Source of the DNA: a bacterium
GTDB taxonomy: Bacteria > Patescibacteriota > Minisyncoccia > Phycocordibacterales > JAUSHB01
Length of the DNA stretch: 64,000 bases
Assembly (NCBI GenBank): GCA_030648955.1
Contig: JAUSHB010000010.1
Location: 13,556 to 77,555, forward strand
Direction of reading: 5' to 3'
A program made the translations under genes and the position numbers. Under the pieces are notes generated by a model. The model was given only the letters and a program-made list of their open reading frames with translations. It was not told the origin of the DNA and did no database searches. Positions 1-64,000 of this stretch are shown here, one piece after another. The number at the start of each line of letters is the position of its first letter. Positions within the stretch are counted from its first letter, which is position 1.

Positions 1-467
1 AAAATAACTAAACTAAAATACGAAAAAAATAAATAATATCCGAATCCTGCTATTGCATAATATTTGAAAACATATTTCTCAACCATCGCACTTTCAAAAA
101 TCCCCGGGAAATACAGCCAGCCAAGCAAGTTAAGCACCCACACAACAGCACTGAAAAAATAGGTAACTAAAATAATTATTTTAGTTTTGCTATTCTTTAT
201 ATCCAAAAAAGCATACACAAAATGCAACCAAAAAGCAGGGAGCAAAACGGAGCCGCTTTCCATAAACCAACGCCAAAATAATGCGGACTCTTCTGTGGAA
301 GAAAGAGTTAAGAAATAAAAGCCAATACTCCAAATTGATCCGCAGAGTGATAAAAAGGCAAATCTCTTTCTTATGATTTTATCTTGCCCCTTAAAAATAA
401 TCGCAAGCGCAATAAGCGCAGAAGAAATTGCTCCGAGGAGAAAACTGGTCTGATAGTAAAACAACAT
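1..467 (-). CDS. membrane protein, N-terminal part; the gene runs off the window start
   Basis: ATG at 467-465, then an open frame on the minus strand with no stop through position 1 (>155 codons in AT-rich DNA). The translation MLFYYQTSFLLGAISSALIALAIIFKG... is strongly hydrophobic and multi-TM. It is absent from the ORF track only because it has no in-window stop. Confidence 0.5.
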   Translation of the reverse strand, partial: MLFYYQTSFLLGAISSALIALAIIFKGQDKIIRKRFAFLSLCGSIWSIGFYFLTLSSTEESALFWRWFMESGSVLLPAFWLHFVYAFLDIKNSKTKIIILVTYFFSAVVWVLNLLGWLYFPGIFESAMVEKYVFKYYAIAGFGYYLFFSYFSLVI

Positions 468-469
468 GC

Positions 470-1258
470 TCAAATTTTATAAGGTTGTGATAGGACTTCT
501 GTTGCCTGACGATAGTGCATATGTTTAAGAGGCTTGTCACTTAGCATTAAGTTCTTAAAATACGTATTCGATATTTCATGATTACCAAAATTATATTCGT
601 TATTTTTTGCACCTAAATTTCGTTCGGCAACATAGGCATCAACAACCATCTCAACTTTATGTAGCTCATTATTGTTAGCAAAAAAGGTATTATATTTTTT
701 ATCCTGCATTGGATGATATGTTTTGAACCCCTCCATTTTCATTGAAAATATCTGTTCTTCTGCACTATACGCATTTATTTTTACAAACGATTTATCGTTT
801 TCAATATCGATGGTAACTTTCTTATTAAACGTAGGGTATCCAAAAACATCTTTGGAATGTTGTATGCCGAGATCAGTGTTCATAATTAAAAGTAATGTAT
901 AAAAACCAAAGTTAGAAAACAAAGAATCAAAAAGCAATGGCAAGATAGGTATTTTCTTATCTATTGTGGATGGAACTGATAATGCAATTTCTCTGTAAGG
1001 TCCGACCGGAGCGTCCATGTAGTCAAAAACCGTCACCGCAAGTATGGCCACACCCGGAAAGATTTTCATCGGAAAGATTCTTTTATTCCCGATAAGTTGT
1101 TCTACCTTAGTGTAGGATGCAGGGAAAAAAGACATGGTTGCGGAAACTTTTCCGTAGACGGCGGGTACGTCTATCTCTACACCAGAAACATTTACAGAAT
1201 ATAATTTACTGATTTTTGGTCTCCTCAATATTAAACCCTGCTTATCTGTAAAACTCAT
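470..1258 (-). CDS. hypothetical protein (possibly an acetoacetate-decarboxylase-like fold)
   Basis: 262-aa ORF lying 2 nt upstream of the next minus-strand gene (operon-like). There is no firm motif; the ADC-like suggestion is weak. Confidence 0.5.
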   Translation of the reverse strand: MSFTDKQGLILRRPKISKLYSVNVSGVEIDVPAVYGKVSATMSFFPASYTKVEQLIGNKRIFPMKIFPGVAILAVTVFDYMDAPVGPYREIALSVPSTIDKKIPILPLLFDSLFSNFGFYTLLLIMNTDLGIQHSKDVFGYPTFNKKVTIDIENDKSFVKINAYSAEEQIFSMKMEGFKTYHPMQDKKYNTFFANNNELHKVEMVVDAYVAERNLGAKNNEYNFGNHEISNTYFKNLMLSDKPLKHMHYRQATEVLSQPYKI

Positions 1259-1394
1259 ATTTGTTAAATTACGACAAAATTTTTAACTTTCTTCCGATTG
1301 ACTTACAACATTATAAAAATCTGGTTGATTTTCATCATCATAGTATGCTTGATGGGTATATATAAGTATACCACTGAGTATGAGAGATGGTAAA

Positions 1395-1551
1395 AAAATA
1401 AAGGGGACTACGTTTGTAGTCCCCTTTTCACACTGCTGGTCATCGGTTAGATGTCCAGTTTGCCCTCCTTAGATCCCTTGACGAGAACCCGGAATTGGTC
1501 TTTTGACATTGCGATCGTATTGCCGAAGTCGTCGGTGACAACCACTTGCTT
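1395..1551. repeat. 157-bp direct repeat, copy A; one mismatch to copy B at 2579..2735
   Basis: The copy carries the hairpin AAAGGGGACTACGTTTGTAGTCCCCTTTT plus the last 35 codons (KQVVVTDDFGNTIAMSKDQFRVLVKGSKEGKLDI) of small gene 1447..1638. Confidence 0.9.
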
Positions 1552-1638
1552 ACCCGGATCAGCTGCGTCATCAAGATAGACTTCCGGACATTCCGGATCT
1601 TCGTGTGGGCATAATGTTATAAGGTGCTTTTTGCTCAT
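1447..1638 (-). CDS. small Cys-motif protein (CPHEDPECP), paralog of 2631..2897
   Basis: 63 aa with an N-terminal C-x5-C motif. Its C-terminal 35 aa are identical to the paralog. A perfect hairpin plus T-run terminator lies just downstream on the minus strand at 1398-1430. Confidence 0.5.
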   Translation of the reverse strand: MSKKHLITLCPHEDPECPEVYLDDAADPGKQVVVTDDFGNTIAMSKDQFRVLVKGSKEGKLDI

Positions 1639-1640
1639 AA

Positions 1641-2585
1641 ATGGCCTCCATTAAAGAGCTGGGTGTTGTCAAGACAATCTTAACAACTTCATTATTATAT
1701 TTCCAAATATTGCATAAAATGTCAAGTTCTTGTACACTAAGTGCATTAAAATCTCATGTTAAACATCTGGGACTCGTGCCTATAAAAAAAACATTAAAAA
1801 AAGACGGATTTAATAAGGACTATATTAAACTCGTCTATTCAACACTTCCCCAGAAACTTGCCGACCAGCAAGTTTCTTTCATAATCAAAAAATTTAAGTT
1901 AAAGAAAGGTATGAAAATTCTTGATGTTGGATGCGGTAATGGTAGACACTCTTTAGAGTTTGCACGGGAAGGATACTCAGTGACAGGAATTGATTCTTCG
2001 AAAGATTTGATTGTGCTTGCAAAGAGGAATGCCCGAAAAGAAAAACTAACTATTAAATTTACCCAAAAAGATATGCTGTCACTTCCCTTTATTGAAGAAT
2101 TTGACGCAGTTATAAGTATATTTTCATTTGGTTTTCTTACTAAAAGAGACAATCATAAAATTGCAGTGGGAAAGCTTGCCCGTTCACTGAAAAAGGGAGG
2201 AAGGCTAATACTAGCAACAGGAAATTCTTTATTAAAAATTAAAAACGCAAGAAAGAATTGGATAAAAAATAAAAAGACTAGCTTAATTACAAATATCTCA
2301 AAAAAAATATTAGGCGATGGAATAGTAACTACCACAAAAGAAGTAGTTGATATTGTGTCAATGAAACAAGTGGTTGAGAGCACGTGGAAAGAAGGCGGGA
2401 AGATACATGTGCTAATGTCAACGATGCATCTTTTTACGCCCAATGAGATAAAAAAAATATTAACTGAGAGTGGATTACGTGTCGTGGGCATGTGGAGTGA
2501 TTTTGATAATTCTCATTTCTCACATAATTCTAAAAAACTTATTATTTCAGCAATTAAAAAAGAGTTGCCAGATAATATTAAATAA
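1641..2585 (+). CDS. class I SAM-dependent methyltransferase
   Basis: Motif I is ILDVGCGNGRHS, followed by the acidic-loop and post-I motifs typical of the Rossmann-fold methyltransferase family. The true start is probably downstream (for example the ATG at 1719), because 1641 lies only 2 nt from the divergent minus-strand start. Confidence 0.75.
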   Translation: MASIKELGVVKTILTTSLLYFQILHKMSSSCTLSALKSHVKHLGLVPIKKTLKKDGFNKDYIKLVYSTLPQKLADQQVSFIIKKFKLKKGMKILDVGCGNGRHSLEFAREGYSVTGIDSSKDLIVLAKRNARKEKLTIKFTQKDMLSLPFIEEFDAVISIFSFGFLTKRDNHKIAVGKLARSLKKGGRLILATGNSLLKIKNARKNWIKNKKTSLITNISKKILGDGIVTTTKEVVDIVSMKQVVESTWKEGGKIHVLMSTMHLFTPNEIKKILTESGLRVVGMWSDFDNSHFSHNSKKLIISAIKKELPDNIK

Positions 2586-2735
2586 AGGGGACTACGTTTG
2601 TAGTCCCCTTTTCACACTGCTGGTCATCGGTTAGATGTCCAGCTTGCCCTCCTTAGATCCCTTGACGAGAACCCGGAATTGGTCTTTTGACATTGCGATC
2701 GTATTGCCGAAGTCGTCGGTGACAACCACTTGCTT
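2579..2735. repeat. 157-bp direct repeat, copy B
   Basis: Identical to 1395..1551 except for one base (ccagTttgcc versus ccagCttgcc). Confidence 0.9.
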
Positions 2736-2897
2736 TGTAGACTCTGCAGTGTTGTCCGTGAAAATCTGTGGGCAACCATCGCACTTATCACCACATAAGG
2801 TCATGACAAGTTGCTTTTCTTTGCTATTCATATAAAGAACCTCGCTTTGATCTGTTACCAGGACAATCCCAGCAACCCTATTTTTAATGTACAGCAT
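2631..2897 (-). CDS. small Cys-motif protein (CGDKCDGCP), paralog of 1447..1638
   Basis: 88-aa ORF (the start may be an internal Met). It has a C-x3-C-x2-C motif followed by the shared C-terminal 35 aa and the same terminator hairpin. Confidence 0.5.
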   Translation of the reverse strand: MLYIKNRVAGIVLVTDQSEVLYMNSKEKQLVMTLCGDKCDGCPQIFTDNTAESTKQVVVTDDFGNTIAMSKDQFRVLVKGSKEGKLDI

Positions 2898-3032
2898 GAA
2901 AAAATTATGTCAACAGGCAATGGAAAATGGGCGTACGTATGGAAAAAACAATTTAAAAAGGATAGCCGTAGAAATACTTTCGGTCGTAAAGAAGGAGGCG
3001 AGACTTGTGGATACAATAAAAATCTATCGTCG

Positions 3033-4238
3033 TTACGACAAAATTTTTAATTCCTTTCCAATTAATTCACAACACTTTATAAGATACGCGATTTGATCAT
3101 TTGAATGTGTTGACATAACTGTTAATCTAAGTCTTGCTCGATGTTTAGGAACCGCGGGCCATCTTACACAAGGAGCGTAGATACCTTTATCAAGCAACAT
3201 TCTCGAAAACTCAATTGCTTGTTCGTCTTCTCCTATTAACACAGGAACAATTTGAGTTTGACTCCCCAATGTATCAAAACCAAGTGTATTTAATTTTGCC
3301 CTTAAATCATCTGATTTTTTATTTAATAAAACCCTCAGATTAGGTTCTGATTCTATAACCTCTAGAGAAGTAATGAGTGAAGCTGACACAGCGGGCGGTA
3401 GAGCTGCTGAAAATATATATGGTCTGCTTGCTATTCTTAAATATTTGATTAAATTTTTACTTCCCACTACAAATCCGCCAACTGAAGATAGTGCCTTGCT
3501 ATGTGTTCCCATTACAATATCAACATCAGTAGTTGGTTTTAAGTTAAAGTGCTCAAGTGTGCCGTGGCCATTTTTTCCAATCACTCCGGTGGCATGCGCT
3601 TCATCTACCATCAATAAAGAATTATATTTTTTGCATAAAGTTACTATTTTATCTAAGGGTGCTATATCACCCTCCATACTAAATACACCGTCAGTTACAA
3701 CTAATTTTCTTCTGTGTTTAAATTTTTTGAGCTTCTTTTCTAAATCATTCATATCACAATGCTTATAGACGACGACTTTTTGTCCGCTCGCTTTTGCACC
3801 ATCAACGATACTTGCATGATTCAAATCATCGCTTAGTATGACGCTTCTTCTCCTAAAAAAATCATATGGTCCAACCTTGAAGGGATTCATGACGGCGGAA
3901 ATAACACCAAGATTCGTTTGATACCCCGTAGAAAAAACAATTGCGTCTTCTCCCCCTTTAAATTTAGCTATAGCTAGTTCATACTCTCTGTGTACCTGTA
4001 AATTTCCTGACAACATCCTAGAACCTCCTGACCCGACTCCGTATTTCTTTGTAGCTTCAATTGCGGCTGCAACAACTTTTGGGTGCGTAGCTAGTCCAAG
4101 ATAGTTATTTGAAGAAAACATCAGTACCTTTTTTCCATTTATGATAACTTCTGGTTCCGCAGCCCCATCAATTACATGCAAATCGGGATAGAGATGGTGC
4201 TCCTCCACATACTGCATAATATCTTCGATACGTTTCAT
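3033..4238 (-). CDS. PLP-dependent acyltransferase of the glycine C-acetyltransferase (KBL) / 8-amino-7-oxononanoate synthase family
   Basis: 401 aa with the class-II aminotransferase fold. The lysine motif GTHSKALSSVGG and the FSSNNYLGL region are typical of KBL/BioF/SPT enzymes. Confidence 0.85.
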   Translation of the reverse strand: MKRIEDIMQYVEEHHLYPDLHVIDGAAEPEVIINGKKVLMFSSNNYLGLATHPKVVAAAIEATKKYGVGSGGSRMLSGNLQVHREYELAIAKFKGGEDAIVFSTGYQTNLGVISAVMNPFKVGPYDFFRRRSVILSDDLNHASIVDGAKASGQKVVVYKHCDMNDLEKKLKKFKHRRKLVVTDGVFSMEGDIAPLDKIVTLCKKYNSLLMVDEAHATGVIGKNGHGTLEHFNLKPTTDVDIVMGTHSKALSSVGGFVVGSKNLIKYLRIASRPYIFSAALPPAVSASLITSLEVIESEPNLRVLLNKKSDDLRAKLNTLGFDTLGSQTQIVPVLIGEDEQAIEFSRMLLDKGIYAPCVRWPAVPKHRARLRLTVMSTHSNDQIAYLIKCCELIGKELKILS

Positions 4239-4283
4239 ATACTTTTTGGACTATATTAAAACAGTCAAAATGAGTCTACTACA

Positions 4284-4334
4284 CCCCCAGAATACCAAAA
4301 ATCCCCCGATTTTTCAATGGGTTTGTGGGGATAT
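4284..4334 (-). promoter_or_regulatory. R-repeat copy 1 (promoter/operator-like), 46 nt upstream of the kbl-like start
   Basis: The minus strand reads TTGAAA-17 nt-TATTCT, with the spacer palindrome AAAAATC-GGGG-GATTTTT. It is one of six copies. Confidence 0.5.
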
Positions 4335-4398
4335 TGAGTTTAAGCCCTTGCTTTTTATATTTCAGACCCCACATAATCAATATGTTATAATTAAACCT

Positions 4399-4830
4399 AT
4401 GAAATTAGAAAATATAAAATACTCGACGGATATCAAAGAACTCCAAGGATGTAAATTAGGAATTTTTTTTGAAGGATGGGAAATTAAACCTTCAGATCAA
4501 GTATTTCGGGATTCATTGAAAAATTCATATAAGGTTATTTGTGCCATCGACACAGAAAAAAATATGATCATTGGCTACATAACCGCTATTTCAGATGGCG
4601 TACTAAGTTCTTATATCCCCTTTCTTGAAGTTGATAAGCGCTACCAAAAACAAGGTATAGGTAGTGCTCTATTTAAAAAAATGCTCGAAGAATTAGGTGA
4701 ATTATACATGACCGACCTTGTTTGCGATGAAGAAAAAGCCGGCTTCTATGAGAAAGCCGGCATGATAAGATGGAACGCAATGATTATTCGTCGCTTTAAA
4801 CACCAAGGTGGTGTTCGGCGCAAGGATTAA
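4399..4830 (+). CDS. GNAT family N-acetyltransferase
   Basis: Acetyl-CoA binding motif QKQGIGSALFKKMLEEL. The ORF-track start at 4246 is an artefact of translating R-repeat copy 1; the first plausible ATG is at 4399 (MKLENIKY...). Confidence 0.7.
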   Translation: MKLENIKYSTDIKELQGCKLGIFFEGWEIKPSDQVFRDSLKNSYKVICAIDTEKNMIIGYITAISDGVLSSYIPFLEVDKRYQKQGIGSALFKKMLEELGELYMTDLVCDEEKAGFYEKAGMIRWNAMIIRRFKHQGGVRRKD

Positions 4831-4929
4831 GCAGCTACTTGGAGTGCCTTTTCAGCGTCCTTGAGGGTAATGTCCCCGTTGGCGAGTAGGCGTGCAAAAC
4901 TGAAGATGATGATTGATTCAAGCTGACTC

Positions 4930-5640
4930 TTGAACTCTTCTTCGTGGTTTTTGTGTTTTAGGCAACCTGAATTTGGAAGTCCTGCTTCCAAATTCACTCA
5001 AGTAGTTAAAAGCTTGAGGGACTTTTTTAAAAAATTATTAGTATATGATATGAATACATTTTTACATTCTCAAAATCCAAATATTAAACCGCTTGAATTT
5101 ATTGAGAAAGTTCTTAGTTTTTGTGATACAGGAAATGCTTTAGATCTAGGTGCTGGAACAGGGAGAAATGCAATATTCCTTGCGAAAAAAGGATTTAAGG
5201 TTGTTGCACTTGATTTATCTGGACAATCTGTGGATGAACTTACTCAATACTCTGCGCGTGAAGGTTTGTCATTGAAAACTTTCGTGTATAATCTTGCCAC
5301 AAATACACCTGATTTTTCAAATTACAACATAATTTTATTTACGTTTATACTCCATTATATTTCTAAGGAGAGAGGAGAAGAATTGATTGCTACTGCCCAA
5401 AAACAGGCTAACACGGGGACTATTCACGCGCTGGCTGTTATTACTACGGAAGGAGATTTTTTTGCTAAGGAAACCCAAAAGAAGAATTTTTATCTTGAAC
5501 CGGGGAATCTTGCAAAAAAATATGAGAAAGAGGGGTGGACAGTATTATCGTCGTTTGAAGAAAATCGGGCTATGGCAATAAAGAATGCGGATGGAACTCA
5601 GATGAAAAATTTGGTGTCATTTTTGATTGCAAGAAAATAA
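4930..5640 (+). CDS. SAM-dependent methyltransferase, TehB-like
   Basis: Motif LDLGAGTGRNAIFLAKKGFKVVALDLS. The start may be the internal ATG at 5050. Confidence 0.75.
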   Translation: MNSSSWFLCFRQPEFGSPASKFTQVVKSLRDFFKKLLVYDMNTFLHSQNPNIKPLEFIEKVLSFCDTGNALDLGAGTGRNAIFLAKKGFKVVALDLSGQSVDELTQYSAREGLSLKTFVYNLATNTPDFSNYNIILFTFILHYISKERGEELIATAQKQANTGTIHALAVITTEGDFFAKETQKKNFYLEPGNLAKKYEKEGWTVLSSFEENRAMAIKNADGTQMKNLVSFLIARK

Positions 5641-5649
5641 CAAAGGATA

Positions 5650-5690
5650 AGGAGGTCAGCAAGAGAGGTTTCACCTCCTTACAGCGTTTT
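5650..5690. terminator. hairpin GGAGGT...ACCTCC followed by a T-rich run
   Basis: AGGAGGTCAGCAAGAGAGGTTTCACCTCCTTACAGCGTTTT lies directly after the 4930..5640 stop. It is also the first structure downstream of R-repeat copy 2 on the minus strand. Confidence 0.5.
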
Positions 5691-5717
5691 ACATAAAAAT
5701 TTTAACAAAGAATCTTA

Positions 5718-5768
5718 CCCCCAGAATACCAAAAATCCCCCGATTTTTCAATGGGTTTGTGGGGATAT
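5718..5768 (-). promoter_or_regulatory. R-repeat copy 2, between two convergent genes with no obvious target gene
   Basis: Identical to copy 1 over about 50 nt. Confidence 0.45.
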
Positions 5769-5795
5769 GTTACTTATTTAGAGCTGTGTCTGAAT

Positions 5796-7829
5796 TTAAA
5801 TTTTTAGATCTAAATTTTGAGCAAAAAACGTAAGCAAAAGAGTCTGACTTTCAACAATTTTCTTTATTGGCTTACCTGGACCATGCCCGGTTTCCATTTC
5901 TGTAAAAATCAGCACTGTGTTCTTTTTATTAACGGATTGTAGCATGGCGGTCATTTTTCGTGCATGAAGTGGATCGACACGAGTATCCTTACTTGCTGTT
6001 GTAAAAAGGAAGGAAGGATATTCAACTCCCTCTTTCACGTTGTGGTATGGACTCCACTTTAAAATTCTTTGCAGATCTTCTTTTACTTCGGGGTTACCGT
6101 ATTCATGGACCCAACGAGATGCAATACCAAACAAGGGAAATCTAACCATATCAATTAATGGAACTCGAGAACAAACTGCTTTAAATAATTCTGGTCGCTG
6201 AACGGCAACCGCAGAAACCAATAAACCGCCGTTACTTCCTCCCAAAATACCAAGATGATCTCGGTCGGTATACTTTTCTTGAATAAGATATTCGGCGGCG
6301 GCAATAAAATCATCAAAAGAATTTTGTTTATTTTCTTTCATGCCATCTTTGTGCCATTTTTCACCAAATTCACCGCCACCTCGAATATTCGCAATAACAT
6401 AAATGCCTCCACGCTCCATCCATGACACGAAGCCTCTCATAAACCCTGGTGTGTTGAGGTCTGCAAAACCACCGTACCCATAGAGGATAGTAGGATTAAC
6501 TCCATCAACAGATATATTTTTCTTGTGAAAAATAAAAAGGGGTACTCTAGTTCCGTCTTTGGACTGATACCATTCCTGCTTGGTAACATAATCATTTGGG
6601 TTTATTGGGTTATCTGTTTTTCGGTATACCTCAAACTTATTTTCAATTGGAGAATATCGATATGTTATTTTAGGAAAAGTAAACGAATCAACGCCATAAA
6701 AAAACTCATCTTCTTCAATGTTCCTAGAAATTCCGGCGAGACTCGAATACGGAGGAAGTGGTATTTCGCCGATTTCTTTACCACTATGGTCAAACATTAC
6801 CACCTTTGAACAAGCATCAACAAGATAAGTTACGATTATTTTAGTTTTTGTAGTAGTTTCTGACTGCAAAAGATATTTCCGCTCTGGAATTAATTCTTCC
6901 CAGTCTTCAGTCGGAGTAAATAGATTTATGATAGGAACCGAAAGGATTCTAAAATTATTTGCATTATAATTAGTACCTACAATTACTTTATCTTCTAAAA
7001 ACTTGAGTGAAAATTTCGCAGGCATACCAACTACAAAAGGTTTTGTTTGCTTAGTATCCCTATCGTAAATATAAATATCGTTTTCAGTCCATGTTACCGC
7101 TGATGAAATTGCCAAATATCGTCCATCCATTGAAATAGTAATACCGAGCATATCATCTTTTGGACGATCTTTACCGAAAATAAGTTCATCGTTATTTGGA
7201 TTATCACCAATTTTATGAAAATAGATTTTTGTATGAAGATGTTCCTCGTTTTTAGGAACAGTACCAGGTTCGGGGTTCTTCGTATAGAAAAAACCGGAGT
7301 CATCAGGAAGCCAACTTATTTGGGAATGTCTGCACCGAGGAATTTGTTCTGATAGATTTATACCAGTATCCACTCCCTTTATGTACATTATTGCCATCTC
7401 ATCACCTCCCTGCGAAAGACCATATGCGAGATATTTACCAGTTCGAGATACCGACCAAAAAGCGATATTGATCGTATTGTCATCCCTCATCCCATTAGGA
7501 TCTACAAGTTTAACGGGGTTGCCATTTATTCCAGTTCTCACATAAAGTGCGGATTGGTCCTCGTCCGGTTGGCGCTCGCTATAAAAATACTTTCCCCTAA
7601 CAGGAATAGGATTTGAAAAATTAACAACCTTAAAATTCTTAACGAGTTCGTTAGAGAATATTTCAAAATTTTCATTTCGTAGGAAGGAATCAGTATAGGA
7701 ATTTTGAGATTCAACCCATTCCTTTGTTTCAGAACTTTTTGCATCTTCAAGCCAACGGTATGGATCAGATATTGAAATGCCATTAATAGAATCAATGATG
7801 TTATCTTTTTTAGTTTGTGGAATTTTCAT
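5796..7829 (-). CDS. prolyl oligopeptidase (S9A family serine peptidase)
   Basis: 677 aa with a beta-propeller N-terminal half and a C-terminal alpha/beta hydrolase. Catalytic serine motif GGSNGGLLV, plus YGYGGF. Confidence 0.85.
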   Translation of the reverse strand: MKIPQTKKDNIIDSINGISISDPYRWLEDAKSSETKEWVESQNSYTDSFLRNENFEIFSNELVKNFKVVNFSNPIPVRGKYFYSERQPDEDQSALYVRTGINGNPVKLVDPNGMRDDNTINIAFWSVSRTGKYLAYGLSQGGDEMAIMYIKGVDTGINLSEQIPRCRHSQISWLPDDSGFFYTKNPEPGTVPKNEEHLHTKIYFHKIGDNPNNDELIFGKDRPKDDMLGITISMDGRYLAISSAVTWTENDIYIYDRDTKQTKPFVVGMPAKFSLKFLEDKVIVGTNYNANNFRILSVPIINLFTPTEDWEELIPERKYLLQSETTTKTKIIVTYLVDACSKVVMFDHSGKEIGEIPLPPYSSLAGISRNIEEDEFFYGVDSFTFPKITYRYSPIENKFEVYRKTDNPINPNDYVTKQEWYQSKDGTRVPLFIFHKKNISVDGVNPTILYGYGGFADLNTPGFMRGFVSWMERGGIYVIANIRGGGEFGEKWHKDGMKENKQNSFDDFIAAAEYLIQEKYTDRDHLGILGGSNGGLLVSAVAVQRPELFKAVCSRVPLIDMVRFPLFGIASRWVHEYGNPEVKEDLQRILKWSPYHNVKEGVEYPSFLFTTASKDTRVDPLHARKMTAMLQSVNKKNTVLIFTEMETGHGPGKPIKKIVESQTLLLTFFAQNLDLKI

Positions 7830-7832
7830 TGT

Positions 7833-8048
7833 TTAGCGCAGGTCCTTAAGCGAAGAAAGCTTCTTCCCTTTTCCGTGTTCAAATTGCTCTCGGTCTCTTT
7901 TTAGAGACGCAGTAAAATTTCGTGCTTTTTGCTCACGCAAAAGATGGCGAAAAAATTCACTCGTGGAAGAAAACCCCCCTATCCTCACCTCTTTTCGGAT
8001 TTCTTTGGCGGTTATTTCGGGAACAGAAATATTAATGATGGTACGCAT
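7833..8048 (-). CDS. ribbon-helix-helix (CopG/ParD-like) DNA-binding protein
   Basis: 71 aa. ...TSEFFRHLLREQKA resembles RHH antitoxin/repressor sequences. Its stop lies 3 nt from the peptidase start. Confidence 0.5.
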   Translation of the reverse strand: MRTIINISVPEITAKEIRKEVRIGGFSSTSEFFRHLLREQKARNFTASLKRDREQFEHGKGKKLSSLKDLR

Positions 8049-8062
8049 GATTGTGTATTATT

Positions 8063-8083
8063 TTGTAATAATTTGTATTACAA
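8063..8083. promoter_or_regulatory. perfect 8-bp inverted repeat TTGTAATA-N5-TATTACAA overlapping the RHH gene start region
   Basis: It lies 15-35 nt upstream of the 8048 ATG and overlaps TATATT/TATTAT -10-like hexamers. This is a typical RHH autoregulation operator arrangement. Confidence 0.45.
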
Positions 8084-8147
8084 TATAATACTACCTTCGT
8101 AAGCAGATACTGTCAAGATGTATTATCTCTATACGTTCCAAATACCA

Positions 8148-8184
8148 AAAATTCCCCGGTTTTTCAATGACTTTGTGGGGATAT
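8148..8184 (-). promoter_or_regulatory. R-repeat copy 3 (variant), about 90 nt upstream of the RHH start
   Basis: ccaaataccaaaaattccccggtttttcaatgactttgtggggatat. Confidence 0.45.
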
Positions 8185-8288
8185 TGGAGTAGCTACATAT
8201 ACTGAAATTTTACTTGACAGTAATAGTCCGCATACTATATACTTAAAGCACTAAACGTGAACGGCATCCTATATGGGTGCCGTTCTTG

Positions 8289-8912
8289 TTATCTCCTTTT
8301 TAATCGTTCACGAAGATATTCAAAATCCCTAAAATTACTCCCGGCGAATTGACGAATTTCTTTTGCAGTTCTCGGCCCCCTCGCTAGAACAATAACCTCC
8401 TTTTTTATTTCTCTAAGATACTTAAGCACGGGCAAGAAATCACCATCACCAGAAAGTACGACGATGCGATCAAATTTATCTCGTTCCTTCATAAGATAAA
8501 ATGCCATATCTACATCACAGTTCGCTTTTCGTTTTGTTGTTCCATCTTCCTGGTCATACAACTTCACTGGCTTAAGGAATAATTGATACCCGAACTGTTC
8601 AAGTCTCAGGTAAAATCTTGTTCTTTGTAGGTGTCTACCGATCAAAAGAATGTCAGCCTCATTAAGTTCTTTTCCGCTGTTCTGCAATAATCCAAGAAGA
8701 TGTTTTTCGAGGGATTTTAGCGGAACGGTTTCATTTGTTTGATAATTATATTTAAAATTATGAACTTCAACACCTCCGAAGTAGAGTGTTTTCTTGACAT
8801 CATATTTTTCTTGTAGATACTCTAGTAGTTTTTCGTAATCTATCTTCCACCCTAAACTTTTTTCTCCACCATAAAAGAGATTTGACGCATCAATAAAAGC
8901 AAAAGTTTTCAT
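8289..8912 (-). CDS. NYN-domain (LabA-like, PIN-fold) protein
   Basis: FIDASNLFYGG ... VVLSGDGDFLPVLKYL matches the NYN / LabA family. Confidence 0.75.
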   Translation of the reverse strand: MKTFAFIDASNLFYGGEKSLGWKIDYEKLLEYLQEKYDVKKTLYFGGVEVHNFKYNYQTNETVPLKSLEKHLLGLLQNSGKELNEADILLIGRHLQRTRFYLRLEQFGYQLFLKPVKLYDQEDGTTKRKANCDVDMAFYLMKERDKFDRIVVLSGDGDFLPVLKYLREIKKEVIVLARGPRTAKEIRQFAGSNFRDFEYLRERLKRR

Positions 8913-8937
8913 AGCGAAAAATTATATACCCCCAAAA

Positions 8938-8987
8938 TACCAAAAATCCCCCGATTTTTCAATGCTTCCGTGGGGATAGGTAATTAA
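8938..8987 (-). promoter_or_regulatory. R-repeat copy 4, directly upstream of the NYN gene
   Basis: A TATATAAT element lies about 8 nt before the ATG, so the transcript is probably leaderless or has a very short leader. Confidence 0.5.
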
Positions 8988-9001
8988 GCACGTTAAATCG
9001 T

Positions 9002-9670
9002 CTAATCAATATCGAGTAGCGCTTGTTCGGTTTTTTGATATAGTGCAGTTAATTGTTTTTTGTTGTACATATGGGGGTATTTTGTATTAACGATTTTCAC
9101 GTTTTTTGCCAAAATATCATTTTTGAATAATTCCACCCATACTGCCTTATCATCACCTTTGGAAAAATAAATAAATAATTTATATCCTCGTATATTTTTT
9201 ACCATTTTTCTGATATCCAATTTAGCGAGGTCTCGCGCTAGGGTTTTACTGATATGAAATTTATTTAATTTATATAAATATTTTCCGGCGCTTTTGAGTG
9301 TCCTGTGCCCGTCTTTTGGTATCCATGGCGATGGCGACCAAAAGACAATTTTTTCGATACTTTTAGGGAGTCTTGATAGCATGAGAATGCTCGACCCAAA
9401 ACTATGGCCGATTATATACACGTGCTTATATTGTTTTCTGCGTGCATAATGCGCAAGAAAATGATTAACTCTTTCTATAATTCTCTTTATGTCTTGATGC
9501 AACTTCGTTTTGCCATCATAAAGCGTCAACGAAACAATGTCGCATTTATACTTAATTCTACTTAAGGGGGTAATAATTTCACTCAACGCATTCGTCATCA
9601 ACCCGGGCAAGATAATAATCAGTCGTTGATTATTGTTTGTAGTTTTCAAATAATATTCCTGATTTTTCAT
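9002..9670 (-). CDS. alpha/beta hydrolase
   Basis: Nucleophile elbow GHSFGS; 222 aa. Confidence 0.65.
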   Translation of the reverse strand: MKNQEYYLKTTNNNQRLIIILPGLMTNALSEIITPLSRIKYKCDIVSLTLYDGKTKLHQDIKRIIERVNHFLAHYARRKQYKHVYIIGHSFGSSILMLSRLPKSIEKIVFWSPSPWIPKDGHRTLKSAGKYLYKLNKFHISKTLARDLAKLDIRKMVKNIRGYKLFIYFSKGDDKAVWVELFKNDILAKNVKIVNTKYPHMYNKKQLTALYQKTEQALLDID

Positions 9671-9699
9671 TAATTCTATTTACTTAAAAATATCAAAAA

Positions 9700-9728
9700 T
9701 TAAGGGCTGTAATTATTACAGCCCTTAA
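9700..9728. terminator. perfect palindrome TTAAGGGCTGTAAT-T-ATTACAGCCCTTAA
   Basis: 14-bp stem located between the 9738 stop and the 9670 start. Confidence 0.6.
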
Positions 9729-9737
9729 TCAGAAGGT

Positions 9738-9992
9738 TCACTTTAGATTGAAATCGCCGTTTTTTACTCCCTTGATGAAAAGATCCCATTCCTTGGGAGA
9801 AAAAAGTGCTGTGATCTTTTGGGAATCGTTTGTATTACGCACCACGATAACATCATGCCGCTGTGCGACACCAACACAGGTTTTAATCCCCCAACAGATA
9901 ACGGTACCCTGGGGAGCAACGAAATCTGAATCCTTCAGGCCTTTTGCTGCACGCTGTAATTTGTCCATGAAACGATCACGAGTTTTCGCCAT
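9738..9992 (-). CDS. DUF397-like small protein
   Basis: KTCVGVAQRHDVIVVRNTNDSQKITALFSPKEWDLFIKGVKNGDF matches the DUF397 pattern C-V-x-V-A ... V-R-[DN]-[ST]-xD ... F-[ST]-x-x-EW-x-F-[IL]-x-G-[VA]-K-x-G-[ED]-F. Confidence 0.55.
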   Translation of the reverse strand: MAKTRDRFMDKLQRAAKGLKDSDFVAPQGTVICWGIKTCVGVAQRHDVIVVRNTNDSQKITALFSPKEWDLFIKGVKNGDFNLK

Positions 9993-10026
9993 AATGAATC
10001 TCCTTAAATTTTCAAGATCAAATGCT

Positions 10027-10066
10027 ACTAACGACCGTTAATAGCTCTGTTGTTAGAATACATCAC
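10027..10066 (-). promoter_or_regulatory. conserved 5' element M, copy 1 (shared with 13475..13515)
   Basis: ACTAACGAccGTTAATAGCTCTGT-N5-AGAATACAT lies 34 nt upstream of the 9992 ATG. The second copy has the same geometry upstream of 13445. Confidence 0.5.
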
Positions 10067-10190
10067 CGTTTTAATTCGGTCAAGCAAAATTGCAAATTAC
10101 GAAACTAGAGGGAGATTTTGATCTCCATGAACGATAGCGGATAAAAAGATCCGCAATACTAGAAACTGCAAGCAAAATATGTTGCATGTA

Positions 10191-10240
10191 CACCCTAAAA
10201 ATACCAAAAATCCACTCGTTTTTCAACCCCGTGGTAGTCC
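10191..10240 (-). promoter_or_regulatory. R-repeat copy 5 (degenerate)
   Basis: ataccaaaaatccactcgtttttcaaccccgtggtagtcc. Confidence 0.35.
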
Positions 10241-10259
10241 ACACTGGGCAGATTATTAC

Positions 10260-10514
10260 TTACGCATACAACGTATGAGAACCGACATCCATAAAATATA
10301 CTTTTTTCTTGTGTAGTTTTATAATAATTCGATAAGCAAAATTCACAGAAAAAGCATGGTATTTTTTTAATTTTCCGTGCAATTTATGGAGTTTTATTTC
10401 CCCCTCGTTCTTTTTATTTTTAAACAACGCAACAGTGCGATAACAATCATCTTGGACCGCGGGAGATAATTTTCGAAAGGAACGCAAGAATCTGGCGGTA
10501 TAAAGATATTCCAT
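10260..10514 (-). CDS. type II toxin, RelE/ParE superfamily (YafQ-like)
   Basis: LHKLHGKLKKYHAFSVNFAYRIIIKLHKKKVYFMDVGSHTLY fits the RelE/YafQ C-terminal signature. It overlaps the upstream antitoxin by its start and stop codons. Confidence 0.7.
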   Translation of the reverse strand: MEYLYTARFLRSFRKLSPAVQDDCYRTVALFKNKKNEGEIKLHKLHGKLKKYHAFSVNFAYRIIIKLHKKKVYFMDVGSHTLYA

Positions 10515-10516
10515 TA

Positions 10517-10738
10517 TTACTTACTTCGTCCCGCTAATTTTTTGAGATCGCCCTTATAGACACGTCCTGTTTTAATATCGTTTTCCGCCTCCTGTATCCG
10601 CAAAAGTATCCGTTCTTCGCGAAGACGCTCGAGAGCAAACCGCACGAGATGCGCCTTGCTCTCACTTGTTCCCTGTGCAAGCTCCTCCTCAATAAAATTC
10701 TCGAGGTCTTTATTGATGGGTATGGTAATGGTAGTCAT
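10517..10738 (-). CDS. type II antitoxin, RHH/ParD-like
   Basis: 73 aa, ...SKAHLVRFALERLREE..., sitting immediately upstream of the toxin. Confidence 0.65.
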   Translation of the reverse strand: MTTITIPINKDLENFIEEELAQGTSESKAHLVRFALERLREERILLRIQEAENDIKTGRVYKGDLKKLAGRSK

Positions 10739-10792
10739 ATACTATATCTTAGTACTATATTATAGTAATTGCAAGTCAATAAAAGTGGTTCT

Positions 10793-10849
10793 CTGGAGAT
10801 ACCAAAAATCCCCAGATTTTTCAATGCTTCCGCGGGATACCGCCTATCA
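10793..10849 (-). promoter_or_regulatory. R-repeat copy 6, about 55 nt upstream of the antitoxin start
   Basis: ctggagataccaaaaatccccagatttttcaatgcttccgcgggatacc. Confidence 0.45.
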
Positions 10850-10863
10850 AGTTTCCCACAGGT

Positions 10864-12492
10864 GTGGTATTTTACTCTGTAATGGCCAAAGTAATACTCT
10901 CGGCAAAAGATACATCGTTTGAGCTCCAACATAAAACTCTTTTTAAAGAGCTTAATCTGACGATAAAAGAGGGCGATCGGATCGGATTGGTTGGGAAAAA
11001 CGGCAGTGGAAAAAGCACGCTTTTAAAATTGCTTGCGGGACAAATCGAAACAACAAGAGGCGTGATAGAAAACAAGGGTTCCTCGTACTATCTCCCCCAG
11101 TTAGACTTCTCGCTTTTTGGAAGCACCGACAAAATAGAAGAATATGTTTTTCGCCAAGGAGTAAATTGGTCCGCCCTTAATGCAAAGCTTCGCAAATGGT
11201 TTAAAGAAAACGAAATCAAGCCTGACCAAAAACTTCAAACACTCAGCGGAGGTGAGTTGATGAAACTCAATCTCGCGATCGCCGAAGCACACAATCCCAA
11301 TCTCTTGCTCCTTGATGAGCCAACAAACCACCTCGATGCAGAAGGTATTGATATTTTAAAGAAATTTCTCACAACATTCCCGGGGGCATTCATTATTGTT
11401 TCTCACGATCCATTCTTTCTTAATCTTGTGGTAAATCATATTTGGGAACTTGAGGAAGGAGCTGTCGCCGAGTATGGAGGGAATTATACACATTATGCCG
11501 ACCAGAAGCAGTTTAAGAAAGATGCGCGAGAACGGGATTATACGGCAACCAAGAAAAAATTAAAGAAGGTCAAAAAATCCATTGAAGCAGAACAAAAACG
11601 CGCAGACCGCTCAAAGCGCGTGGGAAGAAAAGAAGTGTTCGCAAACAACATGCCGCCGGTACTGAAAGGATTTTACGCAAACCAAGCATCCGGTACCGCG
11701 GGCAAGCAGGGAAAAAAACTAAGAAAAATCATGGCGCAACGAGATGAGAAAGCCAGTACATTAAAAAAGGAGAAACAACGTCCGCTGCGGTTTGTGATCG
11801 ACCACGACACTTCCGGCGCGCGAAAAACGTTAATTGCCATTAATGACGGAGTGCTTGGGGTTGCAGAAAAAACTCTTATCGAAAATATCGACCTTCGCAT
11901 TGTTTATGGCGACCGCCTTGTGTTAGTCGGCAAAAATGGCAGTGGAAAAAGTACGCTTGCAAAATCTATTGCAGGAGAAGATGCTGTGGTGGAACTCGGA
12001 GGGTACGTCAAACGCTCCCCCGACGCAGGTGTGGTGTATGTGGACCAGAAATACCAAATCATCGCCCCCAACCTTACGCTTATCGAGAATGTGGAAAAAT
12101 ATAATCCGAAACTTACTCATGAAGAAGTGCGGAGACAACTTGGTCGTTTTCTTTTCTATAAAGAAGAAGACGCGCGCAAGAAGGCGGGAGTCTTGAGTGG
12201 AGGCGAGGCGGCACGTCTTGTGTTTGCGATGGTCACGGCGGGATCAGTCGATCTTCTGGTGCTTGATGAACCAACCAACAACCTTGATATTGAAACACTT
12301 GATATTATCGCGGATGCTTTGAAAGATTTCGCGGGCGCATTGGTGATAATCTCTCACAACATACATTTTCTTAAACGTATCGGTATAGACACCGCGCTTA
12401 TCATCGACAAAAAGAAACTCAAAACCATGCGCTCGTCCCCCGCCGAACCAGAAGCGTTTTATAACGAGATGGTTAGTAGCATGAGTTCGTAA
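10864..12492 (+). CDS. ABC-F family ATPase (two tandem ABC domains, no TMD)
   Basis: Two Walker A motifs (GKNGSGKST twice), two LSGGE signature motifs, and an inter-domain linker rich in K/R/E. Confidence 0.85.
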   Translation: MVFYSVMAKVILSAKDTSFELQHKTLFKELNLTIKEGDRIGLVGKNGSGKSTLLKLLAGQIETTRGVIENKGSSYYLPQLDFSLFGSTDKIEEYVFRQGVNWSALNAKLRKWFKENEIKPDQKLQTLSGGELMKLNLAIAEAHNPNLLLLDEPTNHLDAEGIDILKKFLTTFPGAFIIVSHDPFFLNLVVNHIWELEEGAVAEYGGNYTHYADQKQFKKDARERDYTATKKKLKKVKKSIEAEQKRADRSKRVGRKEVFANNMPPVLKGFYANQASGTAGKQGKKLRKIMAQRDEKASTLKKEKQRPLRFVIDHDTSGARKTLIAINDGVLGVAEKTLIENIDLRIVYGDRLVLVGKNGSGKSTLAKSIAGEDAVVELGGYVKRSPDAGVVYVDQKYQIIAPNLTLIENVEKYNPKLTHEEVRRQLGRFLFYKEEDARKKAGVLSGGEAARLVFAMVTAGSVDLLVLDEPTNNLDIETLDIIADALKDFAGALVIISHNIHFLKRIGIDTALIIDKKKLKTMRSSPAEPEAFYNEMVSSMSS

Positions 12493-12512
12493 AAACATAT
12501 AATATTAAATGT

Positions 12513-13031
12513 ATGTCACCCAAGTTAGTAAAACCAAATACAACGTACCAAAAAAGCTATACTGAAGCTCTTTGTGAATTTCTTACTGAGTCTCAATCTC
12601 CAGAACATATTGAATCAGAAATTAGAAATGTACTAGATTCTATAAACCACAAAAATGATGCTGCGCAAGGAAAAAATTTAGTTAGTGGTGAAGTGACTCG
12701 AAGTGAATTTTGGCTCATTGATAAAGAAAAATACATCGGAATGATACAGATTAGACATAAACCAAGTGGTCGAATTCCTGAAGCAGCGAGCCATATTTAT
12801 TATGAAATACGTCCATTAGAGCGTGGAAAAGGTTATGGTGTTGAGATTCTTCGACAAGGACTTATTGAGGCAAAAGGGCTCGGGTTGCAAGAGATAATTA
12901 TTACCTGTGATAAGAATAATATTCCGTCTCAAAAAATTATTCAAACAAGCGGTGGTCAATTTATCGCGGAGATACCTATGCCTAACAAAGAAATCCCCCT
13001 TCTTAAATATAAAATTTCTTTGAGTGAATGA
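12513..13031 (+). CDS. GNAT family acetyltransferase
   Basis: ERGKGYGVEILRQGL matches the R-x-x-G-x-G/A acetyl-CoA motif. Confidence 0.6.
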   Translation: MSPKLVKPNTTYQKSYTEALCEFLTESQSPEHIESEIRNVLDSINHKNDAAQGKNLVSGEVTRSEFWLIDKEKYIGMIQIRHKPSGRIPEAASHIYYEIRPLERGKGYGVEILRQGLIEAKGLGLQEIIITCDKNNIPSQKIIQTSGGQFIAEIPMPNKEIPLLKYKISLSE

Positions 13032-13039
13032 GGAGGAGA

Positions 13040-13072
13040 AAACCGCCCCGAAAATAAATTCGGGGCGGTTAA
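13040..13072. terminator. bidirectional terminator ACCGCCCCG-N10-CGGGGCGGT
   Basis: GC-rich 9-bp stem flanked by A/T runs, between convergent genes. Confidence 0.7.
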
Positions 13073-13091
13073 AAGGGACTATCGAATGTAG

Positions 13092-13445
13092 TTAGCCACG
13101 AGAATGGTGTTCGTGACCATTAGGGGCTTGAATGCAAATACAAGCCATTTGGGGTTTCCCCGTATCGAGCCGCCAGCTTGTGATTCTGGCATGCGTAGCT
13201 TCGATTTCCGCAACCTTAACTGGCCGCATACGCAGTGTACGGTCGTCTGGGTTATTGGTTTCAAGCATCACTTCATCATCACCAACAGAAAAATGCTGGT
13301 GGAGCAAGTTCACCCCGAAACGGTCAAGGCACCTGTGCTTCTTCAGTACTTCCGCAACATCCGCAAGACATTTCTCGTCACTTACAGAGAAGAGAGGAAC
13401 CTGACTAAGGTCAGGGAGTGGATTGGTTTGTGAAATGTTCTGCAT
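13092..13445 (-). CDS. hypothetical small protein
   Basis: 117 aa, with a GGAGG-type RBS 9 nt upstream and conserved element M further upstream. The overlapping plus-strand ORF 13104..13433 is judged spurious. Confidence 0.4.
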   Translation of the reverse strand: MQNISQTNPLPDLSQVPLFSVSDEKCLADVAEVLKKHRCLDRFGVNLLHQHFSVGDDEVMLETNNPDDRTLRMRPVKVAEIEATHARITSWRLDTGKPQMACICIQAPNGHEHHSRG

Positions 13446-13474
13446 TTAAGTACCCTCCTGGGGTTCAAATGGCC

Positions 13475-13515
13475 ACTAACGAATGTTAATAGCTCTGTAA
13501 GGCAGAATACATTCT
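13475..13515 (-). promoter_or_regulatory. conserved 5' element M, copy 2
   Basis: ACTAACGAatGTTAATAGCTCTGT-N5-AGAATACAT lies 30 nt upstream of the 13445 ATG. Confidence 0.5.
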
Positions 13516-13593
13516 AGATAAAATATGTCAATAGTGGCAAGTGGTAATAAATTCTTAGTATTTTGAAGGCTTTGTGGAAATAGAAAAAATAAT

Positions 13594-15391
13594 CTACCGT
13601 AACCCAATATGAAGCTCATAAATGTGGCGATAGGAACCATTAGGAATTTTCATAAGTTCATCGTGACTGCCTTGCTCGATAATATTACCACCGGCCAACA
13701 CTAAAATTCTGTTTGCCTTGCGTACCGTACTTAAGCGGTGAGCAATAATAAATGTGGTACGTCCTTTCATTAACCGCTCAAGAGATTCAGTAATACTCCT
13801 TTCGGTCTTGGGATCAAGCGCGCTTGTCGGCTCATCGAGAATAAGAATTTTGGGATTGCGTAAAATGGCGCGAGCGATCGCAATACGCTGCTTTTGTCCT
13901 ACAGAGAGCTTCACCCCCCGCTCACCTACCAACTGTTCGTACTTCTTCCGAAAACCTTCAATGAACTCGCTCGCATATGCTTCTTTAGCGGCACTATAAA
14001 TCTCCTCATCAGATGCGCCTTGATTCCCATGACGAATATTCATTTTTATTGTGTCATTGAAGAGCACTACTTCCTGTGGCACCACGGCAATATACTTTCG
14101 CAAAAATTCCAAATCAAGATCACTGGTTTTATGCCCATCAACCAACACATTGCCACTTTTAGGAAAATAATAACCGGAAATAAGGTCGACGAGCGTGCTT
14201 TTACCCGCACCGGATTCTCCAACGAGTGCAACTACTTCCCCCGCAGTTACAGAAAAATTCACATTTTTGAGCACAGAATCCCCGCGTTTATAGGAAAATA
14301 CAACATTCGAAAACTCGATATTCCCCTGCAGTGGAGATAAGTTCTTCTTTTTTCCAAACCGATATCGCTCTATAGGCACCGCGAGTATTTTTTCCGCACG
14401 TTCAATCGCAATAATGCCGTTTTGGATGATCTGCCAATTGTGTCCCAGTGTTACAAATGTGTCCCAGTGTTACAAATGGACCAAAGACCATAGCCGCATA
14501 TCCATTGAGCGCGATGAGTCCTCCAATCGTAAGTTCCCCTGCTTGAATAAAATGTACCGACAAAATAAAAATAGTAAGCTGTGTCGCCGCAATCACCATA
14601 CGCTGATAAAATCCAATGCCACTCCAAATTTTCTCGACCTTATACCAAAATGTTGCCGCTTTGTTGATAAATTTTCTCCTTACTTTTTCTGATTCATATT
14701 CTTCCCCTGTTGATTGCTTGATCGTTTGCGTATTGGCAAATGCGTCATATGCATCCCCATATGCTTCATTCCACGCCTTGTTCCCCTTTCGTTGATATTT
14801 CACAATCGGAGGAACAATGATTGCAAGAAGTATCACATAGACTATGATTCCAACAACAATAACAGAAGCGAGAAGTGGATGAATTAAAAAAGCAATAGTA
14901 ACGCCGACTGCGACACTAAGAAATTGCGGGGCGAGATTGATCACTACCTGTTCAATAATATTCGAGAGCGCATTCCCTGCTCTCATAAAACGATCCCAAA
15001 TAATTCCCGTTTTATATTCCTTATGAAACGAGAGCGGGAGTCTTAAAAGGTGGGCGGTTGCACGTGCGGGATATTCCGCATGGATAAATGTTCCTATCCG
15101 TCGACGTTCCTTATCGTTGATCCAATCAGAAATATTTGCGACCAGTTGTACAATTACCCAAAATGCAATAAATCCCGTCCACTGGGGCATAACAACAGGA
15201 TAGTTAAACATAAGTGATGGATTGAGTAAGGAATCTAAAAACTTTCCAACAATAAAAGGCACTGATGCATTTGCAAACGCAGAAAATACCCCCAAAAGAG
15301 AAAGAAAGGTAATTTCTTTTTTATATTCCCCGAGATACTGGAAAAGTATTTTCCAGCCTTCTGTAAGATTAAGTGTTGCTTTTTTCTGCAT
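13594..15391 (-). pseudogene. ABC exporter (fused TMD-NBD, MsbA/ABCB-like) interrupted by a 19-bp tandem duplication
   Basis: 14402..15391 encodes a 6-TM ABC exporter membrane domain. 13594..14379 encodes the NBD (Walker A GESGAGKST, signature LSVGQKQR, Walker B ILILDEPTSALD) and begins at GTG. Deleting one copy of GTGTCCCAGTGTTACAAAT (14439-14457 or 14458-14476) joins them in frame as ...FGPFVTLGHNWQIIQNGIIAIERAEKILAVPIERYRF... Confidence 0.75.
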
Positions 15392-15467
15392 ATCCCTCTA
15401 TTTATAGCATTTCAAGGAACTTGCCACCAATCAAAAGTAATAAAAGGTGGGGAGCATGAATCCTCTA

Positions 15468-16196
15468 TTATCGTGCAACAGGTACTTTGTTAAAATTCGA
15501 GATACGTACATGTTCGCGAGCGGATGAATTGTGTAATTTTGCAACTTGCAACATTATTAATTGTGCCGCGTGTTTATAGTCCTCAATGGTTACTGTTGCA
15601 ACATCAGGAAAAATATCTTTGGGATACAGTGGTTTCCCATATTTAATACTGATTTTCCTTCTGCGCAACACAAAATCAATAGGACTCATTTTGAAATGAC
15701 CGTTCATTGCGACGGGAACAATAGGCACTCCTGTTATATGAGAAAGAAATGCAACACCTCCTTTCCCATTTCCCACTTCCCCGTTCTCTGTTTTCCCTCC
15801 TTCGGGAAACATAAGAATGCTTTTGCCCGCATTAAGGATATTGATGTGTTCTTGAAGCGAGAGTGTGTAATCTTTCTTTCCTGTATGTGCAGGATACGCT
15901 CCCCACAATTTAAACCAAAATCCACCATAAATATATTTACTGAAACCGTCTTTTTCGTAAAATTCCCGCTCGCGAGCAACATAAAATATCGGCGTTATGG
16001 GAGAGAAGGGATTAAGACTCGCAGGCACCAAAATGGGATCAAGCTCACTTCCGTGATTAGCCGCAAAAATTACTCCGTGGGAAAGCCCCTTAAGATTTTC
16101 CTTCCCAAAAACTTTGAAGCGTGCAAAAAAACCAAGCACTAGCCATGTCGGAATCCAAACGAGTGTCTGTAATATGAATGGTGAAAAATACCTCAT
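15468..16196 (-). CDS. plsC: 1-acyl-sn-glycerol-3-phosphate acyltransferase (LPLAT/PlsC family)
   Basis: HX4D motif AANHGSELD, the FPEGG motif, and an N-terminal TM segment. Confidence 0.75.
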   Translation of the reverse strand: MRYFSPFILQTLVWIPTWLVLGFFARFKVFGKENLKGLSHGVIFAANHGSELDPILVPASLNPFSPITPIFYVAREREFYEKDGFSKYIYGGFWFKLWGAYPAHTGKKDYTLSLQEHINILNAGKSILMFPEGGKTENGEVGNGKGGVAFLSHITGVPIVPVAMNGHFKMSPIDFVLRRRKISIKYGKPLYPKDIFPDVATVTIEDYKHAAQLIMLQVAKLHNSSAREHVRISNFNKVPVAR

Positions 16197-16201
16197 TGTT
16201 A

Positions 16202-16723
16202 TTATTTTCGTTCAATAAAAAACACTAGCCCCAAAGAACCTGCTATCCAAAAAAATAACGCCATAGGCGCTATGAATAACTTATCAATACTGGGAGAAAA
16301 ATTATATATAAGTACTTCCCCGTGAAGTAACTGATAATAATACGCAAGAATGAGCCCTGATGAGGCAAGTCCGAGGGATATAGATTGGAAAAACTTCATT
16401 GTCCCCGATGGATAGTCGCCGTGGATTATGCTTCTTAAAATCACATGTACTATTAAAAAAAATATGAAGAACGAAATGACATTGACCAAAAATGCGCTAT
16501 GGGGAAAAAGCGATGCGATAATTTTTTCCCGAAAAGAAAAAGCGACATACATCGAATGCGCGCCAATGAGTGCGATTAAAAATGAAATAGCGCTCCGCTT
16601 CCCCGCATAAAACGCAAACGCGGATAGTGAAACGATGATTACTAAAATGGCAATGGTATCGAGTGAAAAGCTCGCTAGGGGACTGAGGACATTTGCTAAT
16701 ATCTGCTTGCTTTCCATTGGCAT
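16202..16723 (-). CDS. integral membrane protein (hypothetical)
   Basis: 173 aa and hydrophobic throughout. Confidence 0.45.
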   Translation of the reverse strand: MPMESKQILANVLSPLASFSLDTIAILVIIVSLSAFAFYAGKRSAISFLIALIGAHSMYVAFSFREKIIASLFPHSAFLVNVISFFIFFLIVHVILRSIIHGDYPSGTMKFFQSISLGLASSGLILAYYYQLLHGEVLIYNFSPSIDKLFIAPMALFFWIAGSLGLVFFIERK

Positions 16724-16731
16724 AATCTTAA

Positions 16732-17808
16732 TTATATTCCCTCTTTTTTAAGATTTTCTATGATGCCTTCAACTCGCTTCGAGAGCTTGCCCGGCATTTT
16801 TATATTAAGTTTGACCAATAAGTCACCCCGACGCTTGTGGTCAATGGGCACTCCCCTTTCTCGGACACGTAAAATTTCTCCGAATGAAACTCCGGGAGGG
16901 ATTTTGAGAGATAGCGTACTCCCTTCAAGGGTGTTGATTGTATACTCTCCACCCAAAAGTGCGTCTGAAAGTTTAATACTAAGATCCATCACAATGTTGT
17001 TGCCCTCGCGCTTGAATACTGGATGCGATGTGACATGAATCTTGACATAGAGATCACCTGCCACTCCCCCTGAAACTGCTTCTCCCATCCCTGATAATCT
17101 AATCATTTCGCCAGCCGAAATTCCTGCTGGAATTTTTATGGTGATACTTTCTTCACGTTTTTCTACACCAACACCTTTGCAGGTAGGACATTTTTCTTCA
17201 GGAATCTGCCCTCGTCCATGGCAAGCGCTACAATCCACAACGCTCGTAAATACGCCGAAGAATGATTTACGCGTTTCATGAACTTTTCCTTGTCCATTAC
17301 ACGCAGAACATTTCTTCATCGAAGATCCCGGCTTGCCGCCTGACCCGTTGCACGTCTGACACGCAGAAACTTTATTGAGAAGAACGCTTCGCTCGGTACC
17401 CAAGATCGATTCAGTGAATGAAATCTGAAGGTCAATGGAAATATCTCTCCCCCTCTTTACCTTACTTCTTCCCCCCTTTGCACCACCAAAAAAATCACCG
17501 AAAATTTCATCAAGATCAACACCTTCAAATCCTTGCTGTCCCCCAAATCCAGAAAAATCGAAGCCGCCAAAACCTTGTCCGCCCTGTGGTCCACCCCCGG
17601 CAAACGTTTCCCCGTACGAATCATATTCCGCGCGCTTTCGGTCATCCGAGAGTATCTGATACGCTTCATTTACTTCTTTGAATTTTGACTCATCGCCCCC
17701 TCCTTTGTCGGGGTGAAATTTATGTGCAAGCTTCCTGAACGCCTTTTTAATCTCTTCTTTTGAGGCGCTTTTGGGAATCCCTAAAATTTGGTAATAGTCT
17801 TTTGCCAT
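16732..17808 (-). CDS. dnaJ: chaperone DnaJ
   Basis: J domain [31 protein letters not shown], a G/F-rich linker, and four CxxCxGxG zinc-finger repeats. Confidence 0.9.
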
Positions 17809-17842
17809 AAAATGTTGTTTATTGCCATATTATATCACAGCG

Positions 17843-17872
17843 GTTGTTTAAAAAAACAAACATGTGCTTGTT
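17843..17872 (-). terminator. dnaK-dnaJ intergenic hairpin plus T-run (attenuator/terminator)
   Basis: Minus strand: AAAAAAACAAGCACATGTTTGTTTTTTT. Confidence 0.4.
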
Positions 17873-17886
17873 TTTTTAAATGAACG

Positions 17887-19821
17887 CTATTTTTGGGGCG
17901 CTTCTCCGCTATCCCCCTCTTTGAAATCCGCGTCGCGGACATTTCCGTCTTGCCCTGAACTTGTCGAGGGGTCGCCACCTTTTTTATCATCTTTTTTATC
18001 AGAGGATGTAGTACTGGCTTGCGCTTTTGCCATCGCTTCACCAATCTTTTGCATTTCAAGCGAAAGTTCTTCAGTCGCTTTCTTGATGACTGTTGAGTCA
18101 TTGCCGTCCTTAACGCCTTTGAGTGCCGTAACCTTTGCTTCAACAGCTGATTTTACTGGAGCAGGCACCTTGTCGCCTGCGTCGCGAAGTGATTTTTCCG
18201 CAGTATAGATGGTCTGCTCGGCAATGTTGCGCGCATCGACAGAATCCTTTTTCTGACGGTCCGTTTCTGCATTTGCTTCCGCCTCTTTACGCATACGTTC
18301 AATATCTTGTTCTGAAAGTCCCGAACGCGCCTCAATGCGAATTGATTGTTCTTTGCCGGAAGTTTTCTCGCGCGCTTTCACATTGAGAATGCCGTTTGCG
18401 TCAATATCAAAGGTCACTTCGACTTGTGGCATACCGCGAGGTGACGGCGGAACTCCGTCGAGAATGAAGCGACCAAGACTCTTGTTATCTGCCGCCATAG
18501 CGCGCTCTCCTTGCACGATATGAATCTCCACCGATGTCTGATTATCAGCGGCAGTTGAAAACACTTGAGATTTTGATGCTGGAATTGTGGTATTGCGTTC
18601 AATTAATTTTGTCGCGACTCCGCCGAGTGTTTCGATGCCAAGCGAAAGCGGAATAACATCAAGAAGCAAAACGTCTTTCACATCACCCTGCAAAATTCCC
18701 GCCTGAAGCGCGGCACCAAGAGCAACAACTTCGTCAGGGTTGATCGAGCGATTCGGCTCTTTTCCAAAAAGCTTTTTCACCGCATCGATAATGGCAGGCA
18801 TTCTCGTCTGACCTCCCACTAAGATCACTTCTTGAATTTCCCCTATTTTAAATGGTGATGCGCCGATCGCTTTTTTCGTGATCTCAATTGAACGATCAAT
18901 GTATTCGCGTGCAAGCTCTTCAAGAGTTGCGCGGGAAAACTTCAGAAGCAAGTGTTTTGGACCAGAAGCGTCGGAGGTAATGAATGGAATATTGATTTCT
19001 GCTTCAGTTGTTGTTGAGAGTTCATGCTTCGACTTTTCTGCCGCTTCCTTGAGCCTCTGAAGCGCTAAAACATCTTTGGTCACATCAATGCCACTTTCTT
19101 TTTTGTATTCATCGGCAATCCAGCGAATGATTTTTTGATCAATGTCTTCCCCGCCCATGTGCACATCGCCATCGGTTGACTTCACTTCGATGACATCATC
19201 GGCAACTTCAAGCACGGAAACGTCAAACGTACCACCACCGAAGTCATAGACAACGATTTTTTCATCTTTCTTTTTATTAAAACCATATGCAAGCGCCGCC
19301 GCGGTTGGTTCATTGATAATGCGCTTTACGTCAAAACCAGCTATCTTTCCGGCATCTTTGGTTGCCTGTCGCTGACTGTCATTAAAGTACGCGGGAACGG
19401 TAATCACTGCTTCAGTAATTTTTTCTCCAAGTTTTGCTTCTGCGTCGACTTTCAGTTTTTGAAGCACCATCGCTGAAATCTCTTCGGGGCGGTACCATTT
19501 CCCACCCATATCAACCTTAACCCCGTCATTATCGGCGCGTTCTATCGTAAATGAAACATTTTTTTTATCGCGAATTACCCCCTCATCATCAAAACGATGA
19601 CCAATCAAACGCTTGATACCAAAAAGTGTGTTCTTTGGATTGGTCACTGCCTGTCGCTTAGCTAAAAGACCGACGAGACGTTCCCCTGCTTTTGATTGAG
19701 CGATCACCGAGGGTGTAGTGCGTACCCCTTCGGCATTCTCAATAATCTTCGGCTCTCCGCCTTCCATAACCGCCATTGCTGAGTTTGTAGTTCCCAAATC
19801 TATACCTATTATTTTTGCCAT
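17887..19821 (-). CDS. dnaK: chaperone DnaK (Hsp70)
   Basis: [18 protein letters not shown] and full-length Hsp70 homology. Confidence 0.95.
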
Positions 19822-19864
19822 AATTTTATTTTAAAATGATATTAATTAATGTTAAGTTTATGAT

Positions 19865-20476
19865 TTATAATTTTTCTTCAAACACTGCAACCTTAACATT
19901 GGGCGGTTTAATTATTTTTCCATTGAGCGCATATCCCTTCTGAACCACCGCGACAATTATATGATCTTCCTCCGGATTATCTGTTGGTACATTTTCAAAC
20001 GAAGCATGGTGCGTAGGATCAAATTTTTCTCCAACGGGATTTAGTTCTTTTAGCCCGTGTTGTATGAGCGTGCCCATAAGCTTACTGTGAATATACTCAA
20101 CGCCTGTCCGCCAATTTTTATCCACCTTCTCCCATGCTTCTTTGTTCCCAAATGCCATTTCAAAACTTTCAATGACGGGCAAAAGTTCTTCAATAAGACC
20201 TTCGTTCGCAAACTTAATGAAATTATTTCTGCTTTCTTCGTCAGATTTTCTTGCGTTTACGAAATCGGCTTTTGAGCGCTGCCATCCGAGAAGATATTCC
20301 TGTTTTTCTTTGACGCACACCTCGAGTTTTTGCCGTAACTTTTTCATGGCATCACGCGAAAGCGTTTCTCCTACCTCATCATCAATTTCCTTATCAAAGA
20401 TGACATCATCATACTCATTATTTTCACCCTTGTCAAGAGGGGTTTCGTCTTGATGATTGTTATTGTTTTTATTCAT
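19865..20476 (-). CDS. grpE: nucleotide exchange factor GrpE
   Basis: 203 aa with an acidic N-terminus, a coiled coil, and a C-terminal GrpE beta-domain. It sits immediately upstream of dnaK. Confidence 0.85.
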   Translation of the reverse strand: MNKNNNNHQDETPLDKGENNEYDDVIFDKEIDDEVGETLSRDAMKKLRQKLEVCVKEKQEYLLGWQRSKADFVNARKSDEESRNNFIKFANEGLIEELLPVIESFEMAFGNKEAWEKVDKNWRTGVEYIHSKLMGTLIQHGLKELNPVGEKFDPTHHASFENVPTDNPEEDHIIVAVVQKGYALNGKIIKPPNVKVAVFEEKL

Positions 20477-20637
20477 AGAAAAAAACGTGGTGCGTTATGT
20501 AAAGTATATACAAAATTATGGGAAAATTGAAGGGGCTATTTTAGCAGTTTTTTGAGGATGGGAAATTATTTATTTCCCCGCTTCAACTTAAGATAGGTGC
20601 GCACGATTTTTACTAAGGAAGTGATGATGGGGAATGG

Positions 20638-21033
20638 TTAAATTTTTTGATTTTCTTTTCGCAACTTCCAGGATTTTATGCCGATGACAACCAAGGAGAG
20701 AAGGAAAAAGGAAGGAAGAATAAAGAGGTATATTAAAATTTGTGCTTCACTTGAATCAAATTCATGTCTACCTATGACAGTAAGTGGATCAGTTACTGGC
20801 GCCGTTACCGCAAAATAGATGACGCCTAAAGAAATAACGAAAAATGCGACACAAAATTTCCACCACAGACGAAACACTTCTTCTTTTGAAAACGAGAGGA
20901 TTATCGCAAGAACTAGCATTGTAATTGCATAAATCCATAAATCACCAAGATCATCGCTCCCCATAAAACCGAGAATAGCGAAGGCAATCAAACAGGTAAA
21001 AACTATTTTTAAATACTTCATATTTGTATGCAT
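20638..21033 (-). CDS. small membrane protein (hypothetical)
   Basis: 131 aa with about 4 TM segments, downstream of the giant protein gene. Confidence 0.45.
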   Translation of the reverse strand: MHTNMKYLKIVFTCLIAFAILGFMGSDDLGDLWIYAITMLVLAIILSFSKEEVFRLWWKFCVAFFVISLGVIYFAVTAPVTDPLTVIGRHEFDSSEAQILIYLFILPSFFLLSLVVIGIKSWKLRKENQKI

Positions 21034-21047
21034 TAACTTTTAAACTC

Positions 21048-24000
21048 CTAATACCCGACCAGTAACTGTCCTTTGTCTGTCATCACCGTAACCACCGCAA
21101 TTCCCGGCTTTGATATTTTTATTTTTTTACTTTTTCCCTCTTCAACCTCATCCACAATCTTGGTTTCGTTGATTGCTTGTTTATATTTCGTTTCAATTTT
21201 GCGCATATCCTTAAGATGAATTTCTTGAGAGAGTGACTTTAGTATATCATTTTTGAATTTCCATTCATATTCGAGTGTTGTTTTTGGTGTTGCTGTGGCA
21301 ATGCCATTGTAGATGATCGTATTAAAAACAACCTTAATTTCCGTGGGTTCTTCTTCGTACTCAAGGAAAGGGATGTTGGTTGTGTTGCCTGCTTCGTCGG
21401 TAATCGTGGTGCTGGTTGCGGTGGTGTTTACCGTAGTGGATGAGAGATTATCGATGCCCGTGATAAAAAATTTGTTGGCAGCGGGGTCAAAAGTAAAACG
21501 TGCTTCTGGTGGGGTTGCATCATAGATAGTGGTACCGCCAAGAGTTGGTTTAAGTGTGGAATCGATTGTGTTATCGTTGTTGAAATCAATCGCGAGTGTA
21601 GTCGTAGTTGAAAGTACTCCTGTCCATGTAAGAGTCACTTGTGTGGTTGTAGCAGTGGGAATAGCTTCGTAGGTGGTGGAAGCCATGACAATGTCGCCAC
21701 GAAGCTCTTCAAGGTCAAGAGTGAACGAACCTGAAGCGTAGGCATCAAGTTTTACGGTATGCAAAGTATCGGCAGAAACAATGATAATTTTGGTATCACC
21801 AAGAGTGTAGTAAGTACTACCCTTGATGCCTTCTTCAATCAATCCCGTGGTCGTCGAGATACCAGTATGGTTGCCTGCTTGGTCATAGATGTTGAGGTTG
21901 AGGGGTGAATGAAGTTGATACTTGATATATGGTTTTGTGGAGACAAGTAATGAAGAATCATTGGTAATATATTGTTCAGGGGTCGAACTGCTTATGACAA
22001 TCGAATGGATGAAGGAGCGAAGGGGATCAACTTCAAGAATATTTTTGTGCTCACGGTCAATTGTTGATGTTAAATTGTTATACTTTCCCAAATCCACCCA
22101 CCACTTTTGCGTCATTGAAGAAGTCGGCATGAGATGCGCGCTTTCTTCCACCACTGTTTTGTCGCCGTTTAACGTTACCTTATCTTGAATTTTAATGACA
22201 TCAACATATCTCTCACAAATAATTGGTTGTGGTGCGCCGATTGTTTGCGGTGTCGATGGGGGATCTCTGGGGATACATACTTTATTCTTTTCGTAACGAA
22301 TCACCGCGGGAGTATATATCCCCCACCCTGCGATTTCATAAACCATAGTCGATGTGGCAGGAGTCCATTGGTCGAGCGTCGCGTGGATTGTTTCGGCGTT
22401 TGAAAGCAGGGTTGAATTTCCAATCGCAGGAGAAGAAAGATCGTCATAGGCAGGTACAGCCCGTCCGTCACCGCCCGTGAGATAATCTGCAAGCTCATCA
22501 TAGGTGTCGATGGTATCGCCATAACGTGCTGAGATTACGGGACTCACTGCGTTTCCTCCAAACTCAATGAGCGGCGTTGAGGAGCCGATGTATGCACGCG
22601 ATGGAAGGAGATTGTATCCCGTTGGCATATTGTGCAAAAGGTCACGAACGCGCTCCGCATCCATGAGAAAACCTAATGGACCAAGACTTCCGCCATGAAG
22701 AAGCTGGCCGACAGTGTCAGGCGTTCCTGCTTGGGGAACGGCGACAAAAATAACATTGTCGATTCTGTCGTAGAGGGGGTCGTTGGCCTCCTTCAGTTTT
22801 TGAATGAGCGCCTTGGTGACGAGTCCACCGTTTGAATGCGCAACGATGGTGACCTTTTGGGTCTTCGACGAATCCGCGAGTATTTTCAACTGCTTGTATA
22901 GGTAACTATTTGTGAACCCTTGCGGGGTACTGTATGAAATCCCGTCAGTTGATGTTGCGCCATTCTGAAGAATATCCTCGAGTGAGAGCCGCCAATCGTA
23001 TGCGATCATAGAGTAATCGTTGATGATGTGATCGGCTTCTTTCCACTTCTTGAGGTCGTTTATAAACGATTGGTAAATATTGGAAGCATATACTTCATCA
23101 ATAACACCAGCGGTGCCTTCTTTTGTGTATAACGAGTTAATGCTCTTCCCTGCTCCATTGAGTACGAGGCGTTGGTGATTGCAGTCCAGTATTGAAACCC
23201 AGCGTTCTTTTTCATTGTTAAATACTCCACAATCGCTGCTTTTTTCAAACAGTCTTGATCCCATCATCCCCGGCAAAAACAGAACGTTGGAATAACAGTC
23301 GGCGGTGCAGGGAGGGGGTATATTGTTCCACCCATCTTGTGTTGTCCACGGAAGATTATCCTGCCCGCCATAAAAAATATATGGCGAATCGCAGAAGTTG
23401 TCGTTATTTGAATCACTACAACCCTCTGCTGTCGTATCAAAGTTACTCCAGTAGTTGCCACCGATTGATGGGGTGAGATTAAAAACATTACCGTTGCCAC
23501 CATTGACACGAGCCTGCGTAAAGTTGCCGATAAGATTGTTGTTGTAAACTTGGTTGTTGTTGGAAGAGAATAGATAGATTCCGTAAACGTTATTGTTTGA
23601 TGCAGTGTTGTTTGTCAGAATGTTGTTACTGGATAAGGAAAATAAGATTCCATAAAAGTTGTTCCCTAACACAGTGTTGTTTGTCAGTGTGTTATTGTTT
23701 GAGGAACCATAGAGGAGAATTCCGGAGTTGTTGTTTGATGCGATATTGTTTGTCAGAACGTTATTGCTACTGGAAGAGTCGAGATAGATTCCAGAGTTAT
23801 TGTTTGAGGAATTTACGTTCGCAATTGTGGATGAGCTTGTTTGTATGAGAAATAAGCCGTTGTTTTTCTTCGTTATCGAACCGTCAATTGTGATATTGTT
23901 TATATTTGAACCGCCGGCGTTGCACAGTATCAATTCAGAAAAAGTTTCATTACTTAAGGTAACCGCGCTGTTGAAGTATCTGATTGGTCTCCCGCCGGAA

Positions 24001-24977
24001 CCAATAGTGTTGGTAATACTGTTGTCACAATGGCTATCTGACGATACTTGAACATGAAGGTCGTCGGAAGAGTTTTCCTGCGCAACATTGTTCATCAGAA
24101 TATTATTACTGGAAAAGTAGAGGTAGATTCCAAAACCATTTGAACTCGCGGTATTGTTGGTTAAAGTGTTGTTGTTACTAAGATATCCAAGAAAGATTCC
24201 GTAACTATTTGAGGTCGTAGTGTTGTTGGTTAAAGTGTTGTTGGATCCACGGAGTAAGATTCCATTCAAAAATTTCTTAACATTTAAATTCTTGATAGTA
24301 ACGCCAGTCCTTCCAGAAAATCCGGAAAGATAGACACCGTTTCCCGTATTGCTCCCGGTTAACATGTGGCTGTTGCCGTCAAGCGTTATGCCATTGCTGT
24401 CGATCTGAATGGTCTCGGTTAAATCCACATTCAGTGTGCAGGTTTTAATAGCGGAATCCCAGTTGCCAATCAAAGTGCAATCGCCGCCAGTGGCATCATC
24501 ACGAATGAACTTGGTGCTTTTGTGGGTTTGGATAAAGACAATGTGGGGAGTTGAAATGTCTTGCGTGTATGAATATGCGCCGTTTTCGTCAGTGGTAAAT
24601 TGAGTCAGGTTGTGATAATTGTCTTCATATTTATAGTAAGTGGTTGAGGTAGTAAAACCATAAAGGGTGATCTGGGTTGAGGTTGCAATTAAAAGAGCGG
24701 GCGACTCAATCGTCATTGTTACCATGTTGGGAACCGACTCCATTCTAAGTTTGATTACTTCTGTGCTGTCTAAACTGATATTTAAATATGCGCTGTCGGT
24801 GATAGAAAAGTTTGCGCTCGTACCTTCTACGACGCCTGATCGTGTCGATGGTTCAAACGATGGCAACTCTTGAGCTCTTGCGCGATCAGCGAATAAGAAT
24901 ACCCCTGCGACAAAAACCGCCGCAAGTACAAGATGGGGCGCAAAGAAAAACTGTGATTTTAGGTTCGATATATTCAT
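21048..24977 (-). CDS. giant secreted multi-domain protein: signal peptide, parallel beta-helix repeats, lipase-like alpha/beta hydrolase, C-terminal beta-rich domains
   Basis: Signal peptide MNISNLKSQFFFAPHLVLAAVFVAGVFLFADRARA. Repeated N-N-x-[TL]-x-N-N-T-A-S-N-N / GIYL units indicate a right-handed beta-helix. The motif VLFLPGMMGSRL ... VTIVAHSNGGLV is a G-H-S-x-G nucleophile elbow of the PGAP1/LCAT-like lipase type. The C-terminal 400 aa are Thr-rich and Ig-like. Confidence 0.8.
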   Translation of the reverse strand: MNISNLKSQFFFAPHLVLAAVFVAGVFLFADRARAQELPSFEPSTRSGVVEGTSANFSITDSAYLNISLDSTEVIKLRMESVPNMVTMTIESPALLIATSTQITLYGFTTSTTYYKYEDNYHNLTQFTTDENGAYSYTQDISTPHIVFIQTHKSTKFIRDDATGGDCTLIGNWDSAIKTCTLNVDLTETIQIDSNGITLDGNSHMLTGSNTGNGVYLSGFSGRTGVTIKNLNVKKFLNGILLRGSNNTLTNNTTTSNSYGIFLGYLSNNNTLTNNTASSNGFGIYLYFSSNNILMNNVAQENSSDDLHVQVSSDSHCDNSITNTIGSGGRPIRYFNSAVTLSNETFSELILCNAGGSNINNITIDGSITKKNNGLFLIQTSSSTIANVNSSNNNSGIYLDSSSSNNVLTNNIASNNNSGILLYGSSNNNTLTNNTVLGNNFYGILFSLSSNNILTNNTASNNNVYGIYLFSSNNNQVYNNNLIGNFTQARVNGGNGNVFNLTPSIGGNYWSNFDTTAEGCSDSNNDNFCDSPYIFYGGQDNLPWTTQDGWNNIPPPCTADCYSNVLFLPGMMGSRLFEKSSDCGVFNNEKERWVSILDCNHQRLVLNGAGKSINSLYTKEGTAGVIDEVYASNIYQSFINDLKKWKEADHIINDYSMIAYDWRLSLEDILQNGATSTDGISYSTPQGFTNSYLYKQLKILADSSKTQKVTIVAHSNGGLVTKALIQKLKEANDPLYDRIDNVIFVAVPQAGTPDTVGQLLHGGSLGPLGFLMDAERVRDLLHNMPTGYNLLPSRAYIGSSTPLIEFGGNAVSPVISARYGDTIDTYDELADYLTGGDGRAVPAYDDLSSPAIGNSTLLSNAETIHATLDQWTPATSTMVYEIAGWGIYTPAVIRYEKNKVCIPRDPPSTPQTIGAPQPIICERYVDVIKIQDKVTLNGDKTVVEESAHLMPTSSMTQKWWVDLGKYNNLTSTIDREHKNILEVDPLRSFIHSIVISSSTPEQYITNDSSLLVSTKPYIKYQLHSPLNLNIYDQAGNHTGISTTTGLIEEGIKGSTYYTLGDTKIIIVSADTLHTVKLDAYASGSFTLDLEELRGDIVMASTTYEAIPTATTTQVTLTWTGVLSTTTTLAIDFNNDNTIDSTLKPTLGGTTIYDATPPEARFTFDPAANKFFITGIDNLSSTTVNTTATSTTITDEAGNTTNIPFLEYEEEPTEIKVVFNTIIYNGIATATPKTTLEYEWKFKNDILKSLSQEIHLKDMRKIETKYKQAINETKIVDEVEEGKSKKIKISKPGIAVVTVMTDKGQLLVGY

Positions 24978-25107
24978 AACATCTACACCCTAGCAGAGTT
25001 GTTCAGGGGGTCAACAGGCAAGTTTCTAGCCCTTTTCTCCCGCAATTCTGTAAACTAACATTTACTCCCTAATGCGCCTTAGGGGCACGGGCGACACTAG
25101 CCATCGC

Positions 25108-25680
25108 TTAGCGTTTAGACCACTGCGGAGCTTTGCGGGCTTTTTTAAGACCGAATTTTCGGCGTTCTTTCATTCTTGGATCTCGCTTGAGAAAACCAAG
25201 TTTCTTCAAACGCTTACGAAGTTCCAAATCATATTTTACAAGCGCACGAGAAATGCCATGGCGAAGCGCTTCCGCTTGGGAATGAATCCCTCCGCCGTAG
25301 AGACGTCCTTCAACATGAAACTTTGTTAAAACTTTTGATTTGAGACCTGCATCGGCGACAATCATCTGAAGTTCTTTGGTTGGGAAATATGTGGCGAGGT
25401 CTTTGTGGTTGATAGTAAAGGTATTCTTTGAGCTTTCTGTAATTCTCACACGAGCAACAGATGTTTTCCTTCTTCCAATAGCAGAAATATATCGCCCCGT
25501 TGTTTTTGTGGTTGGTTTTTCAACATCCCGCACAAGTGCGTGATCTTCTTCCTGTGGTGTAGAAATTGCACGCGCTGACGTAGTCGCAACTTTTTTAGCG
25601 GTTGGCTTGGTTTTTGTTTTTACCCCTTTGACTGCGAGCGACTCAACAGGGGTGCTTGTGGTTTTTGTATCGTTTTCCAT
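25108..25680 (-). CDS. rpsI: 30S ribosomal protein S9 with about 60-aa low-complexity N-terminal extension
   Basis: C-terminal 125 aa: ...GRRKTSVARVRI ... GGGIHSQAEALRHGISRAL ... KKARKAPQWSKR. The N-terminus is T/K/A-rich, so the true start may be internal. Confidence 0.85.
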   Translation of the reverse strand: MENDTKTTSTPVESLAVKGVKTKTKPTAKKVATTSARAISTPQEEDHALVRDVEKPTTKTTGRYISAIGRRKTSVARVRITESSKNTFTINHKDLATYFPTKELQMIVADAGLKSKVLTKFHVEGRLYGGGIHSQAEALRHGISRALVKYDLELRKRLKKLGFLKRDPRMKERRKFGLKKARKAPQWSKR

Positions 25681-25709
25681 AAATAATTATTCAAATTATA
25701 TTTACATTA

Positions 25710-26066
25710 CTACAGACTAATTTTAAGATTCTTCATCATTAACGGACGGATACTGTTGCGCGCCAACATTCGAGTAATCGCCTTGATAAGAACCTCTTCA
25801 TATCCCTTTTTTGCGATCATGCTTTCAAGCGTCTGCTCTTTAAGACCGCCCGGATATCCGGAATATGATTGATATATTTTTTGCTTTGTTTTCTTTAATG
25901 AAATGGAAAGTTTTGATGCATTAATAATCTCTACTTTTGAAGTAGGGATGGTATGTCGTTCAAATGAAGGAGAATTCTTACCACGTAATGAGGCCGCCGC
26001 TTCGGTCGCAACCCTGCCAATCGTTCTTCCTGTCGCATCAATAGTATGTGTTTTTGTTGTTGTCAT
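25710..26066 (-). CDS. rplM: 50S ribosomal protein L13
   Basis: IDATGRTIGRVATEAAASLRGK ... GYPGGLK. Confidence 0.85.
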   Translation of the reverse strand: MTTTKTHTIDATGRTIGRVATEAAASLRGKNSPSFERHTIPTSKVEIINASKLSISLKKTKQKIYQSYSGYPGGLKEQTLESMIAKKGYEEVLIKAITRMLARNSIRPLMMKNLKISL

Positions 26067-26077
26067 AATTATAGTAT

Positions 26078-26428
26078 CTAAACAAATTCAATGATCGCCA
26101 TTTTACTTGCATCTCCTTGACGCGGAGTGAGCTTCACAATTCGTGTATAACCACCCGTACGCTCTTTGTATCGAGGTGCTATTTTCTCTACAAGCTTTTT
26201 AGTGGCACTTTCATTACCCAACCGAGACACCAATAGCCTGCGAGAAAAAACATCTCCCTTGCGCCCACGTGTTACCATTTTTTCAATATATGGTCTAAGT
26301 TCTTTTGCTTTTGCTTCCGTTGTTCTAATCTTCTCTTTTATTATAAGAGAGCAAGCAAGAGAACGAATCAGCGCTTGGCGTTGGTCGGCCGTTCTTCCAA
26401 ATTTTCTAATTGCGTTGTGGTGTTTCAT
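26078..26428 (-). CDS. rplQ: 50S ribosomal protein L17
   Basis: MKHHNAIRKFGRTADQRQALIRSL ... GGYTRIVKL. Confidence 0.9.
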   Translation of the reverse strand: MKHHNAIRKFGRTADQRQALIRSLACSLIIKEKIRTTEAKAKELRPYIEKMVTRGRKGDVFSRRLLVSRLGNESATKKLVEKIAPRYKERTGGYTRIVKLTPRQGDASKMAIIEFV

Positions 26429-26450
26429 GGTTAAACCAATATTAAAGTTA

Positions 26451-26469
26451 AAAAATCAAAGTTTAAAAT
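26451..26469. repeat. AT-rich element core AAAAATCAAAGTTTAAAAT (family copy i)
   Basis: The same 19-mer, or its reverse complement, recurs at 37703-37721, 57190-57208 and, as a variant, at 60924-60956. Confidence 0.6.
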
Positions 26470-26550
26470 TTTTGTATTCGCCTGTCTGCGTGCATCGCAC
26501 AGGCAGGCCAGCGACGAATACCATGATTTTTCATTTTGATATTTGCATTT

Positions 26551-27513
26551 TTATTTTTCCCTAAGAACTAGGCCAAGATTCCCAAGCGCCCGCCTGATTT
26601 CCTGAATTCCCTTTTCGCCAAGTCCCTCGAGCTCAAGAAGATCTTCTTCACTTTTCTTGGAAAGTCCCCCTACGGTTCTGATGTTTGCGCTTGCAAGAGC
26701 ATTCGCAGTACGCGTCGAGAGATCGAGACTTTCGACTTTCATTTTTGAAACTTCTTCTTCGTCGGTGGTTTTGATTGCGTTTCCTTCGCTAATATCAACT
26801 CCACTTGAAACAAACTCTTCTTCCTTAAATCCAACAATCGACTTAAGTTGATTGATCATTATCTCGATTGATTTCTCGAGTGCTTCACGTGGAGTAAGTG
26901 TTCCATCTGTCTCAATGGAAATTTTGAGCCTGTTGTGGTCTGTCCTATCACCTACGCGCATGTTTTCTACTTCGTAATTCACGCGACGAATTGGAGTAAA
27001 TATAGCATCTACCGCAATAGTTCCAATGTCCACTTTTTCTTTTTGATGTACATCTTTTGCAATATACCCGAGACCTTTCTCGACTCTCAATTCTATATCA
27101 AGCGTTGTTCCCTTGTCAGTAATAGTAGCGATCGGAGCATCTTTTGATAATACTTCAACTTGACCGGGAACTTTGATGTCTGCCGCCGAAACATTTTTTA
27201 CACCCTTCACCGTCAATGTTACGGTTTGCGGTTCATCAGTCAACATCTTGAACCGTACTTTTTTTAAATTAAGCAATATGGTGATAACATCTTCTTTCAC
27301 GCCTTGAATGGTTGAAAACTCATGTGACACGCCACTGATCTTTACAGACGTAATCGCCGCTCCCGGAAGAGACGAGAGAATGATCCTTCGTAATGAATTA
27401 CCAAGTGTGTGACCATATCCCGGGTACAAACCGTCAATCTCGTAAACACCGGAGATTGCATCTTCGGAGATTACACGAGGTTTTGAGGGAAGAATGACAT
27501 TGTATTCAGGCAT
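26551..27513 (-). CDS. rpoA: DNA-directed RNA polymerase alpha subunit
   Basis: N-terminal dimerisation domain and a C-terminal domain (...EDLLELEGLGEKGIQEIRRAL). Confidence 0.9.
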   Translation of the reverse strand: MPEYNVILPSKPRVISEDAISGVYEIDGLYPGYGHTLGNSLRRIILSSLPGAAITSVKISGVSHEFSTIQGVKEDVITILLNLKKVRFKMLTDEPQTVTLTVKGVKNVSAADIKVPGQVEVLSKDAPIATITDKGTTLDIELRVEKGLGYIAKDVHQKEKVDIGTIAVDAIFTPIRRVNYEVENMRVGDRTDHNRLKISIETDGTLTPREALEKSIEIMINQLKSIVGFKEEEFVSSGVDISEGNAIKTTDEEEVSKMKVESLDLSTRTANALASANIRTVGGLSKKSEEDLLELEGLGEKGIQEIRRALGNLGLVLREK

Positions 27514-27557
27514 AAATTTCGAAATAATTAATAAATAATAAATTCCAATAATAAAAT

Positions 27558-28169
27558 TTATCTGCTGTAAAATTCAATAACTGAAGCTAGGTTAAACGTC
27601 ATCTCTCCTTCTGCAAGTTTAGGGCTCGAAGCAAGAGTCCCCTTAAGTTGCACCGGGTCCATTGTCGCCCAGTATGGAGTTTTATGCTTTTCGAGGCGCT
27701 CAGCTAATCCTGAAAAAAGTACTTTTGATTTGCTTCCCTCACGTATTGCAAGAACGTCTCCCGTTTTGACACGATACGATGGAACATTCATTCTTTTTCC
27801 ATTCACGGTAATGTGCCCATGTGACACCATTTGGCGAGCAGTCGATCGAGCAGTAGCAAACCCCAAGCGGTATGCGACATTATCAAGACGTGACTCAAGA
27901 TTCTCATAGAGTCGCTCAACGGGATTTGTTCCTGATTTCGAAGAAGCTTCTTTCACATAGTTTGAAAATTGTTTTTCACGAAGTCCATACGTATTGCGCA
28001 CCTTCTGCTTTTCACGAAGCTGAGTACCAAACTCGGAAACACTTCCACGATGCTTGCGATCGCTATCCCGAATACCAGGAGGGTACGGCTTTTTTACCGA
28101 GGCGCATTTATCGCCACGCCCACAAATACTTTCTCCTAATCTTCTACATGTTTTACAACTTATTCTCAT
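27558..28169 (-). CDS. rpsD: 30S ribosomal protein S4
   Basis: Zn-ribbon CKTCRRLGESICGRGDKC, and an S4 domain HGHITVNGKRMNVPSYRVKTGDVL. Confidence 0.9.
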   Translation of the reverse strand: MRISCKTCRRLGESICGRGDKCASVKKPYPPGIRDSDRKHRGSVSEFGTQLREKQKVRNTYGLREKQFSNYVKEASSKSGTNPVERLYENLESRLDNVAYRLGFATARSTARQMVSHGHITVNGKRMNVPSYRVKTGDVLAIREGSKSKVLFSGLAERLEKHKTPYWATMDPVQLKGTLASSPKLAEGEMTFNLASVIEFYSR

Positions 28170-28183
28170 ATCAGTTAAAATAA

Positions 28184-28615
28184 TTATACTCTTCGGGGTT
28201 TCTTTGGCCTTGGTCCATTGTGTGGAACAGGTGTTTTGTCGCTAATCCCCGTAATATCAATCCCTTTTGAAGCAAACGCTCTAATCGATGATTCACGACC
28301 AGAACCAACACCCTTCACCACCACATCAACTTCCTTGATTCCCATGAGTACTGCTTTCTCGCCAATTAGTTCTCCAACTTTTGCAGCTGCAAACGGTGTC
28401 CCCTTTTTAGCTCCAGAAAATCCAAGCGCTCCGCATGATGAAAATATAAGCGAGTTTCCTTCTTTGTCGGTCACAAGGAGTTTAGTGTTGTTATATGTTG
28501 ATTGAACATATAAAACACCTGCCGTAACACGTTTCTTGGGTACGCGCGCCGCCGATTGAGATATTTGCCCATCTTCTTTGTCTCCTCCCTTTTTTACAAT
28601 TCGTTTTTTTCCCAT
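28184..28615 (-). CDS. rpsK: 30S ribosomal protein S11
   Basis: ...FSSCGALGFSGAKKGTPFAA ... GIKEVDVVVKGVGSGRESSIRA ... DKTPVPHNGPRPKKPRRV. Confidence 0.9.
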   Translation of the reverse strand: MGKKRIVKKGGDKEDGQISQSAARVPKKRVTAGVLYVQSTYNNTKLLVTDKEGNSLIFSSCGALGFSGAKKGTPFAAAKVGELIGEKAVLMGIKEVDVVVKGVGSGRESSIRAFASKGIDITGISDKTPVPHNGPRPKKPRRV

Positions 28616-28694
28616 GTTTATTTTATAGCTTCGTTAGCTTCTAGCTTCTTAAGCTTCGGAAGCTTTTGAAGCTCGTGAAGCTGGAACCTTGTTT

Positions 28695-29075
28695 CTATGT
28701 CTTCTCAACCTTGCGACGACCAGAACCCATGGTTTTTCTCACGTTTCCGCGAACAGTGCGAGAATTTGTCTTTGTTCTTTGTCCGCGTACCGGCAATCCG
28801 CGCATATGACGACTACCACGATAACTTTTAATGTCCTTCAATCGCTTAATATTCATAGAGATCTCGCGCTTAAGATCTCCTTCAGTCTTAAATGTTTCAA
28901 TAATCTTTCTGATCTTATTTTCATCTGCAGGAGACACCTCTTTCCCCTTTGTATCAAAACTTACCCCCGCCTCATTAAGTATTTTTTGTGCACGAGCACG
29001 TCCAATACCAAAGATTGCGCTTAATCCTATCTCTAATCTTTTATTGTCTGGTATGGTAATTCCTGAAATACGCAT
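28695..29075 (-). CDS. rpsM: 30S ribosomal protein S13
   Basis: MRISGITIPDNKRLEIGLSAIFGIGRARAQKIL. Confidence 0.9.
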   Translation of the reverse strand: MRISGITIPDNKRLEIGLSAIFGIGRARAQKILNEAGVSFDTKGKEVSPADENKIRKIIETFKTEGDLKREISMNIKRLKDIKSYRGSRHMRGLPVRGQRTKTNSRTVRGNVRKTMGSGRRKVEKT

Positions 29076-29076
29076 A

Positions 29077-29175
29077 AAATGAAGTTTTTAAAGTTTATAA
29101 AGTTAAAAGTTTATAAAGTGAATCTCTTTGTTGTTGTCTGACTTTATGAACTTTATGGACTTTATAACTTTCTAC
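29077..29175 (-). promoter_or_regulatory. AT-rich imperfect inverted-repeat structure in the rpsM leader / rpmJ-rpsM spacer
   Basis: AAGTTTATAAAGT x2 ... GACTTTATGAACTTTATGGACTTTATAACTTT. Its position matches where S4 autoregulates alpha operons (established in E. coli). Confidence 0.35.
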
Positions 29176-29179
29176 TTGG

Positions 29180-29293
29180 TTATCCTTGCTTCTGCTTGTG
29201 TTTTGGGTTAACACAAATAACATACAAAAGTCGTTTTCGTCTGACCATTTTGCATTTTACGCAGATTTTTTTTACCGATGATCTAACCTTCAT
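29180..29293 (-). CDS. rpmJ: 50S ribosomal protein L36
   Basis: Not in the ORF track because it is under 60 aa. Minus-strand translation [37 protein letters not shown] (38 aa, CxxC ... C ... H zinc ribbon), in the canonical infA-rpmJ-rpsM position. Confidence 0.75.
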
Positions 29294-29358
29294 CCTATAA
29301 TGAAAACGGCATCGCTCTTAATTGACGGAGCAGATGTGCCATATTATTTTGTTATTAA

Positions 29359-29559
29359 TTATATTTCGACACAGTACTTACTCATAAAATTATGCTCTTC
29401 CTCCAATACTGTTTCCCCTGCCTGCCAGTAGATAGGACAGACGAGTACTGCGGGATTCGTAGCACATATACACAAAAATGAAACCAATGGTTTGCCATAC
29501 AAACCATCAGTAATAATTCTCAAAACCAAAACAATGGCTAAAATTCCGACTGCCTGCAC
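29359..29559 (-). CDS. hypothetical 66-aa hydrophobic protein between infA and rpmJ
   Basis: ORF only, with no recognised motif; it may be spurious. Confidence 0.25.
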   Translation of the reverse strand: MQAVGILAIVLVLRIITDGLYGKPLVSFLCICATNPAVLVCPIYWQAGETVLEEEHNFMSKYCVEI

Positions 29560-29628
29560 TACAATGCCCGGAGACGTAAAAATGCGAGTATTTTTGCACA
29601 GGAAGACCAGAGTGCGATTATATATTAT

Positions 29629-29874
29629 TTATAATCTTTTGACAACCCTTCCTTTCCCACCATAGGGGTCAAGCTTAATCATAACTTTATCGCCAATAAG
29701 AACCCGAATGCGATTAAACCGCATTTTCCCTGAAAGGTACGCGAGTATAACACTTTTATCAGGAAGCTCAACACGAAACATTGTATCCGGTAATGCCTCG
29801 GTGACAACCCCGTTAACGTGAAGGTCCTTATCGTCTTTTATATCAACCATTTTTTGATGTAAAGATATTATCAA
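29629..29874 (-). CDS. infA: translation initiation factor IF-1
   Basis: S1-like OB fold: ...GVVTEALPDTMFRVELPDKSVILAYLSGKMRFNRIRVLIGDKVMIKLDPY. Confidence 0.9.
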   Translation of the reverse strand: MIISLHQKMVDIKDDKDLHVNGVVTEALPDTMFRVELPDKSVILAYLSGKMRFNRIRVLIGDKVMIKLDPYGGKGRVVKRL

Positions 29875-30127
29875 ATATAAACAAAAGCGTCAAGGAAATA
29901 AAGCGAGTTCGGTACAGATTATCAACTAATCAATCTGCGCCAGATGTGGTTATCTAAAGCACTATCCCCCTCCCGTTTTAATAATATCCTGGCGGGGTAA
30001 TATTAAAACTATTAACAATACCTCCCCTATTTAAATAGTAGGTAGTTGTATGTCTCGCCTTTCCAGTATAAATGTTAAAATATATATACTTTATATCACC
30101 CTGGGATATCGCGATAGAAATCTACTT

Positions 30128-31564
30128 TTATTCAAGTGCTTCAACGATGGTAATGTTCTTAGGATTTTTAGGAAAATTTGTCATCCAAAATGGCTGTATA
30201 ACTGCTTCTGCTTTCCAAATTGAAGCATATTGACTAATAACATTCTTAAATCCATCTTTTTTAGAAACACCCGTAAGTTCCCCCTTAAGTTTTTCTTGGT
30301 CAACATCCCACACAATAGAAGCTTGACCCGATATCACCAGAGAAATGTCTTTTAGATTTCCTGGATCAAGAATCTCGTGTTTGGGCTCCACATCAAGTTC
30401 CTCAATATTACGAATTAGCAAAGGACTTCCGTCATATGAGTCATCTATTTTTTTGACGATAAACCCACTAAGAATGCTTCTATTGAACATAACACCGTAC
30501 AGTGAGCCTTTTACCGTGATATGAGTCGGATTTTGAGGATTTATTGCCTCAAGGTCATTAAATATTATGAATATGGTGCTATCGTAGAGGATAAAACCCT
30601 CCGGAATCTGTGCTCGCGCTTTTTTAATGAGTTCACCTCGCAATGATTCTTTTAAGCGAGCAACTGCTTTATTTTGATCCTCTTCCGAAGGGACTTTTAC
30701 CTTGCCAGAAAACCCTCCCATCAAAGGAGTCTGGGATCGAGCATAAAATTTTGTATAACGGGGATCACCCTTAAAACCAGGAATGGTAAAATCTGATGGA
30801 CCACTGTTGTATTCTTCGCCCGGAGCGTCTCCATAAACTTTCGCTTCAACGCTTCCCGGGGTGGTTTTACCTCCCGCAACAGACATTCCGGGCACTACGA
30901 TTGAGTTATCAATACGATAAATTTTTCCGCTCTTTGATTCAAACCGTGTATTTTTAATCAATCGCTGACTTGCTGTACTATATTCGTTGTAAATTTTTAT
31001 TGTTCCCGAAGCTTTTTTTGTTATCTCTTTCTCAAGTGTTGCGGGAATATCTTCCGACATTTCTTCATTGGGGAGAGGAATCTTTTGGTAAGGAACGAAC
31101 CCTTCTTCGGTTGTATTTTCTCGCGCAACAATATCCAACTCAAGGGAAACAGATTTATTAAGTGGTATTATTTTAATTGTTGCTCCAAAAAAAATAGTGG
31201 AAAATGCAACACCAAGCGTGCCAACAATGACCACTACGGCAAGAATCCAAAGTACAAAATGAGAAGATTTTTTTTTGACATTATTTGAATTGCTTATCCG
31301 TGAAGACATACCGCTGCGAGAATGCTCGAAATCAGACACGTTCGATTCTGTGTGGTACGACTTCTTTATCAAGCGAGGAAGAAAATTTTCTGGCTGACCA
31401 CTTTGTAAAATCATTGGTGGTTTCTCGACAGTATCGTGTAAATCACGTGATTGTGTTGGGGCACTATTGGACGATGCACCAGGAATCTCACCTGAAACAT
31501 TTTTGAACCCTTCTTTCATCCTCTTGGAGGGAAACACGACATCCTGAATAATTCTTCTTGCCAT
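30128..31564 (-). CDS. single-pass membrane protein with a large extracytoplasmic domain (hypothetical; possibly PilN/O- or FtsQ-like)
   Basis: Cytoplasmic N-terminus of about 120 aa, then a TM segment FVLWILAVVVIVGTLGVAFSTIFFG, then about 330 aa of beta-rich domain. Confidence 0.55.
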   Translation of the reverse strand: MARRIIQDVVFPSKRMKEGFKNVSGEIPGASSNSAPTQSRDLHDTVEKPPMILQSGQPENFLPRLIKKSYHTESNVSDFEHSRSGMSSRISNSNNVKKKSSHFVLWILAVVVIVGTLGVAFSTIFFGATIKIIPLNKSVSLELDIVARENTTEEGFVPYQKIPLPNEEMSEDIPATLEKEITKKASGTIKIYNEYSTASQRLIKNTRFESKSGKIYRIDNSIVVPGMSVAGGKTTPGSVEAKVYGDAPGEEYNSGPSDFTIPGFKGDPRYTKFYARSQTPLMGGFSGKVKVPSEEDQNKAVARLKESLRGELIKKARAQIPEGFILYDSTIFIIFNDLEAINPQNPTHITVKGSLYGVMFNRSILSGFIVKKIDDSYDGSPLLIRNIEELDVEPKHEILDPGNLKDISLVISGQASIVWDVDQEKLKGELTGVSKKDGFKNVISQYASIWKAEAVIQPFWMTNFPKNPKNITIVEALE

Positions 31565-31596
31565 AAATTTCTTAGTATTGTATCAAATAAAAAAAA

Positions 31597-32787
31597 TTAT
31601 ATATGTCCGAGCTCGACAATACGATCAGCAAACAATGCTTCAACAACAATGAACGGGTCTTTTTCGGTCTGCGGACTGAAAATGGAGAATTTTCCCATGG
31701 TTGCATTATCGAGCAACGTGACTTCAAATGGTGATCCTGTTCCGGTAAATTCTCCTAGACTTGGGGATGTGAGACAATCAAAAAACCATGGAGCAACATC
31801 AGCGTCCGAAGTGAAGAAAACTGTATTCGGAAGTGAAATATCATCAGAAAGACTTCGGAGTCCCTCTTTGAGCGAATAGGTCCATTCCCCCTTTGATTCA
31901 TTAAGAATTTTTTGAATCTTTACCTTAGTACTATCGTTCGTCTTCCCTTCACGATACATGGTGTAGAGTGAGGCAACTTCTTCCGGTATCGTATTTAATC
32001 CACTTGATAGTCGTCGTAGTAAATAATTCTTCCCCAAGGGAAATGACGCCGTCTCGAGAAGAACATTGCTTTTCACCAATGATATGTCCGCAACTTCGCC
32101 ACTGATATCCATAAATAAGAAGTCGCTCTTGTGTGAGAAAATATCGCGTATCGTGCTAAATGCGGTAAGTGAAAATGAACTAAATTTAATATTTCGTGAA
32201 CCAAAAATTTTAGATACGCGAGATTTCACTGAACTCAATACTCTTTTGGGGACCATGCTGATGTAGAGTGATATCTCAAGATTTTTTGCACGCATGCCGT
32301 ACGGATTATCTGTAACATATCCATTCAACTTCATTTGAATGGTATGCGTTTCCATAATTTCTACTTCTTCCTCCCCCATACGTTTATACTTGCCAATATT
32401 GTGTGCCTTAAAACTTTCGATTTCACTCTCAACAAGATCATCAATACCATGTCTACTTACTGCAAATTCTTTACCTTGTTTCATCTTTATCACACGAGTC
32501 TGAGATACATACCATGGAGATGAAAAAACGCATAAAAAACTTCGTGGATTTTGCATTCCTGACTTCTGCATCCTTACCAACACCTTTTCAAGCGTCTCGA
32601 GCATAGAAGAAAGAAATCTCCCGAAATTAAGATCACTTTGAAATACCATACTTTCCCGAGCACTCCAAAGTATTTTTGGGGTAGAACCAGCCTCAAAGGA
32701 AATAAGCGCTCCACCAATACTCGCTGAACCAATATCAAAGACTGCAATGGTAGTCTTTTTGTCGGATTTTTTTAAAAAAGAGAACAT
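31597..32787 (-). CDS. actin-like ATPase (ASKHA fold; FtsA/PilM-like)
   Basis: Phosphate-1 motif IAVFDIGSASIGGAL and phosphate-2 motif FLFMDISGEVADISLV. It lies upstream of the membrane protein at 30128. Confidence 0.45.
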   Translation of the reverse strand: MFSFLKKSDKKTTIAVFDIGSASIGGALISFEAGSTPKILWSARESMVFQSDLNFGRFLSSMLETLEKVLVRMQKSGMQNPRSFLCVFSSPWYVSQTRVIKMKQGKEFAVSRHGIDDLVESEIESFKAHNIGKYKRMGEEEVEIMETHTIQMKLNGYVTDNPYGMRAKNLEISLYISMVPKRVLSSVKSRVSKIFGSRNIKFSSFSLTAFSTIRDIFSHKSDFLFMDISGEVADISLVKSNVLLETASFPLGKNYLLRRLSSGLNTIPEEVASLYTMYREGKTNDSTKVKIQKILNESKGEWTYSLKEGLRSLSDDISLPNTVFFTSDADVAPWFFDCLTSPSLGEFTGTGSPFEVTLLDNATMGKFSIFSPQTEKDPFIVVEALFADRIVELGHI

Positions 32788-32893
32788 ACATGTTCAGTAT
32801 AGCACAATAGAAAATAAGCTATGTGGAAAATTGAATCGTTAGAGCACTGAAACGTCTAGCCATAACAACCGTGGTGAATTTCCATAGGAAACA

Positions 32894-34720
32894 TTATTCC
32901 ACAACTGCCTTAATGCGCCTTACTCCAGCCGCAACCGCCTCTTCTTTTATTATTTTAAATTTACCGATTTCTTGTGTGTTTCCTACGTGAGGACCCCCGC
33001 ATAATTCGCGAGAATAGACCACGCCATCAGACGCTTTAACCACATACACATTGACCGTATTCGGATACTTTTCCCAAAAACTTCCCTCAACGCCCACTTT
33101 TTGTGCTTCATCTTTTGGCATCTGTTCAATGACCACCGTGCATTCCTTAATAATCGCTTCGTTAACATAGTCTTCCACTTTTTTGAGAATCTCTGGAGAT
33201 ACTTTTTCCGGATGAGTAAAATCAAAACGCGTGCGTTCTTGGGTGATATTGGAACCTGCTTGATGCACATGGTTACCCAAATATTTACGCAACCCTGCGA
33301 GCATCAAATGTGTGGAAGTGTGAAGCATGGTGGTTTTCTCGCCTGTGTCAGCGAGTCCTCCTTTGAATTTTTGTTCTGCACCAGCGCGAGAGAGGTCTTG
33401 GTGTTTTATTAATATTTCAGCATATTTTTCCTCGAACCTATCTTCTAAACTCATTTTCTTCTCTTGCACAATCTCTTTAGTCATTTCAACAGGAAAACCG
33501 TAAGTTTGGAAAAGATCGAACGCCTTTTTTGCAGATAATTGATTACTCGAAATAACCTCACCATCACCAAGGTTACGCACCTTTTCAAAACGGATGAGTC
33601 CTAATCCAAGCGTCTTTCTAAACTTATCCTCTTCAGCCCTAATCTCAGTTGCAATATGTTCTGCTTTTTGAGTGATGTTGTTGTATACCCCTTTATATTT
33701 TTGAGCAACAGTCGGCACAAATTGAGAAAGCATATTGTGTGAAATGCCAAGCACGTCTGCGTAACGCACTGCGCGGCGAAGAAGGCGGCGTAAAATATAT
33801 CCTTGATCAGTATTGGACGGAACTACCCCATCAGCAATCATAAAGACTGCTGTTCGAATATGGTCTGCGATGATACGTGCCGCACGTTCGTCGTATTCCC
33901 CCGCAGAAGATCGGATTTGTTTCATAAGCGGAGCAAATAAATCCGTATCAAACACATTATTCGTCTCCTGCATCACCATCGTAAGCCGCTCAAGTCCCGC
34001 GCCCGTATCAACATTTTTATTTTTAAGCTTTCCAATCACTTTGCCATCCTTTTTTTCATATTCCATAAACACGTCATTCCAAATTTCAACCACATCTTGC
34101 CGCTCATCAGCTACCAAATATTCTTCTTTACTCATTCCTTTATCAATTTTACCTGTTACATCGTAGAACATCTCCGTATCGGGACCGCATGGGCCATTGT
34201 CTCCCGCGCTCCACCAATTTTTACTTGCAGGCAAGAAATAGATTCTTTCGCCTTTGATGCCCTTCTCTTCAAAAATCTTTTTCCAAATTTCCGCTGATTC
34301 ATTGTCGCGCGGCGCATCATCATTTCCCTCAAACACAGTCACGTAGAGCCGATTTGGATCAAGCCCGAGCCCCTCTTCTTTTGACGTAAGAAATTCATAG
34401 CTCCACTTGATTGCATCCTCTTTAAAGTAGCCCCCGAGCGACCAATTGCCAAGCATTTCAAAAAACGTGTCGTGAGTGTTGTCCCCTACTTCATCTATAT
34501 CCTGCGTACGAACGCATTTTTGAGCATTTACGAGACGTTTCCCTGCCGGGTGTGGCGCGCCAAGAAGATACGGTACGAGCGGTTGCATGCCCGCAGTCGT
34601 AAAAAGCACCGAGGGGTCGTTCTCGGGCACAAGAGAAGCCGAGGGGATGATTGCATGCCCTCGTTTTTCAAAAAATTTGAGGAATTTTCCCCTAATCTCT
34701 TTTGAGTCCATAATACCCAT
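32894..34720 (-). CDS. alaS: alanine--tRNA ligase (short form: catalytic + tRNA-recognition + editing domains, no C-Ala domain)
   Basis: FLKFFEKRGHAIIPSASLVPENDPSVLFTTAGMQPLVPY; editing-site HTSTHLM and CGGPHV. Confidence 0.9.
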   Translation of the reverse strand: MGIMDSKEIRGKFLKFFEKRGHAIIPSASLVPENDPSVLFTTAGMQPLVPYLLGAPHPAGKRLVNAQKCVRTQDIDEVGDNTHDTFFEMLGNWSLGGYFKEDAIKWSYEFLTSKEEGLGLDPNRLYVTVFEGNDDAPRDNESAEIWKKIFEEKGIKGERIYFLPASKNWWSAGDNGPCGPDTEMFYDVTGKIDKGMSKEEYLVADERQDVVEIWNDVFMEYEKKDGKVIGKLKNKNVDTGAGLERLTMVMQETNNVFDTDLFAPLMKQIRSSAGEYDERAARIIADHIRTAVFMIADGVVPSNTDQGYILRRLLRRAVRYADVLGISHNMLSQFVPTVAQKYKGVYNNITQKAEHIATEIRAEEDKFRKTLGLGLIRFEKVRNLGDGEVISSNQLSAKKAFDLFQTYGFPVEMTKEIVQEKKMSLEDRFEEKYAEILIKHQDLSRAGAEQKFKGGLADTGEKTTMLHTSTHLMLAGLRKYLGNHVHQAGSNITQERTRFDFTHPEKVSPEILKKVEDYVNEAIIKECTVVIEQMPKDEAQKVGVEGSFWEKYPNTVNVYVVKASDGVVYSRELCGGPHVGNTQEIGKFKIIKEEAVAAGVRRIKAVVE

Positions 34721-34777
34721 TACTATAGCAGAAAGTTGCCAGCAAAAGAACGATACGCCCTATCGTAAGCCATATTA

Positions 34778-36577
34778 TTAGGATTGTGGCACCGCAAGCG
34801 CGCGGGAAATTTCATCATCGCTCCATCCGGCATCCTTAAGCGCCTTCTCGATTGCTTGAAATGTAAGCCCCGCCTCTCGTGCTTGTTTAATGTAATCGAG
34901 AAGCGACTTGTTTGGTGGCTTTAGTTCTCCATGATTGAGAGTTTTACTCTCAATGTTGTTTACATTACTTACTTGACTAATACCAGAAGCAGTGTCGGGC
35001 ATACCTCCTTCTTCGGTAGTTTCTTTTTCAGCACGTAGATTTTTTAATGTACCTACTTGTTCTACTGCAGTGGCGAATGGACTTTGTGGGGAAACTGCTT
35101 CGCTTGTTGTGTTTTGATGCCCTATCACGTGTTTAAGATGGTCCACGTCTAGGTGATCTTTTTTAAAATGCTTAAAAAGAATTGCGATGCCGATACCAAG
35201 ACCGATGAGAAGAAAGATGCCTGAAGCTACGAGTGCCCATGCAAGCATCCCCATCGAACGAATCTTATTCATAAACTCATCCCACTTTGAATCAATTGAA
35301 ACCCCCGAAGCAATAAGGGCATTGCACTGTTCAATATACGGTTCGACGTATTTTTCAACGCCAAATTTCTCGTTGACACTTTTTGCAAGTTCAAATTCAT
35401 CGATAGCCAATTTGCAGTGATTGTCGTGAAGAAGAATCAATCCGGATTTTAGATGCCCGCCATAGTTACCCTCATCGTTGATAATAAATGAATTGGAAAG
35501 AATTGCCTTTGCAATATCTGCAGGAACGGCAAATGCAAAATTATCGCCCGCCTGTTCCGTTGACACAACAGACAGACCATTTGATTGACTTTGAGAGCTT
35601 GTTTGCATGGTGACAAGCCCGGCTACTTGTCCATCAGTGTCAAACAAGGGTCCCCCGCTGGAACCAGTAGAAATTTTTGCGTCGGTTTGGAATATTTTAA
35701 AATCAGTATTTTGTGAATTTTTAAATGCACTGACTACTCCTTTTGTGAACATTGATTCGAGTAGATTGTTGCCATTCAACTCGGCATTTGAAGGAAAGCT
35801 AAATACATATACCGGACTTCCTATTGATAACTTATTCCCCCCTCCCAATCGAAGCGACGGAAGATTTTTTTCTAATATTTTTAATACGGCGACATCCTTA
35901 TCGTCTTTATACCAATTGTCATTCACACTCATAATCTCGACAGGAAATCCTGTTTCAGTAAGTTTTTTAAGCGTAACTTCTTTTGAAGTCGGATCAAGAA
36001 CAACAATCTTTTTTGTGAGATTAAAGGTGCTCTGTTCCACTACATAATCAAGGATCTGGCGCCCAAAGGCTACCCCCTCTTCTTTTGTTCTGCTACTATT
36101 CATTTTTGTAGCCTCGACATCACTGAGAGAAGATAGCTCCCCAGCAAGAAGAAGGTTAATAATGGGCTCCACAACTTGAATCTTTGCTGTGGCATCAGAA
36201 ACCACATGTGAATTCGTGAGGATATATCCATCCGGATTAACGACAAAACCGCTCCCCGCAAAATCAAGATTGACGGGCATCTTAAGTGGTTTTTCCCCGG
36301 GAATTGAACGCACGGTAAAATCTTTCAGATTGATTTTGAACGGTGCGATTGAAACATCGCCTTCAACGTGTACAACGATGCGTACGACTGCTGGCTTTAC
36401 CATACTCACCAATTCTTCTTCGGAAAGCTTTAATGGTGAAGCATCGAGTGATGTATCAAGAGTGCTTGCGAGTTGGCCTTGTGAAATGTCCCCCTGTTGA
36501 TAGATCTCCAATACGGAGGCGGATGAAACACCGAACAAGACAAAGAAAATGAGAAGGTAGAAATACTGTTTACGCAT
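34778..36577 (-). CDS. trypsin-like serine protease (S1C/HtrA-like) with signal peptide, a TM segment and a C-terminal domain
   Basis: TNSHVV (His), the D site, GSSGGPLF (Ser); a late TM segment WALVASGIFLLIGLGIGIAILF. Confidence 0.7.
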   Translation of the reverse strand: MRKQYFYLLIFFVLFGVSSASVLEIYQQGDISQGQLASTLDTSLDASPLKLSEEELVSMVKPAVVRIVVHVEGDVSIAPFKINLKDFTVRSIPGEKPLKMPVNLDFAGSGFVVNPDGYILTNSHVVSDATAKIQVVEPIINLLLAGELSSLSDVEATKMNSSRTKEEGVAFGRQILDYVVEQSTFNLTKKIVVLDPTSKEVTLKKLTETGFPVEIMSVNDNWYKDDKDVAVLKILEKNLPSLRLGGGNKLSIGSPVYVFSFPSNAELNGNNLLESMFTKGVVSAFKNSQNTDFKIFQTDAKISTGSSGGPLFDTDGQVAGLVTMQTSSQSQSNGLSVVSTEQAGDNFAFAVPADIAKAILSNSFIINDEGNYGGHLKSGLILLHDNHCKLAIDEFELAKSVNEKFGVEKYVEPYIEQCNALIASGVSIDSKWDEFMNKIRSMGMLAWALVASGIFLLIGLGIGIAILFKHFKKDHLDVDHLKHVIGHQNTTSEAVSPQSPFATAVEQVGTLKNLRAEKETTEEGGMPDTASGISQVSNVNNIESKTLNHGELKPPNKSLLDYIKQAREAGLTFQAIEKALKDAGWSDDEISRALAVPQS

Positions 36578-36642
36578 GCGTTATAGTATATATTAAATTT
36601 AAAACTCCGTAAAAGTTATAAAAACACCCGGTGCGCAAGATG

Positions 36643-36930
36643 TTAGTTACCATGTTTTTCTGCAACAATGTATCGACATCCTTCGCTTCCCATTTTGACA
36701 GAATGGACCGTTCCCGCAATCACGTCTATGCGATCGCCACGTTTTAAAATTCGGCCCGTGTGTTCAGAAATAACTTTCATTTCTCCTTCTAATACAATGT
36801 GTGCGGAAGTAAATACATGTGAGTGATCGCGATATTCAGCGTTGGGACCATCGTGCCAAAGATAGATGTTTTCAAATCCTTCATCAAGAAGTTTTCTTCT
36901 CCATTGTTCTTCTATTGATGGTTCGTGCAT
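36643..36930 (-). CDS. cupin-domain protein
   Basis: 95 aa with His-rich cupin-like motifs HDGPNAEYRDHSH ... GTVHS. Confidence 0.45.
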   Translation of the reverse strand: MHEPSIEEQWRRKLLDEGFENIYLWHDGPNAEYRDHSHVFTSAHIVLEGEMKVISEHTGRILKRGDRIDVIAGTVHSVKMGSEGCRYIVAEKHGN

Positions 36931-37097
36931 ATAAACAATAGTTATATATTAGAATCTCCATTATCAATTGCAAGATGTTCCTGGTGTTTCTTTTTTCTTC
37001 GGTGAAGTGCCAGAGATCGCCCAAGTAAAATACCAGCGGCAAGAGATAACAATAAAATAAAATATTCAAAGAAGGTGTCCATGTATGTGTAAAATAA

Positions 37098-37601
37098 TTA
37101 TTCGTTGTGGTGTTTGTTTTCCTGATTCGATCCACTATACAGCCCCTTAAACGTTCCCTGTTCAATATACCGCTCTTCAACAAACCACATTACCGTAAAA
37201 ATAAAGAGAGTGATGAGGGTCGCGATAAGCGCAAGAAGAAAAAGACCGAAACCAGACGCCATGCCGATTCCCGCAGCAACCCACAACCCCGCGGCAGTAG
37301 TAAGACCACTTAGGTGAGATTCTTTGAAGACAATGAGTCCTGCACCAAGAAAACCTATCCCTACAACGATTTGTGATGCCATACGAAGTGGATCAAATGA
37401 CACTTGCCCAAGATACCAACCGGAAACGATCAAAGAAATAATTACAAATAATGCCGCACCGATGGAAACGAGTGCATACGTTCGCACGCCGGCGGTCTTT
37501 CCCGCAACAGCGCGCTCAATACCAAGCAAAACCCCAAGAACCATCGCAATAAGAAGACGCGCAATGAGATCTATGTTTGAAATGAGAATGTGTTGATCCA
37601 T
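37098..37601 (-). CDS. MgtC/SapB family membrane protein
   Basis: LIAMVLGVLLGIERAVAGKTAGVRTYALVSIGAALFVI. Confidence 0.75.
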   Translation of the reverse strand: MDQHILISNIDLIARLLIAMVLGVLLGIERAVAGKTAGVRTYALVSIGAALFVIISLIVSGWYLGQVSFDPLRMASQIVVGIGFLGAGLIVFKESHLSGLTTAAGLWVAAGIGMASGFGLFLLALIATLITLFIFTVMWFVEERYIEQGTFKGLYSGSNQENKHHNE

Positions 37602-37604
37602 GAT

Positions 37605-37740
37605 GATAATTCAAAATGTAAATATCAAAATGTAAAATTACAGTTTAAAATTTAAAGACAAGGAAGGATTGTGCTGTTTTTCTTTTTGAATTTTCATTTG
37701 TGATTTTAAACTTTGATTTTTTAATTTGTTGTAACAGAAT
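37605..37740. repeat. AT-rich palindromic element (family copy ii) upstream of the MgtC gene
   Basis: CAAAATGTAAAT direct repeats on one arm, and the reverse complement of AAAAAATCAAAGTTTAAAATC at 37703-37721 on the other arm. Confidence 0.5.
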
Positions 37741-37818
37741 TCCATTCCTTTAATTAATAGTACTAGAAAGGATGGGGACGTGCAAATAAGGGGGGTGTGG
37801 TGAGTATCGCCACACGAG

Positions 37819-38439
37819 TTATTTAAGCACCTTCTGCAATATAGGATAAATACGATCTGCAATAATGGCATACCCGGAATTATTTGGATGCACAGAATCA
37901 CTCATATAGTTAGTATTCCCCAGTAATCCCTTGAGCACATTGGGGACATACGCACTGCCTGTTTTTTCCGCAAGCGACTGCAAGTCAGATTCATATCCAT
38001 CAGTAATCAGTCCGCCACGCACACCAAGGAGAATGACCACGGCACCCGCATCTTGTATGGTGATAATTATTTGTTCAAGATTCTTAAGTGTTTCTGTTTT
38101 GGGAACACGCCTGAGAAAATCATTTCCTCCCAAAAGCACCATGACCACCTTGGGATTTTTTGAAAGTACACTCTCAATGCGCGTTAATGCCATTGCAGTC
38201 GTATCGCCTGCATATCCAAAATTTTCAATTGGCGTATTGATGCGTTCTGAAAGAAGCGACACGAAATCATTCCCTTCTGTGGATCCCACACCGCGCGCGA
38301 GACTATCTCCAAAAACAATGACTGCTTCACCCGACGATGGATAGTTTTTTATATCGTAACCCCTGTTCATTCCAAACCAAAGCGCGACTGCAATAAATAT
38401 GAGAACAACTGCAACGCCTGTAATTTTTGAGTATTTCAT
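37819..38439 (-). CDS. SGNH/GDSL hydrolase
   Basis: Block I VIVFGDSLARG, block III GGNDF, block V DSVHPN; N-terminal TM anchor. Confidence 0.75.
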   Translation of the reverse strand: MKYSKITGVAVVLIFIAVALWFGMNRGYDIKNYPSSGEAVIVFGDSLARGVGSTEGNDFVSLLSERINTPIENFGYAGDTTAMALTRIESVLSKNPKVVMVLLGGNDFLRRVPKTETLKNLEQIIITIQDAGAVVILLGVRGGLITDGYESDLQSLAEKTGSAYVPNVLKGLLGNTNYMSDSVHPNNSGYAIIADRIYPILQKVLK

Positions 38440-38447
38440 GGAAACAC

Positions 38448-38810
38448 TTATACCAGCAGTGAACTATGAGCAAAGGTAATGATGGCAACAACAATCCCAG
38501 CAAATATAAATGAAACGAGAACGGCACCAGAAGCGATATCTTTACTTGCTCCGATTAATTCATGATGTTCAGGGTGAAGTTTTTTAAATGCAGTTTCCAA
38601 TGCAGTATTGGTAAGTTCTGTAACGAGAATAAGTGCGTAGGCAAGAATAAGAAATAGGAATTCCGTCTCTGTGAGGGGCCACAATAAAAATGCTATTGCG
38701 ATAAATGGAAAACAACCCCAAACTTCCATGTGAAAACTTTTATCGGATTGATATGCAAATCGTATTCCCCGCATTGCATGACATATCGATATGTAGATTT
38801 TTTTAATCAT
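38448..38810 (-). CDS. dgkA: diacylglycerol kinase / undecaprenol kinase (DgkA family)
   Basis: 120 aa. EFLFLILAYALILVTELTNTALE ... HELIGASKDIASGAVLVSFIFAGIVV closely parallels the E. coli DgkA sequence ...EILNSAIE ... HELSGRAKDMGSAAVL. Confidence 0.8.
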   Translation of the reverse strand: MIKKIYISICHAMRGIRFAYQSDKSFHMEVWGCFPFIAIAFLLWPLTETEFLFLILAYALILVTELTNTALETAFKKLHPEHHELIGASKDIASGAVLVSFIFAGIVVAIITFAHSSLLV

Positions 38811-38843
38811 TACCTTTATAGTATCTTATCTGTACAGGAAGCA

Positions 38844-39698
38844 TTAATCCTGAACAGGTAAACACAACTCTCCTGCTTCATCCAAAACATTTTTAATTTC
38901 GTTTTCAGTCATTCCATGTTCTCGTAAAATATTCTGATTACGTTCCACATCGCGACACAGCACGACATTGTTTTGAAGTAGGTGATTTTTTGAATTACTG
39001 GGAAGCGTAGACAGGCAGGTGAGCGGATGAACACCAGTATTTAAAATAAGATCCTGGAGATTCCCCTTTTGGGGATAATTCCAGCCAATAAGCGTGAGTC
39101 CGGCGCATGTTCCATAGTCAATTGCTTGCGAAGTTAGTTTTGTATTTGTCATAAGCCACCCCTCATGTACTCGCGGACTTCTTCCCTCTTTTTCCGCACG
39201 CGCTTCGTGAGCCTTGGTGATATCATCAAAGCGAGCCTTTACGTAAAGCGCCACCTTCACATCACTTTTAATCCCATGACTGTTGTGAAATTTGCATTCT
39301 ACAAAAATATGCTTATCTCCTTTTTCGGCAAGAATATCAACTTCGTGTTCAACGCAATATCCGGGCAAAATACCTCCTACCTTTACAGAATACCCTTGCG
39401 CTTTCAAAATCTCACCGACAAAACGTTCAAAAGGAAACCCTGATGGCCCGAGTTGCATTATGGCTTGCCTCAAACTATACCGTGCCGCAACAGGCGGACG
39501 GTGGCGTCGTAGAAGCGTAAATGCATGGTGATAAATGTCAGAAGTTTTTACATCATCACCGAGCTCACTTTCAACGTGTGCGATGATTTCCTCCGTAAGA
39601 GCTGATGGCGCACCAGCACTTTTAAGAGACATGCGAAGTTTGTTTGCCGAAAATTCCTCGCGTTCTCCTGATGCTTTTGTAATCCATCGTGGGGACAT
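38844..39698 (-). CDS. ATP-cone domain fused to an Mrr-like (PD-(D/E)xK) restriction-endonuclease-fold domain
   Basis: N-terminal ITKASGEREEFSANKLRMSLKSAGA ... is an ATP-cone, as in NrdR/RNR. The central FERFVGEILKAQGYSVKV ... HEVDILAEKGDKHIFVECKFHN gives the D ... E-x-K Mrr_cat pattern. Confidence 0.7.
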   Translation of the reverse strand: MSPRWITKASGEREEFSANKLRMSLKSAGAPSALTEEIIAHVESELGDDVKTSDIYHHAFTLLRRHRPPVAARYSLRQAIMQLGPSGFPFERFVGEILKAQGYSVKVGGILPGYCVEHEVDILAEKGDKHIFVECKFHNSHGIKSDVKVALYVKARFDDITKAHEARAEKEGRSPRVHEGWLMTNTKLTSQAIDYGTCAGLTLIGWNYPQKGNLQDLILNTGVHPLTCLSTLPSNSKNHLLQNNVVLCRDVERNQNILREHGMTENEIKNVLDEAGELCLPVQD

Positions 39699-39702
39699 AA
39701 TT

Positions 39703-40359
39703 TTAATTACACGTTGCTTGTTTAATTATTTCTGGATTATCAAACATTACTGTCTCAAGAATATCACTAAATTTAGTTTCTGGATAATCATTTGTGCCAG
39801 AGAAAATGAGAAGTCCCCCTTGTAAAATAATTGCGTATACTTCGGGTCTTCCTGGATTGGCTCTACCATCTCCTACAAAATAAGAAGGTATGCTCTGTAT
39901 CCCTAAGGGGAGGGTGCGTTCACAACTAGGGTTGCCGTCATGAATCCAGCGATTTGTATTCCGATCATAATGTAATTTCTCACTTGCCGCTGCAATTGAG
40001 AATTTAGTATCGAAAGGAGCCATATAGATTTCATGACAGGAAAATTCATTTTCACCGCAGTTCGGAAAAGAAATAGTTATCGAATCATCTTTATTAACTT
40101 GAACACTATTTTCTGCAGGATATTTAAACGATATGTTGTATTTTGTGGAAGAATATGTCTTCCAGCTAGATATCGCTGGGTCATTATCCATAAATAATGA
40201 AGAAGTAGATTGGGTTTGCAGAATATCTTCTGTGGTAAATATTCGATTGTCTGAAGCTAATTTAATTCTCTCCCTACTATAATACCAGACCCCTCCCCAT
40301 AAAATTATTAAGCCCGTAACAAGCAATATGGTTATTGAAATAATAGTTTTATTTTTCAT
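39703..40359 (-). CDS. membrane-anchored/secreted hypothetical protein
   Basis: N-terminal TM segment IISITILLVTGLIILWGGVWYY followed by a Cys-containing beta-rich domain. Confidence 0.45.
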   Translation of the reverse strand: MKNKTIISITILLVTGLIILWGGVWYYSRERIKLASDNRIFTTEDILQTQSTSSLFMDNDPAISSWKTYSSTKYNISFKYPAENSVQVNKDDSITISFPNCGENEFSCHEIYMAPFDTKFSIAAASEKLHYDRNTNRWIHDGNPSCERTLPLGIQSIPSYFVGDGRANPGRPEVYAIILQGGLLIFSGTNDYPETKFSDILETVMFDNPEIIKQATCN

Positions 40360-40387
40360 ACTCTGATTATCTCATACCATGTCTCTT

Positions 40388-41542
40388 CTAATCAACAACC
40401 CCTCCACCAAGACACTCATCTCCATCATAAAGAACCAGTGATTGCCCAGGAGAAGCAATCTGGGAATTAGCGAAAATGATTTCAGCGTTTTTTATATCAA
40501 CGTGAACAATAGTGCACGTTTCGAGTGGTTGACGGTACCGCACACGCGCTGTATACCGATCTCCTTTTTTTGGAGAAACACCCCTTATCCAATTTATGTG
40601 TGAAATGTTGACTCGTTTACGTTCTCCTCCACCTGCAATCTCAAATGGCTCATGCGATACATCAACTCCGCTAATCGGACCGTGCGATACCGTAATTGTA
40701 TTTTTAATAATATCTTTTTCTACAACATAATACGGCACATCATGAGTCCCCTTTTGGGTTATCGTAAATCCATGTCGCTCGCCCAATGTAAAAAATACAG
40801 CACCCTTGTGTTCGCCTATAATTACCCCTTTTACATCAAGCACGTCACCAACTTTTTCCTTTATGAAATGTTTTAGAAAATCTTTCATGTCAAGTTTCCC
40901 CATAAAGCAGAGCCCTTGACTGTCTTTTTTTTCGGCAGTTGGCAAGCCAAATTTCTTCGCAAGTTTTCGCACTTCAGGTTTTTCATATCCGCCGACAGGA
41001 AATAATGTTTTTGAAAGTTCTTTTTGTGTGAGCGTCCATAAAAAATATGACTGGTCTTTTTCTGTATCAACGCCGGCGAGTAATGTATATCCAACCGTAG
41101 ATTTTTTCTGCGTAGGTCTGCGTTTAGTCTGCAAGAATCTACGGTCGCCACGGGCGACACGCGCGTAATGCCCCGTTGCGACAAAATCCGCACCTGCAGC
41201 AATGGCTTTCTTAAAAAACGCACCAAATTTAACGTACTGATTACACATCACATCCGGATTGGGGGTTCTTCCTTTTTTGTATTCGGCGATCATATAATCA
41301 ACCACCTCTTTTTTATATTCCTTTTCAAGATCAAGGGTAATGAATGGAATATCAAGATGCGCCGCTACGCGCATCGCATCAAAACGATCTTCTTTCCATG
41401 TACAGGGCAAGAAGTCCGGCTGCCAGACCTTAATAAAAACCCCGGTGACATCATATCCCTCCTTTTTAAGAAGCGCCGCGGAAACAGAAGAATCAACTCC
41501 CCCTGAAAGTCCCACAAAAACCGTACCCTTGCTTTTATTCAT
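40388..41542 (-). CDS. mnmA: tRNA-specific 2-thiouridylase MnmA
   Basis: PP-loop VFVGLSGGVDSSVSA; catalytic Cys residues; 384 aa. Confidence 0.9.
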   Translation of the reverse strand: MNKSKGTVFVGLSGGVDSSVSAALLKKEGYDVTGVFIKVWQPDFLPCTWKEDRFDAMRVAAHLDIPFITLDLEKEYKKEVVDYMIAEYKKGRTPNPDVMCNQYVKFGAFFKKAIAAGADFVATGHYARVARGDRRFLQTKRRPTQKKSTVGYTLLAGVDTEKDQSYFLWTLTQKELSKTLFPVGGYEKPEVRKLAKKFGLPTAEKKDSQGLCFMGKLDMKDFLKHFIKEKVGDVLDVKGVIIGEHKGAVFFTLGERHGFTITQKGTHDVPYYVVEKDIIKNTITVSHGPISGVDVSHEPFEIAGGGERKRVNISHINWIRGVSPKKGDRYTARVRYRQPLETCTIVHVDIKNAEIIFANSQIASPGQSLVLYDGDECLGGGVVD

Positions 41543-41571
41543 AGAAATACTGTAGTATTCGATAGAGAAAT

Positions 41572-41730
41572 TTGCAAGTATTCAAAACTATTTTATTTAT
41601 AACCCCTTCTTTCAACTTACTACTTTCGATCATTGCCATTATTGTTGCACTATTGATTTTCGTGGGAAGTTGGGCAATTATTGACTGGGAAGGAAGGGCG
41701 CAGCGATTTATTAAAGCTGAAAAAAAATAA
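41572..41730 (+). CDS. possible small hydrophobic protein (about 52 aa; TTG or other non-ATG start)
   Basis: Open frame ...FNLLLSIIAIIVALLIFVGSWAIIDWEGRAQRFIKAEKK, followed at 41755-41784 by the hairpin AAAACCACTGCTGTTGGGCGGTGGTTTTTT (plus-strand intrinsic terminator). There is no ATG start. Confidence 0.25.
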   Translation: MQVFKTILFITPSFNLLLSIIAIIVALLIFVGSWAIIDWEGRAQRFIKAEKK

Positions 41731-41821
41731 AAGTTTATTTCCAAATTTCTTTATAAAACCACTGCTGTTGGGCGGTGGTTTTTTGTACCCATAATAACCT
41801 TCCGTAATATCACTCTGCAGC

Positions 41822-42826
41822 TCAAAGGTACTTCGCTTTATTTTTCTTATGTTCCTCAAATGTTTTACTGTAGTGCATCATTCCTTGCTTGTCTGAAAGA
41901 TAGTATAAATACGAAGACGTTTGCGGTTCTATCGTAGCCATGATTGCATCCAGTCCCGGATTTCCAATTGGCCCCTTAGGAAGGCCTTTGTAACGATATG
42001 TATTATAGGGAGAGTCGATTTTTAAATCTTCGAGAGACAATCCTGCAGTTGTTTCACCATTTACATACAAAAATGCCGCATCAACTTGCAGGGGCATGCC
42101 GATTTTCATACGATTCCACAATATTCCAGAAACAAAGCGACGATCTTCCGGGGTCATAGCTTCTCGTTCTATAATAGAAGCCATGATGATTATATCGTGA
42201 AGGGGTTCTCCAAAAGCATTTATCTTATCTTTAATCCCGGCGATTTTTTTATTAAAATTCTCACTCATGATCTTTATACTTTCATCGGGTGAAATATTAG
42301 GATGTAAAAAATATGTGTCGGGGAATAGATATCCTTCTTTTTCTTGGGCTTGTGCAAGAAACATTGATTCATTGAAATTCAAAATTTTCTGCTTGAAAAT
42401 ATGTGCGATTTCGCTCGCCATCGCACCTTCAAGAATAGTCACGCGAATAGGAGTCAAGCCAAATTCTCCGCGCGTAAATCTTCGAGCAACGGATTCCGAT
42501 GAAAGTGGTCTTGTAAAAAAATAATCACCTGCTTGTACGCGCCGTTCCCCCCCTCGAAGAGTGACTGAGATTTCAAAGAGAAGTTCTGACCGGATTAGAT
42601 GTTGCGCCTTAAGAGTGTGTGATATATCGACAAGAGGTATCCCCACTGGTATGGATATAATAGTCCGCACGGGGAAATCTGCGGGCGGACACAGTGTGTA
42701 CCAAATGAATAGCGTGAAAAGCAAGAGCGCAAAGAGAACTGCTCGGATACGAAAATCACACCAACTTTTTTTTAAAAATATTATTATTCGATTACTCAAG
42801 GCAATGTTCTTCATGGCAAACATCAT
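41822..42826 (-). CDS. mltG: endolytic murein transglycosylase MltG (YceG-like)
   Basis: N-terminal TM segment and a YceG domain: ...YNTYRYKGLPKGPIGNPGLDAI... Confidence 0.85.
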   Translation of the reverse strand: MMFAMKNIALSNRIIIFLKKSWCDFRIRAVLFALLLFTLFIWYTLCPPADFPVRTIISIPVGIPLVDISHTLKAQHLIRSELLFEISVTLRGGERRVQAGDYFFTRPLSSESVARRFTRGEFGLTPIRVTILEGAMASEIAHIFKQKILNFNESMFLAQAQEKEGYLFPDTYFLHPNISPDESIKIMSENFNKKIAGIKDKINAFGEPLHDIIIMASIIEREAMTPEDRRFVSGILWNRMKIGMPLQVDAAFLYVNGETTAGLSLEDLKIDSPYNTYRYKGLPKGPIGNPGLDAIMATIEPQTSSYLYYLSDKQGMMHYSKTFEEHKKNKAKYL

Positions 42827-42838
42827 TAATCAATTTAT

Positions 42839-44065
42839 TTACACAGGAAGGTTTGGAGGGGGTTCGGCTTTACGCGACTCAATACGTCCGAAAGTCGGAG
42901 TCTGAAGAACACCGCCGGGGAAATGGTAGATGGTAGCCAATTCTTCGGTGTTTAATATAAACGGTTTCCATTGAAACGGCTTGTAAAAATATCCCCGACT
43001 TTTATATGCCTTAAATAAATCAATTTTTTTCTTTGTTACGCGATACTTGTTGTAATCCTGCCATGGAAAATCAAATGACGTAACTCGTGTAGGCTTAAAG
43101 CCATTGAGATCATTGGTCGTATATTGTCGTAAAATCCCCATAAGTCCTTTGATGTGCGTACCATTAAATGAGTCTTTTTTTGCAAGATACATCGCGCGAA
43201 TTCCACAATCAAATCCTAATTTGGAAATACTGCGATTCAGTGCTTTGATTAAATCTTGTTCTGCCGTGGTAAGAAATCTCCCCGTTTTACCCTCTCCTTT
43301 CGGTTGTGATTTTTCGGTAATTTTACTTATCAAATCTTTGCCCTCATCTTTCCAACTTCGCATTCCCCACCCCATAAAACTATCCGGGTCCCGGTGACGA
43401 TCTTCGGCAGCACGAATTAATATCTGAATCCAAAATTGTTCATCCTTCTCCATTGTACCCAAAAATTCAAGCGTTGCTGTCATGGGGTCAGTTTTGAATT
43501 CTTCCTTGGTTGATTCTCTATCAAGACCATAATCGACATACGTTTTGATCGGATATGCATCTTCTTTTGAAAGAACAAACTCGGTTCCGAAAATTTCCCA
43601 CGAAGATTCTTTGCCGACATATTTTACATAACGAGTATAGTCGGGAACTTCATAAATTTCTACTTGAGGGTATTGTGCGTAAATCTGCGACTCAATAAGA
43701 TTTTTGTACACTTTATTGGTACGAATGAAAAACTTCACCGCGCCACCGAGTGACACCATTTCAAGAGAAAACCAATCTCGCACACGACCCTTGAAATACC
43801 AGTCATACCACGTCCCCTTGCTTGTTTGAAAAAATACATTAAGTAAAAGCTCCATCGCAAGGGGTGGTTTTGTAATTTCTCTTGGAAGTCTTACCTCAAG
43901 GATGACCCACTCAATCTTTGAAAGATATACCGCGCGAATATAATAGAGCCAAATGCGCCACAACACAATGAGAAGTACGAAAGGACCCCAAAAAACAAGA
44001 TAGCGAAAGGCTGCTTCGTAGATACTTAAAACTTGCCCGAATAGTTGAAAAAGCTGTTCAAACAT
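42839..44065 (-). CDS. hypothetical membrane-anchored protein (two N-terminal TM segments plus about 330 aa of soluble domain)
   Basis: No recognised motif. Confidence 0.5.
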   Translation of the reverse strand: MFEQLFQLFGQVLSIYEAAFRYLVFWGPFVLLIVLWRIWLYYIRAVYLSKIEWVILEVRLPREITKPPLAMELLLNVFFQTSKGTWYDWYFKGRVRDWFSLEMVSLGGAVKFFIRTNKVYKNLIESQIYAQYPQVEIYEVPDYTRYVKYVGKESSWEIFGTEFVLSKEDAYPIKTYVDYGLDRESTKEEFKTDPMTATLEFLGTMEKDEQFWIQILIRAAEDRHRDPDSFMGWGMRSWKDEGKDLISKITEKSQPKGEGKTGRFLTTAEQDLIKALNRSISKLGFDCGIRAMYLAKKDSFNGTHIKGLMGILRQYTTNDLNGFKPTRVTSFDFPWQDYNKYRVTKKKIDLFKAYKSRGYFYKPFQWKPFILNTEELATIYHFPGGVLQTPTFGRIESRKAEPPPNLPV

Positions 44066-44157
44066 ATGTTCCTTGTATCATATCGCACAATATCGATTTT
44101 AGGTAGTGGAATAAAGCTTCCAGAGCTTCATAAGCTTCGTTAGCTTTCTGAAGACTT

Positions 44158-44192
44158 AAAAGGGATTTGGAAGCAAGGCTTCCAAATCCCGC
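44158..44192 (-). terminator. intrinsic terminator GGGATTTGGAAGC-AAG-GCTTCCAAATCCC plus T-run (minus strand)
   Basis: 13-bp perfect stem. It lies downstream of the 44226 stop and is embedded in a GAAGCTTC-rich spacer. Confidence 0.65.
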
Positions 44193-44225
44193 AAGCTCCT
44201 GAAGCTATTGAAGCTCTGTCTTTGT

Positions 44226-45257
44226 CTATGCCGTAACTCGATATTTCCCTTTCTCGTCTCGTGCAAAATAATTGCTGTTTTGAAGATTTACCATAATAGT
44301 ATTTTCTTTCACCTGTCGTTCTTTGAGCACACGATCTACAATTTCTTTTTTTGTAAGGGGTCCCTCTTTTTTGAGAATCTTGCCAATAACATCACGCACA
44401 ACACCGCCTTCATAGCCCCATTGAGAGAGAGCGTAGAGACCTCGTCCAACAAGAACAAAACGTTTGTCTTTTATAAGTTCGTTGTGTGTTGTTGCAATAT
44501 GAGCACGCTTTCCAAAAACATCTGATATTGTTTTCGCGACATCGGTAAAATGCATGGGATTTCCTTGTTTTCGAAGCACTAAAAAAGCGTAATCTCTCAC
44601 ACCACGTGCAGACACATTGGGTGATGTTGAAACGCCCCATTCCCCCATAAGATTTCTTTTAATCTTTTTTGAAAGAAAAAGCCATCGTTTGAGAATTTCT
44701 TCATTTTTATATTGTTCTGAAATGTCTTTGAGGTGGTCAAGAAAGGAAGCGATCATTTCTGCTTCAGAAATAAGATCGTCGTCTGAAATATTTTCAAATA
44801 ATTTTTTGAGAGATTGATGAACTCTTTCGGCTATATTTTTATCGACAACCCAGCGATTCTTAAAGTGTTCATCTTCTTTGTGTTTCTCAAAAAGATGCCC
44901 GAGTACGAGTAAAAAGTTTATATTATTCTGAATAATTTTATCTGTTGAAATGTGCGTCAAAAGGCTTTCTTCGTCCACTACTCCACCCAATGAAACAAGT
45001 ACATCCTTAAGGTCGCTAAATGATTCCTGTGATTGCTTGAAAACTTCAGATTTTCTAATAATTTCAAGTGCAGCATTTTCAATCTGACGCACTCTCTCTC
45101 GTGTAATTGAGTACTTTTTCCCTATTGCCTCAAGCGTCATTTTCTTCCCATCACTCAATCCAAAACGGCCCTCGATTACGTTTCGGGCTCGCTCCGGTAT
45201 TACGGTAAGAAGTTTCTTAACAACTTGTTTGGGCTTGAAGGCTATAGTTTTTGCCAT
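44226..45257 (-). CDS. DNA-binding protein with an N-terminal sigma-70 region-4-like HTH and a C-terminal HARE-HTH-like winged helix
   Basis: MTLEAIGKKYSITRERVRQIENAAL is a classic region-4 signature. C-terminal MHFTDVAKTISDVFGKRAHIATTHNELIKDKRFVLVGRGLYALSQWGY fits the HARE-HTH / RpoE-N pattern (RFV-x-VG-x-G-x-Y-x-L-x-x-W). Confidence 0.55.
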   Translation of the reverse strand: MAKTIAFKPKQVVKKLLTVIPERARNVIEGRFGLSDGKKMTLEAIGKKYSITRERVRQIENAALEIIRKSEVFKQSQESFSDLKDVLVSLGGVVDEESLLTHISTDKIIQNNINFLLVLGHLFEKHKEDEHFKNRWVVDKNIAERVHQSLKKLFENISDDDLISEAEMIASFLDHLKDISEQYKNEEILKRWLFLSKKIKRNLMGEWGVSTSPNVSARGVRDYAFLVLRKQGNPMHFTDVAKTISDVFGKRAHIATTHNELIKDKRFVLVGRGLYALSQWGYEGGVVRDVIGKILKKEGPLTKKEIVDRVLKERQVKENTIMVNLQNSNYFARDEKGKYRVTA

Positions 45258-45376
45258 GGGGAGAATATTTATACTATTTGATAATTAATATATGGTTGCT
45301 ATATTTTTAGCATTAATGGAGAAATAAGTCAAATATTTGCACTGGGTCAGTGTATAGTTGACAGTAGACGAGCCCC

Positions 45377-46776
45377 TTGAAAACAATGAACAACCTGAAA
45401 ATACCGCTAAGAAACGACTGGCTGGGGGAGATCAAAAGGCGTAGCCTTGAGCGTATGCGAAATACTGCTGAAAAGGAGCTGAATCCAAACCATTACCAAT
45501 TGTCGAGCGAGGCAAAGAAGAGACTATGCTGGATGTATGCGCTTTACAAAGAACAGGGCGGGAATGTGACTGTCGCTGCACGCAATATCGGGATTTCCAG
45601 ACAGTGGCTGTCGGAGCTGAAGGCAGTCTTTGAAAAGCACAGGAAAGATCCCCGCTCGCTTGAACCGGAATCGAAAGCTCCAAAGAATACGCGGAACAGA
45701 AAAAGGATATCGAAGGAAGTGGAGGGTAAGATACTGGAAGTGAGGGCTCTGTCAAAGAATGTGTGGGGAAAACAGAAGATTGCGGTGGTGCTTCTGCGAG
45801 ACCATCACATCGTCGTTGCCCCCAACACCGTGAACAAATATCTGCACAAACACAAGAAGATTGACCCAAAAATATCACTGAAGAATGAGCGTGCATGGAA
45901 AGCAAAATTGGAAAGAGAGAAACCGGAAGCAGAGTTGTTTGTAAGATACCGCCCGCCGAAAGCAATCAGAAAGCAATCAAGGATTTGGCACCGGGAGCAC
46001 TTGTGGAGAAAGACATGAAATATGCTGTAAAACCAAGCTCAAACGATACACACGGCACCGTGAGCAACTTCTGGTATCAACATACAGCAACAGATTCTTT
46101 TACGAGAATCCGAGCACTCACGCTCGCGAAAGACAGCACCGCAGATGGCTCTGCAATTGCGTATGCGGAGTCAAAAGAAAAGTTTCCATTCCGTACCGCA
46201 TGTGCGAACACCGACAATGGGAGCGAGAACAAGGGGGAGCTCCGCGAGATGCTCAAGAAAGATACCGTCTTCCACTTCTACTCAAACGCAGGGACTCCAA
46301 CTGACAATCCGAGAGTCGAGAGATCGCACCTCACGGATGAGCTTGAGTTCTACCAGAAAGGCGGTTTCAAGAAAACATTTGGGGAGCAACAAGAAGCGAC
46401 GGCAGTATGGGAGCACTTCTACAACTTCGTGAGACCGCATCAAGCACTGGGATACCTGACACCGATGGCATTCTATGAATTATGGAAAACGGATGAAGAA
46501 AGTGCGTTTGAAATCGTGGGGAAATATCAAAAGTATTTGGCGAAACAAAGTAAGAGGCTTGCGGGGGCGAGGAGGATTAAAAAGACGGAGCAAGTACAAA
46601 AACTTATGGAATTTATCGATGTAAAATTAAATCAAAAGGTCGGACTAAAAAGAGCTAAAGAAGCTCTGATCAACTGTCAATTATGTTCCATAGCTTGAAC
46701 ACAATCGAATGGCCTCACCAAAAATCTAAGTGTGGCAAGTATCGTGACCTCACGAAAAATCTAACTGTGAGATATT
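45377..46776 (+). mobile_element. insertion sequence 1: rve-type DDE transposase in two overlapping frames (orfA 45377..46018, orfB 45895..46698); ends not resolved
   Basis: orfA has an HTH and an IS481/IS3-like N-terminus (...VTVAARNIGISRQWLSEL...). orfB has an integrase-core DDE domain (...DNGSENKGE ... NPRVERSHLTDELEFYQ ... FVRPHQALGYLTPMAFYEL). orfB is in the -1 frame relative to orfA with a 124-nt overlap. A 65-bp block with two CCTCACsAAAAAT subterminal repeats sits at 46707-46771. Confidence 0.7.
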
Positions 46777-46898
46777 GACAGAGGAGATCGGGAATTCAAA
46801 TATTACGCCACACAATTACCGAAACAATTACGGCTGTCCCTATTATCCCACCTATTATCCCACCTATTATCTATTATCTTTATAAAAAACACACCATT

Positions 46899-47405
46899 TT
46901 ACTTATTTGTATTTATTTTTTTGAAATGTAAAAAACCAATAACCACAGTACTAATCCCAATGCTCAATGTAACCACATCGACAATCTGCAAAAAAATATA
47001 AGAATCGTATCCTCTTGGTAATAATATTACTCCACCAAATACTATCAGAAACAAGCTCGCAAGAAACATATTAGCAAGACTGACTACATGGAGAATTACA
47101 TAACAATCACTAAAATTACTCCCACTAATCCAATTTTTTTTGTTAAAAATAATGAAGGGTGCGCCATACAGCGCAACTCCTAAAATGCCCAGAAATGGGT
47201 CGTACCATGAGGGTGCGGCGGGTTCAAAGATTATTGAAAATAAATAAATATACACTGAAAAAAACGTGACCCATTTATACACAGCGACACTCAATTGAGA
47301 GATTCTGTGCTCCTTGTACATTTGCATTGCAAGTAACGGATTAAAGAATTTTTGTATATTCATATATATTAAAATAATGATGCCCAAATATCCTGTACCA
47401 ACCAT
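46899..47405 (-). CDS. small multi-TM membrane protein (hypothetical; candidate immunity/transport partner)
   Basis: 168 aa with 4-5 TM segments, located between the two insertion sequences. Confidence 0.45.
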   Translation of the reverse strand: MVGTGYLGIIILIYMNIQKFFNPLLAMQMYKEHRISQLSVAVYKWVTFFSVYIYLFSIIFEPAAPSWYDPFLGILGVALYGAPFIIFNKKNWISGSNFSDCYVILHVVSLANMFLASLFLIVFGGVILLPRGYDSYIFLQIVDVVTLSIGISTVVIGFLHFKKINTNK

Positions 47406-47502
47406 TTAAAAAATTCCTTGATTTTTAAGAGTGTTTTCTTTATCATATTTTGTTACAAAAAGTGGGTTGGATAAATCCAACCCACCGAAGGTTACTGTAT
47501 TT

Positions 47503-47826
47503 TCAACATGAAGGCTGTTGAATGGTTGGTGCACAAGCTTTTAGTGGTGAAAACAAGGTAAAGCGAGAATCGCTTCCTATCCAGCCAGCAATTACATTGT
47601 AAGTTGCACCTATGATTTTATTGATAAACCACCCCTCCCCCCTCATCTCCGCCGCATCAGCATCCGAGAGCGGAAGACCGATCTTCTCGATCTCTGCCAG
47701 AGCTGCGGTTGGGTTTGACGCTAAGGCGTGGTTGATTTCACCTGCGGAAACAAATGAAGGAACAAGTGCAGTACACGCAATGGTGATTGCGATTGCAACG
47801 GATGCTACCTTTTTCTTCAAAAGCAT
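47503..47826 (-). CDS. small secreted protein (signal peptide plus about 79-aa mature peptide with two C-terminal Cys)
   Basis: MLLKKKVASVAIAITIACTALVPSFVSA | GEIN ... ACAPTIQQPSC. The transcript appears to end in a hairpin at 47466-47490 (TGGGTTGGATAAATCCAACCCA). Confidence 0.5.
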   Translation of the reverse strand: MLLKKKVASVAIAITIACTALVPSFVSAGEINHALASNPTAALAEIEKIGLPLSDADAAEMRGEGWFINKIIGATYNVIAGWIGSDSRFTLFSPLKACAPTIQQPSC

Positions 47827-47942
47827 GAGTGACCTCCTAGGGTCGCGAGTGGTATCTATGGTGTTAAGGGGCTACTTTTCAGGTACGGTGATCTGTATCT
47901 AGGGGAGAGTATATATGAAGTGTGGCGTGTTGTAAATACCCC

Positions 47943-49263
47943 GAATGGCCTCACCAAAAATGTTACCAGCCAAGGTATCGTGACCTCACGAAAAAGGTTA
48001 CCAAGGATTAGTATTGGTGCATATGAAAATGCATACAAAACATGAAGTAACAAAAGAGATACTACCAAGATATTTAAAGGCCAGTAAAGACGAAAAGGGG
48101 AAAATTCTAGATGAGTTTGGAGCTATCACGGGATATCATAAAAAATCGGCGATTAGAAAACTACGAGAACTTCAAATGACTCCGCATAGTAAGGAAGGCA
48201 TAGCGGGGAAACATACGAGAAATCGTGAAAGAAAATACGACGGGTATGTCGAGGTTGTTGTGGAACAACTATATGAAGCTTTGGGTGGTATCGGTTCAAG
48301 AAGAATATATCCCTTACTTGAGACAATGATTGATAAAGGAATTGAGTTTGGACATATTAAAACTGATCCGATAACAGAAATGAAAGTTCGCGTCATGAGC
48401 AAAAGCACTCTTGATCGGATGATTACGCGGGTCAGAGAAAGAAATGCCATCAAAGGTATTTCAACGACCAGGCCGGGAACACTGTTGAAAAGCGAGATAC
48501 CGCTTCGGGTCGGCGTGTGGGAAGAAACAGATCCCGGGTTTTCCGAGATTGATCTGGTTGCTCACTGCGGAGACAGTGGTGCTGGAATGTTCATTTCGAC
48601 CTTAAATACCACGGATATTGCGACAGCTTGGTTTGAGGCGGAAGCTGTCATGGGTAAAGCTCAAGAACGCGTATTGGACGGTATGCGAGAGATTGAAGCG
48701 AGACTGCCTTTTACTCTCGCCGGTATCGATTCCGACAATGGATCAGAATTCATCAATCGTCAGTTGTATGGATATTGTTTAAAAAACAAAATCATTTTTA
48801 CCAGATCAAGGCCGTACAAGAAAAATGACAATGCACATATCGAGCAGAAGAATTATACGACCGTCAGACAAGTATTGGGATACCAAAGATTTGATACTGA
48901 AGAAGTACTTAAGCTGATGAAAACTTTGTATCGCGGACCGCTTCGATTGTACATTAATTTTTTTCAGCCTTCAGTAAAATGTGTGAAGAAAACAAGAATC
49001 GGTTCGAGAATCAAGAAAATATATGATGTGGCTAAAACTCCGTATGAACGAGTGCTTGCTCATCCAAAGATATCACAGAAAACAAAAGAGACGCTTACGC
49101 GTCTCTTTAAGAGTCTTGATCCATTCGAACTAAGAAAAGAAATTGATGTCTTGGTTAGAGAAATTCAAAAGCGCGGACGATGGCATTTGTGATATACTTT
49201 TTGCATTAAAAGTTAATCGCGCCCAGATTAATCCTCGGTAACATTCTTAGATGAGGTCATGCG
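47943..49263 (+). mobile_element. insertion sequence 2: single-ORF rve-type DDE transposase (48014..49192) with imperfect terminal inverted repeats
   Basis: Transposase of 392 aa with an N-terminal HTH and DDE residues in DLVAHCG / IDSDNGSEF / NAHIEQKN. The left end 47975-48010 (CGTGACCTCACGAAAAAGGTTACCAAGGATTAGTATTGG) matches the reverse complement of 49223-49263 (CGCATGACCTCATCTAAGAATGTTACCGAGGATTAATCTGG). The left end carries two subterminal direct repeats. Confidence 0.75.
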
Positions 49264-49374
49264 TCCCCCTTCATACAGCTCTACCCTTATGATCTGACAA
49301 GAAGTGAGAGTGACTTAGAACCTGCCTAAAATCTCACCGCACAGTAACCCAATACATACAATGCTTGTCGTCCG

Positions 49375-51801
49375 CTATATAACAATACTCACGAGTTTCC
49401 CTTTCACATAGATTACTTTTTTGATATCCTTCCCTTCTGTCCACTTTCGCACGCTCTCCTCGGTTAATGCATGCGCCCTTGCGTCATCCTCGGAAATTCC
49501 CGTGGGGGTAATAAAACTTCCCCGTACCTTGCCGTTAACTTGAATCATGATCGTCACCGATTTTTCTCGTATTTTCGCCTCATCCCACTTGGGCCACGGT
49601 TCAATGTGGATCGACTTCTTGTGCCCTAGTGTCTCCCAAAGCTCTTCGGTCACATGGGGCGCGAATGGAGCAAGAAGGAGGAGGAGTGTCCCAAACTGAT
49701 TTTTCGAAGGCTTCGCTTTCTCTATGCCATTAATAAAAATCATGAGTGCTGAAACTGCCGTATTGAGACTGAATAATTCAATATCTTCTGTGATTTTTTT
49801 TATTGTTTTATGGGTAAGCGCTTCAAGGGTGACATCATCAACAAGAGCAAGTTTCTCTGTAAGCCGCCAGACTTTTTCCAAAAATCTCCGCGGTCCGATA
49901 ATGCTTTCCGTGCTCCATGAGACAGATTGGTTGAACGGCCCCATGAACATCTCGTACAAACGAAGCGTATCGGCGCCATAGGTCGCCACGATATCATCCG
50001 GGTTCACCACATTGCCATAGCGTTTACTCATTTTACGTCCGTCTTCCGCCTGAATGATTCCCACATTTTGAAGACGTGAAAATGGTTCCACATAGTTCAC
50101 TGCTCCAGTATCATAAAGAAACTTATGCCAAAAGCGCGCGTAGATAAGATGGCGTGTCGCGTGCTCCGCTCCGCCGACATACATATCAACCGGCGACCAG
50201 TATTTTTCTTTTTTCTTGTCAACAAGCGCTTTTTTATTTTTCGGATCGACATAGCGAAGGTAATACCACGAAGACCCTGCCCATTGCGGCATCGTGTTTG
50301 TCTCTCGCTTCGCGGGACCTTTACATGTGGGACATTTTACGTTGACCCATTTAGAAATCCCCGCAAGTGGTGATTCCCCTGTTCCCGTTGGTTCGTATGA
50401 TTTAACATTAGGAAGCTTAACAGGAAGATCTTTTTCTGGAACTGCAACAACACCACATTTCTTGCAGTGAATAAGCGGAATCGGCTCGCCCCAATAGCGC
50501 TGACGAGAGAATACCCAGTCTTTTAACTTATATTGGGTATTTCTTACTCCCCACTTATGACTTTCTATATAATTTGCAATATCGCTCCTTGCTTCATCTG
50601 GTCTTCTGCCTTTAAATTCTTTTGGTTCAAGAATAATTGAATGTTTAAAATCAGAAAAACAAATCTCATAATTCTCTACTTTACTTTGTAGTGTTTCGTC
50701 GTCAGGAAGCAGTACTGTTATAAGATTGATTCCATACTTCTTTGCAAAAGCAAAATCACGATTATCATGCGCGGAACATTTTACAATACCTGTGCCATAA
50801 TCGGCTAAAGCATAACTACTCACCCAAAGAGGAAGGTCTCGTTTGGTTATAGGGTCCTCAAGATAAACACCCGTAAAAACACCTTCGCATATTTCGTCTG
50901 TCTTAAAACCAGCACTACTGCGAAGTGCTGTAATTTTTTCTGCATTTTCAATAATTTCATTTTTTTCAGGAATATCTGATAGAAGTTCGGGTAAAAGTTT
51001 ATGATCAGAGGCAATTACAGCAAAAGTATCTGCAAAAAAAGCTTCGTAGTGAGTCGAATATGTTTCTATGTATTTATCTTTCCCTTTTACTTTAAGTTTA
51101 TATTTAACGCCATAATTTCTTCCGATCCAATTGCGTTGAGACTCTTTGATCGATTCCGGCCAGTTAAGCATGTCTAGGTCTTTGAGCAAGCGGTCAGCAT
51201 ATTTAGTGATGCGAAGCACCCACTGTCGCACAGGTTTTTTCTCCACGACCGTGCCGCATCGCTCACACCGATCTCCCTCAAGATCTTCATTGGCAAGGCC
51301 TGTCTGACACGATGGACACCAATTGATCGGCTCGTGCGATTCATACGCAAGCCCTTTTTTGAACATCTGTAAAAATGTCCACTGTGTCCATCGATAATAT
51401 TCCGAGTCAGTGGTATTGATCTCTCGTTCCCAATCGTAACTAAATCCAATGATAGAAAGCTGCTCTTTGTAGCGTTTGGTATTTTTTAAAACGGCCACGC
51501 GAGGGTGAGTCTTGGTTTTGATCGCGTATTGTTCCGCGGGAAGTCCGAATGCATCCCAACCCATTGGATGCAACACGCTAAAATTGTTCATTCTTTTGAA
51601 CCGCGCGTAGATATCCGTTGCGATATATCCCTTGGGATGCCCAACATGAAGACCTTCGCCTGATGGATATGGAAACATGTCAAGAACATAACACTTTTTC
51701 TTTTTTGTGTCCGTGCGTGTTTTATAGAGTTTCTTTTTTGCCCACTCCTTTTGCCACTTTTTCTCAATCTTTTTGTGGTCGTATGATTTATTTTTCTTCA
51801 T
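49375..51801 (-). CDS. leuS: leucine--tRNA ligase
   Basis: HIGH motif (HVGHPKGY) and KMSKS motif (KMSKRYGN); 808 aa with editing and anticodon-binding domains. Confidence 0.95.
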   Translation of the reverse strand: MKKNKSYDHKKIEKKWQKEWAKKKLYKTRTDTKKKKCYVLDMFPYPSGEGLHVGHPKGYIATDIYARFKRMNNFSVLHPMGWDAFGLPAEQYAIKTKTHPRVAVLKNTKRYKEQLSIIGFSYDWEREINTTDSEYYRWTQWTFLQMFKKGLAYESHEPINWCPSCQTGLANEDLEGDRCERCGTVVEKKPVRQWVLRITKYADRLLKDLDMLNWPESIKESQRNWIGRNYGVKYKLKVKGKDKYIETYSTHYEAFFADTFAVIASDHKLLPELLSDIPEKNEIIENAEKITALRSSAGFKTDEICEGVFTGVYLEDPITKRDLPLWVSSYALADYGTGIVKCSAHDNRDFAFAKKYGINLITVLLPDDETLQSKVENYEICFSDFKHSIILEPKEFKGRRPDEARSDIANYIESHKWGVRNTQYKLKDWVFSRQRYWGEPIPLIHCKKCGVVAVPEKDLPVKLPNVKSYEPTGTGESPLAGISKWVNVKCPTCKGPAKRETNTMPQWAGSSWYYLRYVDPKNKKALVDKKKEKYWSPVDMYVGGAEHATRHLIYARFWHKFLYDTGAVNYVEPFSRLQNVGIIQAEDGRKMSKRYGNVVNPDDIVATYGADTLRLYEMFMGPFNQSVSWSTESIIGPRRFLEKVWRLTEKLALVDDVTLEALTHKTIKKITEDIELFSLNTAVSALMIFINGIEKAKPSKNQFGTLLLLLAPFAPHVTEELWETLGHKKSIHIEPWPKWDEAKIREKSVTIMIQVNGKVRGSFITPTGISEDDARAHALTEESVRKWTEGKDIKKVIYVKGKLVSIVI

Positions 51802-51826
51802 AATATATATGACCCATTCTAACGAA

Positions 51827-51861
51827 AAAGCGCGACGTGCACAATGTGCACGTCGCGCTTT
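51827..51861. terminator. perfect 17-bp palindrome AAAGCGCGACGTGCACA-A-TGTGCACGTCGCGCTTT
   Basis: Located between the 51874 stop and the leuS start, and flanked by A/T runs. Confidence 0.7.
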
Positions 51862-51873
51862 AAAACAAAAAGA

Positions 51874-52839
51874 TTACTTTTTTTTCAGTGATGGGTAGAG
51901 TTCGGGGTCAATCGTACGGTCAAAGCATGTTTTCCCAACACCGTGTTGCCAATTTTCATCAAGGCCATTCCCGTATCCCTTGGCTGGAATTGGCATAGGA
52001 ACCGGGCGAGAAGTTTCGTAAGACACTTGACCGCCTTGGTTTGAGGCGCCAAAGGTAGCACAGAGTTTAAATGCATTCTTCCCCGTAGTTTCATATCCAT
52101 ACGCCTCCCCAGAAACAGGGTCCGTCGGAACAATAAACCCACCGATGGGATCATGAAGTTGATCGAGTGTCTCTGGTAATTTCTCTTTTTGCTGCCAGTA
52201 ATTAACAATTTGCCATTGGATACTGCTCAGTGCTTGGACTCGTTGATCATCAAGCCGAACCAGACGTTGTGCTTGGGGGGATCCCATCACCATAAAACCA
52301 ACAACAATTGAGACAAGGATGAACAATGTGGATCCCCAAACAAAATACCTACGACCCTTTTCTTGAGTAAACTTCCCATGAATATCTGACATGTAATACC
52401 CAAAAATAGAACCAATCACTGCCAGCACGACGAGTACTTTGAGAATAAAGCGCGTAGTAATTTCTCCCCCGAGAAATGTATTGATGAGCACGATAAGATC
52501 TACCGCGATAATTACACTTGCGATAAATAAGGTGAGGAACGTGAGCCATTTACGAACCGAGAGTTCCTTTTTCTCTGGGTTTTTTTCAATATCACGATTG
52601 AGGATCCATGAAAACAAAATATGGAGCGGGAAAATAATAACAAGTGAAGCAATAGTCCATCGAATGGTTGAAGAATATGGATCGATATACATCTGCAACG
52701 GATCAGGGAACACGCGATTAATTACCTCAAATAAGAGGTTGAGGATACTCACCACACTCACATACAGTGTTGCAATCACGGCGAGATTAAGAAAAAAATC
52801 TTTAGGAGTTGTTTTTGGTTTTTGTATTGGTGTTTCCAT
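51874..52839 (-). CDS. multi-TM membrane protein with a C-terminal soluble domain (hypothetical)
   Basis: 321 aa with about 5 TM segments. Confidence 0.5.
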   Translation of the reverse strand: METPIQKPKTTPKDFFLNLAVIATLYVSVVSILNLLFEVINRVFPDPLQMYIDPYSSTIRWTIASLVIIFPLHILFSWILNRDIEKNPEKKELSVRKWLTFLTLFIASVIIAVDLIVLINTFLGGEITTRFILKVLVVLAVIGSIFGYYMSDIHGKFTQEKGRRYFVWGSTLFILVSIVVGFMVMGSPQAQRLVRLDDQRVQALSSIQWQIVNYWQQKEKLPETLDQLHDPIGGFIVPTDPVSGEAYGYETTGKNAFKLCATFGASNQGGQVSYETSRPVPMPIPAKGYGNGLDENWQHGVGKTCFDRTIDPELYPSLKKK

Positions 52840-52898
52840 AATTAAGAATTATACAAAAATTAAGCCCCCATGTCCATGGGGGCTTAACGCAATAGTTA

Positions 52899-53405
52899 TT
52901 AATCCTGTGATAATGTTTTTGCGATACGTTTGGAGGTTCTCTCCCTACTGTGAGACCTCGCCTGTTCTAAAGCAGATATTGCTTTCGAGGCAAGATAGCC
53001 ATCCTCGTTGAAAAAACCTTGCTCAACAAGTAATGGATCAATTTTACCCCCATAACGTAGCGGATCTTCCATAAAGTCACTTACAGTAAAACAAAATGAT
53101 AATGTGACTTTTCGAGGACACGTCGAGACATATTTTCCATAATCTCGATACGCACATGCCCGATCATGATTATCATAATTACTTTCAAGAAATGATGAGA
53201 GTCGTACATCGATGAATCGAGATTCATCGCTTGAAAAATACTTACGCCCCTTTGGTGTTAAATGTCCTTTCTTATTTGAAAGCCCTTTTTGTAAAAGTGC
53301 TTTCAAAATTTCGGGTTCATTCCCAGTATAGCGATTGGGATCAAGGTTAAGATCTTTATCAGGAAATGTCAGTATAACGTCAAATTCCACTGTATCTGGT
53401 GGCAT
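52899..53405 (-). CDS. hypothetical protein
   Basis: 168 aa with no recognised motif. Two palindromes lie upstream: TAGTGTA-N5-TACACTA at 53488-53508 and ATTATATAGG-GTAAT-CCTATATAAT at 53528-53552. Confidence 0.4.
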   Translation of the reverse strand: MPPDTVEFDVILTFPDKDLNLDPNRYTGNEPEILKALLQKGLSNKKGHLTPKGRKYFSSDESRFIDVRLSSFLESNYDNHDRACAYRDYGKYVSTCPRKVTLSFCFTVSDFMEDPLRYGGKIDPLLVEQGFFNEDGYLASKAISALEQARSHSRERTSKRIAKTLSQD

Positions 53406-53562
53406 GATGATTCACCTCGCTCGTAAATTGAGTTTTGAAGAACTAAACTACTATCGAAAACTTACCATAAGAATTACTGGTGAGCAAGGTTAGTGTATGT
53501 AATACACTAAAATTCAATCAACTTTCAGATTATATAGGGTAATCCTATATAATTCAAGATTC

Positions 53563-54663
53563 TTAGATCTTAAATTCTACCACATCGCCATCTTTAACAA
53601 CATATTCCTTCCCTTCCGTCCGTACAAGCCCTTTTTCGCGAGCTTTTGCGTAGGAACCGACGCCTAAAAGGTCTTGCCAAAATATGACTTCTGCGCGGAT
53701 AAACTTGTCCTTAAAATCATTATGAATCGCGGTTCCAGCAACGGGCGCTGTGGAATCCTTTTTGATCGTCCATCCGCGTGTTTCATCTTCTCCTGTCGTG
53801 AAGTATGTGATGAGTCCCAACATCTCATATCCTTTTTTAATAAGCTCGTTAATTCCCGAACCGTCCTTGACACCCAATTCTTTTTTAAACTCCTCGCGTT
53901 CCATGCCAGTAATCCCCGAGAGTTCTTGTTCAACTTTTGCGTCAATCACTACCCATGAGGCGTTCATCCCGTTGAGAAAATCAGTAAGTTTTTTGAATCG
54001 CTCGTCTTGCATCTCATCAAGATTTTTCCCGCCAGCTTTTTTATTGAGTGCGTAAAGAATTGGCTTCGTGGTAAGAAAGTTGAGGCTTTTGACGGCATTT
54101 TTTTCATCATCAGTAAGAATTGCGGATGACGCGAGCTTGCCTTCTGTTAATACTTTGTCCAGTTTTTCCAAAACCGCCTTTTCGGCGACTGCAACTTTGT
54201 CTCCCCGCTTTGCATCCTTTTCAACACTCCCGAGTCGTTTGGTAACGGTCTGTAAATCTGCAAGAACAAGTTCGAGATTGATCACTTCGATATCATCCAC
54301 AGGGTCTACACGGTTGCTTACATGAATCACGTTATCGTCTTCAAAAATCCGCACAACCTCAAGTATCGCGTCCGTCTCGCGAATGTTCGTAAGAAATTTA
54401 TTTCCCAACCCCTCGCCTTCAGAAGCGCCTTTCACGAGTCCTGCAATATCCACAAACTCAACTGCCGCCGGAACTGTTTTTGCGGATTGTGAAAATTCAG
54501 ATAATTTTCCAAGACGCTCATCGGGTACACCAACAACACCTACCGACGGATCGATGGTGCAGAATGGATAGTTCTCCGCGGGAACGGATTTTTCCGTCAA
54601 CGCGTTAAATAGTGTAGACTTTCCGACATTCGGTAAACCAACAATTCCTATAGATAACGACAT
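53563..54663 (-). CDS. ychF: ribosome-binding ATPase YchF (Obg-family GTPase fold with TGS domain)
   Basis: GIVGLPNVGKSTLFNALT and a C-terminal TGS domain (...KDGDVVEFKI). Confidence 0.9.
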   Translation of the reverse strand: MSLSIGIVGLPNVGKSTLFNALTEKSVPAENYPFCTIDPSVGVVGVPDERLGKLSEFSQSAKTVPAAVEFVDIAGLVKGASEGEGLGNKFLTNIRETDAILEVVRIFEDDNVIHVSNRVDPVDDIEVINLELVLADLQTVTKRLGSVEKDAKRGDKVAVAEKAVLEKLDKVLTEGKLASSAILTDDEKNAVKSLNFLTTKPILYALNKKAGGKNLDEMQDERFKKLTDFLNGMNASWVVIDAKVEQELSGITGMEREEFKKELGVKDGSGINELIKKGYEMLGLITYFTTGEDETRGWTIKKDSTAPVAGTAIHNDFKDKFIRAEVIFWQDLLGVGSYAKAREKGLVRTEGKEYVVKDGDVVEFKI

Positions 54664-54873
54664 AATAAATGCGATGAAATAAAGTATTAGATTACCACTA
54701 CTCGCCCCGTAGTCAGCTTTGCTGTACTACTGGGGCCCACATTGGGAAGCCCTACGATGCCGATAGATAAAGACATGAGTGATTATGATTATGGCGACAC
54801 GAAATAACTAGTTTACCACAACACTAACCCCCGTGCCATAAAAAGCACGGGGGTAAAACAAGTACCTATTACT

Positions 54874-55089
54874 TCACTGAAAATCGATTGCTCGATATGG
54901 GCAACATGAGTCACTGGCATTATGCCCCACATTGCCACACACGGAACAAAATTCGACCTTATTGGAAGAGGGCTTCTTCTCTATTTCCCCTCCTTGAACT
55001 TCCCCTACGCCTGCATGAAATACTCCCTCTGCGAAGAAAATTGATGCTGTTGTGTTGCCATTTTGCACAATACTCCGTTGTGTACTCAT
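54874..55089 (-). CDS. possible small Cys-containing protein (71 aa)
   Basis: GGGAGG lies 9 nt upstream of the ATG, and a hairpin CCCCCGTGC-N6-GCACGGGGG sits at 54828-54853 downstream. C-x2-C ... H ... CC motif (CSVCGNVGHNASDSCC). Three overlapping ORFs exist here and the choice rests on the RBS. Confidence 0.3.
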   Translation of the reverse strand: MSTQRSIVQNGNTTASIFFAEGVFHAGVGEVQGGEIEKKPSSNKVEFCSVCGNVGHNASDSCCPYRAIDFQ

Positions 55090-55127
55090 ATGAATATCCT
55101 CCCAGTTGACAAGTTACGACGAGAAAA

Positions 55128-55157
55128 ATGTACTGAAATGTACTGAAATGTACTGTG
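55128..55157. repeat. 10-bp tandem direct repeat ATGTACTGAA x2.8 upstream of the small ORF
   Basis: The helical-turn periodicity is typical of response-regulator (OmpR/PhoB-type) binding sites. Confidence 0.5.
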
Positions 55158-55240
55158 ACTGTTCCCAATCATACAGATACCTTCGTGATAAGAACATGAA
55201 GACACCGAGAACGCCCTTACATTTTTAACTCAAGTTTACG

Positions 55241-55825
55241 TTATATCCCTTTGCGTCCAAAATCGCGAATTTTTTCAATAACAGCTTTTTTCTTTGCATC
55301 GCTCATGCGCGGCAACGGACCAATCGTCGTAAGCCACACAGGGCGAACACCGCAGAACATTAGAATTGCGCGGCGAAGTTCATTGGTGAAATCACCAAAG
55401 AGCATGCGCGTATGAAACGGGTTTGTGTCCATTGTGATGACCACGCGACCACTTTTACCGCGCAAGAGACCATCCCATCCAAAATCAACCTTATGAAACT
55501 TAAAAGAAAATCCGGGAATAAATGCCCGATCAAAAAACCCCTTGAGAAGCGCGGGCATTGTTCCCCACCAGTTAGGGTAGATAACGACAATATGATCAGC
55601 CCATTTAATATCCTCTTGCGCTTTCAAGAGGTCGGGTTCGAGCGCCTGAATCACCTTGTATCCCTTGTGTAAAATCGGATCAAACACAAGATCACCGATA
55701 TTAGTACGCCTGACTTCATGCCCTGCACTTTTAGCACCCTCTTCATAGGCGGATGCAAGGGCTCCCGACATGGTCTCTTTGTCAGGATGACCAACAAGAA
55801 GATAGATTTTTTTTGCCATAATCAA
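55241..55825 (-). CDS. NAD(P)H dehydrogenase (quinone), flavodoxin-like fold (MdaB/YwrO-like)
   Basis: KIYLLVGHPDKETMSGALASAY ... VIYPNWWGTMPALLKGFFDR. Confidence 0.7.
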   Translation of the reverse strand: MIMAKKIYLLVGHPDKETMSGALASAYEEGAKSAGHEVRRTNIGDLVFDPILHKGYKVIQALEPDLLKAQEDIKWADHIVVIYPNWWGTMPALLKGFFDRAFIPGFSFKFHKVDFGWDGLLRGKSGRVVITMDTNPFHTRMLFGDFTNELRRAILMFCGVRPVWLTTIGPLPRMSDAKKKAVIEKIRDFGRKGI

Positions 55826-55895
55826 TTTTTAATGAGTGATACGATAATCGTAGCAAAACTAAAGGTTTTTGCAAATGATATCGAGGAACAACTAA

Positions 55896-56219
55896 TTAGT
55901 GTTTGAAAAATTCATACGTAAAAAATAGGAAAAGCGTGAGCGCGCCGAAAATTAAAGTCCACGCAAGAGCGCGCATGAAGCGGGTGGTACTATCGCTTGT
56001 ATCTATTTTTTTTATAAAAAAATATCCAGAAGTGACCGCAACAAAAAAAATAGTCGCCCATATTCCTTTCCCCACCCAATGGTGGTAATGCGCGTCCTTG
56101 AGAAGTTTTTTAAGCGGTGCATATAGATCGGCGACAATAGTAAGCACGACAATGAAAATTACCGCGGAGATCGCTCCAATAATACATGCGTTTACCAGCT
56201 TTGTTTTTGAAATTTCCAT
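55896..56219 (-). CDS. small membrane protein (hypothetical)
   Basis: 107 aa with 3 TM segments. Confidence 0.4.
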   Translation of the reverse strand: MEISKTKLVNACIIGAISAVIFIVVLTIVADLYAPLKKLLKDAHYHHWVGKGIWATIFFVAVTSGYFFIKKIDTSDSTTRFMRALAWTLIFGALTLFLFFTYEFFKH

Positions 56220-56225
56220 ATATTT

Positions 56226-56684
56226 TTAGCGCACAGCGCCCGATATGATAATGCCGGCTAGTGCGATTAAAAGTCCTAATACAGTTATCGATCCAGCAAG
56301 AAATACGGCCCCTTTTCGTAACCCCTCATTCTGTGATAAATCTTGATTCATTTTCCATATAACGATCAGCAAAGCAAGGGCTGCAAAAGGAAGGAAGAGA
56401 AAAATATGTTCCTTTGCTTCCGTAAAAATTTTGTGCGCCCACGGATACGCTCCGGCAACAATTTTTGGCTTTTGAATATCTCCATAATACACAACGTAAT
56501 AGTAACCCCCTGAAAACCATGAGAAAAGATACGAGAAAAAAGAGATAAGCGAGGATTTCTTGAGGAAGGATACGGATGGAGATTTTTTGATAAGTTCCAA
56601 CCATACCGCATAGGACGCGGCAACAGCTATGATTCCAAGAATCACATGGGCGATCAAGGAAAATGTTAGTAGTGGGGTAATCAT
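56226..56684 (-). CDS. membrane protein (hypothetical)
   Basis: 152 aa with 4 TM segments. Confidence 0.4.
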   Translation of the reverse strand: MITPLLTFSLIAHVILGIIAVAASYAVWLELIKKSPSVSFLKKSSLISFFSYLFSWFSGGYYYVVYYGDIQKPKIVAGAYPWAHKIFTEAKEHIFLFLPFAALALLIVIWKMNQDLSQNEGLRKGAVFLAGSITVLGLLIALAGIIISGAVR

Positions 56685-57184
56685 GCTTTTGCGCTAGAGG
56701 ATTTTCTAATAAGATCCAGAATGATACTTCCCGCAATAACTGCGATCGTATAGTATAGCATCACCTCAAAATATGAATATGACTTCGCATTGGTAAGAAA
56801 AACTCCAACAATCAGAGCTCCATACCATGATACAAAAGAAAATGCACTTCCCCAATAGAGAGAAATTTTATGCGCCTGAAGGAGGAGCGCATTAGCGGCA
56901 ATAACAATGACAATAGTGAGTTTTGCCCAGAGAAGTGGATTATAAAGTTTGAATGCCTGCCCGTTCAGCTGATAGTAAAGAAGAAACCCGAAACCAGAAA
57001 GAAGGGCGAGGATGAGACCCACTCGCACTACTGTGAATGTTGTTTTAAGAAAATCACCTTCTACAGGGTCTACATGACCATCTCTAAGTGATTTGGTAAG
57101 AAAGATTTCAATAAACGTTGCCCCGCCTACACCGAGAACGGTTCCAATGAGATGAACGATGACGAGAAATATATAAATGTCCAT
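56681..57184 (-). CDS. membrane protein (hypothetical)
   Basis: 167 aa with 5 TM segments; its start overlaps the stop of the next gene by 4 nt. Confidence 0.45.
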   Translation of the reverse strand: MDIYIFLVIVHLIGTVLGVGGATFIEIFLTKSLRDGHVDPVEGDFLKTTFTVVRVGLILALLSGFGFLLYYQLNGQAFKLYNPLLWAKLTIVIVIAANALLLQAHKISLYWGSAFSFVSWYGALIVGVFLTNAKSYSYFEVMLYYTIAVIAGSIILDLIRKSSSAKA

Positions 57185-57316
57185 GTTATAAAATCAAAGT
57201 TTAAAAATCAAAGTGCAAAATGGCATTGTAAAATTTAAAATTTTAGAGACCTTTCCCTTTTATTTTGCATTTTTAATTGTCATTTTTAATTTTGATATTT
57301 ACATTTTACATTTTTC
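57185..57316. repeat. AT-rich palindromic element (family copy iii) between copZ and the membrane-protein operon
   Basis: Arm 1 AAAATCAAAGTTTAAAAATCAAAGTGCAAAATGGCATTGTAAAATTTAAAATTTT. Arm 2 TTTTGCATTTTTAATTGTCATTTTTAATTTTGATATTTACATTTTACATTTTT is roughly its reverse complement. Confidence 0.5.
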
Positions 57317-57523
57317 TTACGTCGCCGTATATCCAAGTTCCGCAATCGACTTAATAATAGCATCTTTAGTCACTTTTGCCGAGTCAAACTCTACCTCTCC
57401 TTTCTTTTTATCGTAATCGACAAAGATAGATTTAACGCCATCCATCCCGGATACAAGCATTTGTATGCCAGTCGCGCATGCCCCGCAGTGCATTCCTCCT
57501 ATATCAAGTGTTATTTTTTCCAT
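57317..57523 (-). CDS. copZ: copper chaperone CopZ (HMA domain)
   Basis: MEKITLDIGGMHCGACATGIQ contains the G-M-x-C-x-x-C motif. Confidence 0.8.
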   Translation of the reverse strand: MEKITLDIGGMHCGACATGIQMLVSGMDGVKSIFVDYDKKKGEVEFDSAKVTKDAIIKSIAELGYTAT

Positions 57524-57728
57524 AGTGTTTTTTTAATCAAAAGGGTTGTAATCACATAATCTTACATCTCCCTGCCAACAATTACCAAAATACTCGAGAG
57601 AATTAATTCTTTTACCTCCAAATAAACTGTCATGTTGCCACACCGGCAATAAACTAAGGACGAGGATACTTATTACAATTACGACACCGGACTTCATGCC
57701 CAACACTATATCACTTCTCTATACTACG

Positions 57729-57752
57729 CTCAATCGGCGGGACATAACGCTT
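57729..57752. repeat. 24-bp direct repeat CTCAATCGGCGGGACATAACGCTT (copy 1; copy 2 at 58139..58162 inside the copA 3' end)
   Basis: Exact 24/24 match. The pair brackets a 386-bp low-GC segment carrying ORF 57761..58084. Confidence 0.85.
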
Positions 57753-57760
57753 TTATATTT

Positions 57761-58084
57761 TTAAAAAATGATTATATGACCAAGCCAAATAAGAATAAAA
57801 AAGATATTAATAGAAAACGCAATAAAGCTAGCGATGACAAGCAAGGCATTAGGAGCATGTTCTCCTTTTTCTTGCTTTTCTTTTAAGGACTGCTGGCTAA
57901 ACATTGAAAGAATACCCACCGAAAAAGTAACAAAAATGATTACAACACTAATAGAAATTATTCCTACCCCGGAACATATATGATATTTGTAATTAATCAC
58001 CTCACAAAATGCCACCATAAAACCGAGAATAATCGATGTAATTACCACAAGGTGGTTTATATCTATATTTATTTTTTTCATCAT
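57761..58084 (-). CDS. small hydrophobic protein encoded on the low-GC insert
   Basis: 107 aa with 3 TM segments. Very AT-rich compared with the flanking copA. Confidence 0.4.
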   Translation of the reverse strand: MMKKINIDINHLVVITSIILGFMVAFCEVINYKYHICSGVGIISISVVIIFVTFSVGILSMFSQQSLKEKQEKGEHAPNALLVIASFIAFSINIFFILIWLGHIIIF

Positions 58085-58122
58085 AAAGTTTAATCGCGTT
58101 AGATGTTATAGAATTTGAATAA

Positions 58123-60468
58123 TTACTTAACGCCCTTCTCAATCGGCGGGACATAACGCTTGAGGAGGAGGGAGTTGAGAACGACTGATACTGATGAGAA
58201 TGCCATGGCGAATCCCGCGATTTCTGGGCGGAGCGTTGCTTGCGAGAGGCTCAAGAAATATGTTCCGAATCTTCCCAAGTTTTCACTCATCACAATCACC
58301 CAAGCCGCGGGGACGCCACCCACGAACGCAGTCTTTGTTATCAGGAGATGAATTCCTCCGGCGACTGGAATAGCAATAACGTTATAAAAGAACGCCCAGA
58401 AAAGATTCTGCCAAACTTTCTTAATTGTTTTTCCGGAAAGTTGGATCGCGGTCACCACGTCGCGAAGATCGTCTTTCACGAGCACGATTTCGCCCGTTTC
58501 AATAGCGACATCAGTTCCCGAACCGATTGCAATACCGACATCCGCTTGCGCAAGCGCAGGCGAGTCATTAATACCGTCTCCCACCATCGCGACAGTTTTT
58601 CCTTCTGCCTGAAGCTGTTTAACCATTTTTGCTTTATCTTGCGGCAACACTTCCGCCATCACCCGATCGATGCCGACTTCACGTCCGATCGCTTCTGCTG
58701 TTTTTTTATTATCGCCAGTAATCATCACGATCTCTTTGCCCATTTTTTTCAATTCCGCGATAGCTTCTTTTGCAAATGGCTTCAATGTGTCCGCCATTGC
58801 GATCATCGCGGTAGGAATTCCATCGACTGCCATAAACACAACTGTTTTTGCTTCGCCCTGCAATGTATCAACCTTATCTTGGTATAAAGCAATATCAATA
58901 CCGAGGTTTTTCATATACGCAGGATTTCCAATTTCAACTTTCTTATCGCTTCCCTTATCAAAAACCATCCCATACACGCCGTATCCAGAAATAGCTTTAA
59001 AATCTTTCGGCGATACGAGTTCCCCTTGCGCTTTTCCTTTCTCAATGACTGCGCGGGCAAGAGGATGTTCGGATCCTTGTTCTACGGACGCCGCGAGGAA
59101 TACTGCTTCCCCCTCATCAACTTGGGCTAATGGAAGCATGAGAAAATTTGTTACCACTGGCTTTCCTATTGTAAGTGTTCCCGTTTTATCAAACACAATC
59201 GCCGTAACCTTGTATGCTTTTTCAAGCGCTTCGCCGCCCTTCAAAATAATTCCATATTTTGCCGCACGTCCGATTCCCACCACGAGCGCTGTCGGTGTCG
59301 CAAGACCCATGGCGCACGGGCACGAGATCACGAGCACTGCAATCGTCGTCATGAGCGCCGCCCTAAACGGCAGCTCCGCAATGAAATACCAGCCGACAAA
59401 AACCAATATCGAAAGAACCACCACGGCAGGCACGAAGTATTCGCTGATTTTATCCACAAGATCCTGAATGGGGGCGCGAGATGCCTGTGCTTCTTCAACC
59501 ATTCTGACAATTTGAGATAAAAGCGTGTTTTTCCCGACTTTGGTCGCTTTGAACCTAATAAGTCCTTCTTGGTTTATGGTGGCGCCGATTACTTCTTCTC
59601 CGACACCCTTGCCAACCGGAAATGATTCTCCTGTTACTACCTTTTCATCAATATGAGTCCTCCCTTCAACAATAATGCCGTCCACGGGGATTTTCTCTCC
59701 CGGACGCACCACAACAATATCTCCCTCTTTAATTTCATTGATGGGAACCGTCATTTCCTTTCCATCGCGCACCACATGAGCTTCTTTTGCTTCAAGCTTA
59801 AGAAGTTCTTTGATAGCGTTTGACGCTCTCCCGCGCGCGAGCACTTCAATGTATCTGCCGAGAAGAATAAACACGAGAAGCGCAGCAGAGCTTTCCCAAA
59901 ATGGATGGCTTATATTAAACCAAAGGAATCCGATCATACTATAAAAATATGCGGCGGAAGTTCCGAGGACTACGAGCACATCCATATTTGCCGATCCGAC
60001 ACGAATCGCCGTGAATGCATTCCTATAAAATGACCAGCAAATAACAAATTGAATGGGCGTTGAAAGTATCCAGTAGAAGTAATTGAGATCGATCCCCCAG
60101 AGCTGATGCACGTGCTGGAGATTGAACATATGAACCGCCATGTAATACACAACAATGGGAGCGGCCAAAATAAATGCCGCGATCACGCGGTTTCGCGCCT
60201 GTTTGATCTGTTTTGCTTCTTTTTGTTCTTCTTCTTCGATCGTTGCGCTCTCTTCATCGGGACGAATCACATCATATCCGAGCTTATTGACAAACGCGTC
60301 AATTGTTTCGAGAGAAATTTTTGATTCATCAAACTCAATCGCTGTTTTTGCCGAGCCATAATTTGTTTTTACGCTCGTGACACCCGGCTGCTTGCCAACC
60401 AACTTGTCGATGAGAATCGAACACGATGCGCAATGCATTCCTTTTACTTTGAGTACTAGTTTTGCCAT
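58123..60468 (-). CDS. copA: copper-translocating P1B-type ATPase
   Basis: N-terminal HMA (GMHCASCS), a CPC motif in the TM region (SCPCAMGLATP), DKTGTLT and GDGINDSPAL. Confidence 0.9.
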   Translation of the reverse strand: MAKLVLKVKGMHCASCSILIDKLVGKQPGVTSVKTNYGSAKTAIEFDESKISLETIDAFVNKLGYDVIRPDEESATIEEEEQKEAKQIKQARNRVIAAFILAAPIVVYYMAVHMFNLQHVHQLWGIDLNYFYWILSTPIQFVICWSFYRNAFTAIRVGSANMDVLVVLGTSAAYFYSMIGFLWFNISHPFWESSAALLVFILLGRYIEVLARGRASNAIKELLKLEAKEAHVVRDGKEMTVPINEIKEGDIVVVRPGEKIPVDGIIVEGRTHIDEKVVTGESFPVGKGVGEEVIGATINQEGLIRFKATKVGKNTLLSQIVRMVEEAQASRAPIQDLVDKISEYFVPAVVVLSILVFVGWYFIAELPFRAALMTTIAVLVISCPCAMGLATPTALVVGIGRAAKYGIILKGGEALEKAYKVTAIVFDKTGTLTIGKPVVTNFLMLPLAQVDEGEAVFLAASVEQGSEHPLARAVIEKGKAQGELVSPKDFKAISGYGVYGMVFDKGSDKKVEIGNPAYMKNLGIDIALYQDKVDTLQGEAKTVVFMAVDGIPTAMIAMADTLKPFAKEAIAELKKMGKEIVMITGDNKKTAEAIGREVGIDRVMAEVLPQDKAKMVKQLQAEGKTVAMVGDGINDSPALAQADVGIAIGSGTDVAIETGEIVLVKDDLRDVVTAIQLSGKTIKKVWQNLFWAFFYNVIAIPVAGGIHLLITKTAFVGGVPAAWVIVMSENLGRFGTYFLSLSQATLRPEIAGFAMAFSSVSVVLNSLLLKRYVPPIEKGVK

Positions 60469-60486
60469 ACATTATTTATTATTATA

Positions 60487-60918
60487 TTACCGTGTTTCCA
60501 TAAGAGATTTTATATGAAGCTTGCCCACCTGATCTATGTGGCCACGGGCATGCCCATTTACCTCCCCATCACCACATGGGACAGAGCAATAAAATGGAAA
60601 TTCGCCCGGTTGTGTCGCCACAAATTGAATGTTGATGGTTGAAAGTGCCGGAATTCTTTCTGAAACGCCAAACGCGTCGATAGCAATGCCGTGGTCATAA
60701 CTATCTTCGTTTACTATCTTCAACATAACTTTGTCGCCCTGATTGACGGTTATATCGTCGGGTTCAAATTTCCATTCGTCTTTCTTTGCGGTCAGAGTAA
60801 ATTCGCGGACAATCCCCGTATCAAGGGGTTTCCGTTCGTCTCCTGAAAAAAAACGAAATGCGACACCAGCGCCAATGAGCACGACGAGCACTATTCCTAA
60901 TGTAATGTATTTATTCAT
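60487..60918 (-). CDS. cupredoxin-like small secreted protein
   Basis: N-terminal TM/signal segment; C-terminal ...HGIAIDAFGV ... FYCSVPCGDGEVNGHARGH ... M has Cys/His spacing resembling CuA / cupredoxin copper sites. Confidence 0.5.
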   Translation of the reverse strand: MNKYITLGIVLVVLIGAGVAFRFFSGDERKPLDTGIVREFTLTAKKDEWKFEPDDITVNQGDKVMLKIVNEDSYDHGIAIDAFGVSERIPALSTINIQFVATQPGEFPFYCSVPCGDGEVNGHARGHIDQVGKLHIKSLMETR

Positions 60919-61103
60919 GGCTACAAAATCAAATTTTAAAAATCAAAAATTAAAGTCACAATGTAAAGATAAAAATTAAAACATTAACATGCGCCTGTTA
61001 AGTCTTATAATCCTCTTACGTTTATAATTCCGATTTTACCATTCATTACTTTTAAATTTTCAATTGTCATTTTGCATTTTGACATTTACATTTTTATTTT
61101 TTG
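60919..61103. repeat. AT-rich palindromic element (family copy iv)
   Basis: CAAAATCAAATTTTAAAAATCAAAAATTAAAGT ... TTTTGCATTTTGACATTTACATTTTTATTTTTTGTCATTTA. Confidence 0.5.
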
Positions 61104-63590
61104 TCATTTAACCTGCAAAAATCGATGCACCCCATAACTCAAAAGTGACATAAGAATGATCGAGCTAATAAAAAGTGTCCACCATCGTGCCTGCGGATCA
61201 ACCTTGTTTGTCGATGGCACGACTGGTTTATTGACCTCTTTTGCGACCTTCACATAAAATTCAGCGCGGATTGCTTCATCGGGCGCAAGGTTTGCATCTT
61301 TGGGTCTGAACTGCGCAAAAAGTTTATACACGCCTTCCGTGGGAAAGGTAACACTGAACGGGAGTTCCGATGATTCTAGGTGGGGTTCTTCCACTCCACC
61401 ATGCGCACGAGCTGTTTTTATAATTACTTCCGACAACTGGGATTCTTCTCCATCGATCATCCCGTGATGACCGTCTGAATCATCGTGTCCGGTATTGTCC
61501 GGAGTAATTTCACTACCCGGACTGGCTGCAGCGCCCGGATGAGTATGAACATACTCACTTAAATCATCTTTAACGAGCACAAGATGCATAGGTGCCCCGA
61601 GATAACTTTCAAGCTCCACGCCATTGCCATAGAGATTTTTTACCGCAAGACGAATCGTTTCTTCTCTACCCTTCACGAGCGGCGCGCCATGACTAAACGC
61701 AACTTGATAATCGCCTACCATCGTATTCGAGAGAAAATCAACAGACTGCTTTGTGGAGGATACGACACTTCCATCCTTTCCAAACACCGAAAGTTTCGTG
61801 TGACCGAATGTATAAGCAGTACCGCCCTGTTTTATATCAGACCAAATTTTATATGTTCCCCCCTCGGTGAATGTATAGAGAACCTCCCACGTTCCCGCTT
61901 TTGTTTTCTTCGGATGAAGATGGAAGAATTGCGTAAGATCGTCTCGCATACCGATGACATGAATATATTTCTCGTGCGATATTTCAAGATCGTCAACCGG
62001 CTTTCCGGACAGTTTTTCATTCACAAAAAATTGCAATTTCACCGGCACTCCCACACCCGGATTCTTTGGAGCGATACTATTAACCACAAGACCTTCGATA
62101 ATTTCTCCTTCTTCACGTAATTGCGCGCTCGCGGACATTATATGGTCGTTTCCCATCATCATATCCCCATCGGTCATCACGTGACCGCCCGCTGTTGCAT
62201 TTGAGTCTATGGAATTTCCGACATCATCGTGCCCGTGAGGCATGCTTTCATCAAGAATAACGGGAGTTTTTTGGTCGGCAGTTTGAGTATTGTCTTCTTC
62301 TCCCATTACATGCGAAGTATCATTGGCGTCGAGAACTGAGTTTCCTGTCGAATCGTGTCCGTGAGGCATATTCTCGTCAATCGTGACCCCCATATGTCCG
62401 CCTTCAAGCGCTTCGTGTTTAAGAAAATTATGCGGAAGTATGTAGATAAAAATAAGTGCCAACACTATGGTGAGGGTGGTGAAGAATTTTTCACGGGACA
62501 TTAAAAGACCGTGCTCCGCATCTTTTTCCTTGACTTGATTCGCCTCGGGAATCATACTGACACGATTCTTTTCCCTAAACCACCACCACCAAATAGGGAA
62601 TACCCACAAAAACACCAAGAACCAATTGCCGAGCCAGAGCGGGAGACCAAAAAGTCCTGTCCCCACTTCCATGCCATGGTCATGAGTTACCGCACTGCCA
62701 ATATTTTGCTTAACGATATTAAGAAGTGATTCTTCTTGGGTTAGCTTTTCAAGCCCTGTATGAATCCCGGAGTTCACCCACCAATCGTGACTGAAAAGTC
62801 CGAGAGTGAGGATAAATCCAGCGACAAAAACCATCGCCCAGCCAGTAATTCGTTCAACTTTATCCTTTCGCGCAATAATCCATGAAAGCCCGTTGACTCC
62901 CATAATACCAAGAAGTGCAAGGAAAATAAGGGGTAATACTCGCCCAATCGCATGAACAAGGAAAAGCATCCATCCGTAGAGAACGTCTCCACTTGAAGCG
63001 ATCTCAACCAAGATAAGTGGCGTTGCGGGATGTGGACATCCGATGCCGACATTACCCAAGAAAAGTCCGAGAAGAAGCGCCTTGAGATAATCTTGTTTCT
63101 TTTGAATGAACGCCGGAGCTGCGCCAGTATAGGTCGGCATTCGGAATTTCATAAGGCCGATTTCGCTCAATGCAAAGACAAGCGCGAACATTCCGGCAAT
63201 AAAGTACACCCAGTTTTTAATAGTTTCGGCGGCATCAGAGCCGAGCGCACCGATGGCAGCCTTTCCAAAAAGCGCGGCGGCAACTCCGTAAAGACTTAGG
63301 GTAATCGCTATACCAAGCCCGAATGAAAGCGCCATACCAAGACCTTTCACAATTCCACGTCCCATAGAGAGCGGCACAATGACAAACGCGAGCGGCAAGG
63401 TGCACGGCAACACAATCATGGAAAGCCCGGCCGCAAAACTGAAGATCCACCAGAATAGTCCGAGGTTATTCGGATCTCCTGCCACAACGGTTCCCTTATA
63501 CGAAAAAAGCCAAAATAGACCTAGTGCGATAACTGCGAACAATACAATAGCGAGAAAAATAACAATCTTCTTAGAAACTTTTGATTCCAT
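61104..63590 (-). CDS. DsbD/CcdA-like transmembrane thiol-disulfide transporter fused to His/Met-rich segments and two tandem beta-rich domains
   Basis: The TM domain has Cys in VLPCTLPLAFV and GCPHPATPL. The periplasmic part has two MPHGHD motifs, an M-M-M-G-N-D-H run, and two roughly 100-aa repeats each ending in ...DDL[TS][QE][FY]xHxHP. Confidence 0.6.
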   Translation of the reverse strand: MESKVSKKIVIFLAIVLFAVIALGLFWLFSYKGTVVAGDPNNLGLFWWIFSFAAGLSMIVLPCTLPLAFVIVPLSMGRGIVKGLGMALSFGLGIAITLSLYGVAAALFGKAAIGALGSDAAETIKNWVYFIAGMFALVFALSEIGLMKFRMPTYTGAAPAFIQKKQDYLKALLLGLFLGNVGIGCPHPATPLILVEIASSGDVLYGWMLFLVHAIGRVLPLIFLALLGIMGVNGLSWIIARKDKVERITGWAMVFVAGFILTLGLFSHDWWVNSGIHTGLEKLTQEESLLNIVKQNIGSAVTHDHGMEVGTGLFGLPLWLGNWFLVFLWVFPIWWWWFREKNRVSMIPEANQVKEKDAEHGLLMSREKFFTTLTIVLALIFIYILPHNFLKHEALEGGHMGVTIDENMPHGHDSTGNSVLDANDTSHVMGEEDNTQTADQKTPVILDESMPHGHDDVGNSIDSNATAGGHVMTDGDMMMGNDHIMSASAQLREEGEIIEGLVVNSIAPKNPGVGVPVKLQFFVNEKLSGKPVDDLEISHEKYIHVIGMRDDLTQFFHLHPKKTKAGTWEVLYTFTEGGTYKIWSDIKQGGTAYTFGHTKLSVFGKDGSVVSSTKQSVDFLSNTMVGDYQVAFSHGAPLVKGREETIRLAVKNLYGNGVELESYLGAPMHLVLVKDDLSEYVHTHPGAAASPGSEITPDNTGHDDSDGHHGMIDGEESQLSEVIIKTARAHGGVEEPHLESSELPFSVTFPTEGVYKLFAQFRPKDANLAPDEAIRAEFYVKVAKEVNKPVVPSTNKVDPQARWWTLFISSIILMSLLSYGVHRFLQVK

Positions 63591-63598
63591 AAAATAAA

Positions 63599-63862
63599 TT
63601 ATTTTGAAAGTTCTGTGATGTACGTAATAAATTTTTCTTTATCAAACCCTCCTGTCGCCCATAATTCCCCGTTTATGATAATCCCTGGTGAAGCAAATAT
63701 CATATATTTCTGCGCAATCTCTTGCCCTTCTGAATCCATGATACTTACATTTTTGTAAGAAACGTTAGGCCAGTCTTTCTCCACTGAATGCCAAAATTCC
63801 TCAAATGCCTTGCAGTTGTGACAACCCGGCGATGATAATTCCTCAAGAGTGATTGGTTTCAT
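63599..63862 (-). CDS. thioredoxin-fold protein (CxxC)
   Basis: SPGCHNCKAFEEFW, 87 aa. It sits upstream of the DsbD-like gene, an arrangement like ScsB/ScsC or CcdA/ResA modules. Confidence 0.7.
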   Translation of the reverse strand: MKPITLEELSSPGCHNCKAFEEFWHSVEKDWPNVSYKNVSIMDSEGQEIAQKYMIFASPGIIINGELWATGGFDKEKFITYITELSK

Positions 63863-64000
63863 TATGTAGTGCGAAAATCAAACTCGCCGGTTTTTTAAAA
63901 CATTTAAAGATATCACGTGGGTACAACAATAGTATATCAATTAAACAGAAGCTTAAGAAATAAAGTTATCCACAAAGTGCCTACCTGCACCCAACCATAC

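Follow-up and report, generated by a model that had tools for sequence, protein, structure and literature searches.

Near-identical 3ʹ halves and terminators in two divergent small Cys-loop genes flanking a class I methyltransferase gene

The window analysed here is a stretch of 64,000 nucleotides in which two small genes, sA and sB, lie on either side of a gene for a class I SAM-dependent methyltransferase. sA and sB are ancient linked paralogues, and we propose that their 3ʹ halves and the terminators that follow were recently homogenised by non-reciprocal recombination. We regard this as the probable origin of the direct repeat that the two genes share. The repeat itself represents a textbook-type event, the partial homogenisation of linked paralogues. 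It also carries a caution: a gene bracketed by direct repeats is not, on that alone, a mobile cassette. As a by-product, our analysis describes a recurrent module of one or two small Cys-loop proteins and a class I methyltransferase.

Extent and contents of the repeat

Repeat search and base-by-base comparison across the 64-kb window identified a direct repeat of 156 nt, at positions 1396–1551 (copy A) and 2580–2735 (copy B), in which 155 of the 156 bases match. A near-perfect repeat of this length cannot arise by chance in 64 kb. The first-pass annotation had reported 157 bp with one mismatch; the repeat and its one internal difference are real, but the left border had been set one base too far out (position 1395 is a, position 2579 is t). 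Just beyond both borders, identity falls at once to background in the base-by-base comparison. The single mismatch, t at 1461 and c at 2645, reads AAA and AAG on the coding strand, in both cases Lys60, and is therefore synonymous.

The same annotation correctly described each copy as holding a hairpin and the 3ʹ end of a small gene. Copy A includes 51 nt of 3ʹ untranslated region with a terminator, together with the last 34 codons and the stop codon of sA. Copy B has the equivalent content for sB and, in addition, the last codon and TAA stop (2583–2585) of the methyltransferase gene. The C-terminal residues common to sA and sB that are encoded within the repeat are KQVVVTDDFGNTIAMSKDQFRVLVKGSKEGKLDI, ending at the stop codon. 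At the inner border, the repeat begins with the first codon of the conserved core (KQV...DDFG), which is where conservation between sA and sB starts. At the outer border, base-by-base comparison shows that the flanks are unrelated (GGTAAAAA versus ATAATATT). Apart from an intergenic spacer, the 1028 bases that separate the copies carry just the 5ʹ part of sA and the plus-strand methyltransferase gene, in agreement with the first reading of this segment.

The hairpin within the repeat is AAAGGGGACTAC-(4 nt loop)-GTAGTCCCCTTT, a 12-bp stem with a T-run after it on the minus strand. Its free energy is -20.4 kcal/mol (z = -3.8), and none of 200 shuffled sequences folds equally well. With a stable GC-rich stem, a U-run and a position 19 nt past each small-gene stop codon, it has the properties of a Rho-independent terminator. 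For sA, terminator scanning and folding place this intrinsic terminator at 1400–1427 on the minus strand, with the 12-bp stem and 4-nt loop followed by AUUUUUUUAC. The identical hairpin found downstream of sB by the terminator scan (2584–2611, minus strand) faces the 3ʹ end of the convergent methyltransferase gene, and its U-run is shortened by the repeat border (AUUUAAUAUU). This second hairpin may act in both directions, serving sB on one side and the methyltransferase gene on the other. Upstream of sB, a site at 2886–2913 on the minus strand (TTGACA-16-TACATT, 10 of 12 matches) is promoter-like by consensus match alone.

Both small genes are on the minus strand and both match the family profile. 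sA (1447–1638; NCBI Q7S11_01815) encodes a 63-aa small Cys-loop protein that we refer to as H-type, and is preceded by the ribosome binding site GGAGG. sB (2631–2831) encodes a 66-aa C-type protein, with GAGG as its ribosome binding site; the 88-aa version of sB called by NCBI, which reaches 2897, is probably an overlong ORF. Translation of the ORFs bears out the earlier description of two different N-termini: sA has the motif CPHEDPECP, which extends from Cys10 to Cys17 and the following proline and conforms to the H-type pattern C-x-H-x-x-P-x-C-P, and sB has CGDKCDGCP, conforming to the C-type pattern C-G-D-K-C-x-G-C-P. Between the 5ʹ halves of sA and sB, identity is only 49% in DNA and 30% in protein, with no gradient toward the 99.4% identity of the 3ʹ halves. 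A structure model of sA has a pLDDT of 94, and the fold of both proteins is confidently predicted to consist of four strands and a helix, with a possible resemblance to PC4/PUR. In this predicted fold the type-specific Cys/His loop sits between strands 1 and 2, and the half encoded by the repeat corresponds to strands 3 and 4 and the helix.

The methyltransferase gene (1716–2585, plus strand) is divergent from sA and convergent with sB. Its start is uncertain, with candidates at ATG 1641, ATG 1716 and an in-frame GTG at 1776. The product matches Methyltransf_25 (E = 7.6e-23, 81.5 bits), Methyltransf_31 (74.7 bits) and Methyltransf_11 (72.6 bits), all above the Pfam thresholds. Among named equivalogs, including TehB, ArsM and UbiE, all NCBIfam hits for 1716–2585 fall below the curated cut-offs, the best scores being 67.9 bits for CpaM (cut-off 180), 68 for a daptide methyltransferase (cut-off 175) and 53.9 for TehB (cut-off 303).

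The small genes and the methyltransferase in other genomes

H-type and C-type genes are adjacent in five other metagenomic loci (L083, L084, L086, L116 and L117). Across the six H/C pairs, including sA and sB, the best match of every N-terminal half (12 of 12) is to the same type in a different genome. In protein, the N-terminal half of sA is 43–52% identical to its H-type counterparts in all five loci. For that of sB, identity to C-type genes is 52–57% in L084, L083 and L117 but only 28–36% in L086 and L116, where these genes are more divergent. Within each of the five pairs, the DNA of the 3ʹ halves is just 60–68% identical, and therefore the 99.4% identity seen here is a derived, recent state. 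Indeed, the 3ʹ half has 99% DNA identity within the window, as against 56–68% to any orthologue. In a search for the donor, the shared 3ʹ half was equally far from the H-type and the C-type 3ʹ halves of the relatives.

We also considered general, long-lasting concerted evolution of the pair, and reject it. An excess of similarity within the pair was seen at the protein level only in L083, L084 and L086, and at the DNA level only in the window; in L116, L117 and L124, the 3ʹ halves of one genome resemble each other no more than they resemble those of other genomes.

The methyltransferase is a conserved neighbour of the small genes. An orthologue in L117 (39% identity, E = 8e-64) lies beside the H/C pair in the same direction, and one in L084 (37% identity, E = 1e-54) lies beside the pair in divergent orientation. 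In seven further loci (L088, L093, L096, L098, L099/L090, L091 and L127), single or fused family members have other class I methyltransferase genes directly beside them. The full triad of H-type gene, C-type gene and orthologous methyltransferase gene is found in at least three lineages, and we infer that the small proteins function together with the methyltransferase. None of the relatives found has the gene order seen here, in which the methyltransferase gene separates the small genes. A search of genome contigs anchored on the neighbouring bioF-like gene returned Ca. Komeilibacteria as the best relative, at 61% identity, with no downstream synteny.

These comparisons bear directly on the first-pass annotation, which treated the methyltransferase gene as inserted cargo and proposed that diverged copies of both small genes in relatives would imply ancient paralogy. 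Relatives do carry H-type and C-type genes next to each other, with DNA that has diverged between the two, and the view of the methyltransferase as cargo is contradicted by its conservation beside the pair. Of the two origins offered there, recent recombination, described as ongoing gene conversion, best explains a near-identity that is limited to the 3ʹ half and terminator; recent duplication-insertion does not.

Origin of the shared block

Over the repeated tract, the two paralogues are closer to each other than to their orthologues, and outside the tract each groups with its own orthologues. Both features are hallmarks of gene conversion. We propose that a 156-bp block would have been copied one way between the paralogues, in what may broadly be called gene conversion. 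This block would start at the opening codon of the conserved core, include the stop codon and finish where the terminator ends, and the copying would have left the Cys/His loop of each protein untouched. The inner border, placed at the start of paralogue conservation, would represent something like a homologous junction, and the outer border, which abuts the methyltransferase 3ʹ end in copy B, something like an illegitimate one. Homology flanking the tract is present at the inner border but absent at the outer border, whereas classical gene conversion needs both. Since the outer border lacks flanking homology, the event was probably tied to a local rearrangement that placed the methyltransferase gene between the small genes; in that position, each small gene would have needed its own terminator. 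The swap was probably neutral, because the shared half has no type-specific residues. We infer the mechanism and the direction of copying; the better U-run of copy A is a weak hint that copy A was the donor.

Less likely than conversion, although the strongest of the alternatives, is a rearrangement that led to the same structure through a hybrid-gene junction. The ancestral order would have been that of L084, methyltransferase(-) H(+) C(+) terminator, or that of L117, C H methyltransferase. If this unit was locally duplicated or transposed, and unequal crossing-over then took place between the conserved 3ʹ halves of H and C, the product would be C-terminator / methyltransferase / H5ʹ::C3ʹ-terminator, and the repeat would be the duplicated 3ʹ half of one gene with its terminator. 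Such a history is consistent with a methyltransferase-between order that is seen in no relative, with an inner border that falls precisely where the conserved core begins, and with the existence of family members in which the 3ʹ half-domain alone has been duplicated or fused (P0064, P0126, P0134, P0141 and P0148). The outer border, which lacks homology, cuts the terminator U-run and provides the methyltransferase stop codon, is a further point in favour of a hybrid junction; given this border, where classical conversion would need homology, such a duplication fits as well as conversion does. However, two or three successive events are needed from the arrangement of any relative, and no intermediate was found. 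On present data, the outcome is indistinguishable from a conversion patch.

It is very improbable that the repeat is an artefact of assembly or of a mixed population. In this case, the true genome would read flank-R-flank, and a 1.18-kb segment with the methyltransferase gene and the 5ʹ part of sA, from another strain or from a circular or tandem form, would have been joined to it through the 156 bp. The de Bruijn topology of flank-R-middle-R-flank is indeed the same as that of flank-R-flank plus a loop, and Logan contigs (k = 31) of run SRR13727527, which represent an independent assembly of the same sequencing run, break at four of four junctions. These contigs cover the window up to 1425 (L002), from 1522 to 2609 (L115) and from 2706 to 4312 (L001), and every contig end reaches exactly 30 nt inside the repeat. 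Breaks at this distance inside each border are expected at k = 31 of a true two-copy repeat in the reads. Moreover, all four junction contexts are present in the reads, and the synonymous difference lies 66 nt and 91 nt from the borders, so large k-mers or reads can phase the copies; the deposited assembly does assign different alleles to the two. A 1.2-kb circle without a replication function is implausible, and the relatives predict both gene types and the methyltransferase gene together. Exact-protein look-ups found the genes of this genome only in the SRR13727527 Logan contigs, with no second sample carrying a variant locus.

Least probable of all is a recent duplication-insertion, in which one small gene was doubled as a methyltransferase cassette inserted and the 5ʹ ends then diverged, leaving the methyltransferase gene as excisable mobile cargo: the gene is bracketed by direct repeats, and the 1.7-kb module lies itself within a 78% bioF-like repeat, but the step from 49% to 99.4% identity has no gradient, orthologues of the same type exist for either 5ʹ half in five other loci, the methyltransferase is conserved as a partner, its orthologues adjoining the pair in other genomes, and there is no recombinase, terminal inverted repeat, or phage or plasmid match. 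A length of 156 bp is sufficient for RecA-mediated deletion. Loss of the methyltransferase gene by homologous recombination across the repeat is thus possible but unsupported, and it would destroy a conserved module; a deletion variant may nevertheless be present within a mixed population.

An intact gene for a BioF/Kbl-family PLP-dependent acyltransferase lies at 3033–4238 on the minus strand (Aminotran_1_2 E = 8e-69; TIGR00858 bioF 438 bits, against a cut-off of 426), and its product ends in ...CCELIGKELKILS before the stop. A remnant of a bioF/kbl-like 3ʹ end at 1269–1318, also on the minus strand, reads ...CCKSIGRKLKILS and then stop, and is a 78% direct repeat of 3033–3082. Together, these two bioF-like repeats bracket the whole 1.7-kb module, which may therefore have been acquired as a whole. 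Downstream, a minus-strand gene at 470–1258 that is weakly acetoacetate decarboxylase-like (PF06314 E = 0.004, below the cut-off) starts 10 nt past the stop codon of the remnant, a spacing suggestive of an earlier operon that included the bioF-like gene. We found no recombinase or transposase ORF in 1259–3100, and no terminal inverted repeats, the sole inverted repeat being the terminator hairpin. DNA searches of phages and plasmids gave no match, Rfam gave no family, and viral contigs gave one partial match of 21 residues only. A mobile cassette carrying the methyltransferase gene, whether an IS, a MITE, an integron cassette or an integrative element, was rejected: there is neither a recombinase nor terminal inverted repeats, and the repeat on either side consists, over its 156 bp, of coding sequence and terminator.

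The small-protein family and comparison with known systems

At E ≤ 1e-3, the family profile matches 145 representatives of 50%-identity clusters and 1,964 representatives of 90%-identity clusters. The small proteins are thus members of a family that comprises roughly 2,000 sequence clusters, lacks both a Pfam model and a characterised member, and has a confidently predicted fold. Cys17-Pro18 and Asp36-Asp37-Phe38 are invariant and Cys10 is nearly so. Across the family, the shared half, strands 3 and 4 and the helix, has no type-specific residues. As the natural swap described here shows, the C-terminal halves of the two types are interchangeable, and the H/C distinction therefore resides in the Cys/His loop, which provides a concrete experimental starting point.

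What is the function of these proteins? With low confidence, we suggest that they are thiol- or metal(loid)-handling proteins, or an adaptor subunit. A more specific and more doubtful proposal is that H- and C-type proteins form a hetero-dimeric PC4/PUR-like adaptor, with a composite thiol/metal(loid) site built from both Cys/His loops, that serves class I methyltransferases as an obligatory subunit or methyl-acceptor carrier. Its partner would be the 1716–2585 enzyme here and DsbD_2/cupredoxin-type membrane proteins in other phyla. If it is true, the copied half is the shared dimerisation half, and occasional conversion keeps the interface matched and the loops distinct; the family would then represent a new, widespread class of methyltransferase accessory, of about 2,000 clusters.

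The predicted fold may be like that of PC4, YdbC, PUR repeats and Whirly, in which four strands and a helix bind single-stranded nucleic acid. A sequence search for a related solved structure found none, and Foldseek gave no significant match in the PDB. The model of a natural two-domain fusion, P0148, is unreliable (pLDDT 57–68 for domain 1, pTM 0.54).

A second likeness is to DUF397 (PF04149), a family of small Actinomycetota proteins that includes BldB and the XRE-DUF397 pairs (PMC10364602, PMC10294661). Proteins of both families are 60–90 aa long and have a Cys ahead of a short strand (C-P-E-V in the family described here, C-V-E-V in DUF397) and a similar C-terminal motif, S/T..(Q/E)(F/W)..(F/L)(V/I)..(A/V)K.G.(L/F)D. 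The family has many actinobacterial members, and UniRef labels some members DUF397. The gene context differs from that of DUF397: in place of XRE/WhiJ regulators, the family has methyltransferases or DsbD_2/HMA proteins as neighbours. Membership in the Pfam family DUF397 was rejected, since sA, sB and 36 family members have no match to the Pfam model at E ≤ 1 (gathering threshold 24 bits); eight further members, four of them named DUF397 by UniRef, have none at E ≤ 10. Alignment of the family to the single DUF397 protein of the window by hhalign was weak, with 10% probability over 23 C-terminal residues, and a search to widen the DUF397 side beyond this one protein returned only the query's own cluster. 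The true DUF397 gene is at 9738–9992 (26.7 bits).

The gene context invites a third comparison, with the zinc-knuckle partners of the Trm112 type: the small proteins described here are ~60 aa long, have a Cys motif and are found beside several different class I SAM methyltransferase subfamilies. The analogy is one of gene context only. The predicted fold of the small proteins differs from that of Trm112, and Pfam Trm112p has no match to sA, sB or family members at E ≤ 1.

For the repeat itself, the closest known systems are the gene conversion and concerted evolution of bacterial paralogues such as the duplicated tuf genes and rRNA operons (PMC6053082). Unlike those cases, the tract here comprises half of a 190-bp gene and an untranslated terminator, and extends to a border without flanking homology; it also coincides with a gene order that is absent from the relatives, and homogenisation at the DNA level is seen in this genome only. 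In common with tuf and rRNA conversion, a defined tract is far more alike than orthologues are, the switch to old divergence is sharp, and the tract begins where the homology of the paralogues begins.

The repeat and its borders

The window contains a single long direct repeat, at 1396–1551 (copy A) and 2580–2735 (copy B), in which 155 of 156 bases are identical. Base-by-base comparison that included the flanks showed that identity falls off directly outside both borders. The first-pass annotation had described 157-bp repeats at 1395–1551 and 2579–2735; the direct repeat is confirmed, but the left border given there includes one extra, non-matching base. The copies cover the 3ʹ ends of sA (1447–1638, 63 aa) and sB (2631–2831, 66 aa), respectively, two small minus-strand genes with good Shine-Dalgarno sequences that flank a plus-strand class I SAM methyltransferase gene (1716–2585). 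Each copy comprises the final 34 codons and stop of the small gene, and 51 nt of 3ʹ untranslated region that contain a 12-bp hairpin plus a U-run (free energy −20.4 kcal/mol, z = −3.8). The sole mismatch, t at 1461 and c at 2645, is synonymous (AAA/AAG, Lys). Apart from the methyltransferase gene, the last codon and stop of which fall within copy B, the segment between the copies holds just a spacer and the 5ʹ portion of sA. The public annotation of sB (P0002; 2631–2897, minus strand, 88 aa) begins at ATG 2897; the alignment of the family, together with a GAGG ribosome-binding site, points to ATG 2831 as the probable start.

It is very unlikely that the repeat structure is an assembly artefact. 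Exact-protein look-ups in an independent k=31 assembly (Logan, run SRR13727527) gave three contigs, corresponding to the window up to 1425, 1522–2609 and 2706–4312. Each enters the repeat by exactly 30 nt (k−1), and hence each of the four repeat junctions corresponds to a genuine branch point in the reads. Moreover, with the synonymous difference, reads or large k-mers can link each copy to its particular flanks. Some cells in the population could lack the middle segment, a situation compatible with the graph alone.

Old paralogues in a small-protein family

In a word-index search, sA and sB matched only themselves; NCBI lists them as Q7S11_01815 and Q7S11_01825, hypothetical proteins from an unclassified bacterial MAG. 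With a profile of two sequences, a full HMMER search detected 145 cluster representatives (E ≤ 1e-3), most of them 60–80 aa in length, and a 36-member profile retrieved 1,964 proteins, many from Actinomycetota (Streptomyces, Pseudonocardia, Nonomuraea). Cys17-Pro18 and Asp36-Asp37-Phe38 are invariant in the family; Cys10, Met44, Ser45 and Gln48 are nearly so. No Pfam or NCBIfam model matched. An AlphaFold model built from the family alignment is confident (pLDDT 94, pTM 0.77) and predicts four strands and then a C-terminal helix, with the Cys pair in the strand 1–2 loop; Foldseek of this predicted fold against the PDB gave nothing significant. Likeness to DUF397 is confined to the C-terminal helix motif, and does not establish membership. 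The family also includes natural fusions and half-domain duplications: within one set (P0064, P0126, P0134, P0141, P0148, P0008; loci L090 and L099), some members have a second copy of the C-terminal half-domain (xDDFGxxxxMSxxQ) alone, and others join two complete domains. Hence, other family members also duplicate, as a unit, the half-domain that was copied in the window.

Two classes can be distinguished by their N-terminal halves: H-type (C-x-H-x-x-P-x-C-P), to which sA belongs, and C-type (C-G-D-K-C-x-G-C-P or C-D-D-G-W-x-C-K-x-C-P), to which sB belongs. The two types are adjacent in five further metagenomic loci (L083, L084, L086, L116 and L117). In an all-against-all comparison, the best match of each of the 12 N-halves came from another genome and was of its own type; N-halves of sA and sB share only 30% protein and 49% DNA identity. 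Within the pairs of the five other loci, the 3ʹ halves are 60–68% identical in DNA. Together, these observations argue that the 99.4% identity in the window reflects a recent local event superimposed on an old duplication. The simple recent duplication proposed in the first-pass annotation is therefore contradicted: relatives carry both types with diverged 3ʹ halves, precisely the result that the annotation had named as counting against it. In L124–126, which have pairs of two C-like genes, the 3ʹ halves are just 31% alike at the protein level.

Methyltransferase linkage, possible function and genomic setting

Full-length orthologues of the window methyltransferase directly adjoin the H/C pair in L084 (divergent orientation, 37% identity, E 1e-54) and L117 (same direction, 39% identity, E 8e-64). 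Other class I subfamilies are encoded directly downstream of family members, single or fused, in L088, L093, L096, L098, L099/L090, L091 and L127, giving nine distinct methyltransferase-linked low-GC loci in addition to the window. The methyltransferase is thus a conserved neighbour and probably a partner of the small genes; the earlier suggestion that it is inserted, excisable cargo is not supported. No methyltransferase lies beside the small gene in the high-GC (actinobacterial) loci. There, the small gene is overlapped or closely adjoined by a DsbD_2 membrane protein gene (L120–122, L108), or has as neighbours an HMA protein and a P-type ATPase (L105) or a Dyp peroxidase (L114); taken together, these neighbours give a thiol and metal theme. 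At 4001–5082 in L120–L122, the DsbD_2 protein (292 aa) begins 2 nt past the small-gene stop; its C-terminal ~80 residues have a weak homologue (L099, 1469–1870; 29.5% identity, E 7e-5) that adjoins the small-gene and methyltransferase pair of that low-GC locus. The window encodes a second, TehB-like methyltransferase (4930–5640, plus strand) 2.3 kb from the module. It is closest to the small-gene-linked enzymes of L099 and L091 (34.5% identity, E 7e-24), which hints that the 1.3–5.7 kb region may be functionally connected.

What might the small proteins do? The invariant Cys pair, accompanied by additional Cys or His residues, lies in a surface loop. This loop, the adjacency to several class I methyltransferase subfamilies and the thiol/metal neighbours lead us to propose, tentatively, that the small proteins are a partner or carrier acting with the methyltransferase. 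It is conceivable that they handle a thiol-bound or metal(loid) substrate. By analogy, they could serve as a Trm112-like adaptor subunit; when tested for membership, they did not belong to Trm112. A possible likeness of the predicted fold to PC4/PUR raises nucleic-acid binding as an alternative function.

A second repeat is nested around the module. Positions 1269–1318 repeat, in direct orientation and with 78% identity, the last 14 codons of a bioF/kbl-like gene (3033–3082); the two ends read CCKSIGRKLKILS and CCELIGKELKILS, respectively, each followed by the stop. The 1269–1318 copy stops 10 nt short of the next gene, which has weak similarity to acetoacetate decarboxylase (ADC-like), and looks like a dead remnant, a displaced bioF-like 3ʹ end just upstream of that gene. 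The 1.7-kb module (1319–3032) would thus lie inside an apparent former bioF-like/ADC-like operon, now disrupted. This suggests that the module was acquired as a whole, perhaps by recombination with a donor in which a diverged bioF-like gene adjoined the module; the differing module neighbourhoods of L084, L117 and L124–126 fit acquisition as a unit. The module encodes no recombinase, and searches for phage or plasmid matches gave none.

Six 52-nt direct repeats follow (4283–4334, 5717–5768, 8133–8184, 8928–8979, 10192–10243 and 10790–10841). The first two are 100% identical, and the invariant core is ATACCAAAAATC-N5-ATTTTTCAA. On the minus strand they read TTGAAA-17 nt-TGnTATTCT, an extended −10 promoter flagged by a scan in four of six copies, with a 7-bp palindrome in the spacer. 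Five copies lie 45–200 nt upstream of minus-strand genes (bioF-like, RHH, NYN, DUF397 and an antitoxin/RelE-like pair), and the sixth faces antisense into the TehB-like methyltransferase gene. The repeats had no Rfam match; they look like a common promoter/operator module placed at the head of a series of small accessory genes. A minus-strand run of small accessory genes (7833–10738) encodes an RHH protein (7833–8048), an NYN-domain protein (8289–8912), an alpha/beta hydrolase (9002–9670), an 84-aa DUF397 protein (9738–9992; Pfam 26.7 bits, cut-off 24), a RelE/ParE-like toxin (10260–10514) and, upstream of the toxin, an antitoxin-like protein (10517–10738). DUF397 is mainly actinobacterial, so its presence in a low-GC, candidate-phyla-type genome is unusual. 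This DUF397 protein has a C-terminal motif resembling that of sA and sB, and only one near-identical relative in the database searched. Elsewhere, tandem 69-nt (23-codon) repeats, 61–84% identical (23553–23759 and 24125–24243), sit within a 1309-aa ORF (21048–24977, minus strand), presumably a protein with repetitive domains. AT-rich repeats (AAAATCAAAGTTTAAAA), direct and inverted, occur in several intergenic regions (26438, 37608–37724, 57176–57312 and 60925); one inverted pair is 49 nt long and 82% complementary.

Origin of the repeat

The first-pass annotation had also raised recombinational homogenisation, which our analysis supports: near-identity is confined to the 3ʹ half and terminator, next to N-halves that are 49% identical in DNA. 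The inner border falls at the codon that opens the conserved core (K30-Q-V...), the point from which the diverged paralogues are again similar enough for recombination. The outer border is just beyond the terminator, and the flanks are unrelated; in copy B it abuts the methyltransferase coding end and shortens the terminator U-run. The order C-type, methyltransferase, H-type was seen in no relative found. Given these borders and this gene order, we consider it most likely that the 3ʹ half and terminator of one paralogue were recently copied, non-reciprocally, onto the other, which would have involved one homologous and one illegitimate junction. Copying was plausibly tied to a rearrangement that separated the two small genes, and we propose that each then needed its own terminator. 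Duplication with unequal crossing-over, yielding a hybrid gene, would leave the same outcome as a pure conversion patch. The shared 3ʹ half contains no type-specific residues, and hence its swap should be neutral.

An uncharacterised small-protein and methyltransferase module, brought out by the repeat, is of moderate interest. The event that formed the repeat belongs, in itself, to an ordinary type of homogenisation between paralogues (compare PMC6053082).

Follow-up and report, generated by a model that had tools for sequence, protein, structure and literature searches.

A putative promoter copied between genes in a strain-variable block of an uncultured Patescibacteria-like bacterium

Genes at the locus

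The window analysed here is a stretch of 64 kb, and part of it is a block of lower GC content (0.368 vs 0.418 in the remaining window) in which short gene units alternate with copies of a 52-nt repeat. The left flank of the block is a class I/II aminotransferase gene (kbl/BioF-like; 3033..4238, minus strand), and the right flank, which anchors the locus, is an ABC-F ATPase gene on the plus strand (10864..12492, the real start being probably at 10885) with 83% DNA identity in the relatives L023/L043. No Rfam family was detected in the whole window at the gathering threshold, and the window holds no tRNA or tmRNA gene.

Unit 1 (4399..5640) codes for a GNAT acetyltransferase (4399-4830) and a TehB-like methyltransferase (5050-5640) on the plus strand, opposite to every other unit; the GNAT gene has a TATAAT of its own, and in L037/L044 the homologs of the methyltransferase are minus-strand genes that directly adjoin the repeat. 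Unit 2 (5796..8048, minus strand) consists of a gene for an RHH protein (7833-8048) and one for an S9 prolyl oligopeptidase (5796-7829), and the RHH gene has a separate promoter at 8116-8088 (TTGACA-17-TAGTAT) with a perfect palindrome of its own behind it, TTGTAATA-N5-TATTACAA. Unit 3 (8289..8912, minus strand) encodes an NYN-domain protein, and in L025 this unit has a different left neighbour and two flanking repeat copies. Unit 4 (9002..9992, minus strand) comprises a DUF397-like protein (9738-9992) and an alpha/beta hydrolase (9002-9670) and carries its own promoter TTGACC-17-TATTCT at 10083-10055. Unit 5 (10260..10738, minus strand) is a toxin-antitoxin pair, an RHH-like antitoxin (10517-10738) with its own ATATAGTA direct repeats and a ParE/RelE-like toxin (10260-10514), which is kept beside the ABC-F gene in L023/L041/L043 at 87% DNA identity. 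Additionally, just downstream of the fifth repeat copy lies a relic ORF of 35 codons (10080..10187, minus strand; MQHILLAVSSIADLFIRYRSW...), a diverged remnant of the 5' end of a 389-aa gene whose NAD-binding domain is of the shikimate-dehydrogenase type; that gene is intact in L020 only, and we take it to be acyl-ACP-reductase-like.

The repeat family

The repeat search in the 64-kb window returned one family of six direct 52-nt copies, all in plus-strand orientation and confined to 4283-10841, with identities to copy 1 of 100, 100, 83, 88, 62 and 65% for copies 1 to 6. The core TACCAAAAAT-N7-TTTTTCAA gave 6 matches in the 64 kb with at most two mismatches, against 0.04 expected from shuffles. 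The initial annotation had described six copies between 4284 and 10849 and none in the rest of the window, which both searches confirm; it had placed copies 3 and 4 10-15 nt off, and their positions are corrected here to 8133-8184 and 8928-8979.

P1 (4283..4334) precedes the kbl-like start (4238) by 45 nt, and on the minus strand it presents a -35 TTGAAA at 4317-4312, a 17-nt spacer, TGG with the -10 hexamer at 4294-4289, and GGGGGT, so that transcription is predicted to start at about 4282. P2 (5717..5768; hexamers 5751-5723) is identical to P1 over the 52 nt, stands 28 nt beyond the stop of the S9 peptidase and is an orphan, directed at a terminator hairpin and the 3' end of the plus-strand methyltransferase gene. 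P3 (8133..8184) has a degenerate left part and the spacer AACCGGGGAATTTTTGG, and is 85 nt upstream of the RHH start. P4 (8928..8979; hexamers 8962-8934) precedes the NYN start by 16 nt and comes 23 nt after the hydrolase stop. P5 (10192..10243; hexamers 10226-10198), 200 nt upstream of the DUF397 start, has its right arm swapped for a remnant of about 22 nt (10227-10248) of a mini-element which sits inside the 52-nt repeat in relatives. P6 (10790..10841), again with a degenerate left part, is 52 nt upstream of the antitoxin start and divergent from the ABC-F gene. The earlier statement that five copies precede minus-strand gene starts is thus borne out, as is the observation that the N-terminal extension of ORF 4246..4830 is translated repeat: the GNAT domain begins after the ATG at 4399.

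The comparison set comprised 28 distinct copies, taken from the window and from sister metagenome contigs, the genomic scope being the 64-kb window plus short sister contigs; short Logan contigs from the same sample end at the repeats. A scan of 185,579 species-representative genomes yielded 15 matches and no family member; several of the 15 show TTGAAA-17-TAxxAT-like hexamers on the other strand (e.g. Ruminococcus, Lachnospiraceae). The scan of viral contigs revealed no copies, and neither did relatives at 56-59% ABC-F identity (L052-L054), where the context is different. A search of the literature on attC or intergenic repeats in Patescibacteria/CPR gave no relevant result; a paper on Gracilibacteria hypervariation deals with a tandem repeat in coding sequence.

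Promoter anatomy

On the minus strand all six copies read TTGAAA-17 nt-TAT. The -10 hexamer is TATTCT in P1 and P2, TATTTG in P3, TATTTT in P4 and P5, and TATCTC in P6; of the initial claim that every copy reads TTGAAA-17-TATTyT, the -35 and the spacing therefore stand for all six, and the last-position T of the -10 does not, as it is missing from the two damaged boxes of P3 and P6. TGG precedes the -10 in 27 of the 28 distinct copies and GGGGGT follows it in the canonical ones. The initial annotation had overlooked this extended -10 as well as the GGGGGT. P1, P2, P4 and P5 combine 16-18 nt spacing with A2 and T6 of the -10, as expected of sigma70-type promoters; the same four are flagged by a consensus promoter scan, and among the 34 sites listed between 3000 and 12000 they alone have TG before the -10. 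Consensus matches as such are not enriched in this AT-rich region (34 vs 27.3 +/- 5.4 in shuffles). The invariant columns of the 28 copies are the -10 TAT, one C of TGG, the T-tract and the -35 TTGAAA; the flanks and the spacer middle vary, and wherever the flanks are unrelated the conserved block is bounded by the two hexamers. With these hexamers, their spacing and the extended -10, the element has the full anatomy of a sigma70-type promoter when read on the minus strand. We infer from this anatomy that RNA polymerase may initiate at the element, in the window probably at P1, P4 and P2; P3 and P6 would be weak or vestigial promoters.

A co-oriented gene lies downstream of five of the six window copies and in about 19 of 22 distinct contexts across all loci, a co-orientation that is confounded by regional strand bias and by the direct-repeat nature of the family. 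Three orphans (P2, L040:803 and L041:6096) serve no ORF and face opposite-strand 3' ends. Downstream of the copy, the RHH gene, the DUF397 gene, the toxin-antitoxin pair and a 75-aa gene seen in relatives each have a separate promoter, therefore many copies may be redundant or scars. Within the window, separate gene-specific promoters or repeats belong to three of the five served genes, and one copy faces no gene.

Origin of the repeat

In the sister contigs L018/L045 the element stands 6 nt upstream of the ATG of a gene of about 547 aa and reads TATTCT-GGGGGT-ATG ATC AGC, so that the start codon coincides with the predicted +1. The family of this gene (466 homologs of about 545-550 aa, covering 99-100% of the protein as read from this ATG) has the N-terminus M[LI]SQEAIQ.ILGI, which begins at the same ATG. 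Distant orthologs with 54-58% identity keep the arrangement TGGTATAAT-7 nt-ATG: L056 reads TGGTATAAT-TTGGGGT-ATG and L058, with the same layout, TGATATAAT-TTTATTAA-ATG. The ATG at the element, the conserved N-terminus and the layout of the orthologs indicate that the repeat is most likely the native leaderless promoter of this conserved Patescibacteria gene. Neither this origin nor the breakpoint role of the copies described below had been seen in the initial annotation.

The 5' end of the 547-aa gene accompanies copies before other genes: 27 codons of it precede an aaRS-like gene in L023/L047, and a 20-nt relic is present in about eight copies. In relatives the element is found before MetRS (assigned by eye from sequence), a class II aaRS-like gene and the conserved 547-aa core gene. 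We also considered the array as an insertion hotspot directly upstream of the 547-aa gene and rejected the idea, because in contig Ga0209518_1001923 (L018 and L043) this gene is located about 10 kb away, beyond ABC-F.

Recombination at the copies

The relatives L023/L041/L043 contain the ABC-F gene, the toxin-antitoxin unit and the RHH gene and lack 8185-10266, a segment of 2.1 kb with P3 as its left and P5 as its right breakpoint. The single copy that they retain is a hybrid: its left flank is P3-like (59-61/80 identical positions vs 17/80 to the P5 left flank) and its right flank P5-like (61-64/80 vs 6-20/80 to the P3 right flank). These relatives miss the exact interval between copies 3 and 5, and therefore the copies are also recombination breakpoints within the low-GC variable block. 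Right-arm subtypes are reshuffled against left leaders, and P1 equals P2. Other synteny breaks fall outside copies, e.g. 13 nt beyond the RHH stop. We infer that RecA-type recombination, not a dedicated enzyme, shifts the units. The low GC and the gene content that differs between close relatives agree with the accessory-island behaviour previously suggested for the block.

Discussion

On balance we favour the reading that the repeat is a propagated promoter family, a minus-strand module of about 52 nt copied between genes. The module would consist of the -35 TTGAAA, the 17-nt spacer, the extended -10 TGG-TATTCT and the G-rich discriminator GGGGGT; it would have originated as the native leaderless promoter of the 547-aa gene and would have been copied to many intergenic sites in a narrow lineage, some copies bringing along up to about 30 codons of whichever gene stood downstream. 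Homologous or unequal recombination between copies, which is plausible because they are direct repeats of 50-190 nt, would then delete, insert or swap the intervening gene units, and the outcome would be the cassette-like, strain-variable, low-GC block beside the ABC-F gene. Two features are not required by a promoter and count against this reading, namely an 18-nt near-invariant palindrome and a terminal inverted repeat with 8/10 positions matching.

The palindrome, AAAAATC-GGGG-GATTTTT in the spacer, was noted initially and is indeed present; it had been taken for a built-in operator through which a shared repressor, perhaps either RHH protein of the block, would switch the accessory genes together. 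It lies between -35 and -10, where repressors commonly act, 98.5% of its cells are paired across the 28 copies with the few changes keeping G-T pairing, and spacer variation is limited to the central TCGGGGG. However, the arms are nearly invariant, thus covariation is impossible and says nothing about the palindrome, and promoter constraint alone could conserve these arms, as their A5/T5 parts share bases with the -35 and with the T-tract ahead of TGG; the promoter of the L056 ortholog has no such palindrome. The RHH candidates find no support: both genes (7833-8048 and the antitoxin 10517-10738) have different repeats of their own beside their own promoters, unlike the spacer palindrome. A second pair of arms, ATCCCC/GGGGAT, had been described for the family; it exists in copies 1-4, partially in copy 6 and not in copy 5. 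Reuse before unrelated genes is real, but a regulon of accessory genes does not agree with the element preceding MetRS, the aaRS-like gene and the 547-aa core gene in relatives, nor with the separate promoters or repeats in three of five cases. We therefore regard common control through the palindrome as unlikely.

The terminal inverted repeat (ATACCCCCAG / ATATCCCCAC, spanning the element as ATATCCCCAC...CTGGGGGTAT) raises the question of a selfish MITE/REP-like 52-nt element, moved by a transposase in trans, whose promoter look would be incidental or secondary, as in Correia elements. The weak folding of canonical copies (z -2.0 as DNA), a second TIR-bearing mini-element repeatedly inserted at one internal point and two rve transposase genes within the window are in line with this possibility. 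Against it, every contig with at least two copies has them in a single orientation, the copies are clustered and not dispersed, target-site duplications are not visible in the window or the short sister contigs, and pairing of the outer stem is just 65%. Copies carry downstream gene sequence of variable length, an outcome not expected if a defined element transposed, and neither the 185,579 species-representative genomes nor the viral contigs contain a copy. As a source of the element, the IS ends near 46.7 and 47.9 kb (46707-46769 and 47943-48005) were tried and rejected, since they share with it only ACCAAAAAT, which is too short to count. Such an element is distinctly unlikely.

We consider quite improbable a cassette system, recombinase-independent or with an unknown recombinase, in which a portable leaderless promoter doubles as homology or attachment site; units would be excised, acquired by transformation and re-inserted at a promoter copy, thus arriving already transcribed. 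If true, this would be a functional integron analogue built from a promoter. An integron-like system in the proper sense, with the repeat as an attC-like site at which some unidentified recombinase inserts and excises units, is very improbable. The repeats are homogeneous and do lie between small accessory genes, mostly co-oriented and with a toxin-antitoxin pair among them, relatives differ in which units they have, with breakpoints at copies, the NYN unit reappears in another context in L025, most copies begin 0-30 nt after the preceding stop codon, and identical P1 and P2 surround one unit. But none of the 28 aligned copies contains both attC core sites RYYYAAC ... GTTRRRY, and 52 nt is shorter than attC palindromes (about 57-141 nt). 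The stems lack covariation: the outer stem is 65% paired and ATCCCC/GGGGAT 69.6%, the latter no better than shuffles. Among 40 proteins scanned in the window and sister arrays there was no tyrosine/serine recombinase and hence no IntI, the sole hits being the two rve IS genes about 35 kb away. Additionally, units have their own promoters, some include two to five genes, MetRS among them, some synteny breaks lie away from copies, and fragments of downstream genes move with the copies.

Hairpin hypotheses in general were dropped, as fold energies are modest and inconsistent (z-scores -0.06 to -2.6) and there is no covariation. A Xer/dif-type boundary (pdif-like, two 11-nt arms around a 6-nt centre) was likewise rejected, the palindrome being 7-4-7 (AAAAATC CCCC GATTTTT), and no Xer gene was seen in the sequence examined. 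Transcription termination or terminator-promoter punctuation for the minus-strand genes ending to the right of each copy is extremely improbable: many copies do follow stop codons by 0-30 nt and a TTTTT run comes after ATCCCC...GGGGAT when the minus strand is read, but the terminator scan flagged 0/6 copies, the loop of the stem spans 19-20 nt, many copies have lost this stem, roughly one in four distinct copies is in a divergent region where there is no gene to terminate, and in L039/L046 genuine canonical hairpin-plus-T7 terminators are separate, between the upstream gene and the element.

To our knowledge, promoters of bacteria of the candidate phyla radiation are essentially unmapped. The element offers a concrete candidate with a -35, an extended -10, a G-rich discriminator, a leaderless start and a gene family found across Patescibacteria. 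It suggests that a tiny recombination-prone genome reuses one promoter, the copies of which become seams for the gain and loss of accessory genes. On the practical side, the element explains spurious N-terminal extensions, both that of ORF 4246..4830 and that of the NCBI 567-aa version of the 547-aa family, and the repeats explain the breaks of short-read assemblies at copies.

Comparison with known systems

Promoters of leaderless genes in Actinobacteria, Deinococcus and others have their -10 box some 7 nt ahead of the start codon. The parent gene, with TGG-TATTCT-6 nt-ATG kept in the orthologs L056 and L058, resembles them; unlike them, the promoter is copied here before genes that themselves possess leaders and Shine-Dalgarno sites. 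Among short intergenic repeats, Correia elements of Neisseria and REP/REPIN sequences have inverted ends and can provide promoter hexamers. Our family shares with them the inverted ends, the promoter hexamers and a nested second small palindromic element; in contrast to them it keeps one orientation per contig, shows no target duplication, is not dispersed in the 64 kb, and no cognate transposase was found.

Sedentary chromosomal integron arrays and CALIN (attC clusters without integrase) are similar in that short homogeneous repeats separate mostly co-oriented accessory genes, among them toxin-antitoxin pairs and acetyltransferases, and in that the unit content varies between close relatives. 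Contrastingly, attC core sites and an integrase are missing here, the repeat would be a promoter directed into the next unit and not a 3' recombination site, the units have their own promoters and can include housekeeping genes, and the exchange is best explained by ordinary homologous recombination.

Putative mobile promoters are sequences of 50-100 nt with at least 80% identity upstream of non-homologous genes (PMC3488235), and Matus-Garcia, Nijveen and van Passel (2012) described the propagation of such promoters within a genome and its close relatives in families of 2-93 members (PMC3488235). Here the nameable parent gene in which the promoter is leaderless, the decaying gene 5' fragments that copies bring with them, and the clustering of copies within a single variable block, at the indel breakpoints there, differ from those cases. 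The likeness is nevertheless close: similar sequences stand upstream of non-homologous genes (PMC3488235), the repeat measures 52 nt, four window copies have 83-100% identity (the other two 62-65%), the genes downstream are unrelated, and the family size, 6 in the window and no fewer than 28 distinct copies across the lineage, falls inside the range of 2-93 (PMC3488235). The case is one of lineage-specific promoter reuse in an uncultured Patescibacteria-like bacterium and not a new kind of system.

Results

A repeat search of the window returned one direct-repeat family with six copies (P1-P6) of about 52 nt, starting at 4283, 5717, 8133, 8928, 10192 and 10790. The core, TACCAAAAAT-N7-TTTTTCAA, has six matches, all on the plus strand and none elsewhere in the 64 kb, against 0.04 in shuffles, which bears out the initial annotation in its claim of a six-copy family confined to a block of accessory genes; the copies it listed are real, and its coordinates for P3 and P4 were shifted by 10-15 nt. 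P1 and P2 are the same in sequence, and P5 and P6 are 62-65% identical to P1. The block begins with a kbl-like aminotransferase gene (3033-4238, minus strand). Between P1 (4283-4334) and P2 (5717-5768) lie the plus-strand genes of a GNAT protein (4399-4830) and a TehB-like methyltransferase (5050-5640). The following units are on the minus strand: an S9 prolyl oligopeptidase (5796-7829) and an RHH protein (7833-8048) before P3 (8133-8184), an NYN protein (8289-8912) before P4 (8928-8979), an alpha/beta hydrolase (9002-9670) and a DUF397-like protein (9738-9992) before P5 (10192-10243), and a ParE/RelE-like toxin (10260-10514) with its antitoxin (10517-10738) before P6 (10790-10841), after which an ABC-F ATPase gene starts on the plus strand at 10864/10885. 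The GC content of the block is 0.368 versus 0.418 +/- 0.010 for the remaining window (6.5-kb windows, minimum 0.397).

No family member turned up in one scan of 185,579 species-representative genomes, the scanned viral contigs gave no match and relatives at 56-59% ABC-F identity carry no copies, while a metagenome scan found true copies on about 18 contigs, several with 2-3 copies each, from samples Ga0209541/2, Ga0209518, Ga0209210 and Hainich H51 groundwater. Therefore, the family is restricted to a narrow lineage, whose ABC-F protein in the window shares 46% identity with 'Patescibacteria group' proteins. In the SRR13727527 Logan assemblies (L050, L051), short-read contigs of the same genome stop at or within copies, so the repeats fragment assemblies of this lineage.

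Aligned on the minus strand, 28 distinct copies read [ATATCCCCAC-N6/7]-TTGAAA-AATCGGGGGATTTTTGG-TATTCT-GGGGGT. No variation occurs in TTGAAA, the T-tract, one C of TGG or the TAT of the -10; the spacer centre, the -10 end and both flanks are variable, and in copies with unrelated flanks the similarity is bounded exactly by the two hexamers. The repeat thus has a full predicted sigma70-type layout with an extended -10 and a GGG discriminator, an element with a role in stabilising open complexes. The AT-rich DNA here shows no overall excess of consensus promoter matches (34 vs 27.3 +/- 5.4); P1, P2, P4 and P5 are listed by the scan and are the only flagged sites in 3000-12000 with TG before the -10. 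The statement that every copy reads TATTyT does not hold for P3 (TATTTG) and P6 (TATCTC).

The probable origin of the repeat is visible in L018 and L045, two loci of relatives, where the element directly abuts a gene as TATTCT-GGGGGT-ATG ATC AGC. The deposited protein has 567 aa because its ORF extends back through the repeat. Across Patescibacteria, 466 homologs measure about 545-550 aa, cover 99-100% of the version starting at that ATG and share the N-terminus M[LI]SQEAIQ.ILGI; these lengths and N-termini place the true start codon of the family 7 nt past the -10, at the predicted transcription start, which would be the standard leaderless-gene arrangement. Two orthologs at 54-58% identity retain the layout (L056, TGGTATAAT-TTGGGGT-ATG; L058, TGATATAAT-TTTATTAA-ATG), and the upstream region of a third, L057, is too AT-rich for calling it. 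The repeat is most likely the native, predicted leaderless promoter of this 547-aa gene; neither the window nor the 1.5 kb of sequence recovered upstream contains the gene.

One would argue that the spacer palindrome is an operator through which a common repressor, maybe an RHH protein, co-regulates the accessory genes, as the initial annotation had proposed. Its sigma70-type layout stands, but the link to the RHH proteins is unsupported: each RHH gene comes with a promoter of its own or with repeats of another sequence. The palindrome is present, but it varies too little between copies for covariation to be informative. In relatives, MetRS and further core genes are served by the element as well. 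We regard co-regulation as unlikely; an operator role could possibly be an add-on to the promoter.

Pieces of downstream genes travel with the copies. The copy in front of a class II aaRS-like gene in L023, L043 and L047 is followed by the 547-aa gene's first 27 codons (MISQEAIQAILGIQEKVNITPEEMADK), and so are those at L035:1921 and L037:105. About eight copies are followed by a decayed relic of the same 5' end, 20 nt long (ATAGTTAGGCAAGAAATAAT), which there runs into the leader and initial 30 codons of a 389-aa gene. That gene, intact only in L020 (4367-5536), encodes a shikimate-dehydrogenase-type NAD-binding domain (Pfam) and is presumably acyl-ACP-reductase-like. Its fragment of about 30 codons recurs after the repeat in L023, L041, L046, L018, L044 and L037 (consensus METISLAISSVADLMVRYKPWPTNPAGFAF), breaks off at nearly one nucleotide, directly after TTTGCGTTTTT, in front of four or more different genes, and in every case a gene-specific TTGACx-17-TAxxxT promoter comes next. 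A diverged version with conservative amino-acid changes follows P5 as a 35-codon ORF (10080-10187, minus strand) and may represent either a relic or a short functional gene. The upstream region of the DUF397-like gene (10006-10226: promoter, hairpin and ribosome-binding region) is 70% identical, up to the start codon, to L037 191-431 (original coordinates), which precedes an unrelated 164-aa gene; this is a second case of a common 5' region before different genes.

These layered relics are consistent with rounds of deletion and recombination in which the promoter was retained, not with transposition of a defined 52-nt unit. An imperfect TIR is present, as in a MITE/REP-like mobile element, but there is no target duplication, and the copies keep a single orientation within each contig and are clustered, as far as the 64 kb shows; we hold this origin to be rather improbable. 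In relatives, several copies of the repeat hold an inserted element of 64-80 nt, whose ends are inverted (CCCCGTAGTAGAATTTAACAA ... TTGTTAAATTTCACTACCGGGT) and whose centre is a GC-rich hairpin. The element lies at the same point in each, between TTTTTCAA and C just upstream of the -35, and the normal right arm comes next (L041:8540-8610 and 9200-9270; L023:5284-5350; L039/L031). Found only inside repeat copies among the loci examined, it looks REPIN/MITE-like and is possibly target-specific. The window has no full copy, and P5 looks degenerate because it retains a remnant of about 22 nt (10227-10248).

Comparison with relatives points to the repeat copies as recombination seams in the variable block. 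L023, L041 and L043 share with the window the ABC-F gene (83%), the toxin-antitoxin unit (87%) and the RHH gene (87%), and lack 8185-10266, the NYN and hydrolase/DUF397 units. The left flank of their single copy is identical to that of P3 at 59-61/80 positions versus 17/80 for P5, whereas the right flank matches P5 at 61-64/80 versus 6-20/80 for P3. In L025 the NYN unit lies between two copies with a different left neighbour. The methyltransferase homologs of L037 and L044 adjoin the repeat on the minus strand, so the GNAT-methyltransferase unit of the window, which the identical P1 and P2 enclose, stands in the opposite orientation to the usual one. Right-arm subtypes (TGCTTCCGTGGGGATA, CGCCTTTGTGGGGATAT, TGGGTTTGTGGGGATA) occur in shuffled combination with left leaders, a sign of exchange within the core. 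Not every break falls at a copy: L023 homology stops 13 nt past the RHH stop.

No repeat lies at that break (window 7820-7833, L023:4348). The next gene after the RHH gene is the S9 peptidase in the window, an 84-aa toxin-like gene in L047 (3421-3894) and an opposite-strand HD-domain gene in L023. Left of the array, a 156-nt repeat of 99% identity (1396-1551 and 2580-2735) forms the common 3' ends of a 63-aa and an 88-aa gene, between which sits a SAM methyltransferase gene (1641-2585), and at 1269-1318 the kbl 3' end (compare 3033-3082) recurs as a 50-nt relic; these are further rearrangement scars in the low-GC region.

Exchangeable units between repeats might also be read as cassettes of an integron-like system with attC-like sites. 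This is improbable: the 40 scanned proteins include no recombinase, the element has only 52 nt and no attC core sites, structural covariation was not seen, and the units, which hold as many as five genes, carry promoters of their own. A transcription terminator is hardly credible, as the scan flagged none of the copies, real terminators lie separately upstream of the element in L039 and L046, and divergent regions hold about one in four distinct copies.

As a predicted promoter, the repeat would differ in status from copy to copy. P1 and P4 likely have intact boxes, with the kbl start 45 nt and the NYN start 16 nt downstream; the P1-kbl interval holds a weaker TAGACT-17-TATAGT match, and P4 an overlapping TATAAT 8 nt before the ATG. 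P5 is probably intact as well, followed by the relic ORF and the DUF397 gene's own promoter (10083-10055). P3 and P6 likely have damaged -10 boxes and stand upstream of the RHH unit, with its own promoter, and the toxin-antitoxin unit, with its own control region. P2 appears intact but directed into the methyltransferase terminator and 3' end, and is thus a predicted orphan or antisense promoter.

Between P3 and the NYN stop, 8214-8285 (plus strand) holds the region's best consensus promoter match (TTGACA-18-TATACT, 11/12) and, 16 nt later, an 11-bp hairpin. L025 conserves this segment, which may be either a tiny antisense/sRNA unit or the terminator of the NYN gene. A second intergenic repeat family (26438-26563, 37597-37733, 57176-57319 and 60915-61106) has AT-rich inverted arms AAAATCAAAGTTTAAAA ... 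TTTTGATATTTACATTTT, enclosing a GC-rich hairpin in the first copy, and possibly represents bidirectional terminators. The 69-nt tandem repeats of a 1309-aa ORF (21048-24977, minus strand) suggest a repetitive surface-type protein. Two IS-like genes with rve integrase-core domains (45377-46698 and 48014-49192), whose ends (46707-46769 and 47943-48005) carry related terminal repeats, GAATGGCCTCACCAAAAAT...GTGACCTCACGAAAAA, are located about 35 kb away from the array and have no relation to it.

Discussion

Testable promoter models for Patescibacteria are rare, and the repeat provides one; it also illustrates clearly how an accessory region is shaped by the reuse of a predicted promoter. The phenomenon is of a known kind. 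The block looks similar to a chromosomal integron array but fails the integron tests. The repeat family does fit the operational definition of putative mobile promoters (PMC3488235), of which it would be a new lineage-specific member, and worth noting in it are an identifiable parent promoter, predicted to be leaderless, the carried 5' gene relics and the copies at indel breakpoints.

Follow-up and report, generated by a model that had tools for sequence, protein, structure and literature searches.

The cluster of small genes at positions 8289-10738 of the DNA analyzed here (a stretch of 64,000 nt, hereafter the window) is a real, rearrangement-prone patch of the chromosome of a CPR/Parcubacteria-type bacterium, in which small gene modules carry a common promoter-like repeat, R, at their start. 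The content of the patch is mixed, with one probable toxin-antitoxin pair and no recognizable defence system. In the explanation that we favor as probable, the R-headed modules are expressed separately and are swapped through the R copies, which would act both as promoters and as crossover points, and the patch does not constitute a defence system.

The cluster appears to be the inner portion of a low-GC, rearrangement-prone stretch of ~11 kb that reaches to 10.85 kb in the window. The GC content was 36.6% in the first 10.85 kb compared to 41.8% in the remainder. The patch adjoins an ABC-F gene, lies ~5 kb from the dnaK operon, and is surrounded by chromosomal housekeeping genes (neighbors include ABC-F, GNAT, the dnaK operon, ribosomal proteins, rpoA, and AlaRS, as well as an ABC transporter, DnaJ, and an acyltransferase from the precomputed contig annotation). 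A Pfam scan of 38 window ORFs took in every ORF of at least 100 aa up to ~13.5 kb from the cluster, apart from three whose identity came from the precomputed contig annotation, together with most of the larger ORFs farther out (~20 ORFs of at least 100 aa and all smaller ones lay outside the scan). No phage, integrase, or defence genes were found among these 38 ORFs. The closest mobility genes in the window are two rve transposase ORFs at 45.9-49.2 kb, ~35 kb from the cluster, and an Mrr_cat protein is encoded at 38.8 kb. The patch can be viewed as a string of separately expressed modules, most of which start with the lineage-specific element R of 45-55 nt, and its content combines a conserved RelE-type toxin-antitoxin pair, an orphaned antitoxin, a near-orphan hydrolase, a DUF397-like protein, and a core-like NYN gene. 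The five minus-strand ORFs reported earlier were all present, and the following features were distinguished:

10774-10848, minus strand: R copy 1 (core 10799-10825), 60 nt upstream of the antitoxin start, from pattern and profile matches
10517-10738, minus strand: candidate RHH/ParD-like antitoxin, 73 aa, 3 nt upstream of the toxin
10260-10514, minus strand: RelE/YoeB/YafQ-fold toxin, 84 aa, from predicted structure and profile
10176-10250, minus strand: R copy 2 (core 10201-10227), diverged
10080-10187, minus strand: short ORF (MQHILLAVSSIADLFIRYRSW...), a gene-start remnant
10024-10083, minus strand: M-type promoter TTGACC-17-TATTCT with 5'-UTR hairpin, before the DUF397-like gene
9738-9992, minus strand: DUF397-like protein, 84 aa (PF04149)
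9698-9730, minus strand: intrinsic terminator, 15-bp stem then T-run, after the DUF397-like gene
9002-9670, minus strand: alpha/beta-hydrolase-like protein, 222 aa, from weak Pfam matches and a GHSFG motif
8912-8988, minus strand: R copy 3 (core 8937-8963), 24 nt before the NYN start
8289-8912, minus strand: NYN (LabA-like) protein, 207 aa, of an ultra-conserved Parcubacteria family
8214-8293, plus strand: candidate convergent small RNA with its promoter, from covariation, fold, and promoter
8117-8193, minus strand: R copy 4 (core 8142-8168), before the RHH and prolyl oligopeptidase genes, at the other edge of the variable block
7833-8116, minus strand: promoter TTGACA-17-TAGTAT and palindromic operator-like sequence, then a 71-aa RHH protein (RHH-71)
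5796-7829, minus strand: prolyl oligopeptidase (S9), in the former toxin slot after RHH-71
5695-5777, minus strand: R copy 5 (core 5726-5752), with no downstream same-strand gene
4267-4343, minus strand: R copy 6 (core 4292-4318), 53 nt before a bioF/Kbl-like gene at 3033-4238

The shared repeat proved to be real: its core, ATTGAAAAATCGGGGGATTTTTGGTAT, occurs six times in the window, always on the minus strand, compared to no copies in 100 shuffles. All copies fall within 4.3-10.8 kb (6 copies in 6.6 kb), and a profile search (E<=10) found no further ones in the remaining ~57 kb. The copies at 8142, 5726, and 4292 extend the repeat field beyond the flagged cluster. The proposal that each gene has its own R or M-type element held for the toxin-antitoxin pair (R at 10799), the DUF397-like gene (R at 10201 plus the M-type element), and the NYN gene (R at 8937), but not for the hydrolase, which has no R copy of its own. 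Likewise, strong hairpins were found at only two of the four junctions said to carry terminators (9698-9730 and 8259-8285), and the second is no terminator of the NYN gene: no U-tail follows it on the strand of this gene, and it forms part of a conserved RNA of 44 nt that is convergent to NYN.

R is most likely a promoter, possibly combined with an operator. Its predicted layout consists of a -35 element TTGAAA, a 17-nt spacer, an extended -10 element TGgTATTCT, and a G-rich discriminator (GGGGG), and the spacer contains the palindrome AAAAATC-GGGG-GATTTTT. A promoter scan flagged four of the six copies (4292, 5726, 8937, and 10201) as TTGAAA-17-TATTCT/TATTTT with TG upstream; the unflagged copies at 8142 and 10799 have the weaker second hexamers TATTTG and TATCTC, the latter copy reading TTGAAA-17-TATCTC with TG. 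Across 37 distinct R copies, TTGAA and GGGATTTTTGGTAT are invariant and the spacer centre varies. Counting the window and the sister contigs, R heads at least 15 unrelated genes, and a co-oriented gene start lies 9-210 nt downstream in 17 of 18 contexts. In the sisters, it precedes MetRS, an operon of an NAD-binding protein and a histidine kinase, hydrolases, GNAT, RHH, and toxin-antitoxin pairs; the presence of MetRS and other operons in this set contradicts the view of the repeat as a mark of accessory genes. Upstream of NYN, the R core matches the sisters at 27/27 and 25/27 positions, compared to 54-55% identity at the four-fold sites of NYN. Thus, R is under selection, its core being far more conserved than neutral sites. 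The M-type elements represent an independent promoter family of the same lineage with an identical -10 element, TAYTCT.

The promoter activity of R is something that we infer, and several observations complicate it. The copy at 5726 faces the 3' ends of convergent genes and has no gene to drive, and the conservation of the R spacer and GGGGG tract exceeds the needs of a plain promoter. Downstream of R, canonical promoters of their own precede the RHH gene, the DUF397-like gene, and perhaps the toxin-antitoxin pair, and R is therefore dispensable as their sole promoter. Moreover, a -10 box is located 6-8 nt before the ATG at every NYN locus, with or without R, so that a second promoter reading is possible in which the right half of R provides the -35 element.

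The excess conservation is also expected if R is mainly an operator. The near-palindrome TTGAAAAATC-GGGG-GATTTTTGG would then be the binding site of a dimeric regulator (e.g., RHH-71), which would control the local modules jointly. The half-sites are symmetric at 8/10 and span the promoter spacer, and RHH-71 is 91.5% identical in the sisters even without its toxin partner. However, the copies L020_2289 and L026_1631 have the left half-site destroyed and TTGAA plus the right half kept, and RHH-71 has a separate palindromic operator-like sequence downstream of R. An operator is compatible with a promoter at the same place, but as the main role of R it seems doubtful.

Comparison with the sister genomes, which comprised a handful of short contigs, revealed that the order and content of the block are not conserved, in line with its earlier description as accessory. 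In L020, L028, and L030, whose ABC-F (~90%) and DnaK (93%) are close to those of the window in amino-acid identity, the segment 10267-12499 (the toxin-antitoxin pair and ABC-F) directly abuts 7820-8184 (R and RHH), and the block 8185-10266 with the NYN, hydrolase, and DUF397-like genes is missing at the orthologous site. The breakpoints lie within or beside R copies, the diverged copy at 10201 forming one edge of the block; the patch is therefore variable. Its flanks are mosaic, with one 3' flank gene joined to up to six types of 5' flank and vice versa. The module R-NYN-RNA-R is 84% identical to the sisters and has different surroundings in L010 and L014, where the position of the R copy at 8937 is unchanged. 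The 5' side of the copy at 10201 holds a remnant of a palindromic MITE-like element, and the short ORF at 10080-10187 shares homology with the N-terminal end of an NAD-binding protein of 389 aa located downstream of R in L017. The near-identity of R copies over 27-45 nt may provide crossover points, between which whole modules would be gained, lost, or moved; the block 8185-10266 would then be present here and absent in the sisters because modules were exchanged between R copies. Stretches of 27-45 nt are close to the shortest that support RecA-dependent exchange, which counts against crossover via R.

These junctions also allow other interpretations of R. A selfish MITE/REP-like repeat without a function of its own, incidentally located before genes, would agree with the 9- to 10-nt terminal inverted repeats of many copies (ATATCCCCA ... 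TGGGGGTAT), with the lineage specificity of R, and with the geneless copy at 5726. Nevertheless, the inverted repeats are found in a subset of copies only, the 5' one is often swapped for unrelated flanks while the core is invariant, no target-site duplication is visible, and the six window copies and 17 of 18 sister contexts are co-oriented with the downstream gene. Together with conservation of the core far beyond neutral sites, this makes a selfish repeat unlikely.

A site-specific recombination site in the role of attC/attI, with the region as an integron-like cassette array, would likewise account for small modules of uniform orientation with a conserved, imperfectly palindromic repeat between them, for module presence/absence with breakpoints inside the repeat, for the mosaic flanks, and for cassette-type content (toxin-antitoxin pairs, GNAT, and small unknown proteins). 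The R copy at 5726 could be understood as a cassette 3' end, and a small palindromic element is inserted at GTTGA within R in L028 and L030. In contrast to integrons, no integrase or other tyrosine recombinase was found among the 38 scanned ORFs, the only candidates for mobility being the two distant rve transposase ORFs. The R core starts with (A/G)TTGAAA and does not fit the GTTRRRY of attC-type sites (RYYYAAC/GTTRRRY), and R has no conserved attC-type structure: its hairpin is weak (z from -0.5 to -1.3) and is broken without compensation in diverged copies. In addition, R has promoter features and abuts gene 5' ends, once at 9 nt from the ATG, and the modules that it heads include essential genes such as MetRS. 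We regard an integron-like array as quite unlikely.

The promoter reading of R finds parallels among promoter-bearing intergenic repeats, such as the Correia elements of Neisseria and the 'putative mobile promoters' reportedly described by Matus-Garcia, Nijveen and van Passel in 2012. As in these, a homologous promoter-like sequence stands before many non-homologous genes and coincides with rearrangement junctions. Unlike these, R is shorter, with a 27-nt invariant core, is locally clustered rather than dispersed, lacks target-site duplications, and is strictly co-oriented with genes. Full-text literature searches found no promoter-bearing repeat in this CPR lineage.

The toxin-antitoxin pair is the positionally conserved part of the patch, abutting R and RHH in the three sister contigs. 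The YafQ/RelE type proposed for the toxin was confirmed at the level of fold: an AlphaFold2 model (pLDDT 89.9) matched RelE, YoeB, and YafQ structures in Foldseek with probability 1.0 and TM of 0.72-0.76, and the family profile matched RelE3 (3bpq) over its full length with E=9e-4. Single-sequence searches remained below all curated cut-offs (HigB-like 20.4/27, ParE_like 19.7/24.4, YafQ 18.1/30, TIGR02385 19.1/27.9), and 83 homologs were found in CPR. The 73-aa antitoxin candidate has no Pfam RHH match and no PDB match, its only ParD match being sub-threshold (TIGR02606, 19.5 bits with a cut-off of 46.2), but its ORF stays beside the toxin in the sister contigs. The pair resembles type II systems of the RelE/ParE superfamily (RelBE, YefM-YoeB, DinJ-YafQ) in the fold of the 84-aa toxin (TM 0.75), in the small candidate antitoxin gene 3 nt upstream, and in the operator-typical repeat and palindrome sequences before the pair. 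It differs in that the 84-aa subfamily is CPR-specific, the RHH assignment of the antitoxin is sub-threshold, and the pair is fixed in place among sisters. We thus consider it a RelE-fold toxin with a candidate antitoxin, with putative toxicity and neutralization, and its fixed position argues against a mobile addiction element. A second pair is represented by RHH-71 (PF01402, 22.8 bits with a cut-off of 20.5), which is an orphan antitoxin: a RelE-like toxin follows it in L033, whereas in the window this toxin has been replaced after codon 3 by the prolyl oligopeptidase.

Of the Pfam assignments expected earlier for the cluster, NYN and, marginally, DUF397 exceeded their cut-offs, and those of the RelE/ParE toxin and the antitoxin did not. 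The Pfam matches of the hydrolase were all below cut-off, the best being Hydrolase_4 (23.2 bits with a cut-off of 27). This protein is a near-orphan, being its own only match in 5.8 billion proteins, with 32 distant relatives of which the closest is 43% identical. The DUF397-like protein matched PF04149 over residues 38-77 (26.7 bits with a cut-off of 24), whose model was not matched by two small proteins of similar appearance encoded at 1447-1638 and 2631-2897. Its gene has the diverged R ~205 nt upstream and the M-type promoter/leader as a second element, with a conserved 5'-UTR hairpin (GCTATTAAC-GGTC-GTTAGTAGC). Another M-type copy is located at 13472-13497, and the element also precedes unrelated small genes in L010 and L024.

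The NYN gene ranks with the best-conserved genes of the lineage as a whole and is not cargo. The protein matched PF01936 with 66.1 bits (cut-off 24.2), and its best structural match was VPA0982 (PDB 2qip; Foldseek E=2e-7, TMt 0.71). Residues D8, D133, D156, and D158, invariant in 29 homologs, are as expected of a PIN/NYN active site and are presumed to be catalytic, as in PIN/NYN enzymes generally; RNase activity is putative. Unlike other LabA-like NYN proteins, it has a helical insertion of ~55 residues (roughly residues 50-107), extreme conservation across Parcubacteria, and a convergent 44-nt RNA always alongside. Of the 2986 homologs, the 120 listed are 75-92% identical; across Parcubacteria classes, NYN retains ~80% identity, compared to 49% for YchF, in gene contexts that are unrelated each time.

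This conservation argues against the idea of a defence or addiction island, in which the nuclease, hydrolase, and toxin-antitoxin genes would be horizontally acquired anti-phage or addiction cargo. The presence/absence polymorphism of the inner block, the low GC, the RelE-fold toxin, and the near-orphan hydrolase are what such an island would show, and PADLOC returned weak matches for NYN. The latter are generic and partial (36 and 29 bits), accompanied by a methyltransferase domain match for a TehB-like gene, and no defence system was recognized. With a highly conserved nuclease in changing contexts, a toxin-antitoxin pair fixed in the sisters, housekeeping neighbors, and no phage or integrase genes in the scanned ORFs, a defence or addiction island is highly improbable.

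The convergent RNA gene is previously undescribed. Its promoter (TTGACA-18-TATACT, 8214-8243) is followed at ~8250-8293 by the invariant 5' tail ACUAAACGUG, an 11-bp hairpin, and a U-rich tail over the NYN stop codon. In 11 lineages, the promoter conforms to TTGAC-N17/18-TAnnnT and the stem is paired in 121/121 cells, with compensatory changes at three pairs; an invariant U-G pair exists only on the RNA strand, where the hairpin is followed by a T-rich tail. The fold has z = -7.2. Each NYN locus had a single copy, with no others in 283 kb, and a second NYN-domain gene of another family in L007 lacks the RNA. With Rfam 15, nothing in the window reached a gathering score, and neither strand of 7800-10950 gave a match at E<=1. 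In type I toxin-antitoxin systems such as txpA/RatA and bsrG/SR4, convergent antisense RNAs overlap the toxin gene at the 3' end, and the RNA described here similarly has its own promoter and overlaps the 3' end of the nuclease gene. However, its partner is a highly conserved 207-aa enzyme rather than a small membrane peptide, and its primary sequence is ~92% conserved, far above the needs of cis-antisense pairing. Unlike ToxI of the type III system ToxIN, it has no repeat array. NYN and the 44-nt RNA may make up an as yet undescribed protein-RNA system common to the Parcubacteria, with the RNA controlling, binding, or guiding the nuclease, and the R elements may serve as exchange sites for promoter-carrying cassettes through which genes are shuffled in these reduced genomes; that both hold together is conceivable, and we propose it tentatively.

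Genomes of the CPR/Parcubacteria are small and come from uncultured organisms, and their gene regulation and plasticity are poorly understood. For one lineage, R now offers a specific candidate for a promoter/operator element, which also marks sites of gene swapping. For annotation, a nuclease beside a toxin-antitoxin pair is not in itself evidence of defence, given that the nuclease here is among the most conserved proteins of its lineage. The very small RNA gene keeps its nucleotide sequence across class-level lineages, and its linkage to the NYN nuclease is strict; it thereby gives access to what is apparently an important part of CPR RNA biology.

The five minus-strand open reading frames (ORFs) that the preliminary description had listed are present within 7.8-10.9 kb of the window, and they were assigned as follows.

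10517-10738, minus strand: 73-aa RHH/ParD-like protein, ORF with model scores below the cut-off (Pfam, NCBIfam)
10260-10514, minus strand: 84-aa RelE-like protein, ORF with model scores below the cut-off (Pfam, NCBIfam)
9738-9992, minus strand: 84-aa DUF397-like protein, marginal match (26.7 bits vs a cut-off of 24)
9002-9670, minus strand: 222-aa alpha/beta-hydrolase-like protein, ORF with model scores below the cut-off (Pfam, NCBIfam)
8289-8912, minus strand: 207-aa NYN protein, strong match (66 bits vs a cut-off of 24)
4292, 5726, 8142, 8937, 10201 and 10799, minus strand: copies of the repeat R, from the pattern match described below

The RelE-like ORF starts 3 nt downstream of the RHH/ParD-like ORF. 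Single-sequence PDB searches with the toxin, the antitoxin and the DUF397-like protein returned nothing useful, and the similarity among DUF397-like paralogues was not significant. The hydrolase matched only itself among 5.8 billion proteins; a search of 1.84 billion representatives brought up 32 distant relatives with 43% identity at most; the hydrolase found near NYN in the sister contig L010 was considered as a homologue and ruled out. The repeat said to be shared by these genes is real, as the pattern ATTGAAAAATCGGGGGATTTTTGGTAT with at most three mismatches gave six matches in the window, all on the minus strand, against a chance expectation of zero. A profile made from 37 distinct R copies found no further copy in the 64-kb window even at E<=10. 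The claim that each gene has its own repeat copy fails for the hydrolase, which has no R copy, and the hairpin terminators reported between the genes are strong only after the DUF397-like gene (9698-9730) and NYN (8259-8285). The repeat field is also wider than described: farther left it takes in a 71-aa RHH gene with a prolyl oligopeptidase, an R copy that no gene follows, and a bioF/Kbl-like gene.

A metagenome scan for the R core yielded 19 loci from related organisms, and two contigs from metagenome-assembled genomes encode NYN proteins 91-92% identical to that of the window. Comparison by blastn with three sister contigs, L020, L028 and L030, revealed that the counterpart of window 10267-12499, holding the toxin-antitoxin pair and the ABC-F gene (82-87% nucleotide identity), runs straight into that of 7820-8184, which consists of R and the 71-aa RHH gene; the block 8185-10266, which carries NYN, the hydrolase, the DUF397-like gene and two R copies, is therefore absent there. 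The amino-acid identity of these contigs to the window is ~90% for ABC-F, 88.5% for DnaJ and 93% for DnaK. In the junction alignment the block ends at or beside the R copies 10201 and 8142. The NYN module (R, NYN, a 3' element and R; 8140-8986) is 84% identical in the sister contigs L010 and L014 and has different surroundings there; the order in L014 is ABC transporter, M16 peptidase, R, hydrolase, R, NYN, R, MetRS. Thus, the conservation of order and content in all relatives that would mark the cluster as core does not occur in the sisters, and the accessory reading is supported for the inner block, which is missing from one and the same site in three of them. GC content is 36.6% in the first 10.85 kb vs 41.8% in the rest of the window, and that of the 2.1-kb block (36.4%) lies below the minimum of equal-sized windows elsewhere. 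We consider the region variable because of the missing block, the low GC content and the near-orphan hydrolase.

The flanks of R are mosaic. Several unrelated sequence types occur in the 20 nt on its 5' side, namely ATATCCCCACrrAsC, CATGTGGGTAAACyC and one formed by the end of a palindromic element; one downstream gene occurs with up to six of them, and each type occurs with several genes. Since the 5' type moves with the upstream gene and the 3' flank with the downstream gene, the crossovers would lie within or at the edge of the R core, and both this mosaic and the indel bounded by R are signs of exchange among the R copies. Homologous recombination between identities of 27-45 nt would be the simplest mechanism, given that no recombinase gene was seen nearby. 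Rearrangement has left other traces too. The R copy at 10201 is followed by a short ORF (10080-10187, minus strand; MQHILLAVSSIADLFIRYRSW...), a remnant whose homology is to the N-terminus of a NAD-binding protein of 389 aa in sister genomes. We also observed the same combination of R and gene-start remnant at the head of different small genes in seven comparison contigs (L010, L016, L020, L024, L028, L030 and L032). A palindromic MITE-like element of ~66 nt (CCCGGTAGTGAAATTTAACAA...TTGTTAAATTCTACTACGGG) is inserted in the -35 region of R with duplication of GTTGA, and a remnant of it lies beside R(10201) at window 10228-10250; its intact copies are as follows.

L028 8540-8630: ~66-nt palindromic element, absent at the same site of L020
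L030 6590-6680: ~66-nt palindromic element, absent at the same site of L020

Farther to the left lies another such trace, a 156-nt direct repeat (1396-1551 and 2580-2735; 99% identical) that flanks a methyltransferase gene (1641-2585). By this duplication, two small paralogous proteins share their C-terminal half (...VVVTDDFGNTIAMSKDQFRVLVKGSKEGKLDI) and terminator. A separate 50-nt repeat of 78% identity joins the 3' end of the bioF-like gene (3033-3082) with 1269-1318.

In every copy, R can be read as a sigma-70 promoter with the -35 box TTGAAA, a 17-nt spacer and a -10 box (TATTCT or TATTTT) that is preceded by TGG, making it an extended -10, and followed by GGGGG(T); a consensus promoter scan flagged four of the six window copies with TG. 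TTGAA and GGGATTTTTGGTAT are invariant across the 37 distinct copies, while the spacer centre varies, and both persist in copies whose left A-tract has been destroyed. A co-oriented gene starts 9-210 nt past R in 17 of 18 distinct downstream contexts. Among the genes headed in this way are MetRS, the 389-aa NAD-binding protein with a histidine kinase behind it, alpha/beta hydrolases of two kinds, a GNAT, an RHH gene, toxin-antitoxin pairs, NYN and a bioF/Kbl-like gene. The R copy before NYN is identical to those of the sisters at 27/27 and 25/27 positions, while the four-fold degenerate sites of NYN show only 54-55% identity, which argues for selection on R. R is specific to this lineage; the NYN genes of distant Parcubacteria have no R upstream. 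Two other interpretations were rejected. The palindrome AAAAATC-GGGG-GATTTTT does not act as an RNA or DNA hairpin, as its folding stays at the level of shuffled sequence and stem-breaking substitutions occur without compensation; nor is R the general promoter of the genome, as the other ~57 kb, mostly housekeeping genes, hold no copies.

A second element, M-type, consists of a TTGACN-17-TAYTCT promoter and a conserved 5'-UTR hairpin (CAGAGCTATTAAC-GGTC-GTTAGTAGC), and was found at four places.

10024-10083, minus strand: M-type copy before the DUF397-like gene
13472-13530, minus strand: M-type copy before a 117-aa ORF (13092-13445)
L010 2195-2312: M-type copy, promoter and hairpin match
L024 330-445: M-type copy, promoter and hairpin match

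The small genes behind it, which are the DUF397-like gene and three ORFs (117, 67 and 164 aa), are unrelated, and its stem substitutions keep pairing. This family is independent of R but shares its -10 hexamer in the same genomes, which supports the promoter reading of R. On the best reading, R would be a promoter whose symmetric spacer may also contain an operator. Some caveats attach to it. Several modules have a canonical promoter of their own between R and the gene, and convergent genes lie in front of the copy at 5726. In addition, the ATG of all NYN loci is preceded at 6-8 nt by a -10 box, for which the right half of R would serve as the -35 region in the lineage of the window. The copy at 5726 has no downstream gene (5625-5752, minus strand), and ~45 nt past it lies a hairpin (AAGGAGGT...ACCTCCTT) followed by a T-rich tract; a short orphan transcript is possible, if R fires. 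The 3' flank of this copy recurs in another comparison contig (L027), where it also faces a convergent gene. A literature search on Parcubacteria promoter repeats turned up nothing relevant, and R itself appears undescribed.

The proposed defence function is not supported, and the cluster is no recognisable defence island. PADLOC produced only partial generic matches to NYN (36 and 29 bits); neither the toxin-antitoxin proteins nor the hydrolase nor the DUF397-like protein had a match. The toxin-antitoxin pair is the positionally stable element, adjoining ABC-F in three of three sister contigs. An AlphaFold2 model of the toxin from a 44-sequence alignment (pLDDT 90) resembles the RelE, YoeB and YafQ structures (TM ~0.75), and the family profile matches RelE3 of M. 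jannaschii across its full length (E=9e-4); the predicted structure and the profile match thus identify the toxin as a true member of the RelE fold. The 71-aa RHH protein, which scores above the cut-off for PF01402, has no significant similarity to the 73-aa one. In the comparison contig L033, a counterpart of the 71-aa protein with 91.5% identity precedes an 84-aa RelE-like toxin by 3 nt. Alignment of window 7820-7835 (minus strand) with L033 3666-3680 places the end of toxin homology after the third codon, from where the prolyl oligopeptidase ORF runs on, so that its own first three codons are those of the toxin gene of sister genomes. The toxin gene has been replaced exactly at its translationally coupled start behind the 71-aa protein, which is a former antitoxin.

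NYN had 2986 detected homologues; the best 120 of them, spread over several class-level lineages, show 75-92% identity. In one genome pair, NYN was 80% identical vs 49% for the universal GTPase YchF. The gene neighbourhoods of NYN are wholly different among lineages. Its model (pLDDT 84) matches the LabA-like NYN structure 2qip with an extra helical insertion, and D8, D133, D156 and D158 are invariant. The position of the -10 box at all NYN loci suggests a leaderless or near-leaderless mRNA in all lineages.

The DNA just past the NYN stop codon is ~93% identical to that of sisters despite saturated synonymous sites, and it is conserved in 11 of 11 lineages sampled. It carries a small RNA gene convergent with NYN.

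8214-8293 (with promoter), plus strand: convergent small RNA of ~44 nt, with its own promoter, hairpin covariation and U-tail

The same gene lies just 3' of NYN in L003, L006, L007, L010, L014 and L035-L039. Its promoter, on the strand opposite to NYN, reads TTGAC(A), 17-18 variable nt and TAnnnT, and is followed after ~6 nt by the invariant ACTAAACGTG (the invariant 5' sequence of the RNA being ACUAAACGUG) and by an 11-bp hairpin with the loop TATAT; the T-rich tail overlaps the NYN stop codon. All 121 stem cells pair (121/121), with compensatory double changes at three pairs. One pair is U-G in every sequence and would be an A-C mismatch on the NYN strand, which sets the RNA strand opposite to NYN. 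The 44-nt RNA folds at -23.2 kcal/mol (z = -7.2). A covariance model found exactly one copy per NYN locus, that of the window being 8250-8293 on the plus strand with 70 bits. The rest of the 283 kb gave no match, not even beside a second, different NYN-domain gene in L007. Therefore, the terminator ascribed to NYN is the terminator hairpin of this RNA. An independent assembly of the same organism (L001, a Logan SRR13727527 contig) ends at its position 10094, exactly inside the RNA hairpin (window ~8256).

Cis-antisense control of NYN is the simplest idea for the role of this RNA. Its primary sequence, however, is ~92% conserved, which cis pairing does not explain and which suggests sequence-specific recognition by a protein, possibly NYN, or a trans target; a search of the window with the 5' tail returned the cis site only. 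Rfam gave no match at the gathering score in the window or at E<=1 on either strand of 7800-10950, a scan of viral contigs found nothing, and literature text searches found no description of an RNA linked to NYN/LabA. The NYN-linked RNA appears undescribed.

The names under which the sources list the NYN relatives are Parcubacteria, Giovannonibacteria, Wildermuthbacteria, Harrisonbacteria and Minisyncoccia, and the relatives of the toxin are likewise Patescibacteria. A scan of a genome collection with the ABC-F protein gave one distant Acholeplasmataceae match and no close species representative. Leftward extension of the contig added only 1 kb. Elsewhere, the window consists of ordinary chromosomal genes. 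Pfam models recognised ribosomal proteins S9, S4 and S11, RpoA, AlaRS, MnmA, YchF and a P-type ATPase, and the ABC transporter, DnaJ and acyltransferase come from the precomputed annotation of the identical contig L001; DnaK and GrpE were inferred from position and from the 93% amino-acid identity of a DnaK-sized ORF to a sister contig. A tRNA/tmRNA search found nothing. The sole mobility-type genes seen are two ORFs with an rve domain (DDE integrase/transposase core) at 45895-46698 and 48014-49192, both on the plus strand. The window also encodes an ATP-cone protein with a restriction-endonuclease-like Mrr_cat domain (38844-39698, minus strand) and a protein joining sigma-70 region 4 with a HARE-HTH domain (44226-45257, minus strand).

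Overall, the preliminary observation was largely confirmed. The description that suits the locus best is a stretch of CPR chromosome that is prone to rearrangement and in which expression modules bounded by repeats follow one another. In it lie one toxin-antitoxin pair of the RelE type and what is left of a second pair, the near-orphan hydrolase and the DUF397-like protein, and NYN with its small RNA as a core-like module. The known kinds of element represented here are toxin-antitoxin pairs, promoter-bearing repeats and repeat-mediated rearrangement.
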